Shown here one piece after another: positions 1-64,000 of a stretch of 64,000 nucleotides of DNA (the stretch's first letter is position 1; the number at the start of each line of letters is the position of its first letter). The DNA is taken from positions 95,046,001-95,110,000 of the forward strand of contig OZ360227.1 of the NCBI GenBank assembly GCA_977017645.1, given 5' to 3'. Under the pieces are notes generated by a model. That model was not told where the DNA came from, ran no database searches, and saw only the letters and a list, made by a program, of their open reading frames with translations. Source of the stretch: Torpedo marmorata. Taxonomy: Eukaryota. The position numbers were made by a program, and so were the translations under genes.

Positions 1-3000
1 CCGTCACGCCCCGGAGAGTAACACTCCCCACCGCCCCGTCCACGAGAGTAACACTCCCCACCGCCACGTCCCCGGAGAGTAACACTCCCCACCGCTCCGT
101 CCCCGGAGAGTAACACTCCCCACCGCCACGCCATTAGAGTAACATTCCCCACCGCCAAGCCCCTTAGAGTAACACTCCCAACCGCCACGCCCCGGAGAGT
201 AACACTCCCCACCGCCACGCCCCTGAGAGTAACACTCCCCAACGACCCGTCCCTGAGAGTAACATTCCCCACCGCCACGCTCCGGAGAGTAACACTCCCC
301 ACCGCCCCGTCCCCGAGAGTAACACTCCCCACCGCCACTCCCCGGAGAGTAACACTCCCCACCGCCATGCCCCGGAGAGTAAAACTCCCCACCGCCCCGT
401 CCCCAAGAGTAACACTCCCCTCTGCCCCGTCCCGGAGAGTAACACGCAGCCACCGCCACGCCCCTGAGAGTAACACTCCCCACCGCCACGCCCCGGAGAG
501 TAACACTCCCCACCGCTACTCCCCGGAGAGTAATACTCCCCACCGCAACGCCCCGGAGAGTAACACTACCCACCGCCACTCCACGGAGAGTAACACTCCC
601 CACCGCCATGCTCCGGAGAGTAATGTTCCCCACCGCCATGCACCGGAGTATAACGCTCCCCACCGCCACGCCCCTGGGAGTAACACTCCCATCCGCCACG
701 CCCCGGAGTGTAACACTCCCCCCCGCCACGCCCCGGAGAGTAAAACTCCCCTCCGACACGCCCCGGAGAGTAACACTCCCCACCGCCACGCCCCGAGAGT
801 AACACTCCCCACCGCCACGCCCCGGAGAGTAACACTCCCCTCCGCCACGCCCCGGAGAGTAACACTCCCCACCGCCACGTCCCGGAGAGTAACACTCCCC
901 ACCGCCACATCCCCGAGAGTAACACTCCCCACCGCCACGCCCCGGAGAGTAACACTCACCACCGCCACGCCCTGGAGAGTAACACTCCCAACCGCCAGGT
1001 CCCCGAGAGTAACACTCCTCACCGCCACGCCCCGGAGAGTAACACTCCCCACCGCCACGCCCCGGAGAGTAACACTCCCCACCGCCAGGTCCCCGAGAGT
1101 AATACTCCCCACCGCCACGCCCCGAGAGTAACACTCCTCTCCGCCACGCCCCGGAGAGTAACTCTCCCCACCGCCACGTCCCGGAGAGTAACACTCTCCA
1201 CCGCCACGCCCCGGAGAGTAACACTCCCCACCGCCACGCCCCGGAGAGTAACACTCCCCACCGCCAGGTCCCCGAGAGTAACACTCCCCACCGCCACGCC
1301 CCGGAGAGTAACACTCCTCTCCGCCACGCCCCAGAGAGTAACACTCCCCACCGCCACGTCCCGGAGAGTAACACTCCCCACCGCCACGTCCCCGAGAGTA
1401 ACAATCCCCAACGCCACGCCCCGGAGAGTAACACTTCCAACCGCCACGTCCCCGAGTCTAACAGTCCCCACCGCCACGCCCCGGAGAGTAACACTCCCCT
1501 CCGCCACGCCCCGGAGAGTAATACTCCCCACCGCCACGTCCCCGAGAGTAACACTCCCCACGGCCACGCCCCCGAGTGTAACACTCCCCACCGCCACGCC
1601 CTGGAGAGAAACACTTCCCACCGCCACGCCCCGGAGAGTAGCACTCCCCACCGCCCCGTCACCGAGAGTAACACTCCCCACCGTCACGCCCCGGAGAGTA
1701 ACAGTCCCCACCGCCACGCCCCGGAGAGTAACACTCCCCACCGCACCGTCCCCGACAGTAACACTCCCCACCGCTCCATCCCCGAGAGTAACACTCCCCA
1801 CCGCCACGCCCCAGAGAGTAACAATCCCAACCACCCCGTCCCCGAGAGTAACACTCTCCACCTCCCCGTGCCCGAGAGTAACACTCCCCAACGCCACGCC
1901 CCGGAGAGTAACACTCCCCACCACCCCGTCCCCGAGAGTAACACTCTCCACCTCCCCGTGCCCGAGAGTAACACTCCCCAACGCCACGCCCCGGAGAGTA
2001 ACACTCCCCACCACCACTCCCCGGAGTGTAACACTCCCCACCGCCACTCCCCGGAGTGAACCATTCCCCACCGCCCCGTCCCCGAGAGTAACCCTCCCCA
2101 CCGTCACGCCCCGGAGAGTAAAACTCCCCACAGCCCCGTCCCCGAGAGTAACACTCCCCACCGCCACGCCCCGGAGAGTAGCACTCCCCACCGCCCCGTC
2201 ACTGAGAGTAACACTCTCCACCACCACGCCCCGGAGAGTAAAACTCCCCACCGCCCCGTCCCCGAGAGTAACACTTCCCACCGCTCCGTCCCCGAGAGTA
2301 ACACTCCCAGGCACTACGCCCCGGAGAGTAACACTCCCCACCGCCACGCCCCGGAGAGTAACATTCCTCACCGCCAGGTCCCCGAGAGTAACACTCCCCA
2401 CCGCCATGCCCCGGAGAGTAACACTCCCCACCGCCACGCCCCGGAGAGTAACACTCCCCACCGCCTGGTCCCCGAGAGTAATACTCCCCAACGCCACGCC
2501 CCGGAGAGTAACACTCCCCACCGCCACGCCCCGGAGAGTAACAGTCCCCTCCGCCACGCCCTGGAGAGTAACACTCACCACCGCCACGTCCCGGAGAGTA
2601 ACACTCGCCACCGCCACGTCCCCGAGAGTAACACTCCCCACCGCCACGCCCCGGAGAGTAACATGCACCACCGCCACGTCCCCGAGAGTAACACTCCCCA
2701 CCGCCACGCCCCGGAGAGTAACAGTCCCCTCCGCCACGCCCTGGAGAGTAACACTCCCCACCGCCACGTCCCGGAGAGTAACACTCTCCACCGCCAGGTC
2801 ACTGAGAGTAACACTCCCCACCGCCACGCCCCGGAGAGTAACAATCCCCACCGCCATGCCCCGGAGAGTAACACTCCCCTCAGCCACGCCCCGGAGAGTA
2901 ACACTCCCCACCGCCACGTCCCGGAGAGTAACACTCCCCACACTCCCCACCGCCACATCCCCGAGAGTAACAATCCCCACCGCCACGCGCCGGAGAGTAA

Positions 3001-6000
3001 CACTGCCCACCGCCACGTCCCCGAGAGTATCACTCCCCACCGCCACGCCCCCGAGAGTAACACTCCCCACCGCAACGCCCTGGAGAGAAACACTTCCCAC
3101 CGCCACGCCCCGGAGAGTAACACTCCCCACCGCCCCGTAACCGAGAGTAACACTCCCCACCGTCACGCCCAGGAGAGTAACACTCCCCACAGCCTCGTCC
3201 CCGAGAGTAACACTCCCCACCGCCCCGTCCCCGAGAGTAACACTCCCCATGCCCCGTCCCGGAGAGTAACACTCCCCACCGCCACGCCCCTGAGAGTAAC
3301 CCTCCCCACCGCCACGCCCCGGAGAGTAACACTCCCAACCGCTACTCCCCGGTAAGTAATATTCCCCACCGCAACGCCCCGGAGAGTAACACTCCCCACC
3401 GCCACTCCCCGGAGAGTAACACTCCCCACCGCCACGAACCGGAGAGTAATGTTCCCCACCGCCACGCACCGGAGTATAACGCTCCCCACCGCCATGCCCC
3501 TGGGAGTAACACTTCCATCCGCCACGCCCCGGAGAGTAAAACTCCCCCCCGCCACGCCCCGGAGAGTAACACTCCCCTCCGACACACACCGGAGAGTAAC
3601 ACTCCCTACCGCCACCCCCCGAGAGTAACACTCCCCACTGCCACGCCCCGGAGAGTAATGATCCCCACCGCCACGTCCCCAGAGTGTAACACTGCCCACC
3701 GCCACTCCCCGGAGTGTAACACTGCCCACCGCCCCGTCCCCGAGAGTAACACTCCCCACCGTCACGCCTCGGAGAGTAACACTCCCCACCGCCCCATCCC
3801 TGGAGAGTAATACTCCCCACCGCCACGCCCCTTAGAGTAACACTCCCCACCGCCACGCCCCGGATAGTAATACTCCACACCGCCACGCCCTGGAGCGTAA
3901 CACTCCCCACCGCACTGTCTCCGGAGAATAACACTCCCAACCGTCACGCCCCGGAGAGTAACACTCCCCACCGCCCCGTCCACGAGAGTAACACTCCCCA
4001 CCGCCACGTCCCCGGAGAGTAACACTCCCCACCGCTCCGTCCCCGGAGAGTAACACTCCCCACCGCCACGCCATTAGAGTAACATTCCCCACCGCCAAGC
4101 CCCTTAGAGTAACACTCCCAACCGCCACGCCCCGGAGAGTAACACTCCCCACCGCCACGCCCCTGAGAGTAACACTCCCCAACGACCCGTCCCTGAGAGT
4201 AACATTCCCCACCGCCACGCTCCGGAGAGTAACAATCCCCACCGCCCCGTCCCCGAGAGTAACACTCCCCACCGCCACTCCCCGGAGAGTAACACTCCCC
4301 ACCGCCATGCCCCGGAGAGTAAAACTCCCCACCGCCCCGTCCCCAAGAGTAACACTCCCCTCTGCCCCGTCCCGGAGAGTAACACGCAGCCACCGCCACG
4401 CCCCTGAGAGTAACACTCCCCACCGCCACGCCCCGGAGAGTAACACTCCCCACCGCTACTCCCCGGAGAGTAATACTCCCCACCGCAACGCCCCGGAGAG
4501 TAACACTACCCACCGCCACTCCCCGGAGAGTAACACTCCCCACCGCCATGCTCCGGAGAGTAATGTTCCCCACCGCCATGCACCGGAGTATAACGCTCCC
4601 CACCGCCACGCCCCTGGGAGTAACACTCCCATCCGCCACGCCCCGGAGTGTAACACTCCCCCCCGCCACGCCCCGGAGAGTAAAACTCCCCTCCGACACG
4701 CCCCGGAGAGTAACACTCCCCACCGCCACGCCCCGAGAGTAACACTCCCCACCGCCACGCCCCGGAGAGTAACACTCCCCTCCGCCACGCCCCGGAGAGT
4801 AACACTCCCCACCGCCACGTCCCGGAGAGTAACACTCCCCACCGCCACATCCCCGAGAGTAACACTCCCCACCGCCACGCCCCGGAGAGTAACACTCACC
4901 ACCGCCACGCCCTGGAGAGTAACACTCCCAACCGCCAGGTCCCCGAGAGTAACACTCCTCACCGCCACGCCCCGGAGAGTAACACTCCCCACCGCCACGC
5001 CCCGGAGAGTAACACTCCCCACCGCCAGGTCCCCGAGAGTAATACTCCCCACCGCCACGCCCCGAGAGTAACACTCCTCTCCGCCACGCCCCGGAGAGTA
5101 ACTCTCCCCACCGCCACGTCCCGGAGAGTAACACTCTCCACCGCCACGCCCCGGAGAGTAACACTCCCCACCGCCACGCCCCGGAGAGTAACACTCCCCA
5201 CCGCCAGGTCCCCGAGAGTAACACTCCCCACCGCCACGCCCCGGAGAGTAACACTCCTCTCCGCCACGCCCCAGAGAGTAACACTCCCCACCGCCACGTC
5301 CCGGAGAGTAACACTCCCCACCGCCACGTCCCCGAGAGTAACAATCCCCAACGCCACGCCCCGGAGAGTAACACTTCCAACCGCCACGTCCCCGAGTCTA
5401 ACAGTCTCCACCGCCATGCCCCGGAGAGTAACACTCCCCTCCGCCACGCCCCGGAGAGTAATACTCCCCACCGCCACGTCCCCGAGAGTAACACTCCCCA
5501 CGGCCACGCCCCCGAGTGTAACACTCCCCACCGCCACGCCCTGGAGAGAAACACTTCCCACCGCCACGCCCCGGAGAGTAGCACTCCCCACCGCCCCGTC
5601 ACCGAGAGTAACACTCCCCACCGTCACGCCCCGGAGAGTAACAGTCCCCACCGCCACGCCCCGGAGAGTAACACTCCCCACCGCACCGTCCCCGACAGTA
5701 ACACTCCCCACCGCTCCATCCCCGAGAGTAACACTCCCCACCGCCACGCCCCAGAGAGTAACAATCCCAACCACCCCGTCCCCGAGAGTAACACTCTCCA
5801 CCTCCCCGTGCCCGAGAGTAACACTCCCCAACGCCACGCCCCGGAGAGTAACACTCCCCACCACCCCGTCCCCGAGAGTAACACTCTCCACCTCCCCGTG
5901 CCCGAGAGTAACACTCCCCAACGCCACGCCCCGGAGAGTAACACTCCCCACCACCACTCCCCGGAGTGTAACACTCCCCACCGCCACTCCCCGGAGTGAA

Positions 6001-9000
6001 CCATTCCCCACCGCCCCGTCCCCGAGAGTAACCCTCCCCACCGTCACGCCCCGGAGAGTAAAACTCCCCACAGCCCCGTCCCCGAGAGTAACACTCCCCA
6101 CCGCCACGCCCCGGAGAGTAACACTCCCCACCGCCCCGTCACTGAGAGTAACACTCTCCACCACCACGCCCCGGAGAGTAAAACTCCCCACCGCCCCGTC
6201 CCCGAGAGTAACACTTCCCACCGCTCCGTCCCCGAGAGTAACACTCCCAGGCACTACGCCCCGGAGAGTAACACTCCCCACCGCCACGCCCCGGAGAGTA
6301 ACATTCCTCACCGCCAGGTCCCCGAGAGTAACACTCCCCACCGCCATGCCCCGGAGAGTAACACTCCCCACCGCCACGCCCCGGAGAGTAACACTCCCCA
6401 CCGCCTGGTCCCCGAGAGTAATACTCCCCAACGCCACGCCCCGGAGAGTAACACTCCCCACCGCCACGCCCCGGAGAGTAACAGTCCCCTCCGCCACGCC
6501 CTGGAGAGTAACACTCACCACCGCCACGTCCCGGAGAGTAACACTCGCCACCGCCACGTCCCCGAGAGTAACACTCCCCACCGCCACGCCCCGGAGAGTA
6601 ACATGCACCACCGCCACGTCCCCGAGAGTAACACTCCCCACCGCCACGCCCCGGAGAGTAACAGTCCCCTCCGCCACGCCCTGGAGAGTAACACTCCCCA
6701 CCGCCACGTCCCGGAGAGTAACACTCTCCACCGCCTGGTCACCGAGAGTAACACTCCCCACCGCCACGCCCCGGAGAGTAACAATCCCCACCGCCACGCC
6801 CCGGAGAGTAACACTCCCCTCAGCCACGCCCCGGAGAGTAACACTCCCCACCGCCACGTCCCGGAGAGTAACACTCCCCACACTCCCCACCGCCACATCC
6901 CCGAGAGTAACAATCCCCACCGCCACGCGCCGGAGAGTAACACTGCCCACCGCCACGTCCCCGAGAGTATCACTCCCCACCGCCACGCCCCCGAGAGTAA
7001 CACTCCCCACCGCAACGCCCTGGAGAGAAACACTTCCCACCGCCACGCCCCGGAGAGTAACACTCCCCACCGCCCCGTAACCGAGAGTAACACTCCCCAC
7101 CGTCACGCCCAGGAGAGTAACACTCCCCACAGCCTCGTCTCCGAGAGTAACACTCCCCACCGCCCCGTCCCCGAGAGTAACACTCCCCATGCCACGCCCC
7201 GGAGAGTAACACTCCCCAACGCCCCGTCCCCGACAATAACACTCCCCACCGCTCCGTCCCCGAGAGTAACACTCCCCACCGCCACGCCCCAGAGAGTAAC
7301 AATCCCCACCGCCCCGTCCCCGAGAGTAACACTCCCCACCGCCACGCCCCGGAGAGTAACATGCACCACCGCCACGTCCCCGAGAGTAACACTCCCCACC
7401 GCCATGCCCCGGAGAGTAACAGTCCCCTCCGCCACGCCCTGGAGAGTAACACTCCCCACCGCCACGTCCCGGAGAGTAACACTCTCCACCGCCAGGTCAC
7501 CGAGAGTAACACTCCCCACCGCCACGCCCCGGAGAGTTACAATCCCCACCGCCACGCCCCGGAGAGTAACACTCCCCTCAGCCACGCCCTGGAGAGTAAC
7601 ACTCCCCACCGCCACGTCCCGGAGAGTAACACTCCCCACACTCCCCACCGCCACATCCCCGAGAGTAACAATCCCCACCGCCACGCGCCGGAGAGTAACA
7701 CTGCCCACCGCCACGTCCCCGAGAGTATCACTCCCCACCGCCACGCCCCTGAGAGTAACACTCCCCACCGCAACGCCCTGGAGAGAAACACTTCCCACCG
7801 TCACGCCCAGGAGAGTAACACTCCCCACAGCCTCGTCCCCGAGAGTAACACTCCCCACCGCCCCGTCCCCGAGAGTAACACTCCCCACGCCACGCCCCGT
7901 AGAGTAACACTCCCCACCGCCACGCCCCGGAGAGTAACACTCCCTAACGCCCCGTCCCCGACAATAACACTCCCCACCGCTCCGTCCCCGAGAGTAACAC
8001 TCCCCACCGCCACGCCCCAGAGAGTAACAATCCCCACCGCCCCGTCCCCGAGAGTAACACTCCCCACCGCCCCGTGCCCGAGAGTAACACTCCCCAACGC
8101 CCCGTCCCCGACAATAACACTCCCCACCGCTCCGTCCCCGAGAGTAACACTCCCCACCGCCACGCCCCAGAGAGTAACAATCCCCACCGCCCCATCCCCG
8201 AGAGTAACACTCCCCACCGCCTCGTGCCCGAGAGTAACACTCCCCAACGCCACAACCCGGAGAGTAACACTCCCCACCGCCACTCCCCGGAGTGTAACAC
8301 TCCCCACCTCCACTCCCCGGAGTGTAACACTCCCCACCGCCCCGTCCCCGAGAGTAACACTCCCCACCGTCACGCCCCGGAGAGTAAAAACTCCCCACAG
8401 ACCCGTCCCCGACAGTAACACTCCCCACCGCCCCGTCCCCGAGAGTAACACTCCCCACCGCCCCGTCCCCGAGAGTAACACTCCCCACCGTCACGCCCCG
8501 GAGAGTAACACTCCCCACCGCCCCGTCACTGAGAGTAACACTCCCCAGCACCACGCCCCGGAGAGTAAAACTCCACACCGCCCCGTCCCCGAGAGTAACA
8601 CTTCCAACCACTCCGTCCCCGAGAGTAACACTCCCAGGCACCACGCCCTGGAGAGTAACACACCCCACCGCCACGCCCCGGAGAGTAACACTCCCTACCG
8701 CCACGCCCCGGAAAGTAACACTCCCCACCGCCAGGTCCCCGAGAGTAATACTCCCCACCGCCATGCCCCGGAGAGTAACACTCCCCACCGCCACGCCCCG
8801 GAGAGTAACAGTCCCCTCCGCCATGCCCTGGAGAGTAACACTCCCCACCGCCACGTCCCGGAGAGTAACACTCTCCACCGCCACGTCCCCGAGAGTAACA
8901 CTCCCCACCGCCACGCCCCAGAGAGTAACACTCCCCACTGCCACGTCCCCGAGAGTAACACTCCCCACCGCCACGCCCAGGAGAGTAACACTCCCCTCCG

Positions 9001-12000
9001 CCACGCCCCGGAGAGTAACACTCCCCACCGCCACGTCCCCGAGAGTAACACTCCCCACCGTCACGCCAAGGAGAGAAACACTCCCCACCGCCACAGCCCG
9101 GAGAGTAACACTCCCCACCGCCCCGTCCCCGAGAGTAACACTCCCCACCGTCATGTCCCGGAGAGTAATACTCCCCACAGCCCCGTCCCCGAGAGTAACA
9201 CTCCCCACCGCCCTGTCCCCGAGAGTAACACTCCCCACCGCCACGCCCCGGAGAGTAACACTCCCCACCGCCACGCCCCGGAGAGTAACACTCCCCACCG
9301 CCCCGTCCCCGAAAGTAACACTCCCCACCGCTCCGTCCCCGAGAGTAACACTCCCCACCGCCACGCCCCTGAGAGTAACACTCCCCACCGCCCCGTCCCC
9401 GAGAGTAACACTCCCCACCGCCCCGTGCCCGAGAGTAACACTCCCCAACGCCACGCCCCGGAGAGTAACACTCCCCACCGCCACTCCCCGAAGTGTAACA
9501 CTCCCCAACGCCACTCCCCGGAGAGTAACACTCCCCACAGCCCCGTTCCCGAGAGTAACACTCACCACCGCCCTGTCCCCGGAGAGTAACACTCCCCACC
9601 GCCACGCCCCGGAGAGTAACTCTCCCCATCGCCACGCCCCTTAGAGTAACACACCACACCGCCACGCCCCGGAGAGTAACACTCCCCACCGCCACGCCCC
9701 TGAGAGTAACACTCCCCATTGCCCCGTCCCAGAGAGTAACATTCCCCACCGCCACGCCCCGGAGAGTAACACTCCCCATCTGCCCCGTCCCGGAGAGTAA
9801 CACTCCCCACCGCCACGCGTCTGAGAGTAACACTCCCCATTGCCACGCCATGGAGAGTAACACTCCCCACCGCTACTCTCCGGAGAGTAATACTCCCCAC
9901 CGCCACGCCCCGGAGAGTAACACTCCCCACCGCCACTCCCCGGAGAGTAACGCTCCCCACCGCCACGCTCCGGAGAGTAATGCTTCCCACTTCCACGCCC
10001 TGGAGAATAACGGTCCCCACCGCCACGCCCCGGGGAGTAACACTCCCCTCCGCCACGCCCCGGAGAGTAACACTCCCCTCCGCCACGCCCCGGAGAATAA
10101 CACTCCCCACCGCCACGCCCCGGAGAGTAACATTCCCCACCGCCAAGTCCCCGAGAGTAACACTCCCCACCGCCACGCCCCGGAGAGTAACACTCCCCAC
10201 CGCCACGTCCCCGAGAGTAACACTCCCCACCGCCACGCCCCGGAGAGTAACACTCCCCACCGCCACGCCCCGGAGAGTAACACTCCCCACCGCCAGGTCC
10301 CCGAGAGTAACACACCCCACCGCCACGCCCCGGAGAGTAACATTCCCCACCGCCACACCCCGGAGAGTAACATTCCCCACCGCCACGTCCCCGAGAGTAA
10401 CACTCCCCACCGCCACGCCCCGGAGAGTAAAACTCCCCACCGCCACACCCCGGAGAGTAACACTCCCCACCGCCCCGTCCCCGAAAGTAACACTCCCCAC
10501 CGCTCCGTCCCCGACAGTAACACTCCCCACTGCATCGCCCCAGAGAGTAACACTCCCCACCACCCCGTCCCCGAGAGTAACACTCCCCACCGCCCCGTGC
10601 CCGAGAGTAACACTCCACAACGCCACGCCCCGGAGTTTAACACTCCCCACCGCCACTCCCCGGAGTCTCACACTCCCCACCGCCCCGTCCCCGAGAGTAA
10701 CACTCCCCACCGTCACGCCCCAGAGAGTAACACTCCCCACAGCCGCGTCCCCGAGAGTAACACTCCACACCGCTCTGTCCCCGAGAGTAACACTCCCCAC
10801 CGCCACGCCATGGAAAGTAACACTCCCCACCGCCCCGTCACAGAGAGTAACACTCCCCACCGCCACGCCCCGGAGAGTAACACTCCCCACCGCCACGTCC
10901 CCAAGAGTAACACTCCCCAGCGCCACGCATCGTAGAGTAACACTCCCCAGCGCCACGCCCCGGAGAGTAACACTCCCCACTGTCATGCCCCGGAGAGTAA
11001 CACTCCCCACCGCCAGGTCCCCGAGAGTAACACTCCCCACCGCCACGCCCCGGAGAGTAACACTCCCCACCGCCACGTCCCGGAGAGTAACACTCCCCAC
11101 CGCCAGGTCCCCGAGAGTAACACTCCCCACCGCCACGCCCCGAGAGTAACACTCCCCACCGCCAGGTCCCCGAGAGTAACACTCCCCACCGCCACGCCCC
11201 GGAGAGTAACACTCCCCACCGCCACGCCCCGGAGAGTAACACTCCCCACCGCCATGCCCCAGAGAGTAACACTCCCCACCGCCACGTCTCCGAGAGTAAC
11301 ACTCCCCACCGCCACGCCCCGGAGAGTAACACTCCCCACAGCCACGCCCCGGAGAGTAACACTCCCCACCGCCACGCCCCGGAGTGTAACACTCCCCACC
11401 GCCACGCCCCGGAGAGTAACACTCCCCACCGCCACGCCCCGGAGAGTAACTCTCCCCACTGCCACGTTCCGGAGAGTAACACTCCCCACCGCCCCGTCCC
11501 CGGAGAGTAACACTCCCCACCGCCACGCCCCGGAGAGTAACACTCCCCACCGCCACGTCCCGGAGATTAACATTCCCCACCGCCACGCCCCGGAGAGTAA
11601 CACTCCCCACCGCCACGCCCCGGAGAGTAACACTCCCCACCGCCCCGTCCCCGGAGAGTAACACACCCCACCGCCACGCCCTGGAGAGTAACACTCCCCA
11701 CCGCCCCGTCCCCGGAGAGTAACACTCCCCACCGCCCCGTCCCCGTAGAGTAACACTCCCCACCGCCACGCCCCGGAGAGTAACACTCCCTACCCCACGC
11801 CACCGAGAGTAACACTCCCCACCGCCACGCCCCGGAGAGTAACACTCCCCACCGCCACGCCCCGGAGAGTAACACTCCCCTCCGCCACGTCCCGGAGAGT
11901 AGCAATCCCATCCGCCACGTCCCGGAGAGTAGCAATCCCCACCGCTACGGCCTGGAGAGTAACACTCCCCACCGCCACGCCCCGGAGAGTAACACTCCCT

Positions 12001-12194
12001 ACCCCACGCCACCGAGAGTAGCACTCCCCACCGCCACTCCCCGGAGAGTAACACTCCCCACCGCCACGCCCCGGAGAGTAACACTCCCCCCCGCCACGCC
12101 CTGTAGAGTAACACTCCCCACCGCCACGCCCCGGAGAGTAACACTCCCCACCGCCACGCCCCGGAGAGTAACACTCCCCACCGCCACGCCCCCG
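1..12194. repeat. 30-bp GC-rich tandem satellite/minisatellite, consensus GAGAGTAACACTCCCCACCGCCACGCCCCG, about 400 copies, open at the window's left edge
   Basis: The monomer is directly visible throughout, with 29/31-bp variants. The six-frame ORFs are 10-aa repeats (RRVTLPTATP, ESNTPHRHAP, GVAVGSVTLR, GGGECYSPGR, WGVLLSGAWR). Confidence 0.99.
3941..7189. repeat. Higher-order duplication of 1-3249 (period 3940 bp) within the satellite
   Basis: The same order of rare variant monomers recurs at an offset of 3940, with only about 10 substitutions seen by eye. ORFs 4..1674 and 3944..5614 are near-identical. Confidence 0.95.
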
Positions 12195-12350
12195 AATTGC
12201 CCCCATTGGGCAGATGGGATGGGAGTGGGACCCCGGGAGCACGCGACCAACAATCGACGCCGCGCGCATGCGTGGTTGACCGAGTACAAAGCAGGAAGCG
12301 TTGCGCTGACCGTCAGCGTTTATAAATAGGTTCGGGTGGGCAGTGGGTCC
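12195..12350 (+). promoter_or_regulatory. CpG-island-type proximal promoter of CERKL
   Basis: Inverted CCAAT (ATTGG 12205-12209), NRF1-like GCGCATGCG (12264-12272), ETS-like CAGGAAG (12292-12298), palindrome CGCTGAC-C-GTCAGCG (12304-12318) and TATAAATA (12321-12328), 70 bp before the ATG. Confidence 0.65.
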
Positions 12351-12390
12351 ATGTTCCCAGTTACAACATTTCAGTATTTTATTTTTGAAT

Positions 12391-12670
12391 ATGTTTGAAG
12401 GCCAACGGCGAGGAGTCCCTGCGGGGGACGCCTGGTGTGAGGCGGGCGATGGTTGCAGCCCGCGGCGGCCGGTCGTGGATGCCCGGAGGAAGGATCCCCT
12501 GGCGTGGTTCGGAGGGGCGAAGGAGGTGGCCGAGGAAGGCTGCACCATCCCGGGCGCTCCGGACGAACCGATCTGCAGGGGGATATTTGAGATTGAGAAA
12601 AGAAGCTGCGACGTGATGCTGACTCCCAACAGGCTCGAATGGACGGCAATTGAGCCGGAGAAACCTGTAG
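12391..12670 (+). CDS. CERKL: Ceramide kinase-like protein, coding exon 1 (phase-1 donor)
   Basis: Translation ...ICRGIFEIEKRSCDVMLTPNRLEWTAIEPEKPVG matches human CERKL [34 protein letters not shown]. The donor GTAG|GTGCGT falls after the first base of the same Gly codon at which human exon 1 ends (c.238). Confidence 0.92.
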
Positions 12671-13040
12671 GTGCGTGGTCATGACGGGAGCAGTAGCGGA
12701 ATTTGCACCGGGACTCGTACGTTGCACGGAGAGGGGGAGCGGGAGGGGGAGTACGAAATGGGATCCGTGCTCAAACTCAGCTGTGGCAGTGCAACAGAGA
12801 AAGGGCTAGTTTACATGTTCTTTTAGTTCATGTTCAGGTAAGCCAAGTTAACCAGATTCCGAAAAATCCATTGAAAGTATTTTTTTGAAAACAAAGTTCT
12901 AGTGATTTAAAACACTTCGTTTAACGTAAAAAAAAAATCGATAGCCCGACGCAGAAGTTCAACGGAAAAGACCCAAGTATAAATGTACGTCGGAAGTCGT
13001 GTCTGTGATTTAACTTTGTGCAAATCAGAAATTTACATAA

Positions 13041-13150
13041 ATTCAAAGATTCCTTTATTTTCATGTACTAATACACAACATTCATCAACTTTTGCCTGCC
13101 GTAAAGGCACACAGAGGCACCACTAACATTGCCCTGCGCCCCCAACAGTA
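13041..13150 (-). mobile_element. Retroposon 3' tail fragment; related copies at about 13680-13800 and 15290-15400
   Basis: Shared motif TTTATT(G)TCA(T/C)GTA(A)TA...TTTTG(T/C)CTGC...TG(C/T)CCxGCGCCCC..ACAG in three places. Confidence 0.5.
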
Positions 13151-13934
13151 AGAGAAACAAGAGTCCCTTCAGAGACACCAAGTGTGTATGAATTCGCCTC
13201 CAGCGCTCCCACAGTCTCTACAACTGTATGGCCTCTTGTTCGATCCATTGGCAAACCCGAGCTCCCAGATCCGAACTCCAATGCAATCGGGTAGCTTTCA
13301 GCACCCGAGGCCCTTATGGGAGCCCTTCTTGGGCTCTGCACCCTCCAATCTCTGCCCTGATGATACCTGGTTTCCATGAGCCATTCTCTGGCAGCCTGTG
13401 TGGGTCCTTCAACTGCTGAGCCTCTCTCCCTGGTCCACTGCCATGCTCACCTTTCCTGCTGGGTGACCTTGAACTCTTTTACTCTAACTTTGTGGTTAAA
13501 TTTCATCTTTCCTTCACCATTCTGGTAATTCTTTGCACTTCCTTGAAGAACCTTGAGGAGCAGGTTTCCAAGAACAATGGTGAGGCTCAGCATGTGACTG
13601 CTGAAGGCAAGCCTGTGAATATCTCGTGAATATCTGTTACCTCTTTAAATTCCTAGCATCTAGAGGCTACTGCTCAAAGACAAGATTCAATTTATTGTCA
13701 TGTAATAAAAACAGTGTCATATTACACAAAATTGCTTTTGTCTGCTGTAAGGCAGACAGATTTGCCATCGGCAGAAATTGCCTGAAGTGCCTCTTACAGT
13801 CAGCAAAAGAGAATCCCCCCCCCCTGTCACCAAGTATCCATGGATTAGCCCCCAGCGCTCCCGCAGCCACACCGAGTCCAATCCAAACCATCGGCAACCC
13901 GAGCTCCAGATCTGAACCTCTCATCTTCACTCTT

Positions 13935-14426
13935 TTTAAAAAATATATTATTTAAAATTTTTAAATCACACAGTACATAGTTTGAAATGCAAATTTATCA
14001 GATTACATGTGATACATTTTCACCTCCCCTCCCGAGAAGAAAGAAGAAGGAGAAGAAAAAGATAAAGTAAGGAGAATGTCAATCTAAAAAAGAACAACTA
14101 TAAACTAATTTTATTGTGGAACAGTGGTTCGCCAATCAGATCCGATATCCGGAGATCTTCAAATCCTTAAACCAACAGTTTTTATATATGGGCTCCATAC
14201 TTTCAAAAAGAAATGATATTTATCACGTAAATTATATGTAATTTTTTCGAGTGGTATACATGAACGCAATTCTGCGTGCCATCTTTCCAACCCTAAATCT
14301 ACATCTGACTTCCATGTAATGGCAATACATTTCTTAGAAACGGCTAAAGCAATACGTAAAAATTCTCTCTGATACATATTTAATTTCTTTTTAACACTGG
14401 TTCCTTCAATATCTCCAAACAAAAAT
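13935..14426 (-). mobile_element. 5'-truncated L1 (ORF2 C-terminus, 3'UTR and A-rich tail)
   Basis: ORF 14159..14434 (KKCIAITWKS...IPLEKITYNLR) is the same family as 24108..25094 and 59105..59434. TSD ATCTTCACTCTT at 13923-13934 and 14427-14438. Confidence 0.9.
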
Positions 14427-15399
14427 ATCTTCACTCTTGTAGCTTCACACTGAGGTCACCTTCTTTTGTGTGGCACTGCAATTATCTTGTGAAGAATAGA
14501 CAAAATAGACCTGTCAGCTGAACGTTTGGCATTCCTGTGGCTTATTGGAAGTGATGCAAATGTACACTGCCACAATCCTAGTGGCCTGGCAAATTGTTCA
14601 CTCACTTTTTGGACAGTTCCTGAGAATTGAGAATACTGGGTTCTAACATGACAGGTGGGGCAATGGTTTATTAATGGAAAAATGCAGGTATTTGAGTTGG
14701 TGTGCTTCTCCACCTGTGTAAACTGGTCATTTGTGTGTTGCAGTGCTTTGAGATGTGTACTGTAAGTATTCCAGGGTTTACAAGGAAAATAAACAATGAC
14801 TACAAAGCTAATAGACTGTTGTAAAATCTCAACTTGTTCACGGCAGACTTTCGGGGTAGAAGACCTGCCTCACCTGGCCTAAGCTTCAGATGATTCCAAA
14901 TCCATTAATAATTAACCACCCCTCATGACTTGGCATATTTCTCAGTCCACCATTGCAATCAAGCCAAATGATCAAATCAGTTCAATGAAAAGTGCAAAAG
15001 GTCATGCCAGGAGCAGCATCACCTCTATCCAAGAGTGGGGTGCCAACCTGGTGAAACTTCAATGTTAGACAATATGTGTGCTAAACAGCTGTGATTCACA
15101 TAATCAACAGATCAGATCAAACTCGGCTGCCTGCTATATCTTATTGTGAGTGGTGGTGAACAATTGTACTGTTAACAAAAAGGTAGGTGGGTGGGGGGGG
15201 GGTGGGGGAGCTCTAAGAACAGACCATCTCAGCAAAAGCGTGGCCCAGTGCTTGAGTGCTAAAGATGAGACTGAGCATTCACAATTATGTAAAGGTTCCA
15301 TTATTGTCACGTAATACTACATTTTAGAATGTAACATACATGAAATTCTTTAATTTTTGTCTGCCTTAGTGTCGCTACTTTGTCCAGCGCCCCTCACAG

Positions 15400-15496
15400 A
15401 AACCTACAGCACCTGGTGTTCCGAGGCGGTCCAAGTACTGACCAGTCCTGTGCCTGCTTAGCTTCTGAGATCAGACAATCCCAGTTGTATTCAGGC
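15400..15496 (-). pseudogene. 5S rRNA pseudogene / 5S-derived SINE head
   Basis: The reverse complement matches vertebrate 5S (CTGAA...GTCTGATCTCAGAAGCTAAGCAGG...CTGGTCAGTACTTGG[del]ACCGCCT.GGAA.ACC.GGTGCTGTAGGTT), with a 7-nt deletion in box C. Confidence 0.9.
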
Positions 15497-15499
15497 TAT

Positions 15500-16490
15500 T
15501 GGTGCTATATTCAGCCAGACATGATCTATCTTGCTTTGTTGCTGAGATGTCCAGCATTACAGAAGCCAGTCTTCAGCAAATTTGATTCATTGGATACCAC
15601 AATGGCTATGGGACCAGAAAGTATTCCTGTTGTTATACTGAAAATGTGGAAAATTGTGCCTGAATGTTCTCTTCACATAAAGCAGGACAAATCTAATCAG
15701 TCTGGTCTCAATTATCAGCAATCTAATATGAAGTGTCATTGATTGTGTTATCAAGTGGTACGACTTCACCTTTAAACTGTAGACTATAATAACTGAATTC
15801 CAGCGATGCTGCCACGAACATCAAGGTAGTTTTAACTAAATATAGATTTGAGAGGTCCTGTTTATTAGAGGTTAACCATCTCAGCTCCAGAAAAATCACT
15901 GCTCATTTCTGTGGAGCAGTATTGTCTGTTTAGCCATCTTCAGCTGCTTCAACAATGGCCTTTCTTCTATAAAGGTCAGAAGTGGGAATGTTTGCAGGTG
16001 ATTGTGCAATGTTAATTTTTATTCTCAAATTCTCAGCAAATAAATCAGTCCAGGCTTGCATGCAGCAATACCCAGACAATATTTAGGCATAGGCTAAACA
16101 TGAGCCTAGTACTTGCATGATAGTATATTAATTGACAGTTGTTCACAGCCTTTTTCTTTCCACTTACATACCACCTTAAAATAGGTGCTCTGTGGTTATT
16201 AAGGGATTACTTAAGGTGGTATGTGAGTGGGAGAAATAAAGGTTGAGAACCACTGTACTAGGCAATGGGTAACTCCAACAAAAATGTTTAATTATGTGCT
16301 CTTGATATTTAATGGCATTACAATTACATCCTGGGGATTGCCATTGACCAGAAACTCAATCTGACTAGTTTAAAAAAAAAGGCTACATTTAGGTCAGAGG
16401 CTGGTTATCTAATGCCTCTGATCCATATCCTGACATCTCAAATCCTTTCCACCACTGACAAGGCACATGTCAGGAGCATAATGAAGTACT
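15500..16490 (+). mobile_element. Highly decayed CR1/L2-group LINE RT remnant
   Basis: Degenerate motifs: AMGPxxIPxVILK (about 15600) and a FADD-like GMFAGDC (about 15985). Confidence 0.45.
16136..16255. mobile_element. hAT/Charlie-like palindromic MITE, single unit
   Basis: CAGT(G)GTT...AACCACTG termini and an internal palindrome, as in the units at 17719-18077. Confidence 0.75.
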
Positions 16491-16503
16491 TAAATTTAAA
16501 TTG

Positions 16504-17267
16504 CCGTATATTTCGGTGTATAAGTCGAGTTTTGAAACCCTCAAAAATCGCGACTTATACGCCAGATATACTTTTGAGACCTTAAAATCAGATCAAAAAC
16601 CAGTCCACGCCAATTCGGCGTATAGGTCGACCCATGAAAAACTGATTCGGCGTATAGGTCGACGCTGGAAACACCTCCCCACCGCCGGCGCCGCCTCTCC
16701 CCGACACCTCCCCACCGCTGAGCGCCACCATAAACCACCCAGACATTCTACAATTGTAGACCCCGAGCTCCCCGCTCCTGCCCGGGAGAACGAGCTCCCC
16801 GCTCCTGCCCGGGAGAACGACGTCGCTGCTCCTGCCCGGGAGAACGAGTCCCCGCACCTGCTCGGGAGCCAACACGTACCGTGGTTCCTGCACCGAGCAC
16901 ACTTGGGCAGCGAGGCGACTTCTTCAATGAGGACAGCACCGCACCCGATGTGGAGAATGGATTTGCCCGTCGCCGACTCTGACTGCAGCCGAAGCTGAAG
17001 ACTTGGACCCAGCTCCGTTTGGCATCTTCCCGGCCAGAAGCAAAGGTTTTTTTTACTTTTTTTTTAAAACTTACTTGCTTAATTTACAGCTTTGTAACTT
17101 GGCGATTGGGGTGTTGTAACAAATTTTGGGTTGTTGCTGGGAGGCCCGGACAGCCTGAAAATTGGGGGTCGACTTATACGCCGGATATACAATAAAAACC
17201 ATTAAAATGAGGCTGAAAAAGGGGGGTTGACTTATCTGCCGGTCAACTTATACGCCGAAATATACGG
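16504..17267. mobile_element. Non-autonomous Tc1/mariner-group (Tc2/pogo-like) DNA transposon
   Basis: TIRs CCGTATATTTCGG(T/C)GTATAAGT. The right flank is TA and the left is TG (mutated TA). Subterminal CGACTTATACGCC repeats and an internal 27-bp x3 repeat at about 16765-16850. Confidence 0.85.
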
Positions 17268-17629
17268 TAAATGTTTCATTTCATCTACAGTGGTCAATAT
17301 GAAGATTGTTATAGGAAACAAACCTAATTTGTTCAATATTGGATTAAAAATTATATTTGAAAATATCAAAATATTTGAACAATTTTTCATTCAAATTCAA
17401 GTAATCTTTGAAGAATTAAAATTTTACTTTTAAAATAAATTATTGGGTTAGGCATCATGTCTGTCGCAGCAGTTTTGTAATTCAGGATTTCCAAAATAGA
17501 CATGAGTTGCAGGTTAATTGTTTTTGCAAAGTTCATGGGCAGTTGGCTGTTCAAGGTTGTTTACAGAGAGAATTATATAGACCTATCTGTTAGGGATAAT
17601 TTTCTGTAGTTTGGTGCTCTCCCTCTCCA

Positions 17630-18840
17630 CCTCTGATTTCCCTGAATGATCACTGGATCTCACACCTCTGCTTTGCCTTCCTAAAGTCTACGATCAGCTT
17701 TTGGTGACAGAGTTAGAGCAGTGGTTTTCAAACTTTTTCTTTCCACTCACATACCACCTTAAGTAATCCCTGTGCCATAGTTGCTCAGTGATTACTTAAG
17801 GTGGTATGTGAGTGGAAAGAAAATGTTTGAAAACCACTGTTTTAATCATACCTAATTGATAAGTGCATGGTCTCATAACTCCAAAGGAAATGGGCCAATG
17901 ACAATTTTCCTCAATCAAAATATTTCAGTAACAATTGGGTCCAGAGCAGTGGTTCTCAACCTTTTTTCCCCACTCACATACCACCTTAAGTAATCCCTTA
18001 CTAATCACAGAGCACCTATGGCATAGGGATTACTTAAGGTGGTACGTGAGTGGAAAGAAAAAGTTTGAAAACCACTGAGTTAGAGGTTGTTGTTAGTACA
18101 CCATTTAGCCAAGTTTTCAATCTCCCTCCTGTATGTTGACTCATCGCCCCTTTTTATACAACCCACTACGGTGGTATCATCAGCAAATTTGCGTATGATG
18201 GTGTTGTCATACCGAGCCACACAGTCATGGGTGTAAAGCGAGTAGAGCAGGGGGCGAAGTACCCAACCCTGTGGCGCTCTGGTGCTGATGGAGATGGTGG
18301 AGGAGATGTTCTTGCCAATCCGCATTGATTAGGGTCTGGCAATGAGGAAATCCAGGATCCAATTGCACAGTGTGGTATTGAGGCCCAGGTCTTGGAGTTT
18401 GCTGATTAGTTTTGGGGGGATGATGGTGTTGAATGCCAAACTGGAGTCAATAAAGAGCATCCTGATGTATGCAACTTCACTGTCCAGGTGTTACAGGGTT
18501 TTGTGTGGAACCAGTGAGATGGCATCTGACGTAGTAGGCAAATTGGAGCGGATCCATGTTGCCAATCAGACAGGAACTGATGCGCTTCAACACTAACCTC
18601 TCAAAACACTTTATCACTGTGGATGTGAGTGCCACTGGTCGATAGTTATTTAGGCAGTTTACCACACTCTTTTTGGGCACCTAGTACAATTGAAGCCTGT
18701 TTGAAACAGGTGGGTACCATGCCCTGTCAGGGTGAGATGTTGAAGATATCCATGAATACATTGGCCAGTCATTCGGCACAGGTTTTCAGTATTCTGTCAG
18801 ATACTCTGTCTGGACCGGGTGCTTTCCTTGGATTCATTAG
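17630..18840 (-). mobile_element. Rex1/Babar-like LINE RT fragment, split by a hAT MITE
   Basis: [55 protein letters not shown]|...LIVDFRK. Confidence 0.85.
17719..18077. mobile_element. Composite hAT MITE made of two hairpin units
   Basis: Units at 17719-17839 and 17947-18077, each CAGTGGTT..AACCACTG. An 8-bp TSD AGTTAGAG flanks the pair (17711-17718, 18078-18085). Confidence 0.92.
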
Positions 18841-21693
18841 ATTTCCTTGGGTCCAAAAACTGCAGATCTTTTGAGGTTGGGGTCTTATCAGCAATAGCTT
18901 TACTTCCTGAGCCTCAGCCATTTATCTTTGAGTCCTGGCGTCTTTTACTTGTATACATTCTCTACTGATGACAGTTTAAACTCACCGTCACTTTGCTACA
19001 CTGTCACTAACTTGTTGAATTGTTTTGCCAGATGTGCAGGCTTGGATGCACAGAAATTTCCTCTGATTAAGCTTTGATGACTGACATCATTGTCTTCCAT
19101 TTCCCTGGGTAGCATTCCTTCAGTTGCCAAAGCCCAGAGTTTTAGAATCTCTTTCCTAAGTCTTTCCATCCCTTTTCCTCCTTTATTAAAAAAATACTGA
19201 AAACATTTAAGAACATAAGAAATAGAAGCAGGAATAGGCCAATCAGCCCTCAAACCTGCTGAGGTTTATCCTGTTCTATCTGAAGTAGGTAATCTGTTAT
19301 TCAGAAACTGAGCCCTTTTGTTCTAGGTACCTGGAATAGGGAAATAAGCTCTCAATGTCCACTCTATCAAGCCTTGTCATTTGCCATAATGTAGGTGACC
19401 ATGTCCTCATGACTTGCATGAATATTTTGCAGAATTAGTGCCTATTGTGCAACTTGGGACATTTTCTTATGCCACTATGCAGTGTCTTTACAGTGTTGTT
19501 GTTTTTTTTTGTTGAGGAACTATATGCCTTTGTGATGGGGAATATTGAACTATGGGGAACTAGCTAAGAAAAATAGCACTAACCTATTCAAAATTGTTAG
19601 GAAGCATTTTATTCCAAATAGGGCAAGAAAAGGATTAGGAGCCAAATTAATATTAAGAACGAAAGACAAGATACGGAAGATACTTTCCCAATAATTGGAA
19701 AGCAAGGAACATGACCAAAACATATGAAATAATGTACCTTCTTCAGTCTTACATCTATCACATTTTGACGAGAAATTAGAATAAAATTTAGCCAATTGAA
19801 CTTTGGAATAGTGAGCTCGATGTACTACTTTAAATTGCAATAATGAATGTCGGGCACATAGAGAAGATGAATTAACCAATTTCAAGATAGAATTCCATGT
19901 AGCATCAGAAAATTCTTGTTGAAAATCTTGCTCCCATCGTTTCTTAGTCTTGTCCAGGGAATTACCACTAGACATCAATAATAACTCATAGAGAACTGAT
20001 ATCAACTTTTTAGTATTTGGTTAAAGTTAACGAAGGAGAGGGTAATCAAAGGAGTGTATGTGGGGGACATTCTCTCAAGTGTATATATTTCAATGCAAGG
20101 AGCATTGTAAGAAAGGTTGATGAGCTTAGAGTATGGATTGATACATGGAAATATGATATTGTAGCCATCAGTGAAACTTGGTTGCAGGAGGGGCATGATT
20201 GGCAGCTAAATATTCCTGGATTCCGTTGTTTTAGGCGTGATAGAACAGGGGGGGATAAAAGGTGCAGGGGTAGCAGTGCTTGTTAGAGAAACCATTACAG
20301 CGGTGCTATGGCAGGATAGATTGGAGGGCTTGTCCAGTGAGGCTATTTGGGTGGAATTGAGGAACGGGAAAGGCATGAAAACACTAATGGGAGTGTATTA
20401 TAGACCACCGAATGGGCAGAGGGAATTAGAGGAGGAAATTTGTAAGGAGATAGAATATATGTGTAATAAGCATAAGTTGGTGATTATAGGTGATTTTAAC
20501 TTTCCACATATTGACTGGGACGCCCATACTGTAATAGGGCAGGATGGGTTGGAGTTTGTCGAATGTGTTCAGGAAAGTTTTCTAAATCAATACATAGAAG
20601 AACCGACGAGAGAGGGGGCAGTATTGGATCTCCTATTTGGGAACGAGATAGGTCAGGTGACAGGTTTGTGTTGGGGAACACTTTGGGTCCAGTGATCATA
20701 ATACCATTAGTTTTAGGTTGATAATGGAGAAGGATAGGGCTGGGCCTAAGGTTGAGATTATTGATTGGAATAAGGCAAATTTTGAGGAGATGAGGAAGGA
20801 TTTAGAGGGTGTGGATTGGGATAATTTATTGTTAGGAAAGGATGTCACAGATAAATGGAGGATATTCAAAGGGGAAATTTTGAGTACAGAGTTGGTTCGT
20901 CCCTGTGAGGATTAAAGGAAGAGTTAGAAAATATAGGGAGCCTTGGTTTTCAAAGGATATTGGGAATTTGGTTCGGAGGAAGAGGGATGTGTACAACAGG
21001 TATAGACAGCAGGGAATAGATGAGGTCCTTGAGGAATATAAGGAGTGTAAAAAAAAAAAAAATAAAAAAAAAAAAAAAAAAAAAAATAAAGAAATTAGGA
21101 AGGCTAAAAGGAGATATGAGGCTGCTTTGGCAGGCAAGGTAAAAATAAATCCAAAGGGTTTCTACAGGTACATTAAAAGCAAAAGACTAGTGAGGGGTAA
21201 AATTGGGCCCATTGAGGATCAGACGGGTAGGTTGTGTGAGAAGTCAGAGGAGATGGGGGAGATTTTAAATGAATTTTTTTCTTCAGTATTTACAAAGGAA
21301 AGGAATATTGAGCCAGGTGAAGTAAGGAAATCTGGCAGTGAGGTCATGGATAATATAAAGATTAATGAGGAGGTAGTATTGGCTATTTTAAAGAGTATAA
21401 AGGTGGATAAATCTCCAGGTCCTGACAGGATATTCCCGAGGACCCTGAGGGAGGTTAGTGTACAAATAGTGGGGGCTCTGACAGAAATATTTAAAATGTC
21501 ACTGGCCATGGGGGAGGTGCCGGAGGATTGAAGGGTAGCTCATGTTGTCCCGCTGTTTAAGAAGGGCTCCAAAAGTAAACCTGGAAATTATAGGCCTGTG
21601 AGTTTGACATCGGTGGTAGGTAAATTAATGGAGAGTGTTCTTAGAGATGGTGTATACAATTATTTGGAAAGACAAGCATTGATTAGGAGTAGT

Positions 21694-23300
21694 CAATAGA
21701 CAATAGACAATAGGAGCTGGAGTAGGCCCGTCGAGCCAGCACCGCCATTTTACAGATCATGGCTGATCACTACTATCAGTACCCCTTACCAGCCTTATCC
21801 CCATAACCCTTAACTCCTCTGCCCACTAGAGTCTTATCTAACTCTCTTTTGAACATAATCAGCGAATCTGCCTCTACCACCCTCTGTGGCAGAGCATTCC
21901 ACAGATTCACACTTCTCTGGGTAAAAAATTTTTTCCTCATCTCCGTCCTAAAGGGCCTTCCCTGTATTCTTAAACTATGCCCTCTCGTCCTCGTCTCTCC
22001 CATCATTGGGAACAAGTAATCTGACTTCACCCTGTCTATCCCCTTGATAATTTTGTATACCTCAATCATGTCCCCCCTCATCCTTCTAAACTCCATCGGA
22101 TATAAGTCCAGTTTTTCTAACCTTTCAGCATATGTCAACCCTGCCATCCCTGGAACTAACCTTGTAAATCTGCGCTGCACACCCTCTATAGCTAGTATGT
22201 CCTTCCTCAAATTTGGAGACCAGAACTGGACGCAATACTCCAGGTGGGGTCTCACCAGGGCCCTGTACAACTGCAGAAGGGCGTCTCTGCTCCTATACTC
22301 CAATCCCCTCTTTATGAAAGCCAACATGCCATTTGCCGCCTTCACAGCTTTCTGAACCTGCATGTTAGCATTCAGTGACCGGTGAACAAGTACACCCAGA
22401 TCCATTTGCACTTCCCCACTCCCTGGCTTGTCTCCATTTAAATAATACTCAGCTTTCCTATTACTGCCCCCAAAATGGATAACCTCACATTTGCTCACAT
22501 TAAACTTCATCTTCCATTCTTCAGCCCACTCCCCCAACCTGTCCAAGTCCCTCTGCATTTTCCTGACATCCTCTTCACACTTTACACCGCCACCCAGTTT
22601 AGTGTCATCTGCAAATTTGCTCATGTTATTAATAATCCCATCATCCAAATCATTTACATAAATGACAAACAACTGAGGACCCAACACCGATCCCTGCGGC
22701 ACTCCACTCGTCACATCCTGCCATCCTGAAAAAGACCCGCTTACCCCAACCCTTTGTTTCCTATTTCTTAACCAATTTCCTATCCATGTCAGCACCTTAC
22801 CTTCAATACCATGCTCCCTGATCTTGCCCACTAGTCTCCCGTGCGGGACCTTATCAAAGGCCTTCTGGAAGTCCAAATACACCACATCCACTGGCTCTCC
22901 CAAGTCCACCCTCTTTGTCACATCTTCGAAAAATTCCAGAAGGTTAGTCAAGCATGACTTACCCTTAAGGAATCCATGCTGACTAGCCCTTATACTATTA
23001 TTTCTGCCTAAGTGTTCTGCTATTACTCCTTTTATGATAGATTCCAATATCTTCCCCACCACTGACGTCAGGCTGACCGGTCTATAATTTCCCGTTTTCT
23101 CCCTCCCTCCCTTCTTAAAAAGCGGCACCACATCAGCCACTCTCCAATCCACAGGGACCTCCCCCGAATCTATGGAGCTTTGGAAAATGTCGACCAGTGC
23201 CTCCACAATTTCCAGAGCAACCTCTTTAAGCACCCTGGGATGCAGCCCATCAGGCCCTGGGGATTTATCAGCCCTCAGTCCCAACAATTTACTCACAAAT
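21694..23300 (-). mobile_element. Young 5'-truncated CR1 LINE with an uninterrupted 509-aa RT ORF (21776..23305)
   Basis: KSPGPDGLHP, NYRPVSLTS, YLDFQKAFD, VPQGSVLGP and FADDTK with no stops, plus a (CTATTGT)n 3' tail at about 21694-21713. Confidence 0.95.
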
Positions 23301-23801
23301 CTCATAGTTTTTCGATGAGGTTACTTAGAGGGTTGACAAGGGGAAGGCTGTGGATTTTTTCTATATGGACTTTAGTAAGGCATTTGACAAGGTTCAGCAT
23401 AAGAGGCTCATTCGGAAGGTTCAAGCATTAGGTATTAATGAGGAAGTAGTGAAATGGATTCAACAATGGTTGGATAGGAGATGCCAGAGAGTAGTGTTGG
23501 AAAATTGTTTGTCAAATTGGAGGCCGGTGACGAGTGGAGTGCCTCAGGGATCAGTACTGGGTCCGTTGTTGTTTGTCATATATATTAATGATCTAGATGA
23601 TAGGGTGGTAAATTGGATTAGTAAGTATGCAGATTATACGAAGATTGGTGGTGTTGTGGACAGTGAAGAGGGATATCAAAGCTTGCAGGGGGATATAGGA
23701 CAGTTAGAAGAGTGGGCGGAAACATGGCAGATGGAATTTAATACTGATAAATGTGAGGTGCTACATTTTGGTAGGATTAATCAGCAAAGGTCATACATGT
23801 T

Positions 23802-25173
23802 TTTTTTGTTGTTGTTTTTTTAAAATTTTATTTAAATTTTAAAATCACAAAATACATAGATCAAAAATAATATATCATTCCAAATACATGTGATATATTT
23901 CCTCCCTCCCTCCCACCCTCCCCTCCCCAACCCCCCCTACCACTACTCTAAAGAAAAAAAATAAAAATAAAAACAAAAAGAAAAAAAAAAGAATAAAAGG
24001 AAAAAAGTTGAATAATAAAGAATTAAAGTGAGGAGAAAACAAATTACAAACTAATTCTATTTATATATTGGAGGTTAATTTCGCCAGCGGAGCCGACTTC
24101 CAGAGAATTAATTCATACCCATAATTCTCACATATGGGCTCCAAATTTTCAAAAAGAAATGATATTTATTACGTAGATTATACGTAATCTTTTCTAATGG
24201 TATACATGAACATAATTCTGCATGCAATCTATCTAAATTCAAATCTAAATCTGATTTCCAAGTAATAGCAATACATTTTTTTGAAACCGCTAAAACAATT
24301 CGTAAAAATTCTATTTGATACATATTTAATCTATTTCTAATACTAAATTTTTTAATATCTCCAAATAAAAATAACATAGGATCCATTGGAAACATAATAT
24401 TAAAAATTCTATCTAAAATTTTTTTAACTTTAGACCAAAAATCCTTAATTTTAGGACATAACCATGTTGAATGAACAAAAGAATCAATTTCATCCTTGCA
24501 TCTAAAACACATATCTGATAATGCCGGATTGAATTTCTTTAATTTTTTAGGTGTTAAATATAGTTGATGAAAAAAATTATATTGCACTAATCTATACCTA
24601 ACATTAATAATTTTAGTCATACTCAATTTACATAAATCTTTCCAATGTTTTTCATCTATATTAATATTTAAATCTGATTCCCATTTTAATCTTGATTTAT
24701 GGAATCCTACTTTAGGCATTTTTATCTGAAGTAATTTATACATTTGTGATATAAATTTATTAACATTTCCATTAGTAATTAATAATTCTAATCCATCCTG
24801 TCTTGGAGCTATTAATTGATTCCCCAATTTCTCAACTAAAAATCCTTTAACCTGATAATAAGCTAAAATTGTATTATCTAATATTCCAAATTTTTCTTTC
24901 AATCTAGAAAATATAACAAATCTTCCAGCCTCAAAACAATCTTTAATCTTCTTAATTCCTTTTTGAAACCATATTTTTAAAAATTGATTATCAATAGAAA
25001 ATGGTAAAAATAAATTTTGATACAGTGGCATATTTGGAGATAATGACCCTTTTCGTCCTATCTCATTATCTAATTGTGTCCAAATTTCCAGCAAATGTTT
25101 AATAATCGGTGAATTTTTCTTTTTAACTAATAATAATTTAGAATTCCACTTATAAATAATATCTTCTTTATAT
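23802..25173 (-). mobile_element. 5'-truncated L1 inserted in the CR1
   Basis: 328-aa ORF2 C-terminus with CFRC...H..W.C zinc motif and a poly(A) tail. 16-bp TSD AAAGGTCATACATGTT at 23786-23801 and 25174-25189. Confidence 0.95.
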
Positions 25174-27956
25174 AAAGGTCATACATGTTAAATGGTAGAC
25201 AATTGAGAAGTGTAGTAAAACAGAGGGATTTAGGAATTCTGGTACATAATTCCCTGAAAGTTGAGTCACACGTAGATAGGGTGGTGAAGAAAGCATTTGG
25301 TATGTTGGCTTTCATAAATCAGAGTATTGAATATAGGAGTTGGGATGTCATGTTGAAGTTGTATAAGGCATTGGTGAGGCCAAATTTGGAATATTGTGTG
25401 CAGTTTTGGTCGCCGAATTACAGGAAGGATATAAACAGAATAGAGAGAGTGCAGAGGAGATTTACAAGAATGTTGCCTGGGTTTCTGGGTTTGAGTTATA
25501 GGGAAAGGTTTAACAGGCTGGGACTTTATTACCTGGAGCGTAGAAGGTTGAGGGGTGATTTGATAGAGGTATTTAAAAATTATGAAGGGGAAAGATAGTC
25601 AATGTGGACAGGCTTTTTCCATTGAGAGAGGGGAAGATTCAAACAAGGGGACATGGATTGAGATTGAAGGGGGAAAACTTTAGAGGAAACATGAGGGGGA
25701 ATTTCTTCACTCAGAGGGTGGTAGGAGGGTGGAACGAGCTTCCGGCCGAAGTGGTAGATGCAGGTTCAATTTTAATGTTTAAGGAAAAGTTGGATAGGTA
25801 TATGGACGAGAGAGGTGTGGAGGGTTATGGGCCGGGTGCGGGTCAGTGGGACTAGGTGGGAGAATATGTTCGGCATGGACAAGAAGGGCCAAACTGGCCT
25901 GTTTCTGTGCTGTAAATGTTATATGGTTAAAGATTATAAATCTTCTCTATCATTTTTAATTCCAAATCTTGAGGGAGTTTTAATACCAAGGAATTTAAAA
26001 CGTTCCTAATCTGTAAATGTTTAAAAAAAATTATGTTTAGTTATTTTAAATTTAGAAGATAATTGTTCAAAAGAGGCCAAATTTTGGTCAATAAAGAGAT
26101 CTTGGAAAGATTGGATACCATACTCTGAACCATTTGCAAAAACCAAAATCTTGTCCTGAAGGTTTTATAAAAAAAAAATGAATTAGCTAAAAGGGGACTG
26201 ATTAATAAAAATCTATGGCATCCAAAATGTTTTCTAAATTGAAACCAAATCCTCAATGTATGTTTAACAACAAAATTATCAGTTAATTTAGAAGCAGAAA
26301 AGGGTAATAGTGCTCCAACTATAGAAATGAGGGAATACTTCTTGGTAGAATCAATTTCCAAATTAATCCAACTGGCAACATCCTGTCCTTATGATGAACC
26401 CAAAAATTAACATATCTAATATTAGCTGCCCAATAATATAATCTAAAATTAGGCAACGCCAATCCTTTTTTAGGATTTTGAAGGAAAGTTTTATTAAGAT
26501 GAGGGTGTTTATTTCTCCAGACAAAGAAATAGAATCGAGCAAATCAAAAAAGGTTTTGGGAACAAAGACAGGTACAGCTTGAAAAATATATAGGAACTTA
26601 GGCAGGATATTCATCTTAATAACCTCCTTTTCTTGCCCTATTTGGAATAATTAAGTCAGCTGATTTAAAGTTGTCTAGGCTACAATCTCATGTAGTTGCC
26701 TTTGCTCTCCTTATTGCCAGAAGAGCTATACTTACGAGATGGAAGGATGCTGTCCCTCCTACACATACTCAATGGTTATCTGATGTAATGGCATGCTTGA
26801 CTCTGGGTGGGGGGGGGAATTAGATGCTCTACTGATGTAATGAACCTTAATTTTCTAAATTTATGGGGTCCTTTCCTTAATTATTTTCAGAATTTATAAG
26901 ATTATTGGATCCCATTTTATGGTTTGGTTGTCCTTTCATGCATTAATGGAACATATATGTTTAATCATAACTTCACAAGGGAGGGGTTAGATTATTAGTA
27001 GTTTTTGTTTTATATACATTTTGTTTTTTTATATTCATAGGTTGTTTACAGCTATTTGTTAATATACATTTACTTTGTTGGATATATATTGTTATTACCT
27101 ATGTATGAGTGTGTATATGCATATATATATTGGAAAGAGGAAGCATTTTATGGTAGAAACTTGAAATTCTTGGGAATAGTAATCAGCAATTGATTGCTTA
27201 ATTTTTAATGTGAATTGATTTTTGAATAAAAGGTGATGTGCAATGTGAAGCAATGGTCAATATATAGAATTGGGTTATCTGCAATCTCATTGAATGGCAT
27301 AATAGTCTCGAGAGGTTAAATGACCTGCTTTTGTTGTCTATTTTGTATGGAATAGCTTATTGCTTGAGGGGTTTTCAATAAGTGGGAGAGAACTAAAATT
27401 GCCAAAATTCATTGACGTGCACCAAGAACTTACTTTTTGGAAAGATGGAAAGCATAGAGTACTTTTCTATGACTAGTGATAATTATGCTCTTTACACTCT
27501 TCTGATTCTGTATGGTATTAACCTGTAGGTGCTTTTCCTCACAAATTGTTTGAAAGCTGACATGATAGGAAAGCCAGTACAAATTATTCGCAGCAGCCAG
27601 TGTCCTTCCTGGGAAAGCTGACTACACTTGTTCCTTTTTTTTTTAAAAAGTGTTTTTATGTTTTTAGCTTAAAGATTTATTTTAAGGTCACCATCTGCTT
27701 TGGACTGCTTTCAACTTAATGTTTTGATTAATTTTTTGATGAATTTTTTTAAAGAAAATTTGTATAGCATTTACAGGCAAGAATCTGAAAATGGAGGTTT
27801 TGCTCCATGTTATTCAAAGGAAGAAAGAAAAACTTTGAAAAATGTCGACTAAGTTTGCAAATCAGAATTAGATGACCTCACAAATACATTAACAGATCTA
27901 GGTGCACATAGCCAGGTTCTGGAAGTGCTCTGTAGTTGATCTGGGACTACTGATTA

Positions 27957-30900
27957 CACTGAACAATGAAGGCTTTGCTTCCTGAACACTTTTGGGTGTA
28001 TTTTATAGATTTTGGGCTACTGATCACGAAAATCACCTTAAAATTTTCTATCACGTACAGTTTTTTTCAGATATAATCTAACTTCCAAACTATATCCAGG
28101 TGATTGCCAACGAGCTTCAAGCATACAAAACCATGAAGTGCAATATGTCATTGAAAATTCATTTTCTGCATTCACACTTGGACTTCTTACCTGCTGATCT
28201 TGGTGAAAGGTTTCACCAGGACATTGCAACCATGAAAAAGCGGTATCAGGGTGTTATAAATTCAAACCAGCAACGACAGAAGACGCAATGCAAAAGGGGT
28301 AAAATTGAAATTTATATTTATTAAAGACAATTAAACATATAATTTCACAACAATTTTACCCCTTTTGCATTGCGTCTTCTGTCGTTGCTGGCTTGAATTT
28401 GTAACAAAATTGGGGGCTCGTCCTTGGGATTTGAATTAAAAAATCCATCTTGGTAATTGAAGGAATCCCAGTCTGGTTTAAGACATTCCTTTTGTAAAGC
28501 TAATTAAAAGCTAGTGTGTGTGTAACGAAAAACCAGCAACAATGGATGTAGGAAAATTTTTGGAATCACCTGAACCTGATACTTTAAAAAAGGCGAAAAA
28601 GGAACAGTTAGTGGCTATAGCAACAGAGTTGGGCATTGCTTCTGTAAAACCATTTATGAAAAAGGCAGAGATTGGGAGAAAAATTATCAAATACTATATA
28701 AAAGAAAAAAAGTTTGAGGCGAGCGTGTTGGAGCAGTTTCAAAAGGGTAAACCTTCTGAAAACATACAGTTGGAACTAAAGAAATTGGAATTGGAGGCAG
28801 CCAGGGAACAAAAGAAATTAGACACGGAATTGGAACAAAAGAAATTAGACACGGAATTGGAACAAAAGAGATACGAGAACGATGAGAAAAATAGGAGATA
28901 TGAGCTGGAAAAGATGAGGTTGGAAAATGAGAGGAGACAAGAAGAGCACCAAGATCAAATTTGTCATCCTGCTGAGGGGTTTTTGACTAGTAGAGAAGTT
29001 AGGTTGGTTCCTCCATTTGAGGAGGCAGAAATAGATAAGTACTTCCAGCATTTTGAGAAGGTGGCTGTGAAATTAAAATGGCCACAAGACCAATGGTCTC
29101 TTATGTTACAAAGTGTAATAAAAGGAAAAGCCCAGCAAGCTTATTCTATTCTTACCACGGAGCAAGCTGCTGATTATGAAATGGTGAAAAAGGCTATACT
29201 CCAGGCTTGAGTTAGTACCAGAGGCTTATAGACAGAAGTTCAGAAATTTAAAAAGATCAGCAACCCAATCTTACACAGAGTTTGCCTATGAAAAGGTTGT
29301 GTTTTGACCGGTGGTGCACATCTAAGGCGGTAAACAATGATTACAATCAATTGAGCGAATTGATAATAATCGAGGAGATTAAAAGGTGTGTTCCTGAGGA
29401 TATTACGGCACACTTAGATGAAAAGGAGGTGAAAACTTGGCAAAATTCAGCTAATTTAGCAGATGAATATGCTTTAACCCACAAGCCTAAGATGACGTCA
29501 GGCAGAATTTTCCAAAAGGTCACTAGATAATCCCAAGCAAGTGAAAAGTAAATTTGGAAGTGGTGTTAAGGAAAGGGATGAAGGAAAGTGGAAAAGGGAA
29601 AACCCTTCGGGTCCCATTTGTAGGAAGGCTGGTCATATGCTAGCAAGTTGTCCAGTGTTGAAAAAGAAGAGAGAAAAGGATGCAACACCTAATGCTTGTA
29701 TTCAGAGTGAGAAGAGGCATAACACTCAGGAAGGAGATAAATTTACTGACAAAGTTAGATGTATTTAAACCTTTTGTGACTGATGGTTTTGTTTCAGTTA
29801 AGGCAGGATCAAAACAAGTTCCAGTGAAAATCTTGTGAGATACTGGAGCTGCTCAGTCACTTGTGTTAGATAGTGTCTTGGAATTTTGTGAAGCTACTGA
29901 CACCGGTGACATAAATTTAATTAAAGGAATTGGGGGTGATGTTGAGTCCATTCCTTTGCACAAAATAGTGTTGGACTCAGACTTGGTGGAAGGACCTGTT
30001 ATAATAGGAGTGAGATCAGAGTTGCCAGTAGAAGGAGTCTCACTGTTGCTTGGCAATGACTTGGCCAAGGGTAAAGTAGTTCCTGCAGTGCAAATGACTA
30101 CTAAGCCAGTCATTGATAAGTCAGAGAAAGACTCTGATATTTATCTGGCATGTGCCATAACCAGGGCCATGTCTAAGTAAAATGTCACTGTAGAAAAGGC
30201 AGGGGAAAATAACTTGGTGAAAGAAAAAGTCAGTGATAATCAAGAACACCTGGAAAAGGTTGAGCAATCTCCTGTGTTACACCCATCCACTGATAAGACA
30301 CCTAAAGGCACAGATTTGTCACTATCCCGACAGGAGCTAATAGCAAGGCAAAAGGACGATCCTGATCTTGCTGAGGTGAGGGATAAGGTTCTCTCTGAAG
30401 AGGAGATTAAAAAGGTGCCAGTGGGTTATTATGGAAAAGATGGGGTGTTGATGAGAAAGTGGAGACCATGTGATGTTCCTGCCAATGAATAATGGGCAGT
30501 AGTGCAGCAGGTTGTGATCCCTAAAGTATATAGGGATACAATAATAACTTTGGCTCATAGTACACCCTTAGGTGGTCACCTTGGGGGTGAAGAAAACTAT
30601 AAGGAAGATAATGAAACAATTTTATTGGCCCAGTTTGAGAAGGGAGGTTGTAAGCTTTTGCCGGGCCTGTCACACTTGTCAGGTGGTGGGTAAACCTAAT
30701 CAGGGTCCCCCGGTGGCACCCTTGCAACCTATCCCTGCTTTCAGTGAGCCTTTTTCGAGAGTAATTGTGGACTCTGTTGGCCCATTGCCCAAAACCAAAG
30801 CGGGGAATGAGTATTTGTTAACAATTATGTGTGCAGCCACCAGATTTCCAGAGGCCATTCCTCTGAGAAACATTAAAGCAAAGTCAATTGTAAAGGCTAT

Positions 30901-33733
30901 GGTAAAGTTTTTCACCTTTGTAGGTTTGCCAAGGGAAATTCAATCAGATCAGGGCAGTAATTTCATGTCAGGTGTTTTCCAACAAGTGGTTGATGGACTG
31001 GGAGTTAAACAGATTGTATACTCTGCGTACCATCAGAAAGTCAAGGGGCCTTGGAGAAGTTCAATTCGACTTTGAAAAACATGATTAGAACCTATTGTTG
31101 TGAGAAGGAAAAGGATTGGGATGAGGGGGTTCATTTGTTGTTATTTACAGTGAGGGAATCTGTCCAAGAATCACTTGGTTTTAGTCCATTCGAGTTAGTT
31201 TTCGGACATGAGGTGAGAGGTCCTTTAAGATTATTAAAAGAACAGTGGATTAATAGTGATGTGCATTTAAATCTGTTAGATTATGTTTCAAAATTTAAGG
31301 ATCGGTTGAATAGGGCTTGTGAGATGGCAAAGGAGAATTTAAAGGCCACTCAACAGAGAATGAAGGTTTGGTATGATCGAAAGGCCAAGATGAGAACTTT
31401 TAAACCTGGTGAGAACGTATTAGTTCTGTTTCCCATCCATTCAAACCCTCTTAGGGCTAGATTTTCAGGACCCTATAGAGTTCAGTCAAAAATTAATGAT
31501 GTCACCTATGTCATAGAAACACCTAATCGCAGACGAGACACACAGGTCTGTCATGTGAATATGATTAAGCCATATTTTGAACAGGTGTCGCAAAAAGGGA
31601 CTGAACATTTACCAGAGGTGCTGGTTATTGACAGGAGTAAGGAGGAGACGGATAAAACCAGTTTCAGAGAGGGTCATGGGACTGTTAATTCTCTGAGTTA
31701 TGTAGTAGGACAGGGGAAGTTGGCGCCAGTAGAGGCAAAGGTTGTGACTATTTCCGAGTTCCCTGTTCCAACTGGTAAGAAAACTCTGAGGAGGTTCCTG
31801 GGAATGATTGGCTACTACCGCAAGTTCTGTAAAAACTTTGCTGTTCTTGCGCTCCCTCTCACAAATTTGCTTAGAAAGAAAGAAAAATTTGTATGGTCGA
31901 CAGGTTGTCAGGAAGCATTTGTCAAATTGAAAGCATGTTATGCCACCAACCTGTGCTTAAGTCACCTACTTTAGAACAGCCCATTTTCTTTAGCCGTGGA
32001 TGCCAGCGATGAAGCTGTGGGCGCGGTGCTGTTACAGAAGAAGAATGAAGAGGACATTGAACTTCTTCGAGAAGTAGGATACCGGATGGTCAATGATCAT
32101 CAAAGGAATTATTCAAACATAGAAAAAGAGTTGTTGGCTCTACAACACTTTGATGTTTATATCTGTACAGCTCAAAAACCACTCATAGTGTATACTGACC
32201 TAATTGATTGGTTTTTCTTTGTAAAGTGAAAAATAAGAATTGACGGTTGTTGAATTGGAGTCTAATTTTGCAAGAATATGATTTGGTAATAACACATAAA
32301 AGGGAAAGATAATGTAATTGCTGATTGTGTTTCTAGATGCTAAACTTTGTAAATGAAAATAGTTAATATTTTATGTTTGTGGATGAACAGTGTGGGTTTT
32401 GTTTATATTGTAACACCTCAATTTCTAAAATTTTGTTTTTGCAGACCAAAATTTTCTTTGTGGGTGGGAGGTGTTATGGACCATGACTGACAGTTTGGAC
32501 TGCGGACGGTAAGCAGGAAGGATGAAGTTTTTTTTTTGGAGTACACACTGGGACCTGGTACTGAAAGAGTTAACTTGTCCTTGTATTTACCAGAGAGAGA
32601 CATCAGGGGGAGACAAACTGTGAAAGGATACTTTGGTGTGAAACTTTGGAAGAAGGAAGCTAGGGAAACTCTCTCTCTACTATAAGGCCTGAAGTGGAAA
32701 ACTAAATCAGTGGCAGTTTTGGAGTTGCAAAGGCGGGAGAACTCAGCAGGATCCAGGTTTGTGCATCCCAGAGAACAAGTGGGGAGAATAGCACAGAGTC
32801 TCTTGAATCAGAAAAGTCCAGGCTTGTGTATCCCAGGGGAAACGGCTGGGAGAAAAACAAGGCCTGATGATTCGGCAGAATCCTGAGTTGAGAACAGCTT
32901 TTGTGAGGAACCGGCTGTGAAATCCAAGTATACGCCTTAATCCAAAACGGATCTGAATTCGCAATCCTTGTGAAAACACAAAGGAAAGTCATCAGAGAAG
33001 AAAAGCAAGCCAAGTATTCGTAAGCATAAACAGTCATTGTCTCTCTCCAATGTTCATTAAGAAGTCCTTCTTGCCAGCACACAGAGCTGAATTTGGACCC
33101 TGAACATAGAGAGTGAATTTTTGTGGACTGTATTATTTTTTTTTTTTTGACTGACTTGTTTTTATGACTGACCTGGGGTTTTTGGGGAAAGTTTTTCCAT
33201 TTTTACATGAGGGTTGGGCACAGACTGTAATGGTCTGGGCTTTATATATACACACACACACCTTTTAGATAAGAATAGTGTTTATAGACGTTTATAGTGG
33301 GGTTAATTGTTGTGAAATTATATGTTTAATTGTCTTTAATAAATATAAATTTCACTTTTACCCCTTTTGCATTGTGTCTTCTGTCATTGCTGGTTTGAAT
33401 TTGTAACAAAATTGGGGGCTCGTCTGGGAACAACTGGAATCCATCAATGCTGGCTGACTATTGTTGGACTCTGACACGAGAGGCATCAGATGATGAGTAC
33501 AAACGAAAATCAGTGGCAAAACATTTTTAGGTCAGTTAAACTAACGCAATGTGTCAGCGTCATTATGCAATTAAACATGCTAAATTCAATAAAAGTTAAT
33601 TTAATGTTTCTCCAACTTATGTGATACAGCAAATCTGAAATTATCTTTGCGTTCAGCTTGAAGTTGTCTATCATAATCCCCAATTTTTTTTTTTCAGGAA
33701 GCAAGCCTTTTGAAAAAATTTTGTTGTCCAGTA
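27957..33733 (+). mobile_element. Chapaev3-like (CMC) DNA transposon, internally deleted, split by an LTR element
   Basis: Transposase C-terminus CNMSLKIHFLHSHLDF...ERFHQDIATMKKRYQG|NWNPSMLADYCWTL. Termini CACTGAACAA / TTGTCCAGTA share an inverted AAGGCTT(T)GCTTCCTGAA motif. 3-bp TTA TSD. Confidence 0.75.
28252..33430 (+). mobile_element. Gmr1-like gypsy LTR retrotransposon (gag/SCAN-CCHC, PR, INT, partial RT, RNase H), degraded
   Basis: tRNA-Pro PBS TGGGGGCTCGTCC at 28411, gag 28518-29768, PR DTGAAQS at about 29840. INT (HxxxxGGH..C..C, IVDSVGPLP, SDQGSNF, GPY) at 30500-31580 lies upstream of the RT C-terminus (RRFLGMIGYYRKFC) and RNase H (DASDEAVGAVL). PPT at about 32461-32471; 3' LTR 32472-33408 (TG..CA). 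Confidence 0.92.
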
Positions 33734-34336
33734 TTATAGTTGGCATCACCAAATTTATCATGTTTATCATGTTTTTTGTTAACTAATTTATAACGCTTCA
33801 AAATAACTCCCAGCGACCATAGCTAATCTGCAGTACAAAGTTGTACCAATGAAGTTACTGGTGGTCTTTGTCTTCATTCCACTATCATTTACCATGTTAC
33901 AGGAATGCATAGAATGATTTTGCTAGATTTCCTTTAAAGCTGCCACAGCAGACAGAGTAATGGCTGCAGCAGCAAGCTTGAGACCATACACCTGAATTGG
34001 GTCAAAAGGGAAGACAAAGGAAGGGTTGCAGTGTGAGAGTGTTTCCATAAGGAGGAGGTCTTAGCTTCACATGAAATAGTAGTGGTGAGAAAGGTCGTTT
34101 CAGCAGCTAGCCATTCAGTTATTGTTGCTCTATGAATTGGAGGCAAATAATATGGTAGAAGCAATCCTGCATGCACCTGACCATATTACAGTGGGTCCTG
34201 TATTTCTGTCATAGGATTGAGAAAGGTAGCAGGAATAAAGTTATTCCATTTGTGTCCTTGTGTAAACAAATGACATATTGGTTTATAGTAAAAACACAAA
34301 AATGCAGGTCTTGCATCGTCCACAGGAGGTAAAGAT

Positions 34337-37300
34337 TTATTTTCTCCCAAAAATAGACTTTATTCATAATAAATAAATTAATTACAAAAGGAAAACCGTT
34401 CCAAGTCTCTTCCCACCCTTAGTTTTGTATCCATCATGGTACATTGTTACATTAATTTCTATTTGCACCAATGCAACCACTGTGGCACTGTGTCGTTACT
34501 TCCCCTTTATGGGTTTCCGCTCAGACACAGCCCCTCAATGCCCAGTAACGGAAGGATTCCAGACTGTGATCCTTCCCACCAATGCCCTCGCGTTGGCTGC
34601 GCCAAGCCTCAGCACGTACTCCTACAGACTGGAATGTTCCAGTCGGCAGCATTTCCGCACCGACATCTGGGTTCTGAAAAACCAACAGGTTTCGGGCAGA
34701 CCAAAGTATATCTTTCACAGAGTTGATGATCTTCCAGCAATTCTGGATGTCTGACTCTGTGTGCGTCCCCGGGTGCAGCACATAAACCAGAGTGTCCTCT
34801 GTCACGCTGCTGCTAGGGAAGAACTGTGACAGGGGACCCTTACATCCTTCTCCACACACTTTGTGATTCTGCAGAGGTGGGTGACTCTCTCCACTCCTTG
34901 GCAGTCAGTGTGAATTATGGGTGATGTTCTGACTGGGAGGGCTCCTCTCACCGCCAGCCAGGCCAAGTCCGGGTGCTTGTTTGTGAGCATTGGTGATGAG
35001 GCATTCTGCCAGGTGACCTGGACGGTCTGCTTTAGGAACCACCCCACAGTGTCCATAGAGTCCTCGTCTCTCAGTGTCTGCAGGATGTTCTGTGCTAACC
35101 ACTGCCTGATGGCTTTGTGGTCAAAGGCATTTGTCTGGAAAAACTTTTCCACGAAGGAAAGATGATGTGGCAAAGTCCAGCTGACTGGGACATTGGGGCC
35201 AGGCTCATCCTTCGCAACCCCTGGGACAGATAGAACCTCAGCACATAGCCGCACTTGATGCTTGTACTTTGATTCCATGCACAGCCTGATGCATCCACAC
35301 AGGTGGTCATCAGGATGAGGGCCATGCTGGGTACACTCTTGTCGCATTGTCTCGCGACTTGTATGTGGTGACCCTTTGGACCCTTGCCATTGTCACGGTC
35401 GCATATTTACCTTCGTCGGGAGCAGTGCCGGCTGCTGATGACGTAAGCGATGCGACGCGCGTCAGTAATAGCGCACATGTGCGGGTGTGTTAAGCGTCAG
35501 TATATGGGTGATGAATCTCAGATGCAGGAGGGTGAGAGTGATAGGATCACCTGTGTGGCAGTGAGCAAATGAGAAGGTCAGAGGAGTTAAGCTGGGTGGT
35601 GTTTGGGGAGTTGAAGAATGCAATGTTGTGTCTAGTGAATAATAAAAGAAAGTCGACTTCATGGTGTGCTGAAAGAAATGAGTGAGAGTATTCTTTATTT
35701 GTTTGTAAGCTGTGGTAAATCAGTGCTGTTATAAGTGGTGACCCCGTGAGTTCACAGTACCTTCTAATTTAAAATGGATAGTGATGAGGATAAACCCCTG
35801 ACAGGAGCAGTTGGAGAGGTCAAACTAAAGATTCCACCCTTTTTATTAATAATGCACTAGCATGGTTGATGATCCTCGAAGCACGATTCTCTGCCCTCAT
35901 GGTGACGAGTCAGGAGACGAAGTACGGTTTACTTGTGGAGCGTCTTCCAGAGAAGATTGTCTGTGAAGTGGAGGATGTCTTAGTGGATCCGGATGGTAAT
36001 CTCCCATACGACATGCTTAAGGCGGCTATTCTGTGGCGTACTCAGCCATCGAGGGAGACTCGTATTGCCCAATTACTAGCTGATGACAGCCTAAGTGATA
36101 GGCAACCGTCACAGACGTTGAGGAGGTGGCGCAGGCTAGCTGGAACAGACCCTGTCGAAGGCGATTTTTGGAAACACAGGTTCCTTCGATGTTTACCTCG
36201 TCATGTTCAAGAGCATTTGGTGAGTGTCTTTCGAATGTCCACCCTTGATCAGTTGGCGGATCATGCCGACCTCGTTATGTCCATGACCTCTGCATTGAAG
36301 ATAGAAGGATTGGCTTCTTCCCCTAGTCAACAGGAGCAAATGGAACAACTGCTTACTGCGCCTTGAAGTGCCAGCACCTTATCAGTCGAAGGTAGCGCCA
36401 GCACCTTATCAATCGAAGATAACTGAGTTGGAGCAGAAAATGGCAGCACTGACTATGCAGGTCCAGGCTTTGGGCATGCAATGGAATTCCTTCCGTCGAC
36501 CTAGTTGGAATCGTGGTGGTCGAGGACGTGGTAGAAGCGACGGACGGCGTATTTGTTGGAAGCACCGGAGATTTTGTGCTGCTGCCTGGTCCTGTCAGCC
36601 ACCTTGCGACTTCTACAAATGGCAGCCGGTAAACGACCAGACCCAGCAGTAGAGGCAACTGCTGCCCATGGGCACGTCGGCTGCCGTCTTTTCCTCAAAG
36701 ACCGTCTCTCGGGTGTTCAATTTCTTGTCGATTCCGGTGCAGAGATTTCAGTGGTCCCTCCAACCACGGAGGAACACAGATGCCCCAATGTGTCATGTAT
36801 TCTTTCAGCTGCGAATGATTCTCATATTCAAACATATGACCAGAGGTCACTCGCGTTGGAATTTGGTCTCAAGAAACCTTTTTGGTGGGTTTTCACGTTT
36901 GCAAATGTGGCAATTTCCATTTTGGGAGCAGATTTCTTGTCACATTTTTCTTTGTTGGTGGATTTGAAAAATTGCGTCGTGGACCGCAGCTCTTGTATGC
37001 GAGTGAGCTGCATTTGTCGTCCCTCCAATGTCGTTAGCCACCTGACGAGCCTTCAACCTGGCTCCTGCCCTTTCCGAGCCTTGCACAAGTGTTTCCCTTG
37101 CCTAGTGACCCCGTCGTATAGTCATACAGACGTTAAACATACAGTAACCCACCATATAGAGACTCGGGGTCCTCCGGTGGGCTACGTGTGGGCTCATAGA
37201 TTATCCCTGGACCATGCATCGCCTGTCTTGCACAATCGTACGAGGTCAGGCCGAGCTGTCAGCCCTCTACACCGTTACATAGCGGGACAGTTCCCATCAT

Positions 37301-40300
37301 TCGCCTCCTTGCATGGCTCGGAGGCTGAGGGGGGACTGTCGCGGTCGCGTACTTGTCTTCATCGGGAGCGGTGCCGGCCGCCGCTGATGATGTAAGCGAT
37401 GTAATAGCGCGCATGCGTAGGTGTGTTAAGCGTCAGTATATGGGTGATGAATCTCAGATGCAGGAGGAGGAGAGTGAGAGCGTCAGGATCACCTGTGTGG
37501 CAGTGAACCAATGAGAAAGTCAGAGGAGTTTAGCTGGGTGGTGTTTGGGGAGGTGAAGAATGCAATCTTGTGTCCAAAAGAAAGTCGACTTCATGGTGTG
37601 CTGAAAGAAACGAGTGAGTGTATTCTTTGTTTGTAAGCTGTGGTAAATCAGTGCCGTTACACCATCTTGGATCCCCATGTGAACTAGAATACTGCTCTGG
37701 TGAGTGCCAGGGCAGAGGTGCGGGTGATGGGCCACACCTACATCCAGCAATACCGAGAGCACCTCGCACCTGATGACCAGGTTCTTCCTTGTTATTGAGA
37801 GGGATTGCTGTACCCACAGACCCAATTTCTGGTGACCTTTGCAATCCCCTCCGATCAATTTTCGTTATATGCCTCGGCCCCTTCAAACCAGATCCCCAAC
37901 TCTTCAGGTCAGATCTGACTGTGAAGGGGATGGTGGACTGGTCAGACCAGTTACCGAAGAGCATTGCCTCGCTCTTCTTCCGGTTTACCCTGGTTCAGAC
38001 TCAAAATTGCTGCAGATGCTGAACAGTCTGCGGGCTGATCATGTGACCAAATGGAAGATGGTGACGTCATCCATATACAGGGAGGCCTTGCCCTTAGTGC
38101 CATCACTGCCTGGTAACGTCATTCCTCTTGCCCTTGTCCTTCCTGATGGATTCAGAAAAGGGCTCTTTGCAGCACACAATTAAGACTGGAGAGAGCAGGC
38201 AACTTTCCCTGACTCCAGATGATGGGAAAGCTATCTGTTTCCCACCCATTGATTTGGACTGTACTAGGGATGTCCATGTAGAGCAGTTTAATCTAATTTT
38301 GGATTCCCACCCCAAAACCCATTTTGGAGAGCAACATCCATCATGTACATGCGTTGAAAACCTTATCCTGGTCTAAGATGACCAGGCAGGTGTCCACCTC
38401 CCTGTCTTGAATGTAGGTGATGATATTTCTGAGCCATGTACAACTCAGCTGGTAAGCCATGTCTTCCGGGAGTTTTACTTGACTGAAATGAACGGATGGA
38501 GTCCTTCTGCTTCCCTGGGTAATTGGCTGGTCCATACTCTCCTGCTTGCTGTCATCTAAGAGCTCTATGATAGAGGACAGGAAGTTTTGGGTGGCCATTC
38601 TGTCAGTGTCCTTAGTGTGCAGTTTGGCATAAAATGATCATCCGTATGCCTGTCTGTGAGGATGTGACTGAGCCATCCTCTTCCTTAAGGCTCCCTCAGT
38701 GAACTTTTTGGAAGAAGCGTGAGCATGTCTCATTCTGCTCCACTGCGATCGGAAGATGATCTTGGAGTTCCTCTCTCACATCCACCCCTCTTGACTGCAG
38801 AAGGAGGAGGTGCAGCAGGTCAGTCTGGAGTTGGTTCAGTTCCCTGCAGGGTTGCTGAGGATAAAGAACCTCTTAATGTTCTCCTTGGTTGCTTTGCACC
38901 AGTTCACTGGGGAGTCAAAGAAGGGTTTCATGGTTCTCCAACCAGCATATTCCTTCTTTAGTTCCTCTACGTTATCTGGGTTCAGCAACATCACTTTCCC
39001 CTGCCCACCTCCTGGTCTTCCTGTAGGTGACAGGAGGTGCGAAAGAGGCAGTGGTCAGGGAAGAATGTGACGACAGTGGTTCTGACGTTGTTGGCCTTTG
39101 ACACGAAGAGGATGTCTATCCGAATTCGGATTGAGCTATCTGATCTCGACCAGTTGGGCTGTGGCTATGCTCCACCTGCAGGGTTGCTGAAGGTGTAACA
39201 CAGCTGTGCATCCTTTACTGTCAGGAGTCTGGAGCATCTGTCCATTCTGCTGTCAGCACTGCTGGATCATCCAGCTGCATCGATGATGCAGTTGAAGTCA
39301 CCGGCCTGGATGTTGCCAGCAACTGGGAGAGCTGCTGGAAGATGACCAGCCTCTCAGTCCGGACGGGTGAGGTGTACACATTGATCAGCTGGAGCAGTGT
39401 GTCACAGTGCTTCAGATCTACCACGAGGAAATGACCCCAACCACGTCGTTAACTTGGGTGATTACAAAGTTGTCTCGCTGCAGCAAGTTGCCCAGACTGG
39501 ATGCGCGAAAATCGTTCAACCCCCCCCCCCCCCCCCCGACCCTACAAACAACCCATGAGCCACCATTGCAACCACTTCTGATAGTTCCAGAGGTGTGGCA
39601 GCCCACAATCCTGCATGAAAATCACATCCGCCTTTACTTTGGCGATGTATTGCAAGACATTTACACATCATGCAGTGCATTTGATACTGCACATGTTGAG
39701 GGTTGCTATGTTAATCTCCGTTGTTGTTTATTGAAGTATCCAGTTCTCAGTCCATGCAGTCCATTGTCAATCAGCCTGAGCTCTCATGCCCACCGCTTTG
39801 GTAAACTGTAGCTCTGATTTCTGGCTCAGGAACGGGGGTTGATCTTCCTCTGGGAGTGGGGTCTCCTCGGGCGAAGCTGGTGGTGTCACTCAGGGTGGAT
39901 CTGGCTGTGCTCCTGCTTCTCTGTCTCCTGGCTGGCTTCTCCTTCTCCTGGGGGTGGGGGGATCGCCTCTGCGCTCTTCCTGTTCTCCTGGAGCTGGGGG
40001 GGGGGGGGGTGGGGTGGGCAATGGCTACTGCATTGCTCCTGGTCTCCCAGAGCTGAGGGGGGTTGCTGGTGCTGTACATCCCACAGTTGGGCTTACTAGT
40101 AACCCGTTGTCCTCCGTTCTTTCCCCTCTGCATTGGCGCTTCCTCTGCCTCCGTCCAATGCTCGTGCTGGCTTCATCCTCCCATGACGAGGTTGCTGGCT
40201 TTCATTTGTGCCTTGACCCTTTTCTTCCCACTGCTTGCAGTGTCAGTTTTCCGTTTCTTTGGTGAGTCTTTTTGGGTTTTCTTTTCTTCATCTGCCATCT

Positions 40301-41205
40301 TTCTTCTGCAGATCCTTGCTCCATCGACTCTGCCTCCTCAGGAGGGGCCTCTGGCCTTGTTGCTGAGGTTTGGGGTGGACGCGCATGGGGTCTCCTCACT
40401 TCCCCCAGTTTCTGTCTCTACTGGGGTCGCAGTTGAGGGGGTGTTGACCTCGCTGGAGGTGGTTATGTTGGCGGTTTACTCTCTATTACCTGTTTGTGGG
40501 TGGCTTCCTGTTTTGAGCAGCCTCTGTAGAGGTGGCCTGCTTCTCCACACAAGTTGCAGCACTTGCTCTCTTCACGGTCTGGTGGCCTTCCTGCTTGCAG
40601 ATCTTGCAGGTGACTGTGCTTGCATTGGGCTGCCACATGCCCAGATTTGTTGCAGTTGCTGCACACCCCGGGGTGTCCAGAGCAGACCAAGTATCCACGG
40701 TTCCCTCCAATGCTAAACACTTGGGGGGGGGGGGTGGGGCAGGGTAGATGATGGCCCCTTTTTGCTGTCCTCTCTCAGCTTCATCTTCACTTGCTATTTT
40801 CTGGTCCAGATTCCAAAGGTGTCTGTCGTCCACGCAGGTCCCTGTCCGCTACTGGCATTTGTGGGTTGAACATGTGTACCGTTATCACTCGTTACTTCAG
40901 TGTCGGAAGGGTGAAGAGTGGCTGTGCCTTAAATGGCAAGACTGAAGCCACATTCTTCTTCTCCTGGAAGTCCCGGAGCAACCTCTGCCATCCCGCCAGG
41001 GTTTTGAATGCCACATTAAAGTGACAGTCCTGAAGGCAGTAAATGTCCTTTGCCTCAAATTTGCAGCATTCCATCAAGACCTTTTGGACGAAGAGGTCCA
41101 AGGAAATTGGGGAACCTTCACTCAGGTCCTTCACTGTCGGTGTTCTGGGTTCTTTGCCTTCCCGAGGGGTTTGCTGCTGCGGCCATCCAGGTGAAACTTG
41201 CGTTT
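34337..41205 (-). mobile_element. Near full-length Tx1-clade non-LTR retrotransposon (CCHC ORF1, APE, RT), decayed
   Basis: Three zinc knuckles (CSNCNKSGHVAAQC, CKICKQEGH, CNLCGEAGHLYRGC), LINVY, LDQDKVFN, GVRESCLLSPVLIVCCKEPF, HxDLAWLAVRGALPVR. 14-bp TSD CAGGAGGTAAAGAT at 34323-34336 and 41206-41219. Confidence 0.9.
35391..37661 (+). mobile_element. Internally deleted gypsy-type LTR element (gag and protease only) nested in the Tx1
   Basis: LTRs at 35391-35733 and 37337-37661, tRNA-Trp-type PBS TGGTGACCCCG at 35736, PPT GAGGGGGGAC, FLVDSGAEISV protease, and a 4-bp TSD CCAT. Confidence 0.93.
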
Positions 41206-43352
41206 CAGGAGGTAAAGATGTATAGCCACAGTTTTGGGCCTGAGCCCTTTGTCAAGGTATGAGCAAAAAGCAGGCAGGCGTCTGAATAAAAAGACTGGGG
41301 GAGGAGCAAAGGGCAACAGGTCATAATTGGACGAGAACAGGAGAGGAAAGATGAGAATTGATCAGGGAGGGGTGTGGCTCTCTGAATTCGGAGCTGGAGG
41401 AAAGGGGGTCAGAAAGCAAGAGAGACAGATCTAGATGAAAGGATAGGGAAAAAGAGATGGGGGGGGGCTAACAGAAACCAGAGAAATCTATGTTAATGCC
41501 ATCTGGTTCGAGGATGCCCAAACGGAATATGAGGTGGTATTCCTTCAGTGTGTGTGGTCTACCTGGCAGTGCATGAGACCATGGACAGAGATGTCAGCAT
41601 GGGAATGGGGCGGGGAATTGAAATGGGTTGCCACTGGGAGGTGCTCGTTATTGTGGCGGACAGAGTGAAGAAGGTGCTCAGTGGAGCCATCTCCCAATTT
41701 GTGTCCAGTCTCTCTGATGCAGTGGAGACCACAACGGGAGCATCCATATAGTAGATGACCCCTGCAGATTCACAAGTGAAGTGTTGTTTCACTTGGAAGG
41801 ACTGTTTGGGGCTCTGAATGGTGGTGAGGGAGGAGGTGTGGGCATGTGTGGCATTTCCTGCATTCACCGGGGTAGGTGCCATGGGGGCAATTGGTGGGAA
41901 GGGAGGAGTGGACGAGGGAGCACAGAGGGAGCAGTACCTGGAGGGGAGGGAAAGATGTGTCTCGTGGTGGGATCATGTAGTGGGTGGCGAAAATGTATTT
42001 GGAGTCTGGTGGGGTGGTCATTGAGGACAAGGGAAATCCTGTTCTTGTTGCGCGTGGGGACAGAGGGAGCCAGGGCAGATGTGCGGGTAATAGAAGATAT
42101 CCAGGTGAGGGCCAAGTTGATGGTAGTAGTGGGAAAGCCACGTTTCTTTGAAGGAGGACAGGCACCAATACAGCATCCTCTGAATGCAGACTACTGATCC
42201 AGTGGATCGGCTGCTGGATTTTTCCACATTGCTGGTCTCCCCAAGTACAATAATTTAAAAATAGCACGCAAGTCTATTTGTTGTTGTTGTTCCCATCAGG
42301 AACATATTTTGTCATCGAGAAAATGCAAAAATGCTGGAGGCAATAGGCAGGTCTCGCAGCTTCCATAGGAGGTAAAGATATAACTAAAGTTTCGGGCCTG
42401 AGCCCTTCGTCATACTTTGAGCAAAAAGCAGGCAGGTGTTTGAATAAAAAGGCTGGGGAAGTAGGGAAGAAAGGGCAGGGAAAGAAGCACAGGCAAATGG
42501 TGATAATTGGACATGGATAGGAGGACAGAAGAGGAAAGGTGAGAATTTATCAGGGAGGGGTGTGGCTCTGTCAATGCAGAGCTGAAGGAAAGGAGACAGG
42601 GAAAGGAGGGTAGGGAGAATGAGAGAGAGGAAAGGATAAAGAGAGAGACGGAGTGGGAGATGGGTGCTGAAGGAAACCAGAGAATCAATGTTCATTCCAT
42701 CTGGTTGGAAGGTGCCTGAAGGGAATATAATATGTTGTTCCTCCAATTTGAAGGTGGTCTCAGTTTGGCAGTGTATGAGACCATGGACAGACATGGCATG
42801 GAATAGGACAGGGAATTGAAGTGGGTTGCCACTGGGAGATCTCCACTATTATGGCAGACAGAGCGAAGGTGCTCAATGAAGCAATCTCCCAGTCTCCCCG
42901 ATGTGGAGGAGACCACAACGGAAGCAGTAGATGACCCCTACAGATTCAAAAGTGAAGTGTTTATTCACTTGGAAGGACTGCTTGGGGCCCTGAATGGTGG
43001 TGAGGGAGGAGTTATGGGTGCAAGTGTAGCATTTCCTAGCATCACAGGTGTAGGTGCCAAGAGAGCAATTGGTGAGAAGGGAGGAGTGGACGAGGGAGTC
43101 ACAGAGGGGGTGGTCTGGGCACTCTCCAACCAGATGGCATTAACATTGATTTCTCTGGTTTCTGTTACCCTTCCCTGATCAATTCTCACCTTTCCTCTGT
43201 CCTATCCATGTCCAATTATTGCCATTTGCCTGTTGGACTGTACTCCTCCCCTGCCCTTTCTGCCGTCCTCCCCCAGAACTTTCATTCAGGTGCCTGCCTT
43301 CTTTTTGCTCCTACCTTGACAAAGGGCTCAGGCCTGAAAACATTGGTGATAT
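41206..43352 (-). mobile_element. Penelope-like element cluster: two tandem minus-strand 3' ends (41206-42170, 42315-43110) and an inverted terminal repeat (43112-43352, +)
   Basis: GIY-YIG region QSFQVKQHFTCESAGVIY, RLGDCFIEHLRSV, PVATHFNS, KLEEQHIIF..GT.QPDGMNID. The terminal repeat carries a TGAC(G)AAGGGCTCAGGCCCGAAAC hammerhead-like core. Confidence 0.85.
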
Positions 43353-43353
43353 A

Positions 43354-46300
43354 CCTCATGGTGGATCAAAAGTACCACGACACACTGCTCTGGCTGATCA
43401 ATGTATACACCTCACCCATGCGGAGTGAGAGGCTGACCATCTTCCAGCAGCTCTCACTGTTGCTGGCGATGGCCAGTCGTTCTGGCCGGCAACTTCAAGT
43501 GCATCAGTGATACAGCTGGACGATTTGGTGGTGCCGACAGCAGACTGGATGACTTCTCTTGACTTCTGATGGAGATGGTAAAGGATGCACAGCTATGTGA
43601 AACCTTCAGCGACCCTGCAGGTGGAGCACAGCCGCAGCCCACCTAGTCGAGATCAGACAGCTCGATCGGTCTCTATTAGACTTCCTTTACGTGTTAAAGA
43701 CCGTCAGAACCACTGACGTCACGCCAGTGTTCTTCTCTGACTGCAGCCTCCTTCGTGCCTCCTATAACCTACAGGAGAACCAATATGTGGGCCGGGGAAT
43801 GTAGAAGTTGAACATGAAGTTGCTGAGCCCAGAGAATGTAGAGGAATGAAAGTATGTTGATTGGAGAACAGTGAAACCCTTCTTTCATTCCCCATTGAAC
43901 TGGTGGGAAGCGACGAAGGAGAACATCGAGAGGTTCTTTATCCTCAAATGTGTTCAGAGAGCAAGACTGAGGCAGAGGAAACTGAGCCAACTCCAGTCTA
44001 ACCTTGCAGTAACTCCTCCTCCTACAGTCGAGAAGGGTCATTGTGAGAGGAATTCCGAGAGGTGAAGAGTCAGCAAGCTGCGCTATTCATCTGAGTCCTC
44101 CAAGATCATCTTCTGATCCAGAGTCCGCACAGTTCAGCAGGATCAAACATGCTCAAGTTTTTTCCAAAAGGTTCACAGTGAATCCACAGCCTTAAGGAAG
44201 TGAATGACTCAGTAACGAGCTCGCAGACAGGCATACAGAGGATCAGCAAATCCTTGCGTGCCGAACTGTACAACACTAAGGTTACGGACAGAATGGCCTC
44301 CCAGAACGTCCTGTCCTCTATCACGGAGGTCTTGGGCAACAGCAAGCTGGACAGTCTGGACCAGCCACTGTCCCTGGGTGAGCTGAAGGACTCCATCCAT
44401 TCCTTTCGGTTGAGTAAAACTCCCTGAAGCAATGGCTTACTGGCTGAGTTGTACATGGCTCAGTGGGCCTGGACCTGCTGGAAGTATACAACCCTATGCT
44501 CCTGGCAAGCAGCATGTCAGACTCCAGGAGGAAGGGTATCAAACTGAAGGAGGAGTAGGAGGTTATCAGGATTTGGAGACAGCCTCGCGCTGCTCAGAGA
44601 TACTATTGTCTACGTGCAGGACGGGGGTGGAGACCTGCTTGGTCAGCTCAAACCAGGAGAAGGCTTTCGATTGGATATTGCTCTCCAAAATGGGCTTTGG
44701 GGAGGGAATCCAAAATTGGATTCAACTGCTCTACATGGACAGTGCAGTCCGAATCAATGGGTGGGAAACCGATAGCTTCCCCATCAAGTCTGGAGTCAGG
44801 CAAAGTTGCTCGGTTTCTTCAGTCTTGTTTGTGTGCTGCATAGAGCCCTTTGCTGAATCCATCAGGAAGGACAAGGACATAAGACGTGTAACATTCCCAG
44901 GCAGTGGAGGCACTCTGGTCAAAGCCTCCCTGTATGTAGACGAAGTCGCCGTATTCTGTTTAGACTCACGATTGGTCCGCAGACTGATCAGCATCTGCGG
45001 CCATTTTGAGTCTGCATCGGATGCCTGGGTAAACTGGAAGAAGAGAGAGGCAATGCTCTTTGTTAACTGTTCTGACCGGTCCACCGTTCCCTTCACGGTC
45101 AGATCTGACTACCTGATGGTGTTGGTGATCTGGTTTGGAGGGGCCAAGGCAAGCAAAAAAAATTGGTTAGAGCAGATTGCAATGGTCCACCAGAAATTGG
45201 GTCTGTGGGCATAACTCTCCCTTTCAATAACAGGGAAGAACCTGGTCATTAGGTGCAAGTTGCTCTCGGTACTTCCATACGTGGCACAGGTGTGGCCCAT
45301 CCCCTGCACCTCTGCCCTCTGCCCTGGCACTCACCAGAGCAGTATTCTGGTTCATATGGGAATCCAAGATGGCAAGGGTTCGAAGGGTCGCCATATACAT
45401 CGCCAGACAAGGCGACAAGGGTGTACCCAGTGTTGCCCTCATCCTGAAGACCCCCTCAGTGTGTGGCTGCATCAGGCTGTGCATGGAATCAAAGTACGAG
45501 GGCACCAAGTGCCTCTGTGCTGAGGTTCTATCTGTCCCAGGTGTTGCGAAGGATGAGCCTGGTCCCTTTGCCACGCAATGTTCTAGTCAGCTAGACTTTG
45601 CCACACCATCTATCCTTAGTGGAAAAGTTTTTCCAGACAAATCCCTTTGACCACAACGCCATCAGGCAGCAGTTAGCACGGAACATCCTGCAGACACTGA
45701 GAGATGAGGACTCTATGGACACGGTGGGGTGGTTCCTGAAGCAGACCGTCCAGGTCGTTTGGTGGAATGGCTCATCACAAGTGCTCACAAACAAGCACCA
45801 GGACTTGGCCTGGCTGGCATTGAGAGGAGCCCTCCCAGTCAGAACATCACCCACAATGCACACTGACTGCGAAATGACTGCCGTGGAGTGGACACAGTCG
45901 CCCACCTCTTTGCAGAATGCAGATTTGCGAAGAGTGTGTGGAGAAGAATGCAAGGGTCCTTGTCACGTTTCTTTCCTAGCAACTGCGTGACAGAGGACTC
46001 TGCTTTACGGGCTGTTCCTGAGGATGTATACAGAGTCAGACATCTGGAACTGCAGGCAGACCATCAACTTGGTGAAAGACACACTTTGGTCTGCCCGAAA
46101 CCTATTTTTCTTTCCGCACACTGAGATGTTGGTGCAGGACTGCTGCTGACTGGCATATTCCAGTCTGCTGGAGAATGTGCTGAGGGACAGAGGCTTTACG
46201 CAGCCAACATGAGGGCGCTGTGGGGTAAGACCACAATCTAGAGTCCATCCATTACTGGGTATTGAGGGGATGCCCGTCAAATAACCGAGGGGAGTAATGA

Positions 46301-46427
46301 CAAGGTACCACAGTGGTGGAAATGCTGCTGAATAGAACTGAATGTAAAAATGTACAGTGATGAAAATGTATGGATACGAAACCAAGGGTGCAAAGAGACT
46401 TTAAATGATTTTCCGTTTGTAAATATA
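43354..46427 (+). mobile_element. Second Tx1 copy of the same family, 5'-truncated (APE, RT, C-terminus)
   Basis: LINVYTSP, NQEKAFD, GVRQSCSVSSVLF..IEPF, LYVDEV, HQDLAWLALRGALPVR. Collinear with 34337-39430 on the opposite strand. Confidence 0.9.
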
Positions 46428-46494
46428 GGGAGGAGTTCTGCTTTCTCAAATCTCTGGCTGCATGTGGACTGCTGTGGTGTGCAAGTTCTCTGGC

Positions 46495-46792
46495 ACCTCA
46501 AAGTCCCCCACCACCCAGGCCATGCCCTCTTCACTCTGCTACCATTGGGGGGAAAAAGGTACAGGAGCCTAAAGATGAGCACTCAACGACACAAGGACAG
46601 CTTCTTCCCCGCTGCCATCAGATTCCTGAATAATCAATGAACCAGACACTGCCTTACTTTTCGTGCACTATTGTTTATAATTTTTTTTATAGTAATGTCG
46701 TAAGATGGTTATAATATGGATGTTAATTGCACTATGATGCTGCCGCAAAACACCGAATTTCATGACTTGTTCATGACAAATTCTGATTCTGA
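46495..46792 (+). mobile_element. Rex/Babar LINE 3' end
   Basis: PHHPGHALFTLLP..KRYRSLK...DSFFPAAIRFLN followed by a (ATTCTG)n tail. Confidence 0.88.
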
Positions 46793-48139
46793 AGCTGCCT
46801 TGGGTAATTTGGAAGGTCCTCATGTTTTGCAATCAATCTTTTAATGTATACTGTCTTTACCTATATCCCTTGTAGGACAGCAAGGATGCCCTTGGTGCAA
46901 TGCATACTGTGCTGTAATATCTCTCTTCATTTGTGCAGACCTTTCTAGTTTCACCAGTTGATAATGTTTGCCTCAGCAGGTAAAATTGTGTGACATTGTT
47001 GTTGTCACGTTTGCTTCATTGTTCCTCCTCATTCACTCTGTGCTCTACACTTGCATCAACTGTAAGCTATGAGAGGGACATGATTAACATCTGCATTTGG
47101 AATCAAGTATAATCAGAGACAGATGACTGTTTTTGGCAGTAAGAGGGAGTGATGTATTGAAACAAATTGATTTATTAAAAATAAATGAATGACATTTGGC
47201 TATTTGTGATACTGGAGAGGAGTTTGAATACCAAGTAATACATCTTTAGAAATGTTCATCTTTGTGAATAACGGTTATTATTTCTGCATATGAATCATTC
47301 TGAAAATGTGTTAAGGGGAAGTACAAGCTTCAAAAATAATTACACAACCCCAGACAATCACAGTTGTAAAGGACTGAGAATTAGAGAAAGGTTGCAATTC
47401 TAAGCAGGCCAAAGACGCAGCCAGATCTTATTACTATCAAATCAGTGGAACTGAAACATTTTAGTTTACCCTCAAAGGTTCATTATCATTGTCAGCAGGA
47501 GCAGACATTTTCACTTCCACCTCATTAACCACTTTCCCCTTCAAAAAAAAAAGGCATATGGTGGTACAAACCAAGGTACAGTATTAGAGAAGAATAGCTC
47601 TTGTAAATTACAGCAAACATTTTTCTTTTATTCCACTTAAAAAGATTGATACATGGAACAAAACTCAATATTTCAGATTCTGTGACCTAGTGTTCTATAA
47701 TTTATTTGCATGAATGGCATTTGTAGTCTTTAGTGAAGCAAGTTAATCTAAGCAACTTGGAAACCAAATTACACATGTAAACACAACGCTATAGGAACAA
47801 AACCAATATTGAGCACAGAAATACGATGAAAGAGAAACAATGATTTGCACAGAGATGAACAACAGCAAGGATATTAGGACATAGCTTGTTCCCTTTGCTT
47901 CATTTTAGCACTGTCAAATCTTAGTCTATCCAGTGTTAGTGAGAAGTTTGTTTACTAGCTACAGTGGAAGTGAATTTTTAAAAAAAATTGGAATTGAATA
48001 GAACTGATAATTCCTGAATTAACAAAAGAAAATTGAGATGAAAATAGAAAATGCTGAAAAAAGCTCAAATATTACTAATGAAAAATCATCACCTGAACTT
48101 TCTAATCGGTTTCATTGTCTGAATGCTCCTTAATTTTAA

Positions 48140-48357
48140 TTTAGAGATGCATACAGCAGGCCCTTTCGGCCCATGAGCCCGTGCCACCCAATTACACACA
48201 ATTAACCTAAAACCCTGGTACGTTTTTTGAACTGTGGGAGGAAACCCACGCAGACAAGGGGAGAACATACAAACTCCTTACAGACAGCGTGGGATTCGAA
48301 CCCTGGTCCCGACCGCTGGTGCTGTAAGTGTTGCGCTAACCACTATTCTAACCATGC
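48140..48357 (-). mobile_element. tRNA-derived V-SINE (HE1-like)
   Basis: B-box GGTTCGAATCCC on the minus strand, V-domain ACCCACGCAGACA.GGGGAGAACATACAAACTCC, and a CR1-like tail CAGGCCCTTTCGGCCCA. Confidence 0.85.
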
Positions 48358-49384
48358 TTGACGTGGAAAGTATTGCCAACTTTGCTGTTTTTACTTAAAA
48401 TTAAAATTGTTAACTGAAGACTTGCCAGTGCCTGACTGCCACTCTACGATATAACTATTCTGTTTGTTAAAGCTAAATAAATTTCTGATCAAGCCATCTT
48501 AAATAATATTTTCCAAATCTCTTTTGCAAATTTTGTCAGAGCTGTTTTTAAAACAAGTATTGTATCATCCTGTAGATGGTGCTGTGATAGCTTGTACTGT
48601 ATTGCAATACATTTTTTACGCAGATTGATCAATTTACCCTGCAATTGTCCAGTTAGCCTCAAAATGTTCACCTTTTTCTTCCACTGATGCTGTTTGACCT
48701 GCTAAATCCATCCAGCAGAGCATGTTTAGCTTCAGATTCCAGCATCTGCAGTCTCCTGTGTGTGCCCAGTTAACCCACTGATTTCCACATGATTCAAAAA
48801 CTCCCTAAATTTAGTTTACTGTCCACTAGTTTTGCCATTTTCCTCTTGGTAATTGAAATGTTCATTATCTGCAATAATGGGTAAATAAAAAGGTGCAATA
48901 TACTGATTAAATTTATTCCTTAAATTGTCCTAGAACTTGTTTTTAATGACCAGGCTCAGCTGAAAGCCAAGCTTTGGACATAACGTTTTTTGCTTTGAGT
49001 TGGGACATTGAGCTGAATTTGTGGTTTAAGTGTGCATAACAATTTTTTTCCAGATGCTGCTATGCAGGTGAGGTATCTTCATTTTCGTGTTAGTTTTCAA
49101 AGAATAACTGCAGCAATGGAATTTTAAAGAAGAAATAACTTTTTATTGAGTATCTTTAACATGTCAGATGTTGATTCAAGATTTCAACAGCATTACTACT
49201 GCAAGAGAAAGCTACTCCATTGGGCAGGTTCCATTTCAGCCAGATTGGAACTTGTGTAGGTAAACAAGAAAATTGCAGATGCTGGGGTCAAGTAACCAAA
49301 CATGCTGGAGCAACTCAGCAGGTCATGCAGCATCCATAGGAAGTAAAAGGCAGTTGACGTTTGGGAACTAGTGTCCAAGCATAT

Positions 49385-52300
49385 CAGATCGAGGGAGCGG
49401 TCATCGTCAGAGTGGTAAGGCTTTGGCTCAACAGGCTTCAGCGAGAACAGGTAAGATGCGAGGAATAATAGGAGTTGAAGTAAGAAAGGGCCACCCTATT
49501 CGAGGAACAAAAAGGATTCAGCAGGTAGGCACAGGTAAGGGCAGGTTTTAGATATCATATATTTTGTTCCTCTAGTCATAAACAGTGGGAATGGGAGCTA
49601 AGGCAGGGGAATGCTCCTCTTGCAGAATGAGGGTCGTCAGGAAAGCCAGTAGTATCCCTGATGACTTCATCTGCGAGAAGTGCATCCAGCTGCAACTCCT
49701 GACAAGCCGAGTTAAGGAATTGGAGCTGGAGTTGTTTGAACTCCGGACCATTCGGGAGGCAGAGGAGGTGATAAACAGGAGTTACAGGGACACTATCACA
49801 CCTAGGAGGCAGGAGGAGGGTAGATGGGTGACAGGCAGGAGAGGGAAAGGGAACAGCCAGGCAGTGCAGGGCATCCCTGTGGCCATTCCCCTCAATAACA
49901 AGTATACCATTTTCGATAGTGCTGGGTGGGGGTGAACCCACAAGCCACGGTTATCAGGTCTCTGGCACGGAGTCTGGTCCTGTGGATAAGAAGGGAAGAG
50001 AGGAGAAGCGGTGAGCTGTAATGATAGGGGATTCCATAGATAATGGGACAGATAAGAGGTTCTGTGGAAGAGATCAAGTATCCCGGATGGTATGTTGCCT
50101 CCCTGGTGCCAGGGTCAGAGATATGTCAGATCGAGTTCACGGCATTCTTAGGAGGGAGGGTGAGCAGCCAGATGTTGTGGTCCATAGAGGGGCCAATAAT
50201 GTGGGTAGGAAAAGTGAGGAGGTCCTGCAAGGAGAGTTCAGGGAGTTAGGTGCTAGGATGAAGGACAGGACCTCCAGGGTTGTGATCTCAGGATTGCTAC
50301 CTGTACCACAGGCTAGTGAGGTTAGAAATGGGAAGATAATGCTGTTTAACATGTGGCTAAATACATGGTGCAGGAGGGAGGGAGGGCTTCAGGTTTCTGG
50401 ATCATTGGGCTCTCTTTCAGAATGAGAATTTATTGTCATGAACAAGTTATGAAATTCGGTGTTTTGCGGCAGCATCATAGTGCAACTAAACATTCATATT
50501 AACCATCTAACGACATTATTATAAAAAAATTATAAACAATAGTGCACAAAAAGTAAGGTAGTGTCTTTGGTTCATTGATTATTCAGGAATCTGATGGCAG
50601 CGGGGGAAGAAGCTGTCCTTGTGCTGTTGAGTGCTCGTCTTTAGGCTCCTGTACCTTTTCCCTGATGGAAGCAGAGTGAAGAGGGCATGGCCTGGGTGGT
50701 GGGGGTCCTTGAGGATAGAGGCTGCTTTTTTAAGACACCGCCTCATGTAGATGTCCTCGATGGAGTGAAGTTTGGTGCCTGTGATGTCACAGGCCGAGTT
50801 AACAACCTTCTGGAGTTTACTCTTGTCCTGGGAGTTGGCGCCGCCATACCAGGCAGTGATGCAACCAGCCAGAATGCTCTCCACGGTACACCTGTAGAAG
50901 TTTACGAGAGTCTTTGGTGACGTACCGAATCTCCGCAAACACCTCACAAAGTATAGCCGCTGACGAGCCTTCTTTGTGATTGCATCCACGTGGATGCTCC
51001 AGGACAGATCCTTGGAGATGTTGACACCCAGGAATTTGAAGTTCTTGACCCTCTCCACTACTGAGCCCTCGATGAGGACTGGGTCGTGGTCCCCTGACTT
51101 CCTCCGGAAGTCCACAATCATCTCCTTGGTTTTGCTGACGTTGGTGGGACCTGTTCCGACGGGAAGGTTTGCATCTGAACTGGAGGGGGACTTATATCCC
51201 CTATCATTACAGCTAGTGCTGCTCCAGTGGGTTTAAACTAGATTTGCAGGGGGATGGGAATCAGAGTGCCAGAGCAGATAGAGGAGGCAAAAGATGTGAA
51301 AATTGCATGCACTGTTAGAAGTCAACAGGTTCTATGTAGTGGAAATTTTCCAAAGTGCATCTATTGCACTGCAAGGAATATTATAGGAAAGGTAGACAAG
51401 CTTAGAGCGTTGATTGGCACGTGGAAATATGACATTGTGGCCATTAGTGAAACCTGGTTGCAGGAGGGGTAGGACTGGCAGCTCAATGTTCCGGGCTTCC
51501 GTTGCTTTAGACGCGATAGAACTGGGGGGATGAAAGGGGCAGGAGTGGCATTGCTCATGGAAACTATCACAGCTGTGCTCAGGCAGGACAGACCAGAGGG
51601 CTCGTCTACTGAGGCTATATGGGTGGAGCTGAGGAATAGGAACGGTAAGACCACACTCATGGGGTTGTATTATAGACCGCCCAATAGTCAGAGAATTGGA
51701 GGAGCAAATTTGTAGAGAGATAGCAGACAGCTGCAGGAAACATAAGGTTGTGATAGTAGGGGATTTTAATTTTCCACATATTGACTGGAACTCCCATACT
51801 GTAAAAGGGCTGGATGGCTTGGAGTTTGTCAAATGTGTTCAGGAAAGTTTTCTAAATCAATATATAGAGGTACCAACTAGAGAGAATGCAGAAGTATGTG
51901 TAGGGGAACATTTTGGGTCCAGTGATCATAATGCCATTAGTTTCAAGTTAATTATGGAGAAGGATAGGTCTGGGCCTTGGGTTGAGATTCTAAATTGGAG
52001 AAAGGCTAATTTTGAGGAAATGAGAGAGGATCTAGAATGTGTTGTTTGGGATAAGTTGTTTTCAGGCAAGGATGTGTGAGGTAAGTGGAGGACCTTCAAA
52101 GGTGAAATTTTGAGAGTACAGAGTTTGTTTCTGTCAGGATTAAAGGCAAGGTTAGCAGGCATAGGGAACCTTGGTTTTTGAGGGGTATTGGGGATCTGGT
52201 TCAGAAGAAGAGAGAGGTGTATAGCCAACATGGAGAAAATGAGGTACTTAAGGAGTATATTTTAAAAAAAAAAAAAAAAACAAGAAAAACTAAGAAAGAA

Positions 52301-54151
52301 ATCAGGAAGGCAAAAAAAAAGACGAGGTTGCTTTGGCAGACAATGTGAAGGAAAATCTTGAGTTTTTAGAGGTATATTAGGAGCAAAAGGATAGTAAGGG
52401 ACAAAATTGGTCCCCTTGAAGATCAGAGTGGCGGCTTTGTATGGAGGCAAAAGATATGGGGGAGATCTTAAATGTTCATCATTATTCACTCAGGAAACAG
52501 GCACAGAGTCATGGGAAGTAAGGAAAACAAGCAGTGAGGTCATGGAACCTATACAGATTAAAGAGGAGGAAGTGCTTGCTGTCTTAAAGCAAATAAGGGT
52601 GGATAATTCCCCACGGCCTGACAAGATATTCCCTTGGACCTTGAGGGAGGCGAGTGTAGAAATTGCAGGGGCTCTGGCAGAAATATTTAAAATGTCCTTA
52701 GCCACGGGTGTGGTGCCAGAGGATTGGAGGGTAGCTCACGTTCCATTGTTTAAAAAAGGCTCCAAAAGTATCTCTGGAAATTATAGGCTGGTGAGCCTGA
52801 CATCAGTAGTTGGTATTTTATTGGAAGAGATCGGATATACAATTATTTGGATAGCCAGAAACTGATAGGGATAGTCTACATGGTTTTGTGCGTGGTAGGT
52901 CGTGTTTAACCAATCTCAGAGTTTTTCGAGGAGGTTACCTGGAAAGTTGACGAAGGAAAGGCTGTGGACGTTGTCTACGTGGACTTTAGTAAGGCCTTTG
53001 CAAGGTCCCACGTGGGAGGTTAGTCAGGAAGGTTCAGACGCTTGGTATTCATGGTGAAGTAGTGAACTGTATTCAATAATGGCTGGATAGGAGAAGCCAG
53101 AGAGTAGTGGTAGATGATTGCTTCTCAGACTGGAGGCCTGTGACTAGTTGTGTGCCTCAGGGATTAGTGCTGGGACCATTGTTGTTTGTCATTTATATCA
53201 ATGATCTGGATGATAATGTGGTAAATTGGATCAGCAGAATTGCAGATGAGACTAAGATTGGAGGCATTGTGGACAGTGAAGAAGGTTTTTAAAGCTTGCA
53301 GAGGGATCTGGACCAGCTGGAAAAATGGGCTGAAAAATGGCAGATGGAATTTAATTCAGCCAAGTGTGAGGTGTTGCATTTTGGAAGGCCAAACCAAGAA
53401 AGGACGTTCACGGTGAATGGTAGGGCACTGAGGAGTGCGGTAGAACAGAGGGATCTGGGAATACAGGTACATTATTCCCTGAAAGTGGTGTCACAGGTGG
53501 ATAGGGTTGTAAAGAGAGCTTTTGGCATGTTGGCCTTCATAAATTAAAGTATTGAGTATAGGAGCTGGGATGTTATGTTAAAGTTGTATAAGACATTGGT
53601 GAGGCCAAATTTGGTGTATTGTGTGCAGTTTTTGTCACCTAACTACAGGAAAGATATCAATAAGATAGAAAAAGTGCAGAGAAGATTTACGAGGATGTTG
53701 CCCGGACTTCAGGAACTGAGTTACAGGGAAAGGTTAAACAGATTAGGACTTTATTCCCTGGAGCGTAGAAGAATGAGGGGAGATTTGATAGAGGTATTTA
53801 AAATTGAGGTGGATAGATAGAGTAAATGTAGATAGGCTTTTTCCACTGAGCGTAGGTGAGATACAAACCAGAGGACATGGGTTAAGAGTGAAAGGGGAAA
53901 TGTTTAGGGGGAACATGAGGGGGAACTTCACTCAGAGTGGTGGGAGTGTGGAACGAGCTGCCAGCTGAAGTGGTGAATGTGGGCTCAATTTTAACATTTA
54001 AGAAGAATTTGGACAGGTACATGGATGGGAGAGGTATGGAGGGCTATGGACTGGGTGCAGGTCAGTGGGATTAGGCAAAAAAAATGGTTCGGCTTAAGAC
54101 TACAATGGCAGAAGGGGCCTGTTTCTGTGCTGTAGTGTTCTATGGTTCTAT
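49385..54151 (+). mobile_element. Near full-length CR1 LINE: ORF1 (zinc finger/leucine zipper and SGNH esterase) plus ORF2 (APE, RT), frameshifted
   Basis: CSSC..CEKCIQLQLL..LELEL, IGDSI...CCLPGARV...VVHxGxNNVG, SETWL, GDFNFPHIDW, VPQGLVLGP, and a GTTCTATGGTTCTAT tail. Confidence 0.93.
50420..51142 (-). mobile_element. Rex/Babar LINE 3' fragment nested in CR1 ORF1
   Basis: 180-aa ORF (MIVDFRR...FKFLGV...ARQRLYF...FYRCTVESIL...DPHHPGH) interrupts the esterase region. Confidence 0.92.
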
Positions 54152-54649
54152 AAGCAGCTTTCATAATGGTGTGCCTGTTCAGCAGTGGGGTTTTTGTACA
54201 AAGCATATCAAAGTATTTTGGCAGTTCTGCAAATCGATCGTCTTGTGATATTTCAAGTTAGATCAAATCACTGGTAAAGATGACCAAAATGGACAGGTTT
54301 CTGGATGGAAATGTTAATTGATCTGAATTTTCCACTGAAAATATTTTGTTTCGGTTGGGAAATCCTAGCCTTTCCTGTGTAATTATGTGGAAGTTTGAGA
54401 TACTAAAGTGAAAGCAGAAGTCCCTCAATGCAGGTGAATATCACTGATGGGACGAACTGCACGCCCCCTCATCTGCTCACGGGAGTTTGTGGATCAGGAT
54501 GTAAACTTCCACATGTTTCACAATTGGGAAATCTGCATCTTGAACCTGTGCAGGTCCAGCAGTCGCATGAGCTAAAGGCATTTGTATAAACTTAAATTTA
54601 ATTACTTTAAAATTGCATTTTTGATTTGAAAATGTAGCTACCTGTTTTT

Positions 54650-54962
54650 CAAGCATACGCCTAAATCAGTGGTATACTGATCTGAACAGACAATCCTTAT
54701 GAACACCCAAGAAGGGGACGTCATCAGAGAAGAAAACAAGTATTTGTAAGCATAAACAGTCATGGTCTCTCTCCAACGTTCATTCAGAAGTACTTCTACC
54801 AGACTCAGAGCTGAAGTTGAAGCCTGAACTTAGAGTGAATTTTGTAGACTGTATTATCCTTTTTTTTGACTGACTTGTTTTTTATGACTGACCTGGGGTT
54901 TTTGGGGAAAGTTTTTCCATTTTTACATAAGGGTTGGGCACAGACTGTAATGGTCTGGGCTT

Positions 54963-55037
<75 letters not shown>

Positions 55038-55182
55038 TTTAGATAAGAATAGTGTTTATAGACGTTTATAGTGGGGTTAATTGTTGTGAAATTATATGTT
55101 TAATTGTGTTTAATAAATAGTAATTTCAATTTTACCCCTTTTGCATTGCGTCTTCTGTCGTTGCTGGTTTGATTTTGTAACA
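54650..55182 (+). mobile_element. 5'-truncated solo LTR of the Gmr1-like family
   Basis: Collinear with about 32925-33408 and ends ...TTGTAACA with no PBS after it. Confidence 0.9.
54966..55035. repeat. (AC)n microsatellite of about 35 units inside the solo LTR
   Basis: Directly visible perfect repeat. Confidence 0.98.
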
Positions 55183-56819
55183 GCTGGGAATAAGTATGTT
55201 CCTTCTACTCCTGCTGACAGCAAGCAGTAACTCAAACAAAGTCATGTGAGTGCTCATCTTGGGAGCAAATATTAATTCTGTAAAGAGAACTGGACCCACT
55301 AACTTTACCTCTGGCCCCACCCTTGTATCCAAGTTGATGCTTTGTAATTAAATGCTGATTTTGAACATTTTGATAATAGTTAGATTATACCAAAACAAAT
55401 AGCGATAAACAAAATTTATCTGTAATTGTTTTGAGCAAAACTAAGTTAGGCTAGTTTTTATTCTTGTCACTTTCATCAATGTAGCATTAATATCAATACC
55501 TTGGACCAGTTTAGTACTTCACAACCTTGCTCTTGTCTTTTTTAAAAATCTGTAAATATGTATAAAATAAAAGTAGCTTTTGAATTTCAGAGAGGCAAAT
55601 CTGTTCTTATCATCTTGTCCAACTGGACACAAAGGGAATCGACTATATGTATGAATAATAACTAAATGTCCCCTCTAGTGCATAGTCAAGTAAATCCATA
55701 ACAGTCACAATGGCATTTAATTAAGTATAAAGTGGTAATCAAACTTGGGATCTTCTAGTCTATATTACTTTAAGTTGATTGTGTTGTGTATTATTTAAAG
55801 GCTAGGAAAACATGTTTTTTTATTATTAATGAAAATCCACAGCACAAAACTTGGCTGCGGAGTCTAGCTGTTCACAAGTTAAGAATGAATTAAAATTGAC
55901 TGTCAACAAAATATCTGACATATTTATTGAAACCCTTTTCTGAATTTTGCAGAAGATTAAACAGATGGCACTCCCAGTAAGCTATACTTTACAATTCAGC
56001 ATATCTGAGCAGTCTATTATTCATGCTGTTTTGATACAAGGACCTGATTATTGCTGTTCAACATGGTGCACGGATACTTATTGAGTGTTAGTTATTACTG
56101 ACTTGTATATTGCCCTTCTCTGCTATATTTGATCTTTTTGGGGTTGCTTTTCAAAAAGAATTGCACACTCTCTAACTTTAAACTAAAAGCAATTAATTTC
56201 ACCATGCAGTGTTTTGATTTCTGAGATGGTTGGTTTTTTTTATTTTACGAGAAGAGGTTCGGCAAACTGCGCCTATGGTCAGTTGAATTGTGAAGAATGA
56301 GTGGTTATCCCAATAAAATTTAAAATGGAGCTTGTTGATAGACTCGGGATGTTGATTCCTGTGGCTGGACCATCACGAATCAGGAGCCAAAGTACAGTAT
56401 TGAAATAAGGGGCTGGCCATTCAGGAATGAGATGAGAAAAAACTTCACCCAGTTTTTATAAGAATGAAGAGTTATCTTTTTGAAATGTATATGATTGTAA
56501 ACTGATAAATGACAGAAGACATTGAGATGTTTCCACTGGTGGAAGTGTCTTGGGCAAGGGGCATAGTTGCAAGATGAGGGGTTGCTCATTTGAAACAAGG
56601 AATTTCTTCTCTGAAAAGGTGGTGAAATTTTTGTAAGGCTGTAGATACAAGATTATTGGATGCAATTAAAGAGAAAGTAGATAATTTTTTTTAAAGATCA
56701 AGGAATTGAGGGCTTTGGGAAAATGGTAGAGAAAATCAGTTTAAGCTGGAGTAATATTGTAATAGTATATTACTATATTAGCTATAGTAATACTAGCTAT
56801 AGTAATATTAAATGGTGTG

Positions 56820-57470
56820 GCAAGTTCAAGTTTATTATCTTACAATACATATACAACCAGAAAAATCAGCGTTTCTCTGGACCACGGTGCGCATACAATG
56901 CATAATAATCACATATATACATAAAGATATAATTTAAAATAAATATATACAGTATAAATATTTTGGGATGATTTACTCAGTTACAAGATACTATTCATCA
57001 ATCTCACAGCCTGCATGAAACAGCTATTTCCCAGCCTGGCAGTTCAAATTTTGATGCACCTGTACCTCCTCCATAATGGTAGTGGGTCAAAGATAACTGT
57101 GTGCTGGATGGAAATGTTCCTATAATTTTTGAGCCATATTTAAGCAGCGCTCCTGGTAAATGACATCAATAGATGAACAGGAGACCCTAGTGATCTTCTC
57201 AGCCATTTTGATGATCCTATGTATTGACTTCTGGTCCAATGCTTTGCAGCTACCATACCACGCAATGATGCAGCAATTGAACTCCTGTAAAAAGTTGTCC
57301 AGATGGAGGCTGGTAGCCTTGCCCTCCTCAACCTCCTTAGGAAGTGTAGGTGCTGCTATGCCTTTTTGACTAATGAAGGGGTGTTCTGGGTCCAGGATAG
57401 GTGGTTCTTTATATGTACACCAAGGAACTTTGTGCTCTCCACTCTGTCCACGATGCACCATGGATGTGTG
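56820..57470 (-). mobile_element. Older Rex/Babar-like LINE 3' fragment
   Basis: CCIIAWYG...IHRIIKMAEKIT...IDVIYQERCL and TFYRSSI. Confidence 0.7.
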
Positions 57471-57612
57471 GTGGAGAGGTTCCAGGCGACGTGCTCCTGC
57501 TATTAGTTTCTTGCATTGTTTTTTAAAAATTCTTCACCCAATAGGGTTGGGGAGACTAGATTACTATTTAAGACAGAAATTGATAGTTTTTTTGGTTATT
57601 AAGAAATCAAGT

Positions 57613-59668
57613 AAAAATGCTCTGATTTGATAATAAGCAAAAAGTGTTTATTATTTAATTAAACTTTCCTTTCATTCTTTGAAAAGTAATAAATTTACTA
57701 GCTTCAAAACAATCATTTATTTTCTTAATTCCCTTTTGGAACCAAATTTTAAATAATTGATTATCAACAGTAAATGGAATAAGTTTATTTTGATATAAAG
57801 GCATTTTTCGAGAATTTAACCCTTTCCCTCCTATCTCCCTATCCACTCTATTCCATATTTCTAACAAATGTTTAAAAATAGGAGAATTTTTTCCTCTTGT
57901 TAATAATAATTTAAGAATTCCATTTATAAATAACTTCTTCTTTCAAATCTTCTCCTATATTATTTAATTCTATTCTAAGCCAAGCAGAAGACTTAGCTAA
58001 ATCAATCATTTCATTAATAAATTTTAATTGAGCTGCTTTATAATAATTTTGAAAATTAGGAAGTTGTAAACCACCTATTTCATAATTCCAAGTTAATTTC
58101 TCCATACCTACTCTAGCCAATTTTCCTTTCCACAAAAACTTCCTAATAATTAAATTTAAATCTTTAAAGAATTTCTGAGGAATTTCATAAGGAATTGATT
58201 GAAAAAGATATGAATTCTTGGAAAGACATTCATTTTAATACAATTTACCCTTCCTATTAAAGTTATAGGTAAATCCTTCCAACTTTCTAAATCTTTTTTA
58301 ATTTTCATAAATAATGGTAAATAATTTAATTTATATAAATTAGCTAATTTTATATGTCTTTATTCCCAAATATTTAATTCCTTCCTTTGACCATTTAAAT
58401 TGTGTAATTTCTTTACATTTACTATAATCCCCTTGTGTCAATGCCATAATTTCACTTTTATCAGAATTAATCTTATAACCAGATATCTCCCCGTATTCTT
58501 TCAATAAAACATTCAATTGTATTAAAGAATTAATGGGTTTTGTCATATAAATCAATACATCATCTGCAAATAAACTAATTTTATGCTCTTCTCTTCCAAC
58601 TTTAATACCTACAATCTTAATATCTTGTCTAATTAATTCTGCCAAAGGTTCTATTGCTAAAATAAACAATGCTGGCGACAAAGGACATCCTTGTCTAGTC
58701 GACCTAGTTGAAAGGTTGGGTTATAGTTTGACTTTACCAAGACAAAGTGAACTGGAATTATTAGTTACTCATGGAGGTGTAAATAAATTTATTTCTCAAA
58801 TGTATAGATTGTTACAGAGAAAAATGCCTAAAGTAGGAATTCACAAATCAAGATTAAAATGGGAATCAGATCTGATTGTAACAATAAATGAACATTAGAA
58901 AGAATTATGTAAACTAAGTATGATAAAGATTATTAACGTTAGATATAGACTAGTGCAATATAATTTTTTTCATCAATTATATTTAACACCTAAAAATTAA
59001 AGAAATTTAATCTGACATTATCTGGTTTATGTTTTAGATGTAATATAGAGGAAGGTTCTTTTGTACATTCTACATGGCTTTGTCCAAAGATATATGATTT
59101 TTGGTTGAAAGTTAAAAAGTTTTTAGATAAAGTATTAAGAATTACACTCCCAATGGACCCTATGATATTTTTGTTTGGAGATATTAAAAGAATTATTATT
59201 AAGATGAAATTAAATATGTATCAAATAGAATTTTTGCGAATTGCTTTAGCTGTTTCTAAGAAATGCATTGCTATTACATGGAAATCTGATGTAGATTTAG
59301 GGTTAGATAGATGGCATGCAGAACTTCGTTCAGCTATACCACTTGAAAAAATTACTTATAATTTTCGTAATAAATATCATTTATTTTTAAAAATATGGAG
59401 CCCATATATAAAAACTGTTGGTTTAAGGATTTGAAGATCTCTGGATATCAGATCTGACTGGTGAACCTATCCTCCACAATAAAATTAGTTTATAGTTGTT
59501 CTTTTTAGATTGACATTCTCCTTATTTTATCTTTTTCTTTCTTCCTTTTCTATTTTAGTAGATTAGTAGGGGTGGGGGGGTGAAAATGTATCACATGTAT
59601 TTTGATAATTTTGCATTTTATATAGTGTATTGTGTGATTTAAAAATTGTAAATAAAATATAAAAAAAA
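57613..59668 (+). mobile_element. 5'-inverted L1 (twin-priming structure)
   Basis: The minus segment 58707-57613 runs RQGCPLSP, FADD...AYYQIRAFL. The plus segment from about 58705 resumes LVERLG...ISQMY through poly(A). TSD AAGAAATCAAGT at 57601-57612 and 59669-59680, at TT|AAGAAA. Confidence 0.93.
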
Positions 59669-60344
59669 AAGAAATCAAGTTGAATTTAGTGCAAAGCAAT
59701 GGTGCTGAGGTAAAAGGTGATCCCTAATCTTGATGAATGGTACTTCAACTTCAATGTCTTATGTTCTAATGTTCTTATTTTTATAAAATGTAATTTCATT
59801 TGACTTATCGTGATTATCAATTTGTTTCTTCGCCTAATTGTTTGTAAAAGATATTTCTTGTTGATTATGTGCTAAGGAAACCTCATGGCTAAAGTATAGG
59901 TAGATTTTCCACGTTTCTCTGGGGTGCGTGGAGGCACTCAGCTCAAATCTGACCTGCTGAATGTCTTGCTTCCATGCTGTATGTCTCTGTCTCTTTGACT
60001 GTAAAATGTTGCTGTGCTCTCATTGCTTTGTATGTGATTCTGAGTCTGAATGTGATGCTCTAATTATTTGATGGGTCTTAGTAGTGAGTTGATAAATGTA
60101 TCAAAAATGTTTAGAAAATATGTTTCATTAGAAAGGTGGAATTTAAAGATTTTCAAAATGTATGGATGAATTTCAAAAATATGTGAATCGTTTCAAATAC
60201 TGTATTTATATTTGGATATTTCTGCCACTGTCATTGGTGGTAGAAATGTCCCATGTAGTTTTAAATATTTATTCAAAAAATATATAATGGGGATGAATAG
60301 CCTGGAGAGTATGCGAAACTAAGTTTTTCACTATCTCATTAGAC

Positions 60345-61019
60345 TTCAGAATCAGATTCAGAATTTATTGTCATGAACAAGTCATGGAATTCGGTGTTTT
60401 GCGGCAGCATCATAGTGCAAACATTCATATTAATACCATCTTACGACATTACTATTGAAAACATATATAAATAATAGTGCACGAAAAGTAAGTCAGTGTC
60501 TTTGGTTCATTGATTATTCAGGAATCTGATGGCAGCGGGGAAGAAGCTGTCCTTGTGCCATTGAGTGCTCGACTTTAGGCTCCTGTACCTTTTTCCGATG
60601 GTAGCAGAGTGAAGAGGGCATGGCCTGGGTGGTGGGGGTCTTTGGGGATAGAGGCTGCTTTTTTAAGACACCGTCTCGTGTAGATGTCCTCGATGGAGTG
60701 AAGTTTGGTGCCTGTGATGTCACAGGCCGAGTTAACAACCCTCTGGAGTTTATTCTTGTCCTGAGAGTTGGCGCCTCCATACCAGGCAGTGATGCAACCA
60801 GCCAGAATGCTCTCCACGGTACACCTGTAGAAGTTTACGAGAGTCTTCGGTGACATACCGAATCTCCTCAGACACCTCACAAAGTATAGCCGCTGGTGAG
60901 CCTTCTTTGTGATTGCATCAACGTGGAGGCTCCAGGACAGATCCTCGGAGATGTTGACACCCAGGAATTTGAAGTTTTACCCTCTCCACTACTGAGCCCT
61001 CGATGAGGACTGGGTCGTG
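60345..61019 (-). mobile_element. Rex/Babar LINE 3' fragment, same young family as 50420-51142
   Basis: Near-identical ORF (FYRCTVESILAGCITAWYGG...) and a microsatellite-like tail. Confidence 0.92.
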
Positions 61020-61829
61020 TTATAGATGTTATAAACTAAATTATAGATGAATATTGAAAGAATGTCCCATGTTTTGTTTAATGGTTTTGGAATGTAAACA
61101 TTATTAAGTAGATGAAACATGAATTACAAAAATAAATGGATTTATTTAACTATTTTGTTTTATTCTTAAAACAAACATGCAAGTTGCTGTTTAGTTATAG
61201 CTGAAAAAAACAGTGCACGTCTTTATGACAACACTGGGATGAAAATGCCATTTATGATTAAATGGTACCAGCTACTGTGTTTGTAAATTAGGCTAACAGT
61301 TGTTGCTGTGTGTCATGTAGATTTTGCCAATTTTTATATTAGTCTTGGTTACTCCATGCATGTAAGGAAGCATGATTAGTATTTTGATGAAGCCAATATC
61401 CATCTGGAAGGAGAAACATTTCTAGGCATTTGTGCACTATCTCATCTTTTGATGTCTAACTGTGATTGAGATTAAGATTTGATCCAAACATGACCAGTTA
61501 TTTTGATAATTATAATGGAAAATGTGGCACTGTGTGAAAGCTCAGTTCATTTTAATTTCTAAATTCATCTAATTTTCAGTAACATAACACACAGAAATAT
61601 ATTTATGTAATGTGCACAGTTTATCCTGCAGACTACAAACCATAAAACCAAGCAGAAAATGTTTTCATTATGGAATGTGGAAATTTCACTAATTGAAGAA
61701 TGAAACTTTTAATAACATTGGAATTTAATAGAATGATTCATTTTTGGAAAACCGAAATCAATTATTTTTTTCAGTCACTGAATTGCCGGACTGCTGCTGA
61801 TCTAATCAATAAATATGGGAAGGTAATGT

Positions 61830-62386
61830 CATTGTGAAGAAAGCACGTCAGTGCCTCTACTTCCTCAGGAGTTTGCGGCGGTTTGGTATGTCATTAGAAA
61901 CCTTGGCAAGCTTTCCAGATGTGTGCTGACCGGCTGCATCATGGCCTGGTATGGGGGCGCCAATACCTCTGAGCGGAAAGCCCTGCAAAAAGTAGTGGAC
62001 ACAGTCCAGTACATCACAGGCAAAACTCTCCCCACCACCGAGAACATCTACAGGGAACTCTGCCATCGGAGAGCAGCAACAATCATCAAGGATCCACACC
62101 ACCCAAGGAACAGTTTTTACCCTTCAACCATCAGACTCCTTAGCAGACTGAATCAGATACTCATTTAAGGACTCTTACTTTGCATATTATTTTAATGTTT
62201 TTCGGTATTGGACAGTCAGTTTGTTTACATTTTCTTTTGTTTACAGTTCTCTTTGTTTACATTTCCTTCTTGAATACAGTTTATAGTTACAGATGATTAG
62301 AAATTCTGCCTGGCCCGCAAGAAAAAATATCTCAGGGTTGTTTGTGATATCATGTATGTGTTGACAATCAATTTTGAATTTTGAAA
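61830..62386 (+). mobile_element. Rex/Babar LINE 3' fragment, different subfamily
   Basis: KKARQCLYFLRSLRRFG, LTGCIMAWYGG...KDPHHP..NSFYPSTIRLL, and a TTTTGAA tail. Confidence 0.85.
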
Positions 62387-64000
62387 GTGCACTTTATATT
62401 TTTTAAAAAATCCAAGTATTGTTGGCAATCTCCTAGTTGGTACAGGACTCATCCTGCCCCCAATCTATTTTATTGAAAAACAGTTGATGGTTCACGTGTG
62501 TCTGATACCTTGCAGGAAACACCATGCTTCATCACATTGCCAGTGACTTTGAATTGCTGTTGCTGCTCAAAAGGCTACAAAAGTGGCATTAACTGTAATG
62601 AATACAAATAGACCTCAGCAATCGTAGTGAAGAAGTGGTTCTGATTAAATATGACATATCTCCTATTCTAAATCATATTTTTCAAATTATTGAGTGTTAA
62701 TTCTAAAGTTGTACTGATGCTGTATATTGAAAGCCCCACAAGCATGAATTTCTTTTGGCTATTTTTTCCAATGAATTTGCTCTACTATCAATTGTAGATT
62801 GCCATTTAATGCAATAAAATATTCATCCTGATTTATGGTGACTTTTTTTTTTACATTATGCAAATAAATTTAGATGGAATTTTGAGCAAGCAAATGCTTT
62901 TTAAAAGGTGGAAAAATCTTAAATAAAACTAGCTCCTTCATTATCATAGAATTTGTAGTGCAAACATAGGACTCCTTCCTGAAGCTATGCCTTAAATCTT
63001 GACTGATAAGTGGGAGTTAGATATAATAAAACCAGTCCTCTGGTCTCTAGCTAGAGAAGCCCACCAGCCCATATGGCTTTTTCAAATTGAAAACTCTTTC
63101 CCAAAGTCTCTCAACTTCCTGTGCATCAGTGGTCCAGGAGCTCTCTCCTTTGCCAGTGAGGTCAGTGTGCCAGCAGTATGTCTTGACATTTGTGTCAGCA
63201 GATGGTCCTGCTATCAGAAAATGGGGCAGTGCCAATGTGAATCAGCCATCTTCTCTGAATAGTGGTAGGGACATGTGCAGTTTGTGAAGCCATACATAAG
63301 TAAACACAGGCACTGAGGCAGATTGGTACACTTTATACAGTATCTGATTGGAAACTTAGTTTTTGGCTATGGATGTACATTAATACGAGGGAATGAACAT
63401 CATTTTTGAAACTCAAAAAGGCTGCAGATGCTGGAAATCTGAACCAAAACAGAAGTTGTCAGAAACATCAAGTTGGCTAAGCAGCATCTGTGGAGAAAGC
63501 ATTGCATTTCAGGTCAAAAACCCTTTGTATTATTACAAGCTCCTGTTTCACTTTGGGGGTTGGTGCAAGCTGCAAACATTCACAGTTTTCACAACATTCA
63601 CAGACGGAGTGGCACCATTAAGTATTGACTATAAACAAAGTGATGCTGTGGAAGAAGAACCAAGAACAATGGTTGTTTATTCAGGAAAAACAGATGGTGA
63701 CAGAGAGACATGTGATTGGGACACTTAAAGAATTCAGTATTGATCAGCCAGCCATCTGAAAACACAGAGGTGGAGTGACTGTGTAAAATGGACATTTTGG
63801 ATGATTCTCACTGTCAGGGTAATTATTGAACCACTGTGACCATTGTAATGGTCATTTTGATTGACCCATATCTGGGTAAAGGACACAGGAGAATTCCTGC
63901 ATTGGATCGTGACCATTGTGATGGTCATTTCGACTGATCCGTGCCTGGGTTTTGGAAGCATCGTGGAAGTCACACATTTCATTTCCCCTACGCAAGGAAA

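Follow-up and report, generated by a model that had tools for sequence, protein, structure and literature searches.

A GC-rich 30-bp minisatellite of at least 406 units abuts the CERKL promoter

The promoter of human XRCC5 reportedly carries a VNTR with Sp1 elements, and this VNTR and that of TPMT consist of a handful of units. The VNTR of the insulin gene (INS/ILPR) has a 14-bp unit, reaches up to ~3 kb and is some hundreds of bases away from the start. The human TPMT promoter VNTR is composed of GC-rich units (accessible portion of PMC7789872), and human VNTRs in general are enriched in CpG islands and in the 1 kb upstream of genes, according to the available part of PMC8096271. The array described here, which begins at the left edge of the 64,000-bp stretch of DNA that we analyzed (the window), resembles the XRCC5 and TPMT VNTRs as a GC-rich minisatellite of the proximal promoter with unit subtypes, and it shares with XRCC5 an Sp-family site within the unit, which in our case is a motif match only. 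Polymorphism and links to expression have been shown for these two human VNTRs, whereas our array has 406 or more units and old internal divergence and is known from the sequence of one haplotype. Like INS/ILPR, it is a G-rich and G4-prone minisatellite of considerable length that lies immediately upstream of a gene, but its 30-bp unit is CpG-rich, it is four or more times longer, and it stands directly against the core promoter. Position, unit length class and possible transcription-factor sites are also shared with human promoter and CpG-island VNTRs, including eVNTRs and mVNTRs (as far as the accessible text of PMC8096271 and bioRxiv 2020.12.16.423078 goes), although our array is 12 kb or more long, belongs to another lineage and is known from sequence alone. 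Moreover, its internal block duplications and the hint of a younger end recall polar, block-duplicating VNTRs of the WDR7 type (PMC8327921, available excerpt), but the evidence for polarity in our array is a single post hoc test on one haplotype. The array is a very large, promoter-abutting minisatellite, and its length is unusual for a position directly against a gene start. No description of it was found among the 14-20 best-ranked papers per search of the CC-licensed PMC and bioRxiv literature; supplements of genome papers could hold repeat libraries that include the unit. The features of the locus, in window coordinates, are as follows.

1..12195 (no strand assigned): minisatellite array with a GC-rich 30-bp unit, 406 units by wrap-around alignment
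3941..7190 (+): internal duplication, second copy, lying 131 units (3,940 bp) away from the first copy at 1-3,250
6851..7970, limits approximate (+): internal duplication of greater age whose period is ~25 units (758 bp), seen as unit-label runs at offsets 24-25
11000..12195 (+): promoter-proximal 40 units, nearest the consensus of all 40-unit stretches tested, by mismatches per unit
12183..12192 (+): last Sp/KLF box, GCCACGCCCC, a motif match; the array breaks 2-3 bases beyond it
12196..12800 (no strand assigned): CpG island that spans promoter and exon 1 and joins the array without a break; GC 0.53-0.69 and CpG O/E 0.95-1.10 in 200-bp windows at 12,201-12,601
12205..12209 (-): CCAAT box, motif match only, which we take to be NF-Y-like
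12219..12299 (+): homologue of codons 1-27 in the CERKL gene model of Narcine, with 17 minimal mismatches over 81 nt
12321..12326 (+): TATAAA hexamer, starting 126 bp past the array end
12391..12670 (+): CERKL coding exon 1, 93 codons plus one base, with a GT donor at 12,671
12671..64000 (+): CERKL intron 1, over 51 kb, in which remains of LINE and LTR elements are abundant

TRF reports a single uninterrupted array at 1-12,192 (period 30, 405.4 copies), and wrap-around alignment resolves 406 units, 194 of them distinct, that end at ~12,195 and have a mean identity of 91.7% to the consensus; both methods show a head-to-tail arrangement. Because the array is open at the left window edge, 406 units and 12.2 kb are lower bounds. 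The first-pass annotation had placed a satellite of 12 kb or more at 1..12330, and its size is borne out, but the final 135 bp of that interval are promoter. All units are 29-37 bp long, the truncated last one excepted, and therefore no transposon lies within the array, as had also been claimed. The commonest unit (41/406) does include GCCACGCCCC. The array is C-rich on the plus strand and G4-prone on the minus strand (mean G4Hunter score -1.11), with scores of -1.2 or below in 42% of its 25-bp windows compared to |1.2| or more in 2% of those elsewhere in the window. Folding of the GAGT-AAC-ACTC hairpin stem of the unit is no better than that of shuffles (z -0.71). The unit is absent from the remaining 51.8 kb of the window (best match 17 bp, E 0.11), and its likeness to the intron repeats there is at chance level.

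Unit labels together with global alignment reveal nested duplications of 3, 25 and 131 units, which show length change by unequal exchange; in keeping with the earlier reading of it as a VNTR, the array behaves as length-dynamic. The copies offset by 131 units differ by 9 substitutions over 3,250 bp (0.28%) with no gaps, a 39-bp variant recurs at 2,901, 6,841 and 7,599 (TRF), and the unit labels show rare variants that are shared among units rather than being random errors. In addition, the last 40 units carry 0.95 mismatches per unit against a minimum of 1.25 and a mean of 1.48 in other stretches, in a test that was chosen after the trend had been seen and whose 20-unit version is unexceptional (15% of windows are as low).

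That the adjoining gene is CERKL, as had been proposed, is confirmed by the exon 1 product, for which 11 of 91 candidates pass E 0.001 and 10 of these are named ceramide kinase-like; the best match has 70% identity over the whole query, Mobula and Pristis CERKL stand at 70%, and exon 1 alone has no Pfam match. In the assembled sequence the array lies in or against the CERKL proximal promoter, ending ~25 bp upstream of the Narcine-homologous 5' DNA and 195 bp upstream of the CERKL start codon, with no gap or N at the junction. The 27-codon Narcine match, weak by BLASTP alone (E 0.008), is unequaled elsewhere in the window on either strand (next best 26 mismatches, mean 43.4, sd 3.5), and within it are presumably an NRF1-like site (12,264-12,272) and an ETS core (12,293-12,298). 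A contig from a relative, X1, taken as RNA by guess, covers 12,275-12,666. No contig or read spans the junction (12,198-12,241); X1 gives no cover on the three array units tested and X2, a run from another organism, none at 12,198-12,329, holes that are uninformative. The last box lies 14 bp upstream of the CCAAT box and ~85 bp upstream of the left end of X1. Since X1 begins upstream of TATAAA, this hexamer is doubtful as a core element and, in at least some transcripts, probably belongs to the 5' UTR; the first-pass annotation, which read it as a core-promoter TATA box, was nearly exact in placing the array end about 130 bp before it. That a promoter GC box was amplified, as had been suggested, is made plausible by the last unit, which breaks off immediately past the box, although the unit does not significantly resemble what remains of the promoter (p 0.53).

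The motif agrees with the mouse KLF9 consensus GCCACGCCCMCY (PMC5390390) over its first 9 bases, which upholds its assignment as an Sp1/KLF site. To call the array built from such boxes is an overstatement, however, in that the exact decamer occurs in 142/406 units and 264/406 have no exact box. The looser core occurs 163 times (motif match only), CCCCGCCCC has 0 occurrences in the array, and a box-breaking subtype with T at position 9 is common (143/405 units). When the unit is shuffled 20,000 times, 0.1% of the shuffles contain the exact decamer, 6-7% the 8-bp Sp/KLF core and 38-41% any GC/CACC-type box; these odds concern one event, the origin of the unit, and a motif picked after being seen. 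Box sites have undergone 9.8 substitution events per site compared to 10.4 at other C/G sites, indicating that the boxes lack extra conservation, and per-unit divergence is 7.0% inside the box versus 5.5% at C/G sites outside it. Intact boxes are present in 47.5% of the last 40 units, a share not out of line with other stretches (up to 52.5%). The unit agrees at 10/14 positions with a CTCF consensus, a fit equaled by 54% of shuffles (p 0.54).

CpG islands are defined by GC above 50%, CpG O/E above 0.6 and length over 200 bp, and by this sequence definition the array is one (GC 0.65-0.68, O/E 0.97 over 12.2 kb), whereas O/E is 0.36 for the window beyond 13,000. The mean of 2.56 CpG per unit (3 in the consensus) and the 208 CCGG sites are in accord with the earlier counts of about 3 CpG per monomer and CCGG in many monomers. 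The little TpG decay noted at first pass is likewise low but still present, at 1.6-2.1 times background: the CpG transition ratio is 1.63-1.87, or 2.06 when counted by events. For the intron transposons this ratio is 3.0 pooled over 11 pairs and 5.5 over the 5 least diverged. Hence germline methylation of the array, as judged from mutation spectra, looks low but not nil, and by this indirect measure (1.6-2.1 versus 3.0-5.5) the array does not match the methylation signature of ordinary repeats. The contrast is not clean, because in 2/11 transposon pairs the ratio is 1.0 and 1.9 and CpG transitions make up 3/9 of the differences in the young 3,250-bp duplication. GC-biased conversion as the source of CpG retention is unsupported, since change at A/T sites is no faster than at C/G sites (2.9% versus 5.2% at non-CpG C/G sites in the array).

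Single-copy DNA of the X2 organism differs at 6/172 and 12/339 letters (~3.5%). Summed depth in X2 is 720-820 for the unit, 4.6-6.9 for single-copy DNA and 46,000 for the intron transposon end, placing the unit at 111-168 single-copy units and ~60 times below the transposon end in a comparison that is rough, depth not being copy number. Simulation of one array gives 90-157 single-copy units at 40-60-bp cut-offs, ~230 at a 35-bp cut-off and 900-1,010 when all short unitigs are counted. An abundance of about one array in a relative suggests that the unit is old and unlikely to be a satellite spread genome-wide; it probably resides at few loci. The unit predates the split from this ~3.5%-diverged species, in which the unit itself was detected and its place is presumed. 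Exact-pattern scans of metagenome contigs gave 0 matches, which is uninformative for a ray.

We consider it most probable (roughly 0.6) that this minisatellite of an electric-ray-like batoid is confined to one locus, the upstream border of the CpG-island promoter of CERKL, and that its growth was unselected. A 30-bp piece with one Sp/KLF box would first have been duplicated; its growth to at least 406 units via repeated unequal exchange at several scales is shown by the nested duplications, and the array adds 12 kb or more to the CpG island. The array would be less germline-methylated than nearby transposons, judging by the mutation spectra; Sp/KLF factors may bind the 140-160 intact boxes, perhaps helping the array to stay open as mammalian work would predict; and, more speculatively, an open GC-rich island may draw recombination that feeds array growth. 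Given that the units have decayed as mutation bias predicts and the box is unprotected, any effect on CERKL level would most likely be a small by-product and no selected dial. The junction without a spanning read, a unit unlike the promoter, the rough depth comparison and the methylation contrast that is not clean sit awkwardly with this reading. The proximal units are also the most consensus-like, as selection would also yield, and the array has persisted for long beside a promoter.

If the array instead belonged to a dispersed or subtelomeric satellite, brought beside CERKL by insertion or rearrangement and mostly heterochromatic, its unlikeness to the promoter would be expected; elasmobranch genomes have many GC-rich simple-tandem-repeat regions that increase toward chromosome ends (bioRxiv 2025.06.08.657570 and PMC10620051, in their accessible parts), and the upstream end of the array and NEUROD1 lie outside the window. 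The X2 abundance, the absence of the unit from the rest of the window and a CpG retention unlike that of methylated repeats make this unlikely. An assembly artefact, either a misjoin at the junction or a length exaggerated by two haplotypes falsely assembled as a 3.94-kb duplication, would account for the unbridged junction and for copies whose 0.28% difference may be at an allele-like level. Such an error is distinctly improbable, however, given the junction free of gaps or Ns, the older 25-unit duplication and shared rare variants, which mark real duplications and non-random variation, and an array that without the duplicate still exceeds 8 kb; it would also be unlikely for a misjoin to coincide precisely with the border of a promoter when the family amounts to about one array.

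The first-pass annotation suggested a copy-number or methylation-dependent rheostat or an insulator, and a selected element in which hundreds of Sp/KLF boxes tune CERKL or form a NEUROD1/CERKL barrier could draw on the rarity of the decamer in shuffles and its KLF9 fit, the closeness of the last box to the CCAAT box and X1, the low CpG decay and the better-preserved proximal units. In the accessible texts, an added Sp1/Sp3 site guards the human RIL promoter against methylation (PMC2515197), and thousands of human VNTRs are tied to local expression and methylation (bioRxiv 2020.12.16.423078). Yet the boxes show neither extra conservation nor enrichment near the promoter, the box-breaking T is common, the CTCF-like fit is not above shuffles, and NEUROD1-driven CERKL transcripts, seen in chicken, are not seen in zebrafish or frog (PMC3650063). 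A rheostat or insulator role thus appears unsupported by the sequence, and we regard it as improbable. Also improbable is a self-amplifying CpG island, in which boxes would keep 12 kb or more unmethylated, the island would draw PRDM9-independent, promoter-type recombination adding units at the promoter end, and length would set CERKL (or NEUROD1) level in electric rays, so that the array would act as a giant dial on a pair of retinal genes. Elephant shark has partial PRDM9 orthologues and whale shark a weak SSXRD domain, according to the available part of PMC5519329.

If ordinary, the array is a marked case of how large a minisatellite can become beside a vertebrate promoter that is active, with no evident silencing, and it can serve electric-ray genomics as a marker. 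A self-amplifying island, if true, would allow two questions to be tested in nature, at a locus linked to retinal dystrophy in humans: whether a satellite-sized repeat can be held unmethylated by many Sp/KLF sites, and whether hotspots of promoter-type recombination feed the growth of repeats. CERKL exon 2 was not found within the window (to 64,000). The intron is transposon-rich, in keeping with the earlier view of it as transposon-saturated: a Pfam scan of 16/24 ORFs gave matches for 9/16, of which 7 are to RT, endonuclease, zf-RVT or integrase. A 916-aa ORF runs along the minus strand of the array, where long ORFs occur because the repeat is stop-poor.

We put the probability at about 0.6 that the array is a very large, old and locus-specific minisatellite abutting the CERKL promoter, with Sp/KLF boxes that carry no sign of selection. 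Tandem Repeats Finder reports a single array (bases 1-12,192, period 30, 405.4 copies), and wrap-around alignment resolves 406 units, 194 of them distinct, with 91.7% mean identity to the consensus CCGCCACGCCCCGGAGAGTAACACTCCCCA; the array runs to the left edge of the window, and the unit count is that of the part inside. The first-pass annotation was mostly right about this sequence and needed correction on box frequency, the TATA box and the array end, which it placed at 12,330; in the alignment the truncated final unit stops at about 12,195. Apart from this truncated one, units are 29-37 bp long and there is thus no insertion within the array, as had been claimed. The array is GC-rich (65-68%) with a strong C skew and a G4-prone minus strand, and positions 6, 9 and 13 set the unit subtypes (ACG in 205, CTC in 64, ATC in 38 and ATG in 21 of 405 units). 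Units 1-106 reappear 131 units further on, bases 1-3,250 differing from 3,941-7,190 at 9 sites with no gaps, although this 0.28% difference between 3,250-bp copies could instead reflect two alleles joined by the assembler. Nested within the 131-unit duplication are a repeat of 3 units and an older duplication spanning roughly 25. Such nesting is what unequal exchange on several scales produces, and it differs from a regular higher-order repeat. A simple tandem duplication of 131 units would imply that the array continues to the left of the window for 25 units or more.

The array had been described as built from GC boxes. The unit does carry a box, and GCCACGCCC matches the opening bases of the KLF9 consensus given for mouse in PMC5390390, but the frequency was overstated: the decamer is present in 142 of 406 units, and a scan of the array found no occurrence of CCCCGCCCC. 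In 20,000 trials with shuffled units, the decamer arose in 0.1%, whereas 6-7% contained an 8-bp core and 38-41% a GC/CACC box of one kind or another; the rarity of the decamer, a single post hoc event, mildly favours origin of the unit from a real site. The proposal that the boxes are functional fails the mutation test, since box positions have 9.8 events per site (other C/G sites, 10.4) and 7.0% divergence (other C/G sites, 5.5%), a decay that looks neutral. Intact boxes make up 47.5% in the last 40 units, a value inside the range of other stretches, which average 33% and reach 52.5%. From 3,941 onward, no other stretch of 40 units is as near the consensus as these, a trend that could result from recent growth at the promoter end or from selection; a 20-unit version of the comparison found nothing exceptional at that end.

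The CpG composition of the array is island-like (observed/expected 0.97; the promoter island has 1.03 and the sequence past 13,000 has 0.36). Transitions at CpG are 1.63-1.87 times those at non-CpG sites in unit counts and 2.06 times in events (44/998 vs 60/2,806). Pairwise, array units have a ratio of 1.86. The value is 3.0 (range 1.0-13.8) in 11 transposon pairs selected out of 37 self-BLAST rows, rising to 5.5 in the five least diverged pairs, which were selected afterwards; in the young duplication, CpG transitions are 3 of the 9 differences. The claim of little CpG decay therefore holds relative to transposons (1.63-2.06 vs 3.0-5.5), although decay is present, and we read these ratios as suggesting germline methylation below that of transposons yet not nil. 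Young amplification would also keep CpG in the array, but the transition ratio is independent of age. Because unequal exchange purges insertions, the transposon-free state of the array is weak evidence. At non-CpG C/G sites of the array (1-12,195), transversions outnumber transitions (87 vs 60 events), many of them C to A.

Between the array and exon 1 lie the following features, the CCAAT, NRF1-like and ETS labels being putative assignments from motif matches.
12,183-12,192, last Sp/KLF box of the array
12,205, CCAAT in reverse orientation
12,264, NRF1-like site
12,293, ETS core
12,321, TATAAA

For residues 1-27 of the CERKL gene model of the electric ray Narcine, the top site in the window on both strands is 12,219-12,299, where the 81 nt require a minimum of 17 mismatches (next 26, mean 43.4, sd 3.5); the length of 27 was picked by eye, and BLASTP alone gives an E value of 0.008. 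Genuine CERKL 5' DNA therefore begins at most 25 bp from the array. The fit ends short of TATAAA and, if the model is colinear, the Narcine residues at that position would be unable to encode the hexamer. A contig from sequencing run X1 (another organism, a single study, RNA by guess) spans 12,275-12,666 through the hexamer with 13 differences, ending 4 bases from the exon 1 donor; such contigs cannot show a transcription start. If X1 is RNA, TATAAA lies within the 5' UTR. Rather than a promoter TATA box at the hexamer, we think it likelier that the gene has a CpG-island promoter of the TATA-less type, with a start to which the array lies even nearer. Exon 2 is skipped in Pristis (P0003) and Heptranchias (P0007) CERKL isoforms, and such skipping could be why the X1 contig stops at the donor. 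Unlike the proteins of other rays, the Narcine model (P0009, compared over 12,219-12,410) does not open with MFEG; its first codon is an ATG further upstream, whose homologous site here is 12,219. Narcine may have lost the usual start, or else the model translates 5' UTR. A different upstream ATG opens a short out-of-frame ORF (12,351-12,398) overlapping the CERKL start codon, and is not common to X1 because the X1 contig has A at 12,353.

The array unit is also present in a relative, represented by run X2 (DNA by guess, about 96.5% identity in single-copy DNA). Both runs were compared over 12,110-13,400, as small shares, and no contig from either crosses the array-promoter junction there. X2 depth is 4.6-6.9 for unique contigs, 720-820 summed over three array units and 46,000 for a transposon end. 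De Bruijn simulation of our array alone yields 90-157 single-copy units when the cut-off is 40-60 bp; the figure goes up to about 230 with a 35-bp cut-off and to 900-1,010 with all unitigs counted, and 111-168 are observed in X2. Depth not being equal to copy number, this says only that in the relative the units number hundreds and do not form a major satellite. Our array lacks five of the seven variant strings seen in X2, as expected from separate evolution after a split.

The array is a candidate addition to the known class of promoter VNTRs. Human VNTRs are reported to be concentrated within CpG islands and upstream of genes (PMC8096271), and many are associated with expression or methylation (bioRxiv 2020.12.16.423078); the promoter VNTRs of XRCC5 (cited in PMC8096271) and TPMT (PMC7789872) are GC-rich examples, and block duplication, at times with polarity, is on record (PMC8327921). 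GC-rich tandem-repeat regions are described as abundant in elasmobranch genomes (bioRxiv 2025.06.08.657570; PMC10620051), and no description of this array was among the top-ranked papers in searches of the main texts of CC-licensed PMC and bioRxiv articles. We suggest that the array arose locally at the edge of the CpG island, where Sp/KLF factors might bind its boxes and germline methylation would be low; an added Sp1/Sp3 site is reported to protect a human promoter from methylation (PMC2515197). By analogy with PRDM9-independent hotspots, described at hypomethylated promoter-like features (PMC11161765), promoter-type recombination is a candidate engine of growth. PRDM9 appears to be partial in the cartilaginous fish studied (PMC5519329). 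We consider it improbable that these steps close into a self-amplifying CpG island, in which boxes keep the array unmethylated, recombination adds units and length sets the CERKL/NEUROD1 level; any function would at most resemble that of a promoter VNTR. In mouse, NEUROD1 lies upstream of Cerkl in the same direction, and its enhancers may sit within CERKL (PMC7425692); cerkl synteny is reported to reach zebrafish, with NEUROD1-driven transcripts seen only in amniotes (PMC3650063).

Bases 12,391-12,670 code for 93 residues with 70% identity to the ceramide kinase-like proteins of Mobula and Pristis. Of 91 candidates compared, 11 passed at E 0.001, all from sharks or rays and 10 called ceramide kinase-like. 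The words PLxWF and CDVMLTPNRLEWT are common to this exon 1 product and Narcine, which suggests an electric ray. Since five homologues match exon 1 only, intron 1 exceeds 51 kb. It is transposon-rich, as had been noted, with LINE and LTR-element remains, Pfam matches in 9 of 16 ORFs scanned (from 24 listed) and 37 internal self-BLAST matches. A decayed LTR retrotransposon with integrase, SH3 and gag-like ORFs occupies 28,250-33,400, its right end recurring at 54,676-55,182, and young LINE copies (50,416-51,088, 60,352-61,019 and 46,496-46,793) share 90-93% identity. A CpG-richer patch of intron 1 contains, at 16,764-16,868, a small GC-rich tandem repeat (27 bp, 3.9 copies) unrelated to the array unit.

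Follow-up and report, generated by a model that had tools for sequence, protein, structure and literature searches.

Gmr1 elements, a clade of Ty3/Gypsy retrotransposons, carry their integrase upstream of the reverse transcriptase (RT) (PMC8220671) and a gag of the SCAN type (PMC3424704). Elements with inverted termini are known from Ginger1 and Ginger2, DNA transposons with a Gypsy-type integrase, TGTNR termini inverted over 40–270 bp and a 4-bp target site duplication (TSD); Ginger2 prefers RTATAY targets (PMC2836005). In HIV-1, minus-strand strong-stop DNA can prime itself at cTAR, a dead end of first-strand transfer that NC suppresses and that is described in the same source as undetected in endogenous reactions (PMC6088434). 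One-ended integrations of HIV and ASLV, in which integrase joins the normal end and host enzymes join the bad end, have been reported (PMC5041404), and HIV proviruses with asymmetric LTRs are described as arising by intermolecular plus-strand transfer (PMC9278108). Our literature search, in which older virology was thinly covered, returned no report of integrated ends derived from self-primed strong-stop DNA. Mispriming by plus-strand strong-stop DNA causes deletions and inversions in retroviral vectors, and we know of no case from that literature in which a hairpin decoy stands in place of a 5' LTR.

The window, a 64,000-nucleotide stretch of the Torpedo marmorata genome (contig OZ360227.1), contains a Gmr-type Gypsy copy, read on the forward strand, from which the RT core has been deleted. 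Its gag (28542–29765) is interrupted by stops and frameshifts and holds a SCAN-related domain at about 29280–29485 (PF02023, E = 7e-7, 29.3 bits against a cut-off of 27), a Gmr1 trait. Downstream lie a protease region (29790–30180) with a DTG motif in its translation and without a Pfam match, a frameshifted integrase (30572–31580; H2C2, rve and p58-C/SH3 by Pfam, at 30572–31575), and the C-terminal part of RT with RNase H (31672–32345, RNase H from 31975 by Pfam). As in Gmr1, the integrase precedes RNase H, and in L065, a fuller copy, the RT core sits between the two; compared with fuller copies, about 760 bp of this core are absent at about 31680. A polypurine tract (32460–32471) directly precedes the 3' LTR (32472–33408; TG...CA, 937 bp). 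Unlike Gmr1 elements, however, the window copy lacks its 5' LTR as well as its RT core, and unlike a normal LTR-retrotransposon insertion it has neither two direct LTRs nor the 4-bp TSD of the family. The rve integrase also separates it from DIRS elements, which use a tyrosine recombinase.

In place of the 5' LTR stands a hairpin built from the last 104 nt of the LTR, as a preliminary description had recognized. The inverted repeat (28252–28355 against 33305–33408) spans 104 nt at 96% identity, and the hairpin arms (28252–28307 and 28351–28406) are 56 nt long, also at 96%; three differences between arm and LTR are consistent with changes that the 3' LTR acquired later, and tell nothing about the templates. 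The inverted piece (28252–28355, reverse strand, LTR −1 to −104) opens flush with TG, an outward-facing processed U5 end. It had been labeled as U5 only; because AATAAA sits at −71, inside the loop, it is counted here as R plus U5. The 43-nt loop (28308–28350, reverse strand) is the antisense of an AT-rich R segment with the poly(A) signal. The forward arm (28351–28406, LTR −56 to −1) leads into an AAAT spacer and the left primer-binding site (PBS; 28407–28430). The switch between orientations had been placed correctly at CAATT (28351–28355), but what had been called microhomology is the middle helix of a natural stem-loop in R at LTR −110 to −45 (33299–33364 in the 3' LTR), whose loop contains AATAAA (33338) and at whose helices all three fold-back switch points described below are located. 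The stem is more stable than expected (z = −2.7; 2 of 300 shuffles equally low). When strong-stop DNA is folded computationally, its 3' end is paired if synthesis stops at −95 or −110, and the −110 fold also pairs the −104 helix; in the minimum-energy fold of DNA stopped at −104, where the window copy itself switches, the 3' end is free of pairing.

At the other end, the 3' LTR is followed by AAAT and an 18-nt tail (33409–33430, tail 33413–33430). Compared with the complement of one of this genome's tRNA-Pro genes (ARAGORN) plus CCA, the tail is identical at 16 of 18 nt. The earlier assignment to tRNA-Pro thus holds for this tail, which copies the primer tRNA, whereas the 20-nt PBS on the left represents a family variant of the tRNA-Pro site rather than a tRNA copy. 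The element lies in a host repeat that, judging by a sequence motif, may be Chapaev3, as the preliminary description had labeled it; its left part (28082–28251, forward strand) encodes a C-terminal transposase fragment of 56 aa that has no Pfam match, and its right part (33431–33735, forward strand) resumes without duplication or loss. Among 24 other copies of this repeat, 22 are contiguous across the junction, 19 reading exactly TCAGGG/CAACTGG and three with one substitution, while the other two are rearranged. Therefore, the window insertion involved neither a TSD nor a deletion, hidden or otherwise, and the earlier claim that the host is restored intact stands. The join between 28251 and 33431 is also present in contigs from two public runs. 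The family's target profile is V-T-A-B, for which the AGGG at this site is a poor match (5th percentile, no occurrence among 152 flanks); TAAG, a real TSD, scores equally low.

In this genome, 19 fold-back loci were found versus 23,920 ordinary LTR-PBS junctions (about 0.08%), which puts the rate, estimated roughly from exact patterns, near 1 per 1,300 junctions. The loci came from an exact junction pattern (13, with zero control matches), a looser pattern (four), a DNA search (one) and a PBS survey (one). The switch points lie at −110 (n = 14), −104 (n = 2) and −95 (n = 2), with one loop-flipped case, and all 19 junctions map onto helices of the LTR stem, although this clustering is partly built into search patterns that covered the known stem region. 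Every other sampled copy of the family has a normal 5' LTR. On a tree of 67 rows, of whose 64 forks 31 are open, 12 fold-backs required 11 label changes against a shuffled mean of 11.2; L143 and 6 of 18 fold-back stretches (fewer than 600 of 890 nt covered) were left out. Given three switch helices and scatter across the family tree, fold-backs amount to accidents that keep recurring rather than to a route of replication. The unusual family-wide route entertained in the preliminary description is thereby set aside: the family replicates conventionally, and the window copy is a dead fossil. A pattern that proved too loose gave 623 matches, sister families included, in which the 30 loci read had ordinary leaders only. 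PBS tails ending at nt 17–18 on non-leader DNA were present at 7 of 30 loci read (96 matches in all), among them L230, a 3' LTR with tail.

Perfect 4-bp TSDs flank 10 of the 14 fold-back copies readable at both ends, which indicates that integrase normally accepts the fold-back end and speaks against extending the proposed capture without integrase to fold-backs in general. Pairs of U5 ends, and in L230 a U3/U3 pair, were integrated with a normal TSD. Four of the 14 lack one; three of these (L142, L144 and L148) are unexplained, and a search for their matching far ends gave none. Flip-form copies have inverted termini of approximately 95–110 bp. Three other loci have captured the hairpin in other contexts. 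In L220 the hairpin, with its unprocessed 5' spacer and, at its 3' end, 18 nt that copy tRNA-Pro exactly, lies inside an element whose ends are otherwise normal (TSD CAAG); L145 carries the hairpin with the same exact 18-nt PBS, priming at an internal ATCCCG (TSD GTAT); and the C40 copy fuses a partial U3 to the unprocessed ATTT of the hairpin spacer (TSD CCGT). The cryptic priming site ATCCCG, at 30324–30329 (forward strand) in the window, serves 18-nt PBS ends in L145, L220 and L228, and priming by such ends at cryptic sites in L228, L230, L235 and L241 resembles the mispriming of retroviral vectors. Among nine TSD-bearing copies with a U5 right end, four (L062, L139, L140 and L204) have non-CpG hairpin variants missing from their own 3' LTR, and four others (L061, L141, L147 and L202) show no difference between the two. 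Variants common to both hairpin arms occur in L062, L139, L144 and L204; the two arms are discordant at site −10 in L205 and L148. Since site −10 is variable, single-site differences between hairpin and 3' LTR are weak.

These observations are probably best explained by a decoy second-strand transfer performed by self-primed minus-strand strong-stop DNA, a mechanism read from integrated copies rather than from intermediates observed directly. Starting from tRNA-Pro, RT would extend through U5 into part of R; there, either at a pause or at the true strong stop, the free 3' end would fold onto the natural R stem and prime itself. Copying back, RT would traverse U5 and the spacer and then 18 nt of the tRNA. 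Once the tRNA was removed, there would remain a hairpin whose 5' end is the spacer and whose 3' end is a PBS tail, the two features captured at the other loci though not visible in the window copy. This tail may mimic plus-strand strong-stop DNA, pair with the PBS complement on a full-length minus strand and prime the plus strand, while the minus strand opens the hairpin so that a U5 end results on both sides. The resulting cDNA would usually be inserted by integrase with the family's 4-bp TSD, as the duplications attest. The description of the window copy as a frozen aberrant cDNA is supported, but second-strand transfer most likely did not simply fail; a decoy performed it instead. Hairpin variants that differ from the copy's own 3' LTR (4/9) are what two priming events would be expected to produce, whereas the arm discordance at −10 is unpredicted by pure intramolecular copying. 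As fold-back products lack U3, they are expected to be promoterless and dead on arrival. For the window copy, a further step is needed, and we lean towards a one-ended integration. Its right end would have retained the tRNA-copied tail, either because plus-strand strong-stop DNA was not transferred or because the primer was not removed; integrase would account for the flush left end and host repair for the joining of the tailed end at the nick, so that no TSD formed. A contrary point is that the one-ended integrations of HIV and ASLV described in PMC5041404 mostly show long duplications, deletions or truncation, whereas the window copy has none of these and keeps its PBS tail.

An identical left end could arise at the same stem within a single molecule if second transfer had proceeded normally and the minus strand, still growing at its 3' end, then jumped onto its own displaced 5' end and copied U5 in sense. 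The four copies whose hairpin equals their 3' LTR fit such a switch, yet it predicts this equality at birth for every copy, which the four discordant copies contradict. It also yields no free hairpin ending in an 18-nt PBS, as found in L145 and L220, or with the 5' spacer seen in C40; it would consume plus-strand strong-stop DNA, leaving the window's right tail unaccounted for; and it would not readily provide two double-stranded ends at once. We therefore regard it as distinctly unlikely. Rearrangement after insertion, with head-to-head or tandem elements trimmed by deletions and the right tail as the stump of a second tandem unit, is highly improbable. Tandem arrays do occur (L066/L067, with PBS variant TCTGGGAT, 1 of 59 loci), and the two bases ahead of the host together with host CA spell AACA, an LTR end. 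However, the deletions would have to restore the host exactly and remove the TSD, and such events cannot yield matching 4-bp TSDs at ten fold-backs or three switch points at 19 loci. That the products resemble elements with terminal inverted repeats and a TSD might suggest DIRS- or Ginger-like replication of the family or a sublineage, but the rarity of fold-backs, their differing switch points and lack of clustering, and the normal 5' LTR of all other sampled copies make this barely conceivable. An assembly artifact from chimeric fold-back reads has an equally negligible probability. Contigs from four public runs neither support nor contradict the window's hairpin or its right junction, none of them spanning the hairpin junction; eighteen further loci with different surroundings nevertheless make an artifact unlikely, as do the TSDs, the mutually diverged arms and the recurrence of three switch points.

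For the window copy alone, the entire aberrant cDNA may have been end-joined into a break, with integrase at neither end, which we consider unlikely but not negligible. Such joining is compatible with the absence of both TSD and deletion, and the poor match of AGGG to the family's target keeps it in play at both ends. L216, an LTR piece with an 18-nt PBS and no TSD, offers a partial parallel; as a second zero-TSD case it was rejected, the host resuming 4 nt on with a 3-nt overlap and matching for 14 nt before diverging. On the other hand, the low score of AGGG is shared by the real TSD TAAG, and on the left the window copy begins flush at TG like all integrase-joined siblings, without the spacer that the unprocessed hairpins of C40 and L220 keep. 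One-ended integration of the decoy product remains our preferred reading of this copy.

The proposed decoy shares with HIV-1 cTAR self-priming (PMC6088434) the folding of a 3' end on the R hairpin and its copying back by RT; it differs in that the Torpedo product would have been saved by the tail it copied from the tRNA and would have gone on to integrate in the germ line. As in asymmetric-LTR HIV, strong-stop DNA from one priming event would complete the cDNA of another RNA and integrate, although there the donor is true plus-strand strong-stop DNA and the LTRs are direct repeats (PMC9278108). Fold-backs recall Ginger (PMC2836005) in their TGTNR inverted termini, their integrase and the 4-bp TSD of the window copy's siblings, the window copy itself having none, but they still have gag and RNase H along with an entire 3' LTR, form no clade and give no sign of DNA-type movement.

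These findings suggest that the product of strong-stop self-priming, long taken for a dead end confined to the test tube, can enter the germ line. With them, a side reaction familiar mainly from in vitro work gains an in vivo rate that can be counted, and a large genome can serve as a fossil record of reverse-transcription errors. More tentatively, self-primed strong-stop DNA may be a recurrent in vivo substrate, converting an LTR retrotransposon within one replication cycle into an element that bears an integrase, has inverted termini and sits in a normal TSD, a generalization we offer as possible rather than probable. If true, fold-backs would be expected in any very high-copy LTR family with an R hairpin near the RNA start, and there would be a way for Gypsy to give rise to Ginger-like DNA transposons in one step, a route called unclear in PMC2836005. 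This would give LTR elements a concrete, testable way to acquire terminal inverted repeats.

The LTR retrotransposon at 28252–33430 encodes, in order, a SCAN-domain gag, protease, integrase, the C-terminus of RT and RNase H. Integrase preceding RT/RNase H is given as a mark of the Gmr1-like Gypsy group in excerpts of PMC8220671 and PMC3424704, and by this domain order the element would belong to that type. Its left end comprises the inverted last 104 nt of the LTR, a CAATT switch, the forward last 56 nt, AAAT and the family PBS, where other copies of the family usually have a full 5′ LTR. The 3′ LTR (32472–33408) is followed by AAAT and 18 nt, of which 16 match the complement of a tRNA-Pro gene from the same genome, bearing out the preliminary description of this tail as a tRNA-Pro copy with two mismatches. 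Approximately 760 bp of the RT core found in fuller copies are absent from this copy (deletion site 31672–31682) and from many other loci; copies sharing the deletion presumably form a non-autonomous subfamily mobilised in trans. Elsewhere in the window lie another, incomplete LTR of the family, in which the (CA)n run is expanded and the U5 end normal (54650–55182), what we take to be LINE-like ORF fragments (24108–25855 and 35794–37395) and, nearby, presumably a second Gypsy-type gag/protease fragment.

Fold-back left ends, in which inverted LTR sequence switches to the forward LTR end, were found at 19 loci: 13 through an exact junction pattern (control, 0), four more through a looser pattern, and one each through a DNA search and a PBS survey. 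Set against 23,920 exact LTR–PBS junctions of the family genome-wide, this is a share of approximately 0.08%, each count being a lower bound. A quick tree, with many open forks, was built from 55 normal and 12 fold-back copies; it showed 11 label changes against a shuffled mean of 11.2. This rarity and lack of clustering argue against the earlier suggestion of an unusual replication route of the family; fold-back copies are repeated accidents, neither a lineage nor a family route.

The search patterns were designed on a natural LTR stem at −110 to −45 (counted back from the last LTR nucleotide), and within that region the switch lies at −110 in 14 copies, at −104 in two (the window copy and C74) and at −95 in two, with the loop flipped in one. 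All three switch helices belong to this stem, whose loop holds the poly(A) signal. When nascent minus-strand DNA was folded, its 3′ end was paired for stops at −95 or −110; for a stop at −104 it was free in the minimum-energy fold, and the −104 helix was paired in the −110 fold. Flipping may explain the loop-flipped hairpin L205: loops do flip, as seen in a 31-nt RNase H inversion between CATTG/CAATG repeats (32060–32090), private to the window copy and oppositely oriented in 21 of 22 matches among the family loci examined, where overlapping loci may count twice.

RT halts after 18 nt of tRNA, at m1A58. A hairpin internal to a normally ended element (L220) has spacer bases on its 5′ side and an exact 18-nt tRNA copy on its 3′ side, the ends expected of self-primed minus-strand strong-stop DNA after primer copying; the 18-nt primer pairing and PBS-mediated transfer are described in the relevant part of PMC6088434. 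The tRNA-copied end of L220 was primed at an internal ATCCCG, and the same site served the hairpin with exact PBS18 (the 18-nt tRNA-Pro primer copy) at L145, which has a TSD, and an LTR with PBS18 at L228. At C40, the hairpin's unprocessed ATTT is joined to partial U3. Nine copies have both a TSD and a U5 right end: in four of them, non-CpG variants set the hairpin apart from the element's own 3′ LTR, and four show no difference. L205, which belongs to this set, and L148, which does not, have arms that conflict at a single variable site. We infer a self-priming/decoy mechanism, which is well supported: the hairpin tail would mimic plus-strand strong-stop DNA and replace it in second-strand transfer, yielding cDNA with U5 on both ends.

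Fourteen copies have the hairpin as element end and both ends readable, excluding three with an end missing or damaged and two with internal hairpins. Ten carry a perfect 4-bp TSD (GTAC, ACGG, CTAT, ATGT, GTGG, GTAT, GTAG, CTGT, TAAG, ATAT), so the inverted U5 end is accepted by integrase. The window copy, L142, L144 and L148 lack one. The family's preference for V-T-A-B as 4-bp TSD target rests on 108 flanks from the left and 44 from the right. With ten perfect TSDs, capture without integrase, as first proposed, lacks support as the rule for fold-back copies, although end-joining could still apply to the window copy. Its insertion point is crossed uninterrupted in 22 of 24 other host-repeat copies, confirming insertion with nothing duplicated or lost, and the identical empty-site join is present in contigs from two public runs. 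The flush left end suggests joining by integrase; the right tail would stem from true strong-stop DNA that had been displaced, or from a primer that was never removed, and the tailed end would have been joined by host repair, as excerpts of PMC5041404 describe for the other end of one-ended HIV and ASLV integrations. According to the same source, such integrations mostly produce extensive duplications or deletions, and as a target for the family AGGG is weak (5th percentile of 152 flanks); both ends could thus have been inserted by end-joining, against which the flush left end speaks. L143 (G000:C31:90391660-90401560), another fold-back copy, has as its right end a second inversion finishing in U3, within a (GAAA)n run.

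The PBS survey returned 96 LTR+PBS matches without the normal next leader base; among the first 30, seven joined other DNA at nt 17–18, and the remaining 23 proved to be ordinary leaders or minor variants. The complete element L230 (G000:C11:267823300-267831775) has a 3′ LTR whose PBS18 runs into inverted U3, with TSD GTAG. The PBS18 tails of L230 and L228 indicate that tails like that of the window copy exist in cDNA before insertion. Because hairpin and tail are each rare, their co-occurrence in the window copy, a single pre-selected case, suggests coupling. Both ends of L230 are U3 and its TSD is perfect; its 3′ PBS tail primed on an LTR, from which U3 was copied in reverse. One end of L228+L244 (G000:C11:248377560-248382700) is just the 7-bp TGTAACA beside an inverted PBS, yet the TSD (ATAC) is perfect, which suggests that the family integrase can use a very short end. 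At L226 (G000:C11:89215300-89222640), LTR+PBS18 is fused without intervening sequence to the U5 end of an element in the opposite orientation. L066-L067 (G000:C31:178732000-178751800) is an LTR-internal-LTR-internal-LTR tandem array whose first unit contains an internal duplication. Nucleotides 12–14 of the family PBS are hypervariable (1–2 nt insertions or changes; 28411–28430 and many loci), with flanks conserved, including complementarity extending to 23 nt of tRNA; a perfect 18-mer occurred in none of eight PBSs in one examined set of family loci. This variability possibly reflects escape from tRNA-fragment silencing or looped primer pairing.

Self-priming is presented in part of PMC6088434 as a dead end unseen in endogenous HIV reactions, and a passage of PMC9278108 proposes intermolecular plus-strand transfer for integrated asymmetric proviruses. 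No report of integrated self-primed ends was found in the literature searched, which covered older virology thinly; PMC11117352 and PMC12789967 contributed no decisive evidence. Like Ginger transposons, fold-back products combine TGTNR inverted termini with a 4-bp TSD and a Gypsy integrase; the pertinent section of PMC2836005 terms the descent of Ginger from Gypsy unclear. In contrast to Ginger, the fold-back products keep gag, RNase H and an LTR and give no sign of spread, which rules out membership. Fold-back ends are a real, recurrent, low-frequency by-product of replication.

Follow-up and report, generated by a model that had tools for sequence, protein, structure and literature searches.

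A U2-headed Tx1 retrotransposon family with a preference for one site in a Penelope-like repeat

In this study we show that a family of Tx1 retrotransposons has inserted repeatedly, by independent events, into one site of a Penelope-like terminal repeat, next to a hammerhead-like motif and in one orientation. The preference is strong, yet most copies lie elsewhere, and the family is target-preferring, not target-specific. In the reading that we favour, to which we give a probability of about 60%, the family is a descendant of Keno whose APE has lost strict U2 specificity and come to favour a stretch of ~15 nt 3' of the Penelope hammerhead-like motif. The host genome comprises 6.2 Gb and, to judge from its repeats, presumably belongs to a cartilaginous fish.

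Results

Two Tx1 copies and their Penelope flanks

The window, i.e. the whole stretch of 64,000 nt that was analysed, holds two copies of the family. The features around them are as follows (window coordinates, strand, basis in brackets):

34290..34336, minus: downstream half of terminal repeat 1, a Penelope repeat of subfamily A; the 3' TSD copy is part of it (sequence reading, alignment)
34323..34336, minus: 3' copy of the 14-bp TSD (exact 14-mer)
34337..41205, minus: Tx1 copy 1, with ORF1 carrying CCHC knuckles, a decayed APE-RT-zf ORF2 and a poly(A) remnant (comparison with the family consensus)
35391..37661, plus: remnant of an LTR retroelement inside Tx1 copy 1 (82% identity between its LTRs, 4-bp TSD, DUF7041 ORF)
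41206..41219, minus: 5' copy of the 14-bp TSD (exact 14-mer)
41220..41260, minus: hammerhead-like motif of Penelope repeat 1, ending 11 nt ahead of the TSD (sequence reading)
41220..41960, minus: Penelope copy 1, upstream half, comprising a degenerate GIY-YIG end and the 3' UTR (GIY-YIG remnant)
42320..43108, minus: uninterrupted Penelope copy representing the empty target site; it carries a GIY-YIG remnant and is the inverted partner of repeat 2 (alignment)
43113..43353, plus: upstream half of Penelope repeat 2, interrupted 12 nt past its hammerhead-like motif (~43312-43349) (sequence, folding)
43354..46425, plus: Tx1 copy 2, 5' truncated inside the APE, with RT (Pfam RVT_1) (Pfam, family consensus)

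Joined together, the flanks of copy 1 make up one Penelope terminal repeat, the uninterrupted form of which lies at 42320-43108. The motif at copy 1 reads ...GGCCCAAAAC. We number the base following the GAAAC of the motif as 0, so that the TSD of copy 1 spans +11 to +24. A preliminary description of the window had placed copy 1 within the repeat, flanked by a 14-bp TSD and about 12 nt past the motif; the TSD is borne out by the exact 14-mers at 34323-34336 and 41206-41219, and the location stands, with the distance corrected to 11 nt between the last base of the motif and the TSD. Also as described there, copy 2 sits near the same position of another copy of the repeat: it starts at 43354, 12 nt past the motif and directly after +11, in the same relative orientation as copy 1. 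Its 3' junction had been reported as missing, and indeed copy 2 ends 37 nt before the family 3' end, these last 37 nt being lost together with the 3' flank; neither poly(A) nor a downstream Penelope half was found in the 4 kb beyond its end.

Copy 1 has a slight 5' truncation and lacks the U2 head described below. Identity is 72-79% between the two copies and 79-86% between them and the family consensus, on which they start at 234 (copy 1) and 2063 (copy 2), and their RT-region deletions differ as well (~280 nt at ~3205-3487 in copy 1; ~125 nt at ~3349-3473 in copy 2). Given these different truncations and deletions and their mutual identity, the copies are not one duplicated unit. This upholds the earlier view of two independent events, and an old inverted duplication of a Penelope-Tx1 unit is not the source, since truncations and junctions differ in the window and among dozens of other copies.

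The LTR element at 35391-37661, which also holds a protease-like frame, is a later insertion into copy 1 and has no part in targeting. Elsewhere, window positions 1-12192 are taken up by a 30-bp minisatellite of ~405 copies (85% matches). Long frames free of stop codons run through it on both strands and seem to be a consequence of the repeat unit. Inverted repeat arrangements occur at 42320-43353 (the back-to-back Penelope pair), 28252-28406 and 17713-18077, and target 12-mers frequently form close inverted pairs genome-wide.

Association with the Penelope site across the genome

Tx1 3' ends were marked by an exact 19-mer (1,414 genome-wide) and the target by an exact 12-mer (38,286 occurrences). 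The target 12-mer followed within 30 nt on 31 of the 1,414 ends, where 0.126 were expected, an excess of ~250-fold (Poisson p ~1e-62). When the anchor was placed another 30 nt downstream and the search distance extended to 90 nt, 31 of 33 matches were to subfamily A with the junction at the hammerhead-adjacent site; the opposite orientation gave a single match, distant from the site. Eleven loci are common to the two sets, and with decay allowed for we estimate ~87 on-target ends or ~6%, likely an underestimate.

An unselected sample of 91 ends (all 82 anchors of contig C1 and the first nine of C2) contained 11 that were clearly on target, one more with Penelope on its 5' side and one ambiguous. 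Subfamily B was the target of none of the 91, the only sample in which it was assessed because neither the 12-mer nor the distant anchor can detect it. Locus L102 was dropped as ambiguous, with a match of only 8 nt and no flanking Penelope halves. Contig C1 is richer in on-target copies by exact matches (5/82 versus 26/1,332 elsewhere, p 0.03). Among the best 29 non-self matches to copy 1, two are on target. Full-length copies carry the upstream Penelope half at their 5' junction in 11 of 39 cases (read by eye), eight of these with the downstream half as well (one degenerate), a greater share than the 11/91 of the unselected sample (p 0.04).

The passages of PMC4494074 used here call a family target-specific when more than 20% of its flanks are the target. 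Both the unselected sample and the genome-wide estimate fall short of this share, and only the full-length copies exceed it. The preliminary description had spoken of a target-specific family that parasitises a Penelope repeat, and had proposed a search for the target in the flanks of all genomic copies. What holds is the recurrent use of one site in one orientation and the strong enrichment of the target; "target-specific" has to be given up, as about 80 of the 91 unselected 3' ends lie elsewhere, genome-wide only ~6% are on target and most flanks are unrelated.

Junctions and independence of the insertions

The first non-A base lies at -2 to +14 in 56 of 57 on-target or candidate loci, a set partly selected by pattern. 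The 3' junctions peak at 0 (12 loci) and form a series at +6 to +12 within the TATATA run. On-target junctions are confined to ~15 nt after GAAAC, in one orientation and in one Penelope subfamily of matching age. In 23 two-sided insertions, with 3' positions assigned by hand, the overlap ranges from a 7-nt deletion (-7) to a 15-nt duplication (+15), and 12 show no duplication. The 3' arm of stem I is kept in only 11 of the 23, and ribozyme capture was rejected as a requirement for insertion. Exact poly(A)-target junctions found without selection for Tx1 all belonged to the Tx1 family (5/5). Locus L180 has, ~710 nt ahead of its Tx1 anchor, a sequence that is not Tx1 and ends in poly(A) right next to position 0 of a Penelope-A site; it is possibly a retrocopy mobilised in trans.

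Of 135 candidate loci, 71 were long enough for a family tree (72 rows). The tree is star-like and on-target copies are scattered over it, with 19 label changes versus 23.3 in shuffled data; a dedicated on-target subfamily was therefore rejected. Clustering is mild: one 16-row subclade is mostly off-target, and 12 of 500 shuffles were as low as observed.

Off-target junctions are weakly enriched for ^AT/^GT (49/75, p 0.001). Beyond ^RT and an excess of T at +5, no U2-like or Penelope-like motif was found at these sites, nor did they share a second repeat target besides Tx1 itself. No snRNA or tRNA match reached the Rfam gathering score in the 79 off-target loci; three weak 5S-like matches lie at least 200 nt from the junction. 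Two loci (L356:95-790 and L358:100-1240) each have two tandem Tx1 copies at one site outside Penelope, and the TSD recurs both between the copies and behind the second. In several other cases a 3' end passes straight into another Tx1, once (L349) into a complete U2 head, a pattern expected of end-to-end template jumps. At L355 (~1500) the 5' junction is a hybrid of Penelope and U2 head joined at a short shared motif, and at L245 (~250) partial tandem repeats of the hammerhead region precede a full-length Tx1.

The family and its U2 head

The full-length element measures ~5.4 kb and shows the features of the Tx1 clade: ORF1 with CCHC knuckles, ORF2 with APE, RT and zinc finger, and a poly(A) tail. 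The consensus contains three CCHC motifs, GDFN/SDH and YMDD, and the nearest proteins carry Exo_endo_phos, RVT_1 and zf-RVT domains. Owing to decay, the GIY-YIG and ORF1 fragments of the window gave no Pfam match.

Full-length copies start with nt 1 to ~36 of U2 snRNA. Since this head is partial, its best Rfam match stays under the gathering score (E 0.0012). Of 45 heads examined, 13 keep the first five U2 bases, and in six of these 13 a G precedes U2 +1 (p 0.04), a weak hint of the cap signature of an RNA starting at U2 +1. The intact heads of off-target copies likewise begin at U2 +1, with no Penelope remnants. One copy runs directly into U2 from nt 38, the canonical Keno site; this is the only poly(A)-U2 junction found genome-wide, and U2 was the target of none of the 91 unselected 3' ends.

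A metagenome search with an alignment of near relatives returned 80 loci, the best two of which (L268 and L269) begin with a U2 5' segment. In the metagenome contig L269, a complete Keno-type element at 74-5834 is flanked on either side by U2, and the contig ends in a further U2 5' start, which suggests a U2 array. The U2 3' junction of this element is the same as that of the single U2-inserted copy of our family. In a quick RT tree of 132 rows (built from a search with near relatives as query, without named Keno, Tx1L or Kibi references or an outgroup, and with SH-aLRT as the only support), the family joins amphibian proteins (SH-aLRT 99) inside a 21-row clade with L268 and L269 (96), and is the nearest row to L269 after L268. 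None of 72 proteins was a named Keno or Tx1L reference. The passages of PMC4640811 cited here assign Keno and Utopia one common U2 site. Because of its U2 head, the copy at the Keno site and the grouping of its RT with U2-inserted elements, the family is likely a Keno descendant with relaxed and shifted targeting. It acts as a Keno derivative but is not Keno proper, as it does not insert specifically into U2.

The Penelope target

Remnants of GIY-YIG lie upstream of the terminal repeats in the window and of subfamily-A repeats, and a subfamily-B copy encodes RVT_1 (E 6e-9) together with GIY-YIG (E 9e-4, under the gathering score); we therefore regard the target repeats as Penelope-like. Stems I and II of a minimal hammerhead can be formed by the motif, but shuffled sequences fold just as well (z 0.02), and an Rfam search of the motif region in the window gave no match. 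We call it hammerhead-like by its topology and treat it as a putative ribozyme. With the minimal hammerheads of Penelope/Poseidon pLTRs, as presented in parts of PMC4209133, it shares the RT/GIY-YIG region upstream, stems I and II, the extra base after A9 and the palindromic 15.2-16.2 step; it differs in core position 3, which, read from the subfamily consensus, is apparently U here and not C.

At least two subfamilies of the repeat exist, with a median identity to their consensus of 87% (A) and 95% (B). Tx1 copies are 87% identical to their own consensus, like subfamily A, and of the Penelope matches nested inside Tx1 copies four are A-type and 12 are B. It thus appears that Tx1 and subfamily A were active together and that B came mostly later, which would explain why B was spared although its site looks alike.

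Discussion

If the family is indeed a Keno descendant with an altered APE, its master copies would be transcribed from U2 +1, and the element's own APE would nick the bottom strand at purine-T steps, namely at position 0 and, within the TATATA run, at +7 to +11. If the second strand was then cut loosely in the course of ordinary target-primed reverse transcription, TSDs ranging from -7 to +15 nt might result. The excess at the site, the orientation, the ^AT/^GT bias, the scatter of on-target copies, the matching ages of Tx1 and Penelope A and the precedent of Tx1-Mar all argue for this model. So does position +11, since nowhere else on the repeat's sense strand is the resemblance to the U2 site closer (10/17, top 0.5% of random positions). 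However, the position-0 cluster is unlike U2 (7/17), off-target sites have no longer motif, and the two-sided insertions without duplication or with deletion (12/23) also fit breaks made by another enzyme. Besides, a U2 likeness in the top 0.5% cannot alone yield an excess of several hundred-fold, so that a further determinant would be needed. RNA-guided priming through a 7-nt match between the element 3' end and the target was rejected, with no enrichment at 13 TSD-defined off-target sites (13 of 89 resolved), and so was a long-range likeness of U2 and Penelope including a hairpin, which is not special (16/40, 3% of random positions).

It is conceivable, if rather unlikely, that the host element, instead of the LINE nuclease, directs targeting, so that a former U2 parasite would now depend on Penelope machinery, be it on Penelope-endonuclease nicks or on tethering. 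As to nicks, we consider it unlikely that the Penelope GIY-YIG endonuclease cuts the AT-rich stretch of its own repeat and a co-expressed Tx1 particle primes there. By analogy, such cutting would be in keeping with the Poseidon EN, which according to parts of PMC11167929 cuts AT-rich (ATT) DNA and has been proposed to do so in its own pLTR too; the spread junctions, the absent or variable TSDs and the off-target sites without a matching motif would suit it as well. That only the subfamily co-active with Tx1 was struck might also be expected, but that B escaped is explained by its age (median identity 95%, with 12 matches to B nested in Tx1). Further, the position-0 cluster is not AT-rich, off-target sites were re-struck in tandem with TSDs and no Penelope needed, and the poly(A) junctions were those of the Tx1 family in 5/5 cases, the one non-Tx1 poly(A) at L180 being a separate find.

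Somewhat less probable still is that the particle is tethered to the part of the Penelope repeat where transcription starts or the ribozyme is processed, much as U2 attracted its ancestor, the gain being a promoter and possibly a ribozyme-cut 5' end. Insertion strictly in sense and directly 3' of the predicted cleavage point, the loose choice of position and the greater share of on-target insertions among full-length copies (11/39 vs 11/91, p 0.04) would all be accommodated; this reading is weakened by the retention of the stem I 3' arm in fewer than half of the insertions (11/23), by off-target heads that start at U2 +1 free of Penelope remnants, and by the lack of any snRNA match at the Rfam gathering score in the 79 off-target loci. 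Improbable in our view are chimeras formed when the Penelope RT jumps to Tx1 RNA at the ribozyme junction: junctions do cluster near the predicted cleavage site (+3) and zero-overlap junctions are common, but the main 3' junction is at 0 and not at +3 (12 vs 1), duplications of 11-15 nt exist, full-length 5.4-kb copies sit between both Penelope halves, and the captured poly(A) sequence is almost exclusively of the Tx1 family. Chance, or the hitch-hiking or duplication of a single Penelope-Tx1 unit, could account for the mild clustering on the tree and the enrichment on contig C1, but can practically be dismissed, as junctions and truncation points differ between copies, the tree is star-like and the Poisson p is minute.

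A shifted Keno-type specificity has a close counterpart. The crocodilian Tx1-Mar families are, in the passages of PMC4494074 considered here, related to Keno, some of them U1/U2-headed, and prefer Mariner-N4, whereas others prefer LTR or Harbinger elements. They share with our family the snRNA 5' head, a partial preference for an abundant transposon in fixed orientation and a similar identity to consensus (85-87%; 87% here). Tandem insertions, reported there for the partner SINEU-3, are seen here for Tx1 itself. The target differs, being a Penelope-like repeat by its hammerhead-like motif, and the preference is weaker here (6-12% of all copies). By this analogy, the family works like Tx1-Mar with a new target class. 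With Keno itself (parts of PMC4494074 and PMC4640811) the family has in common the APE-RT ORF2, the U2 5' sequence at the head and the RT clade; unlike in Keno, U2 is almost never the target and the U2 head travels along to non-U2 sites. Tx1L in the Xenopus Tx1D DNA transposon is likewise a Tx1-type LINE nested in another transposon, but is reported in the same passages of PMC4494074 as carrier-specific, while our family uses a loose window and has mostly unrelated flanks.

The preliminary description had taken the Penelope target to be undescribed. A search of papers, as distinct from Repbase and Dfam entries, found none on Tx1 targeting Penelope, in agreement with that view; the Tx1-Mar precedent for another transposon had been missed, as had the U2 head and the Keno ancestry.

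In conclusion, the family is old and decayed, its preference is partial and the general principle has been published before. Nevertheless, it broadens the Tx1-Mar pattern of crocodilians by a retroelement target and, presumably, by a new host class. U2, the likely ancestral target, persists in the head of the element and in a single insertion, and the bulk of the targeted copies is found at Penelope; this would be a target switch caught in progress. As such, the family offers a three-way comparison between U2, Penelope and off-target sites of how APE endonucleases gain, relax and shift their specificity.
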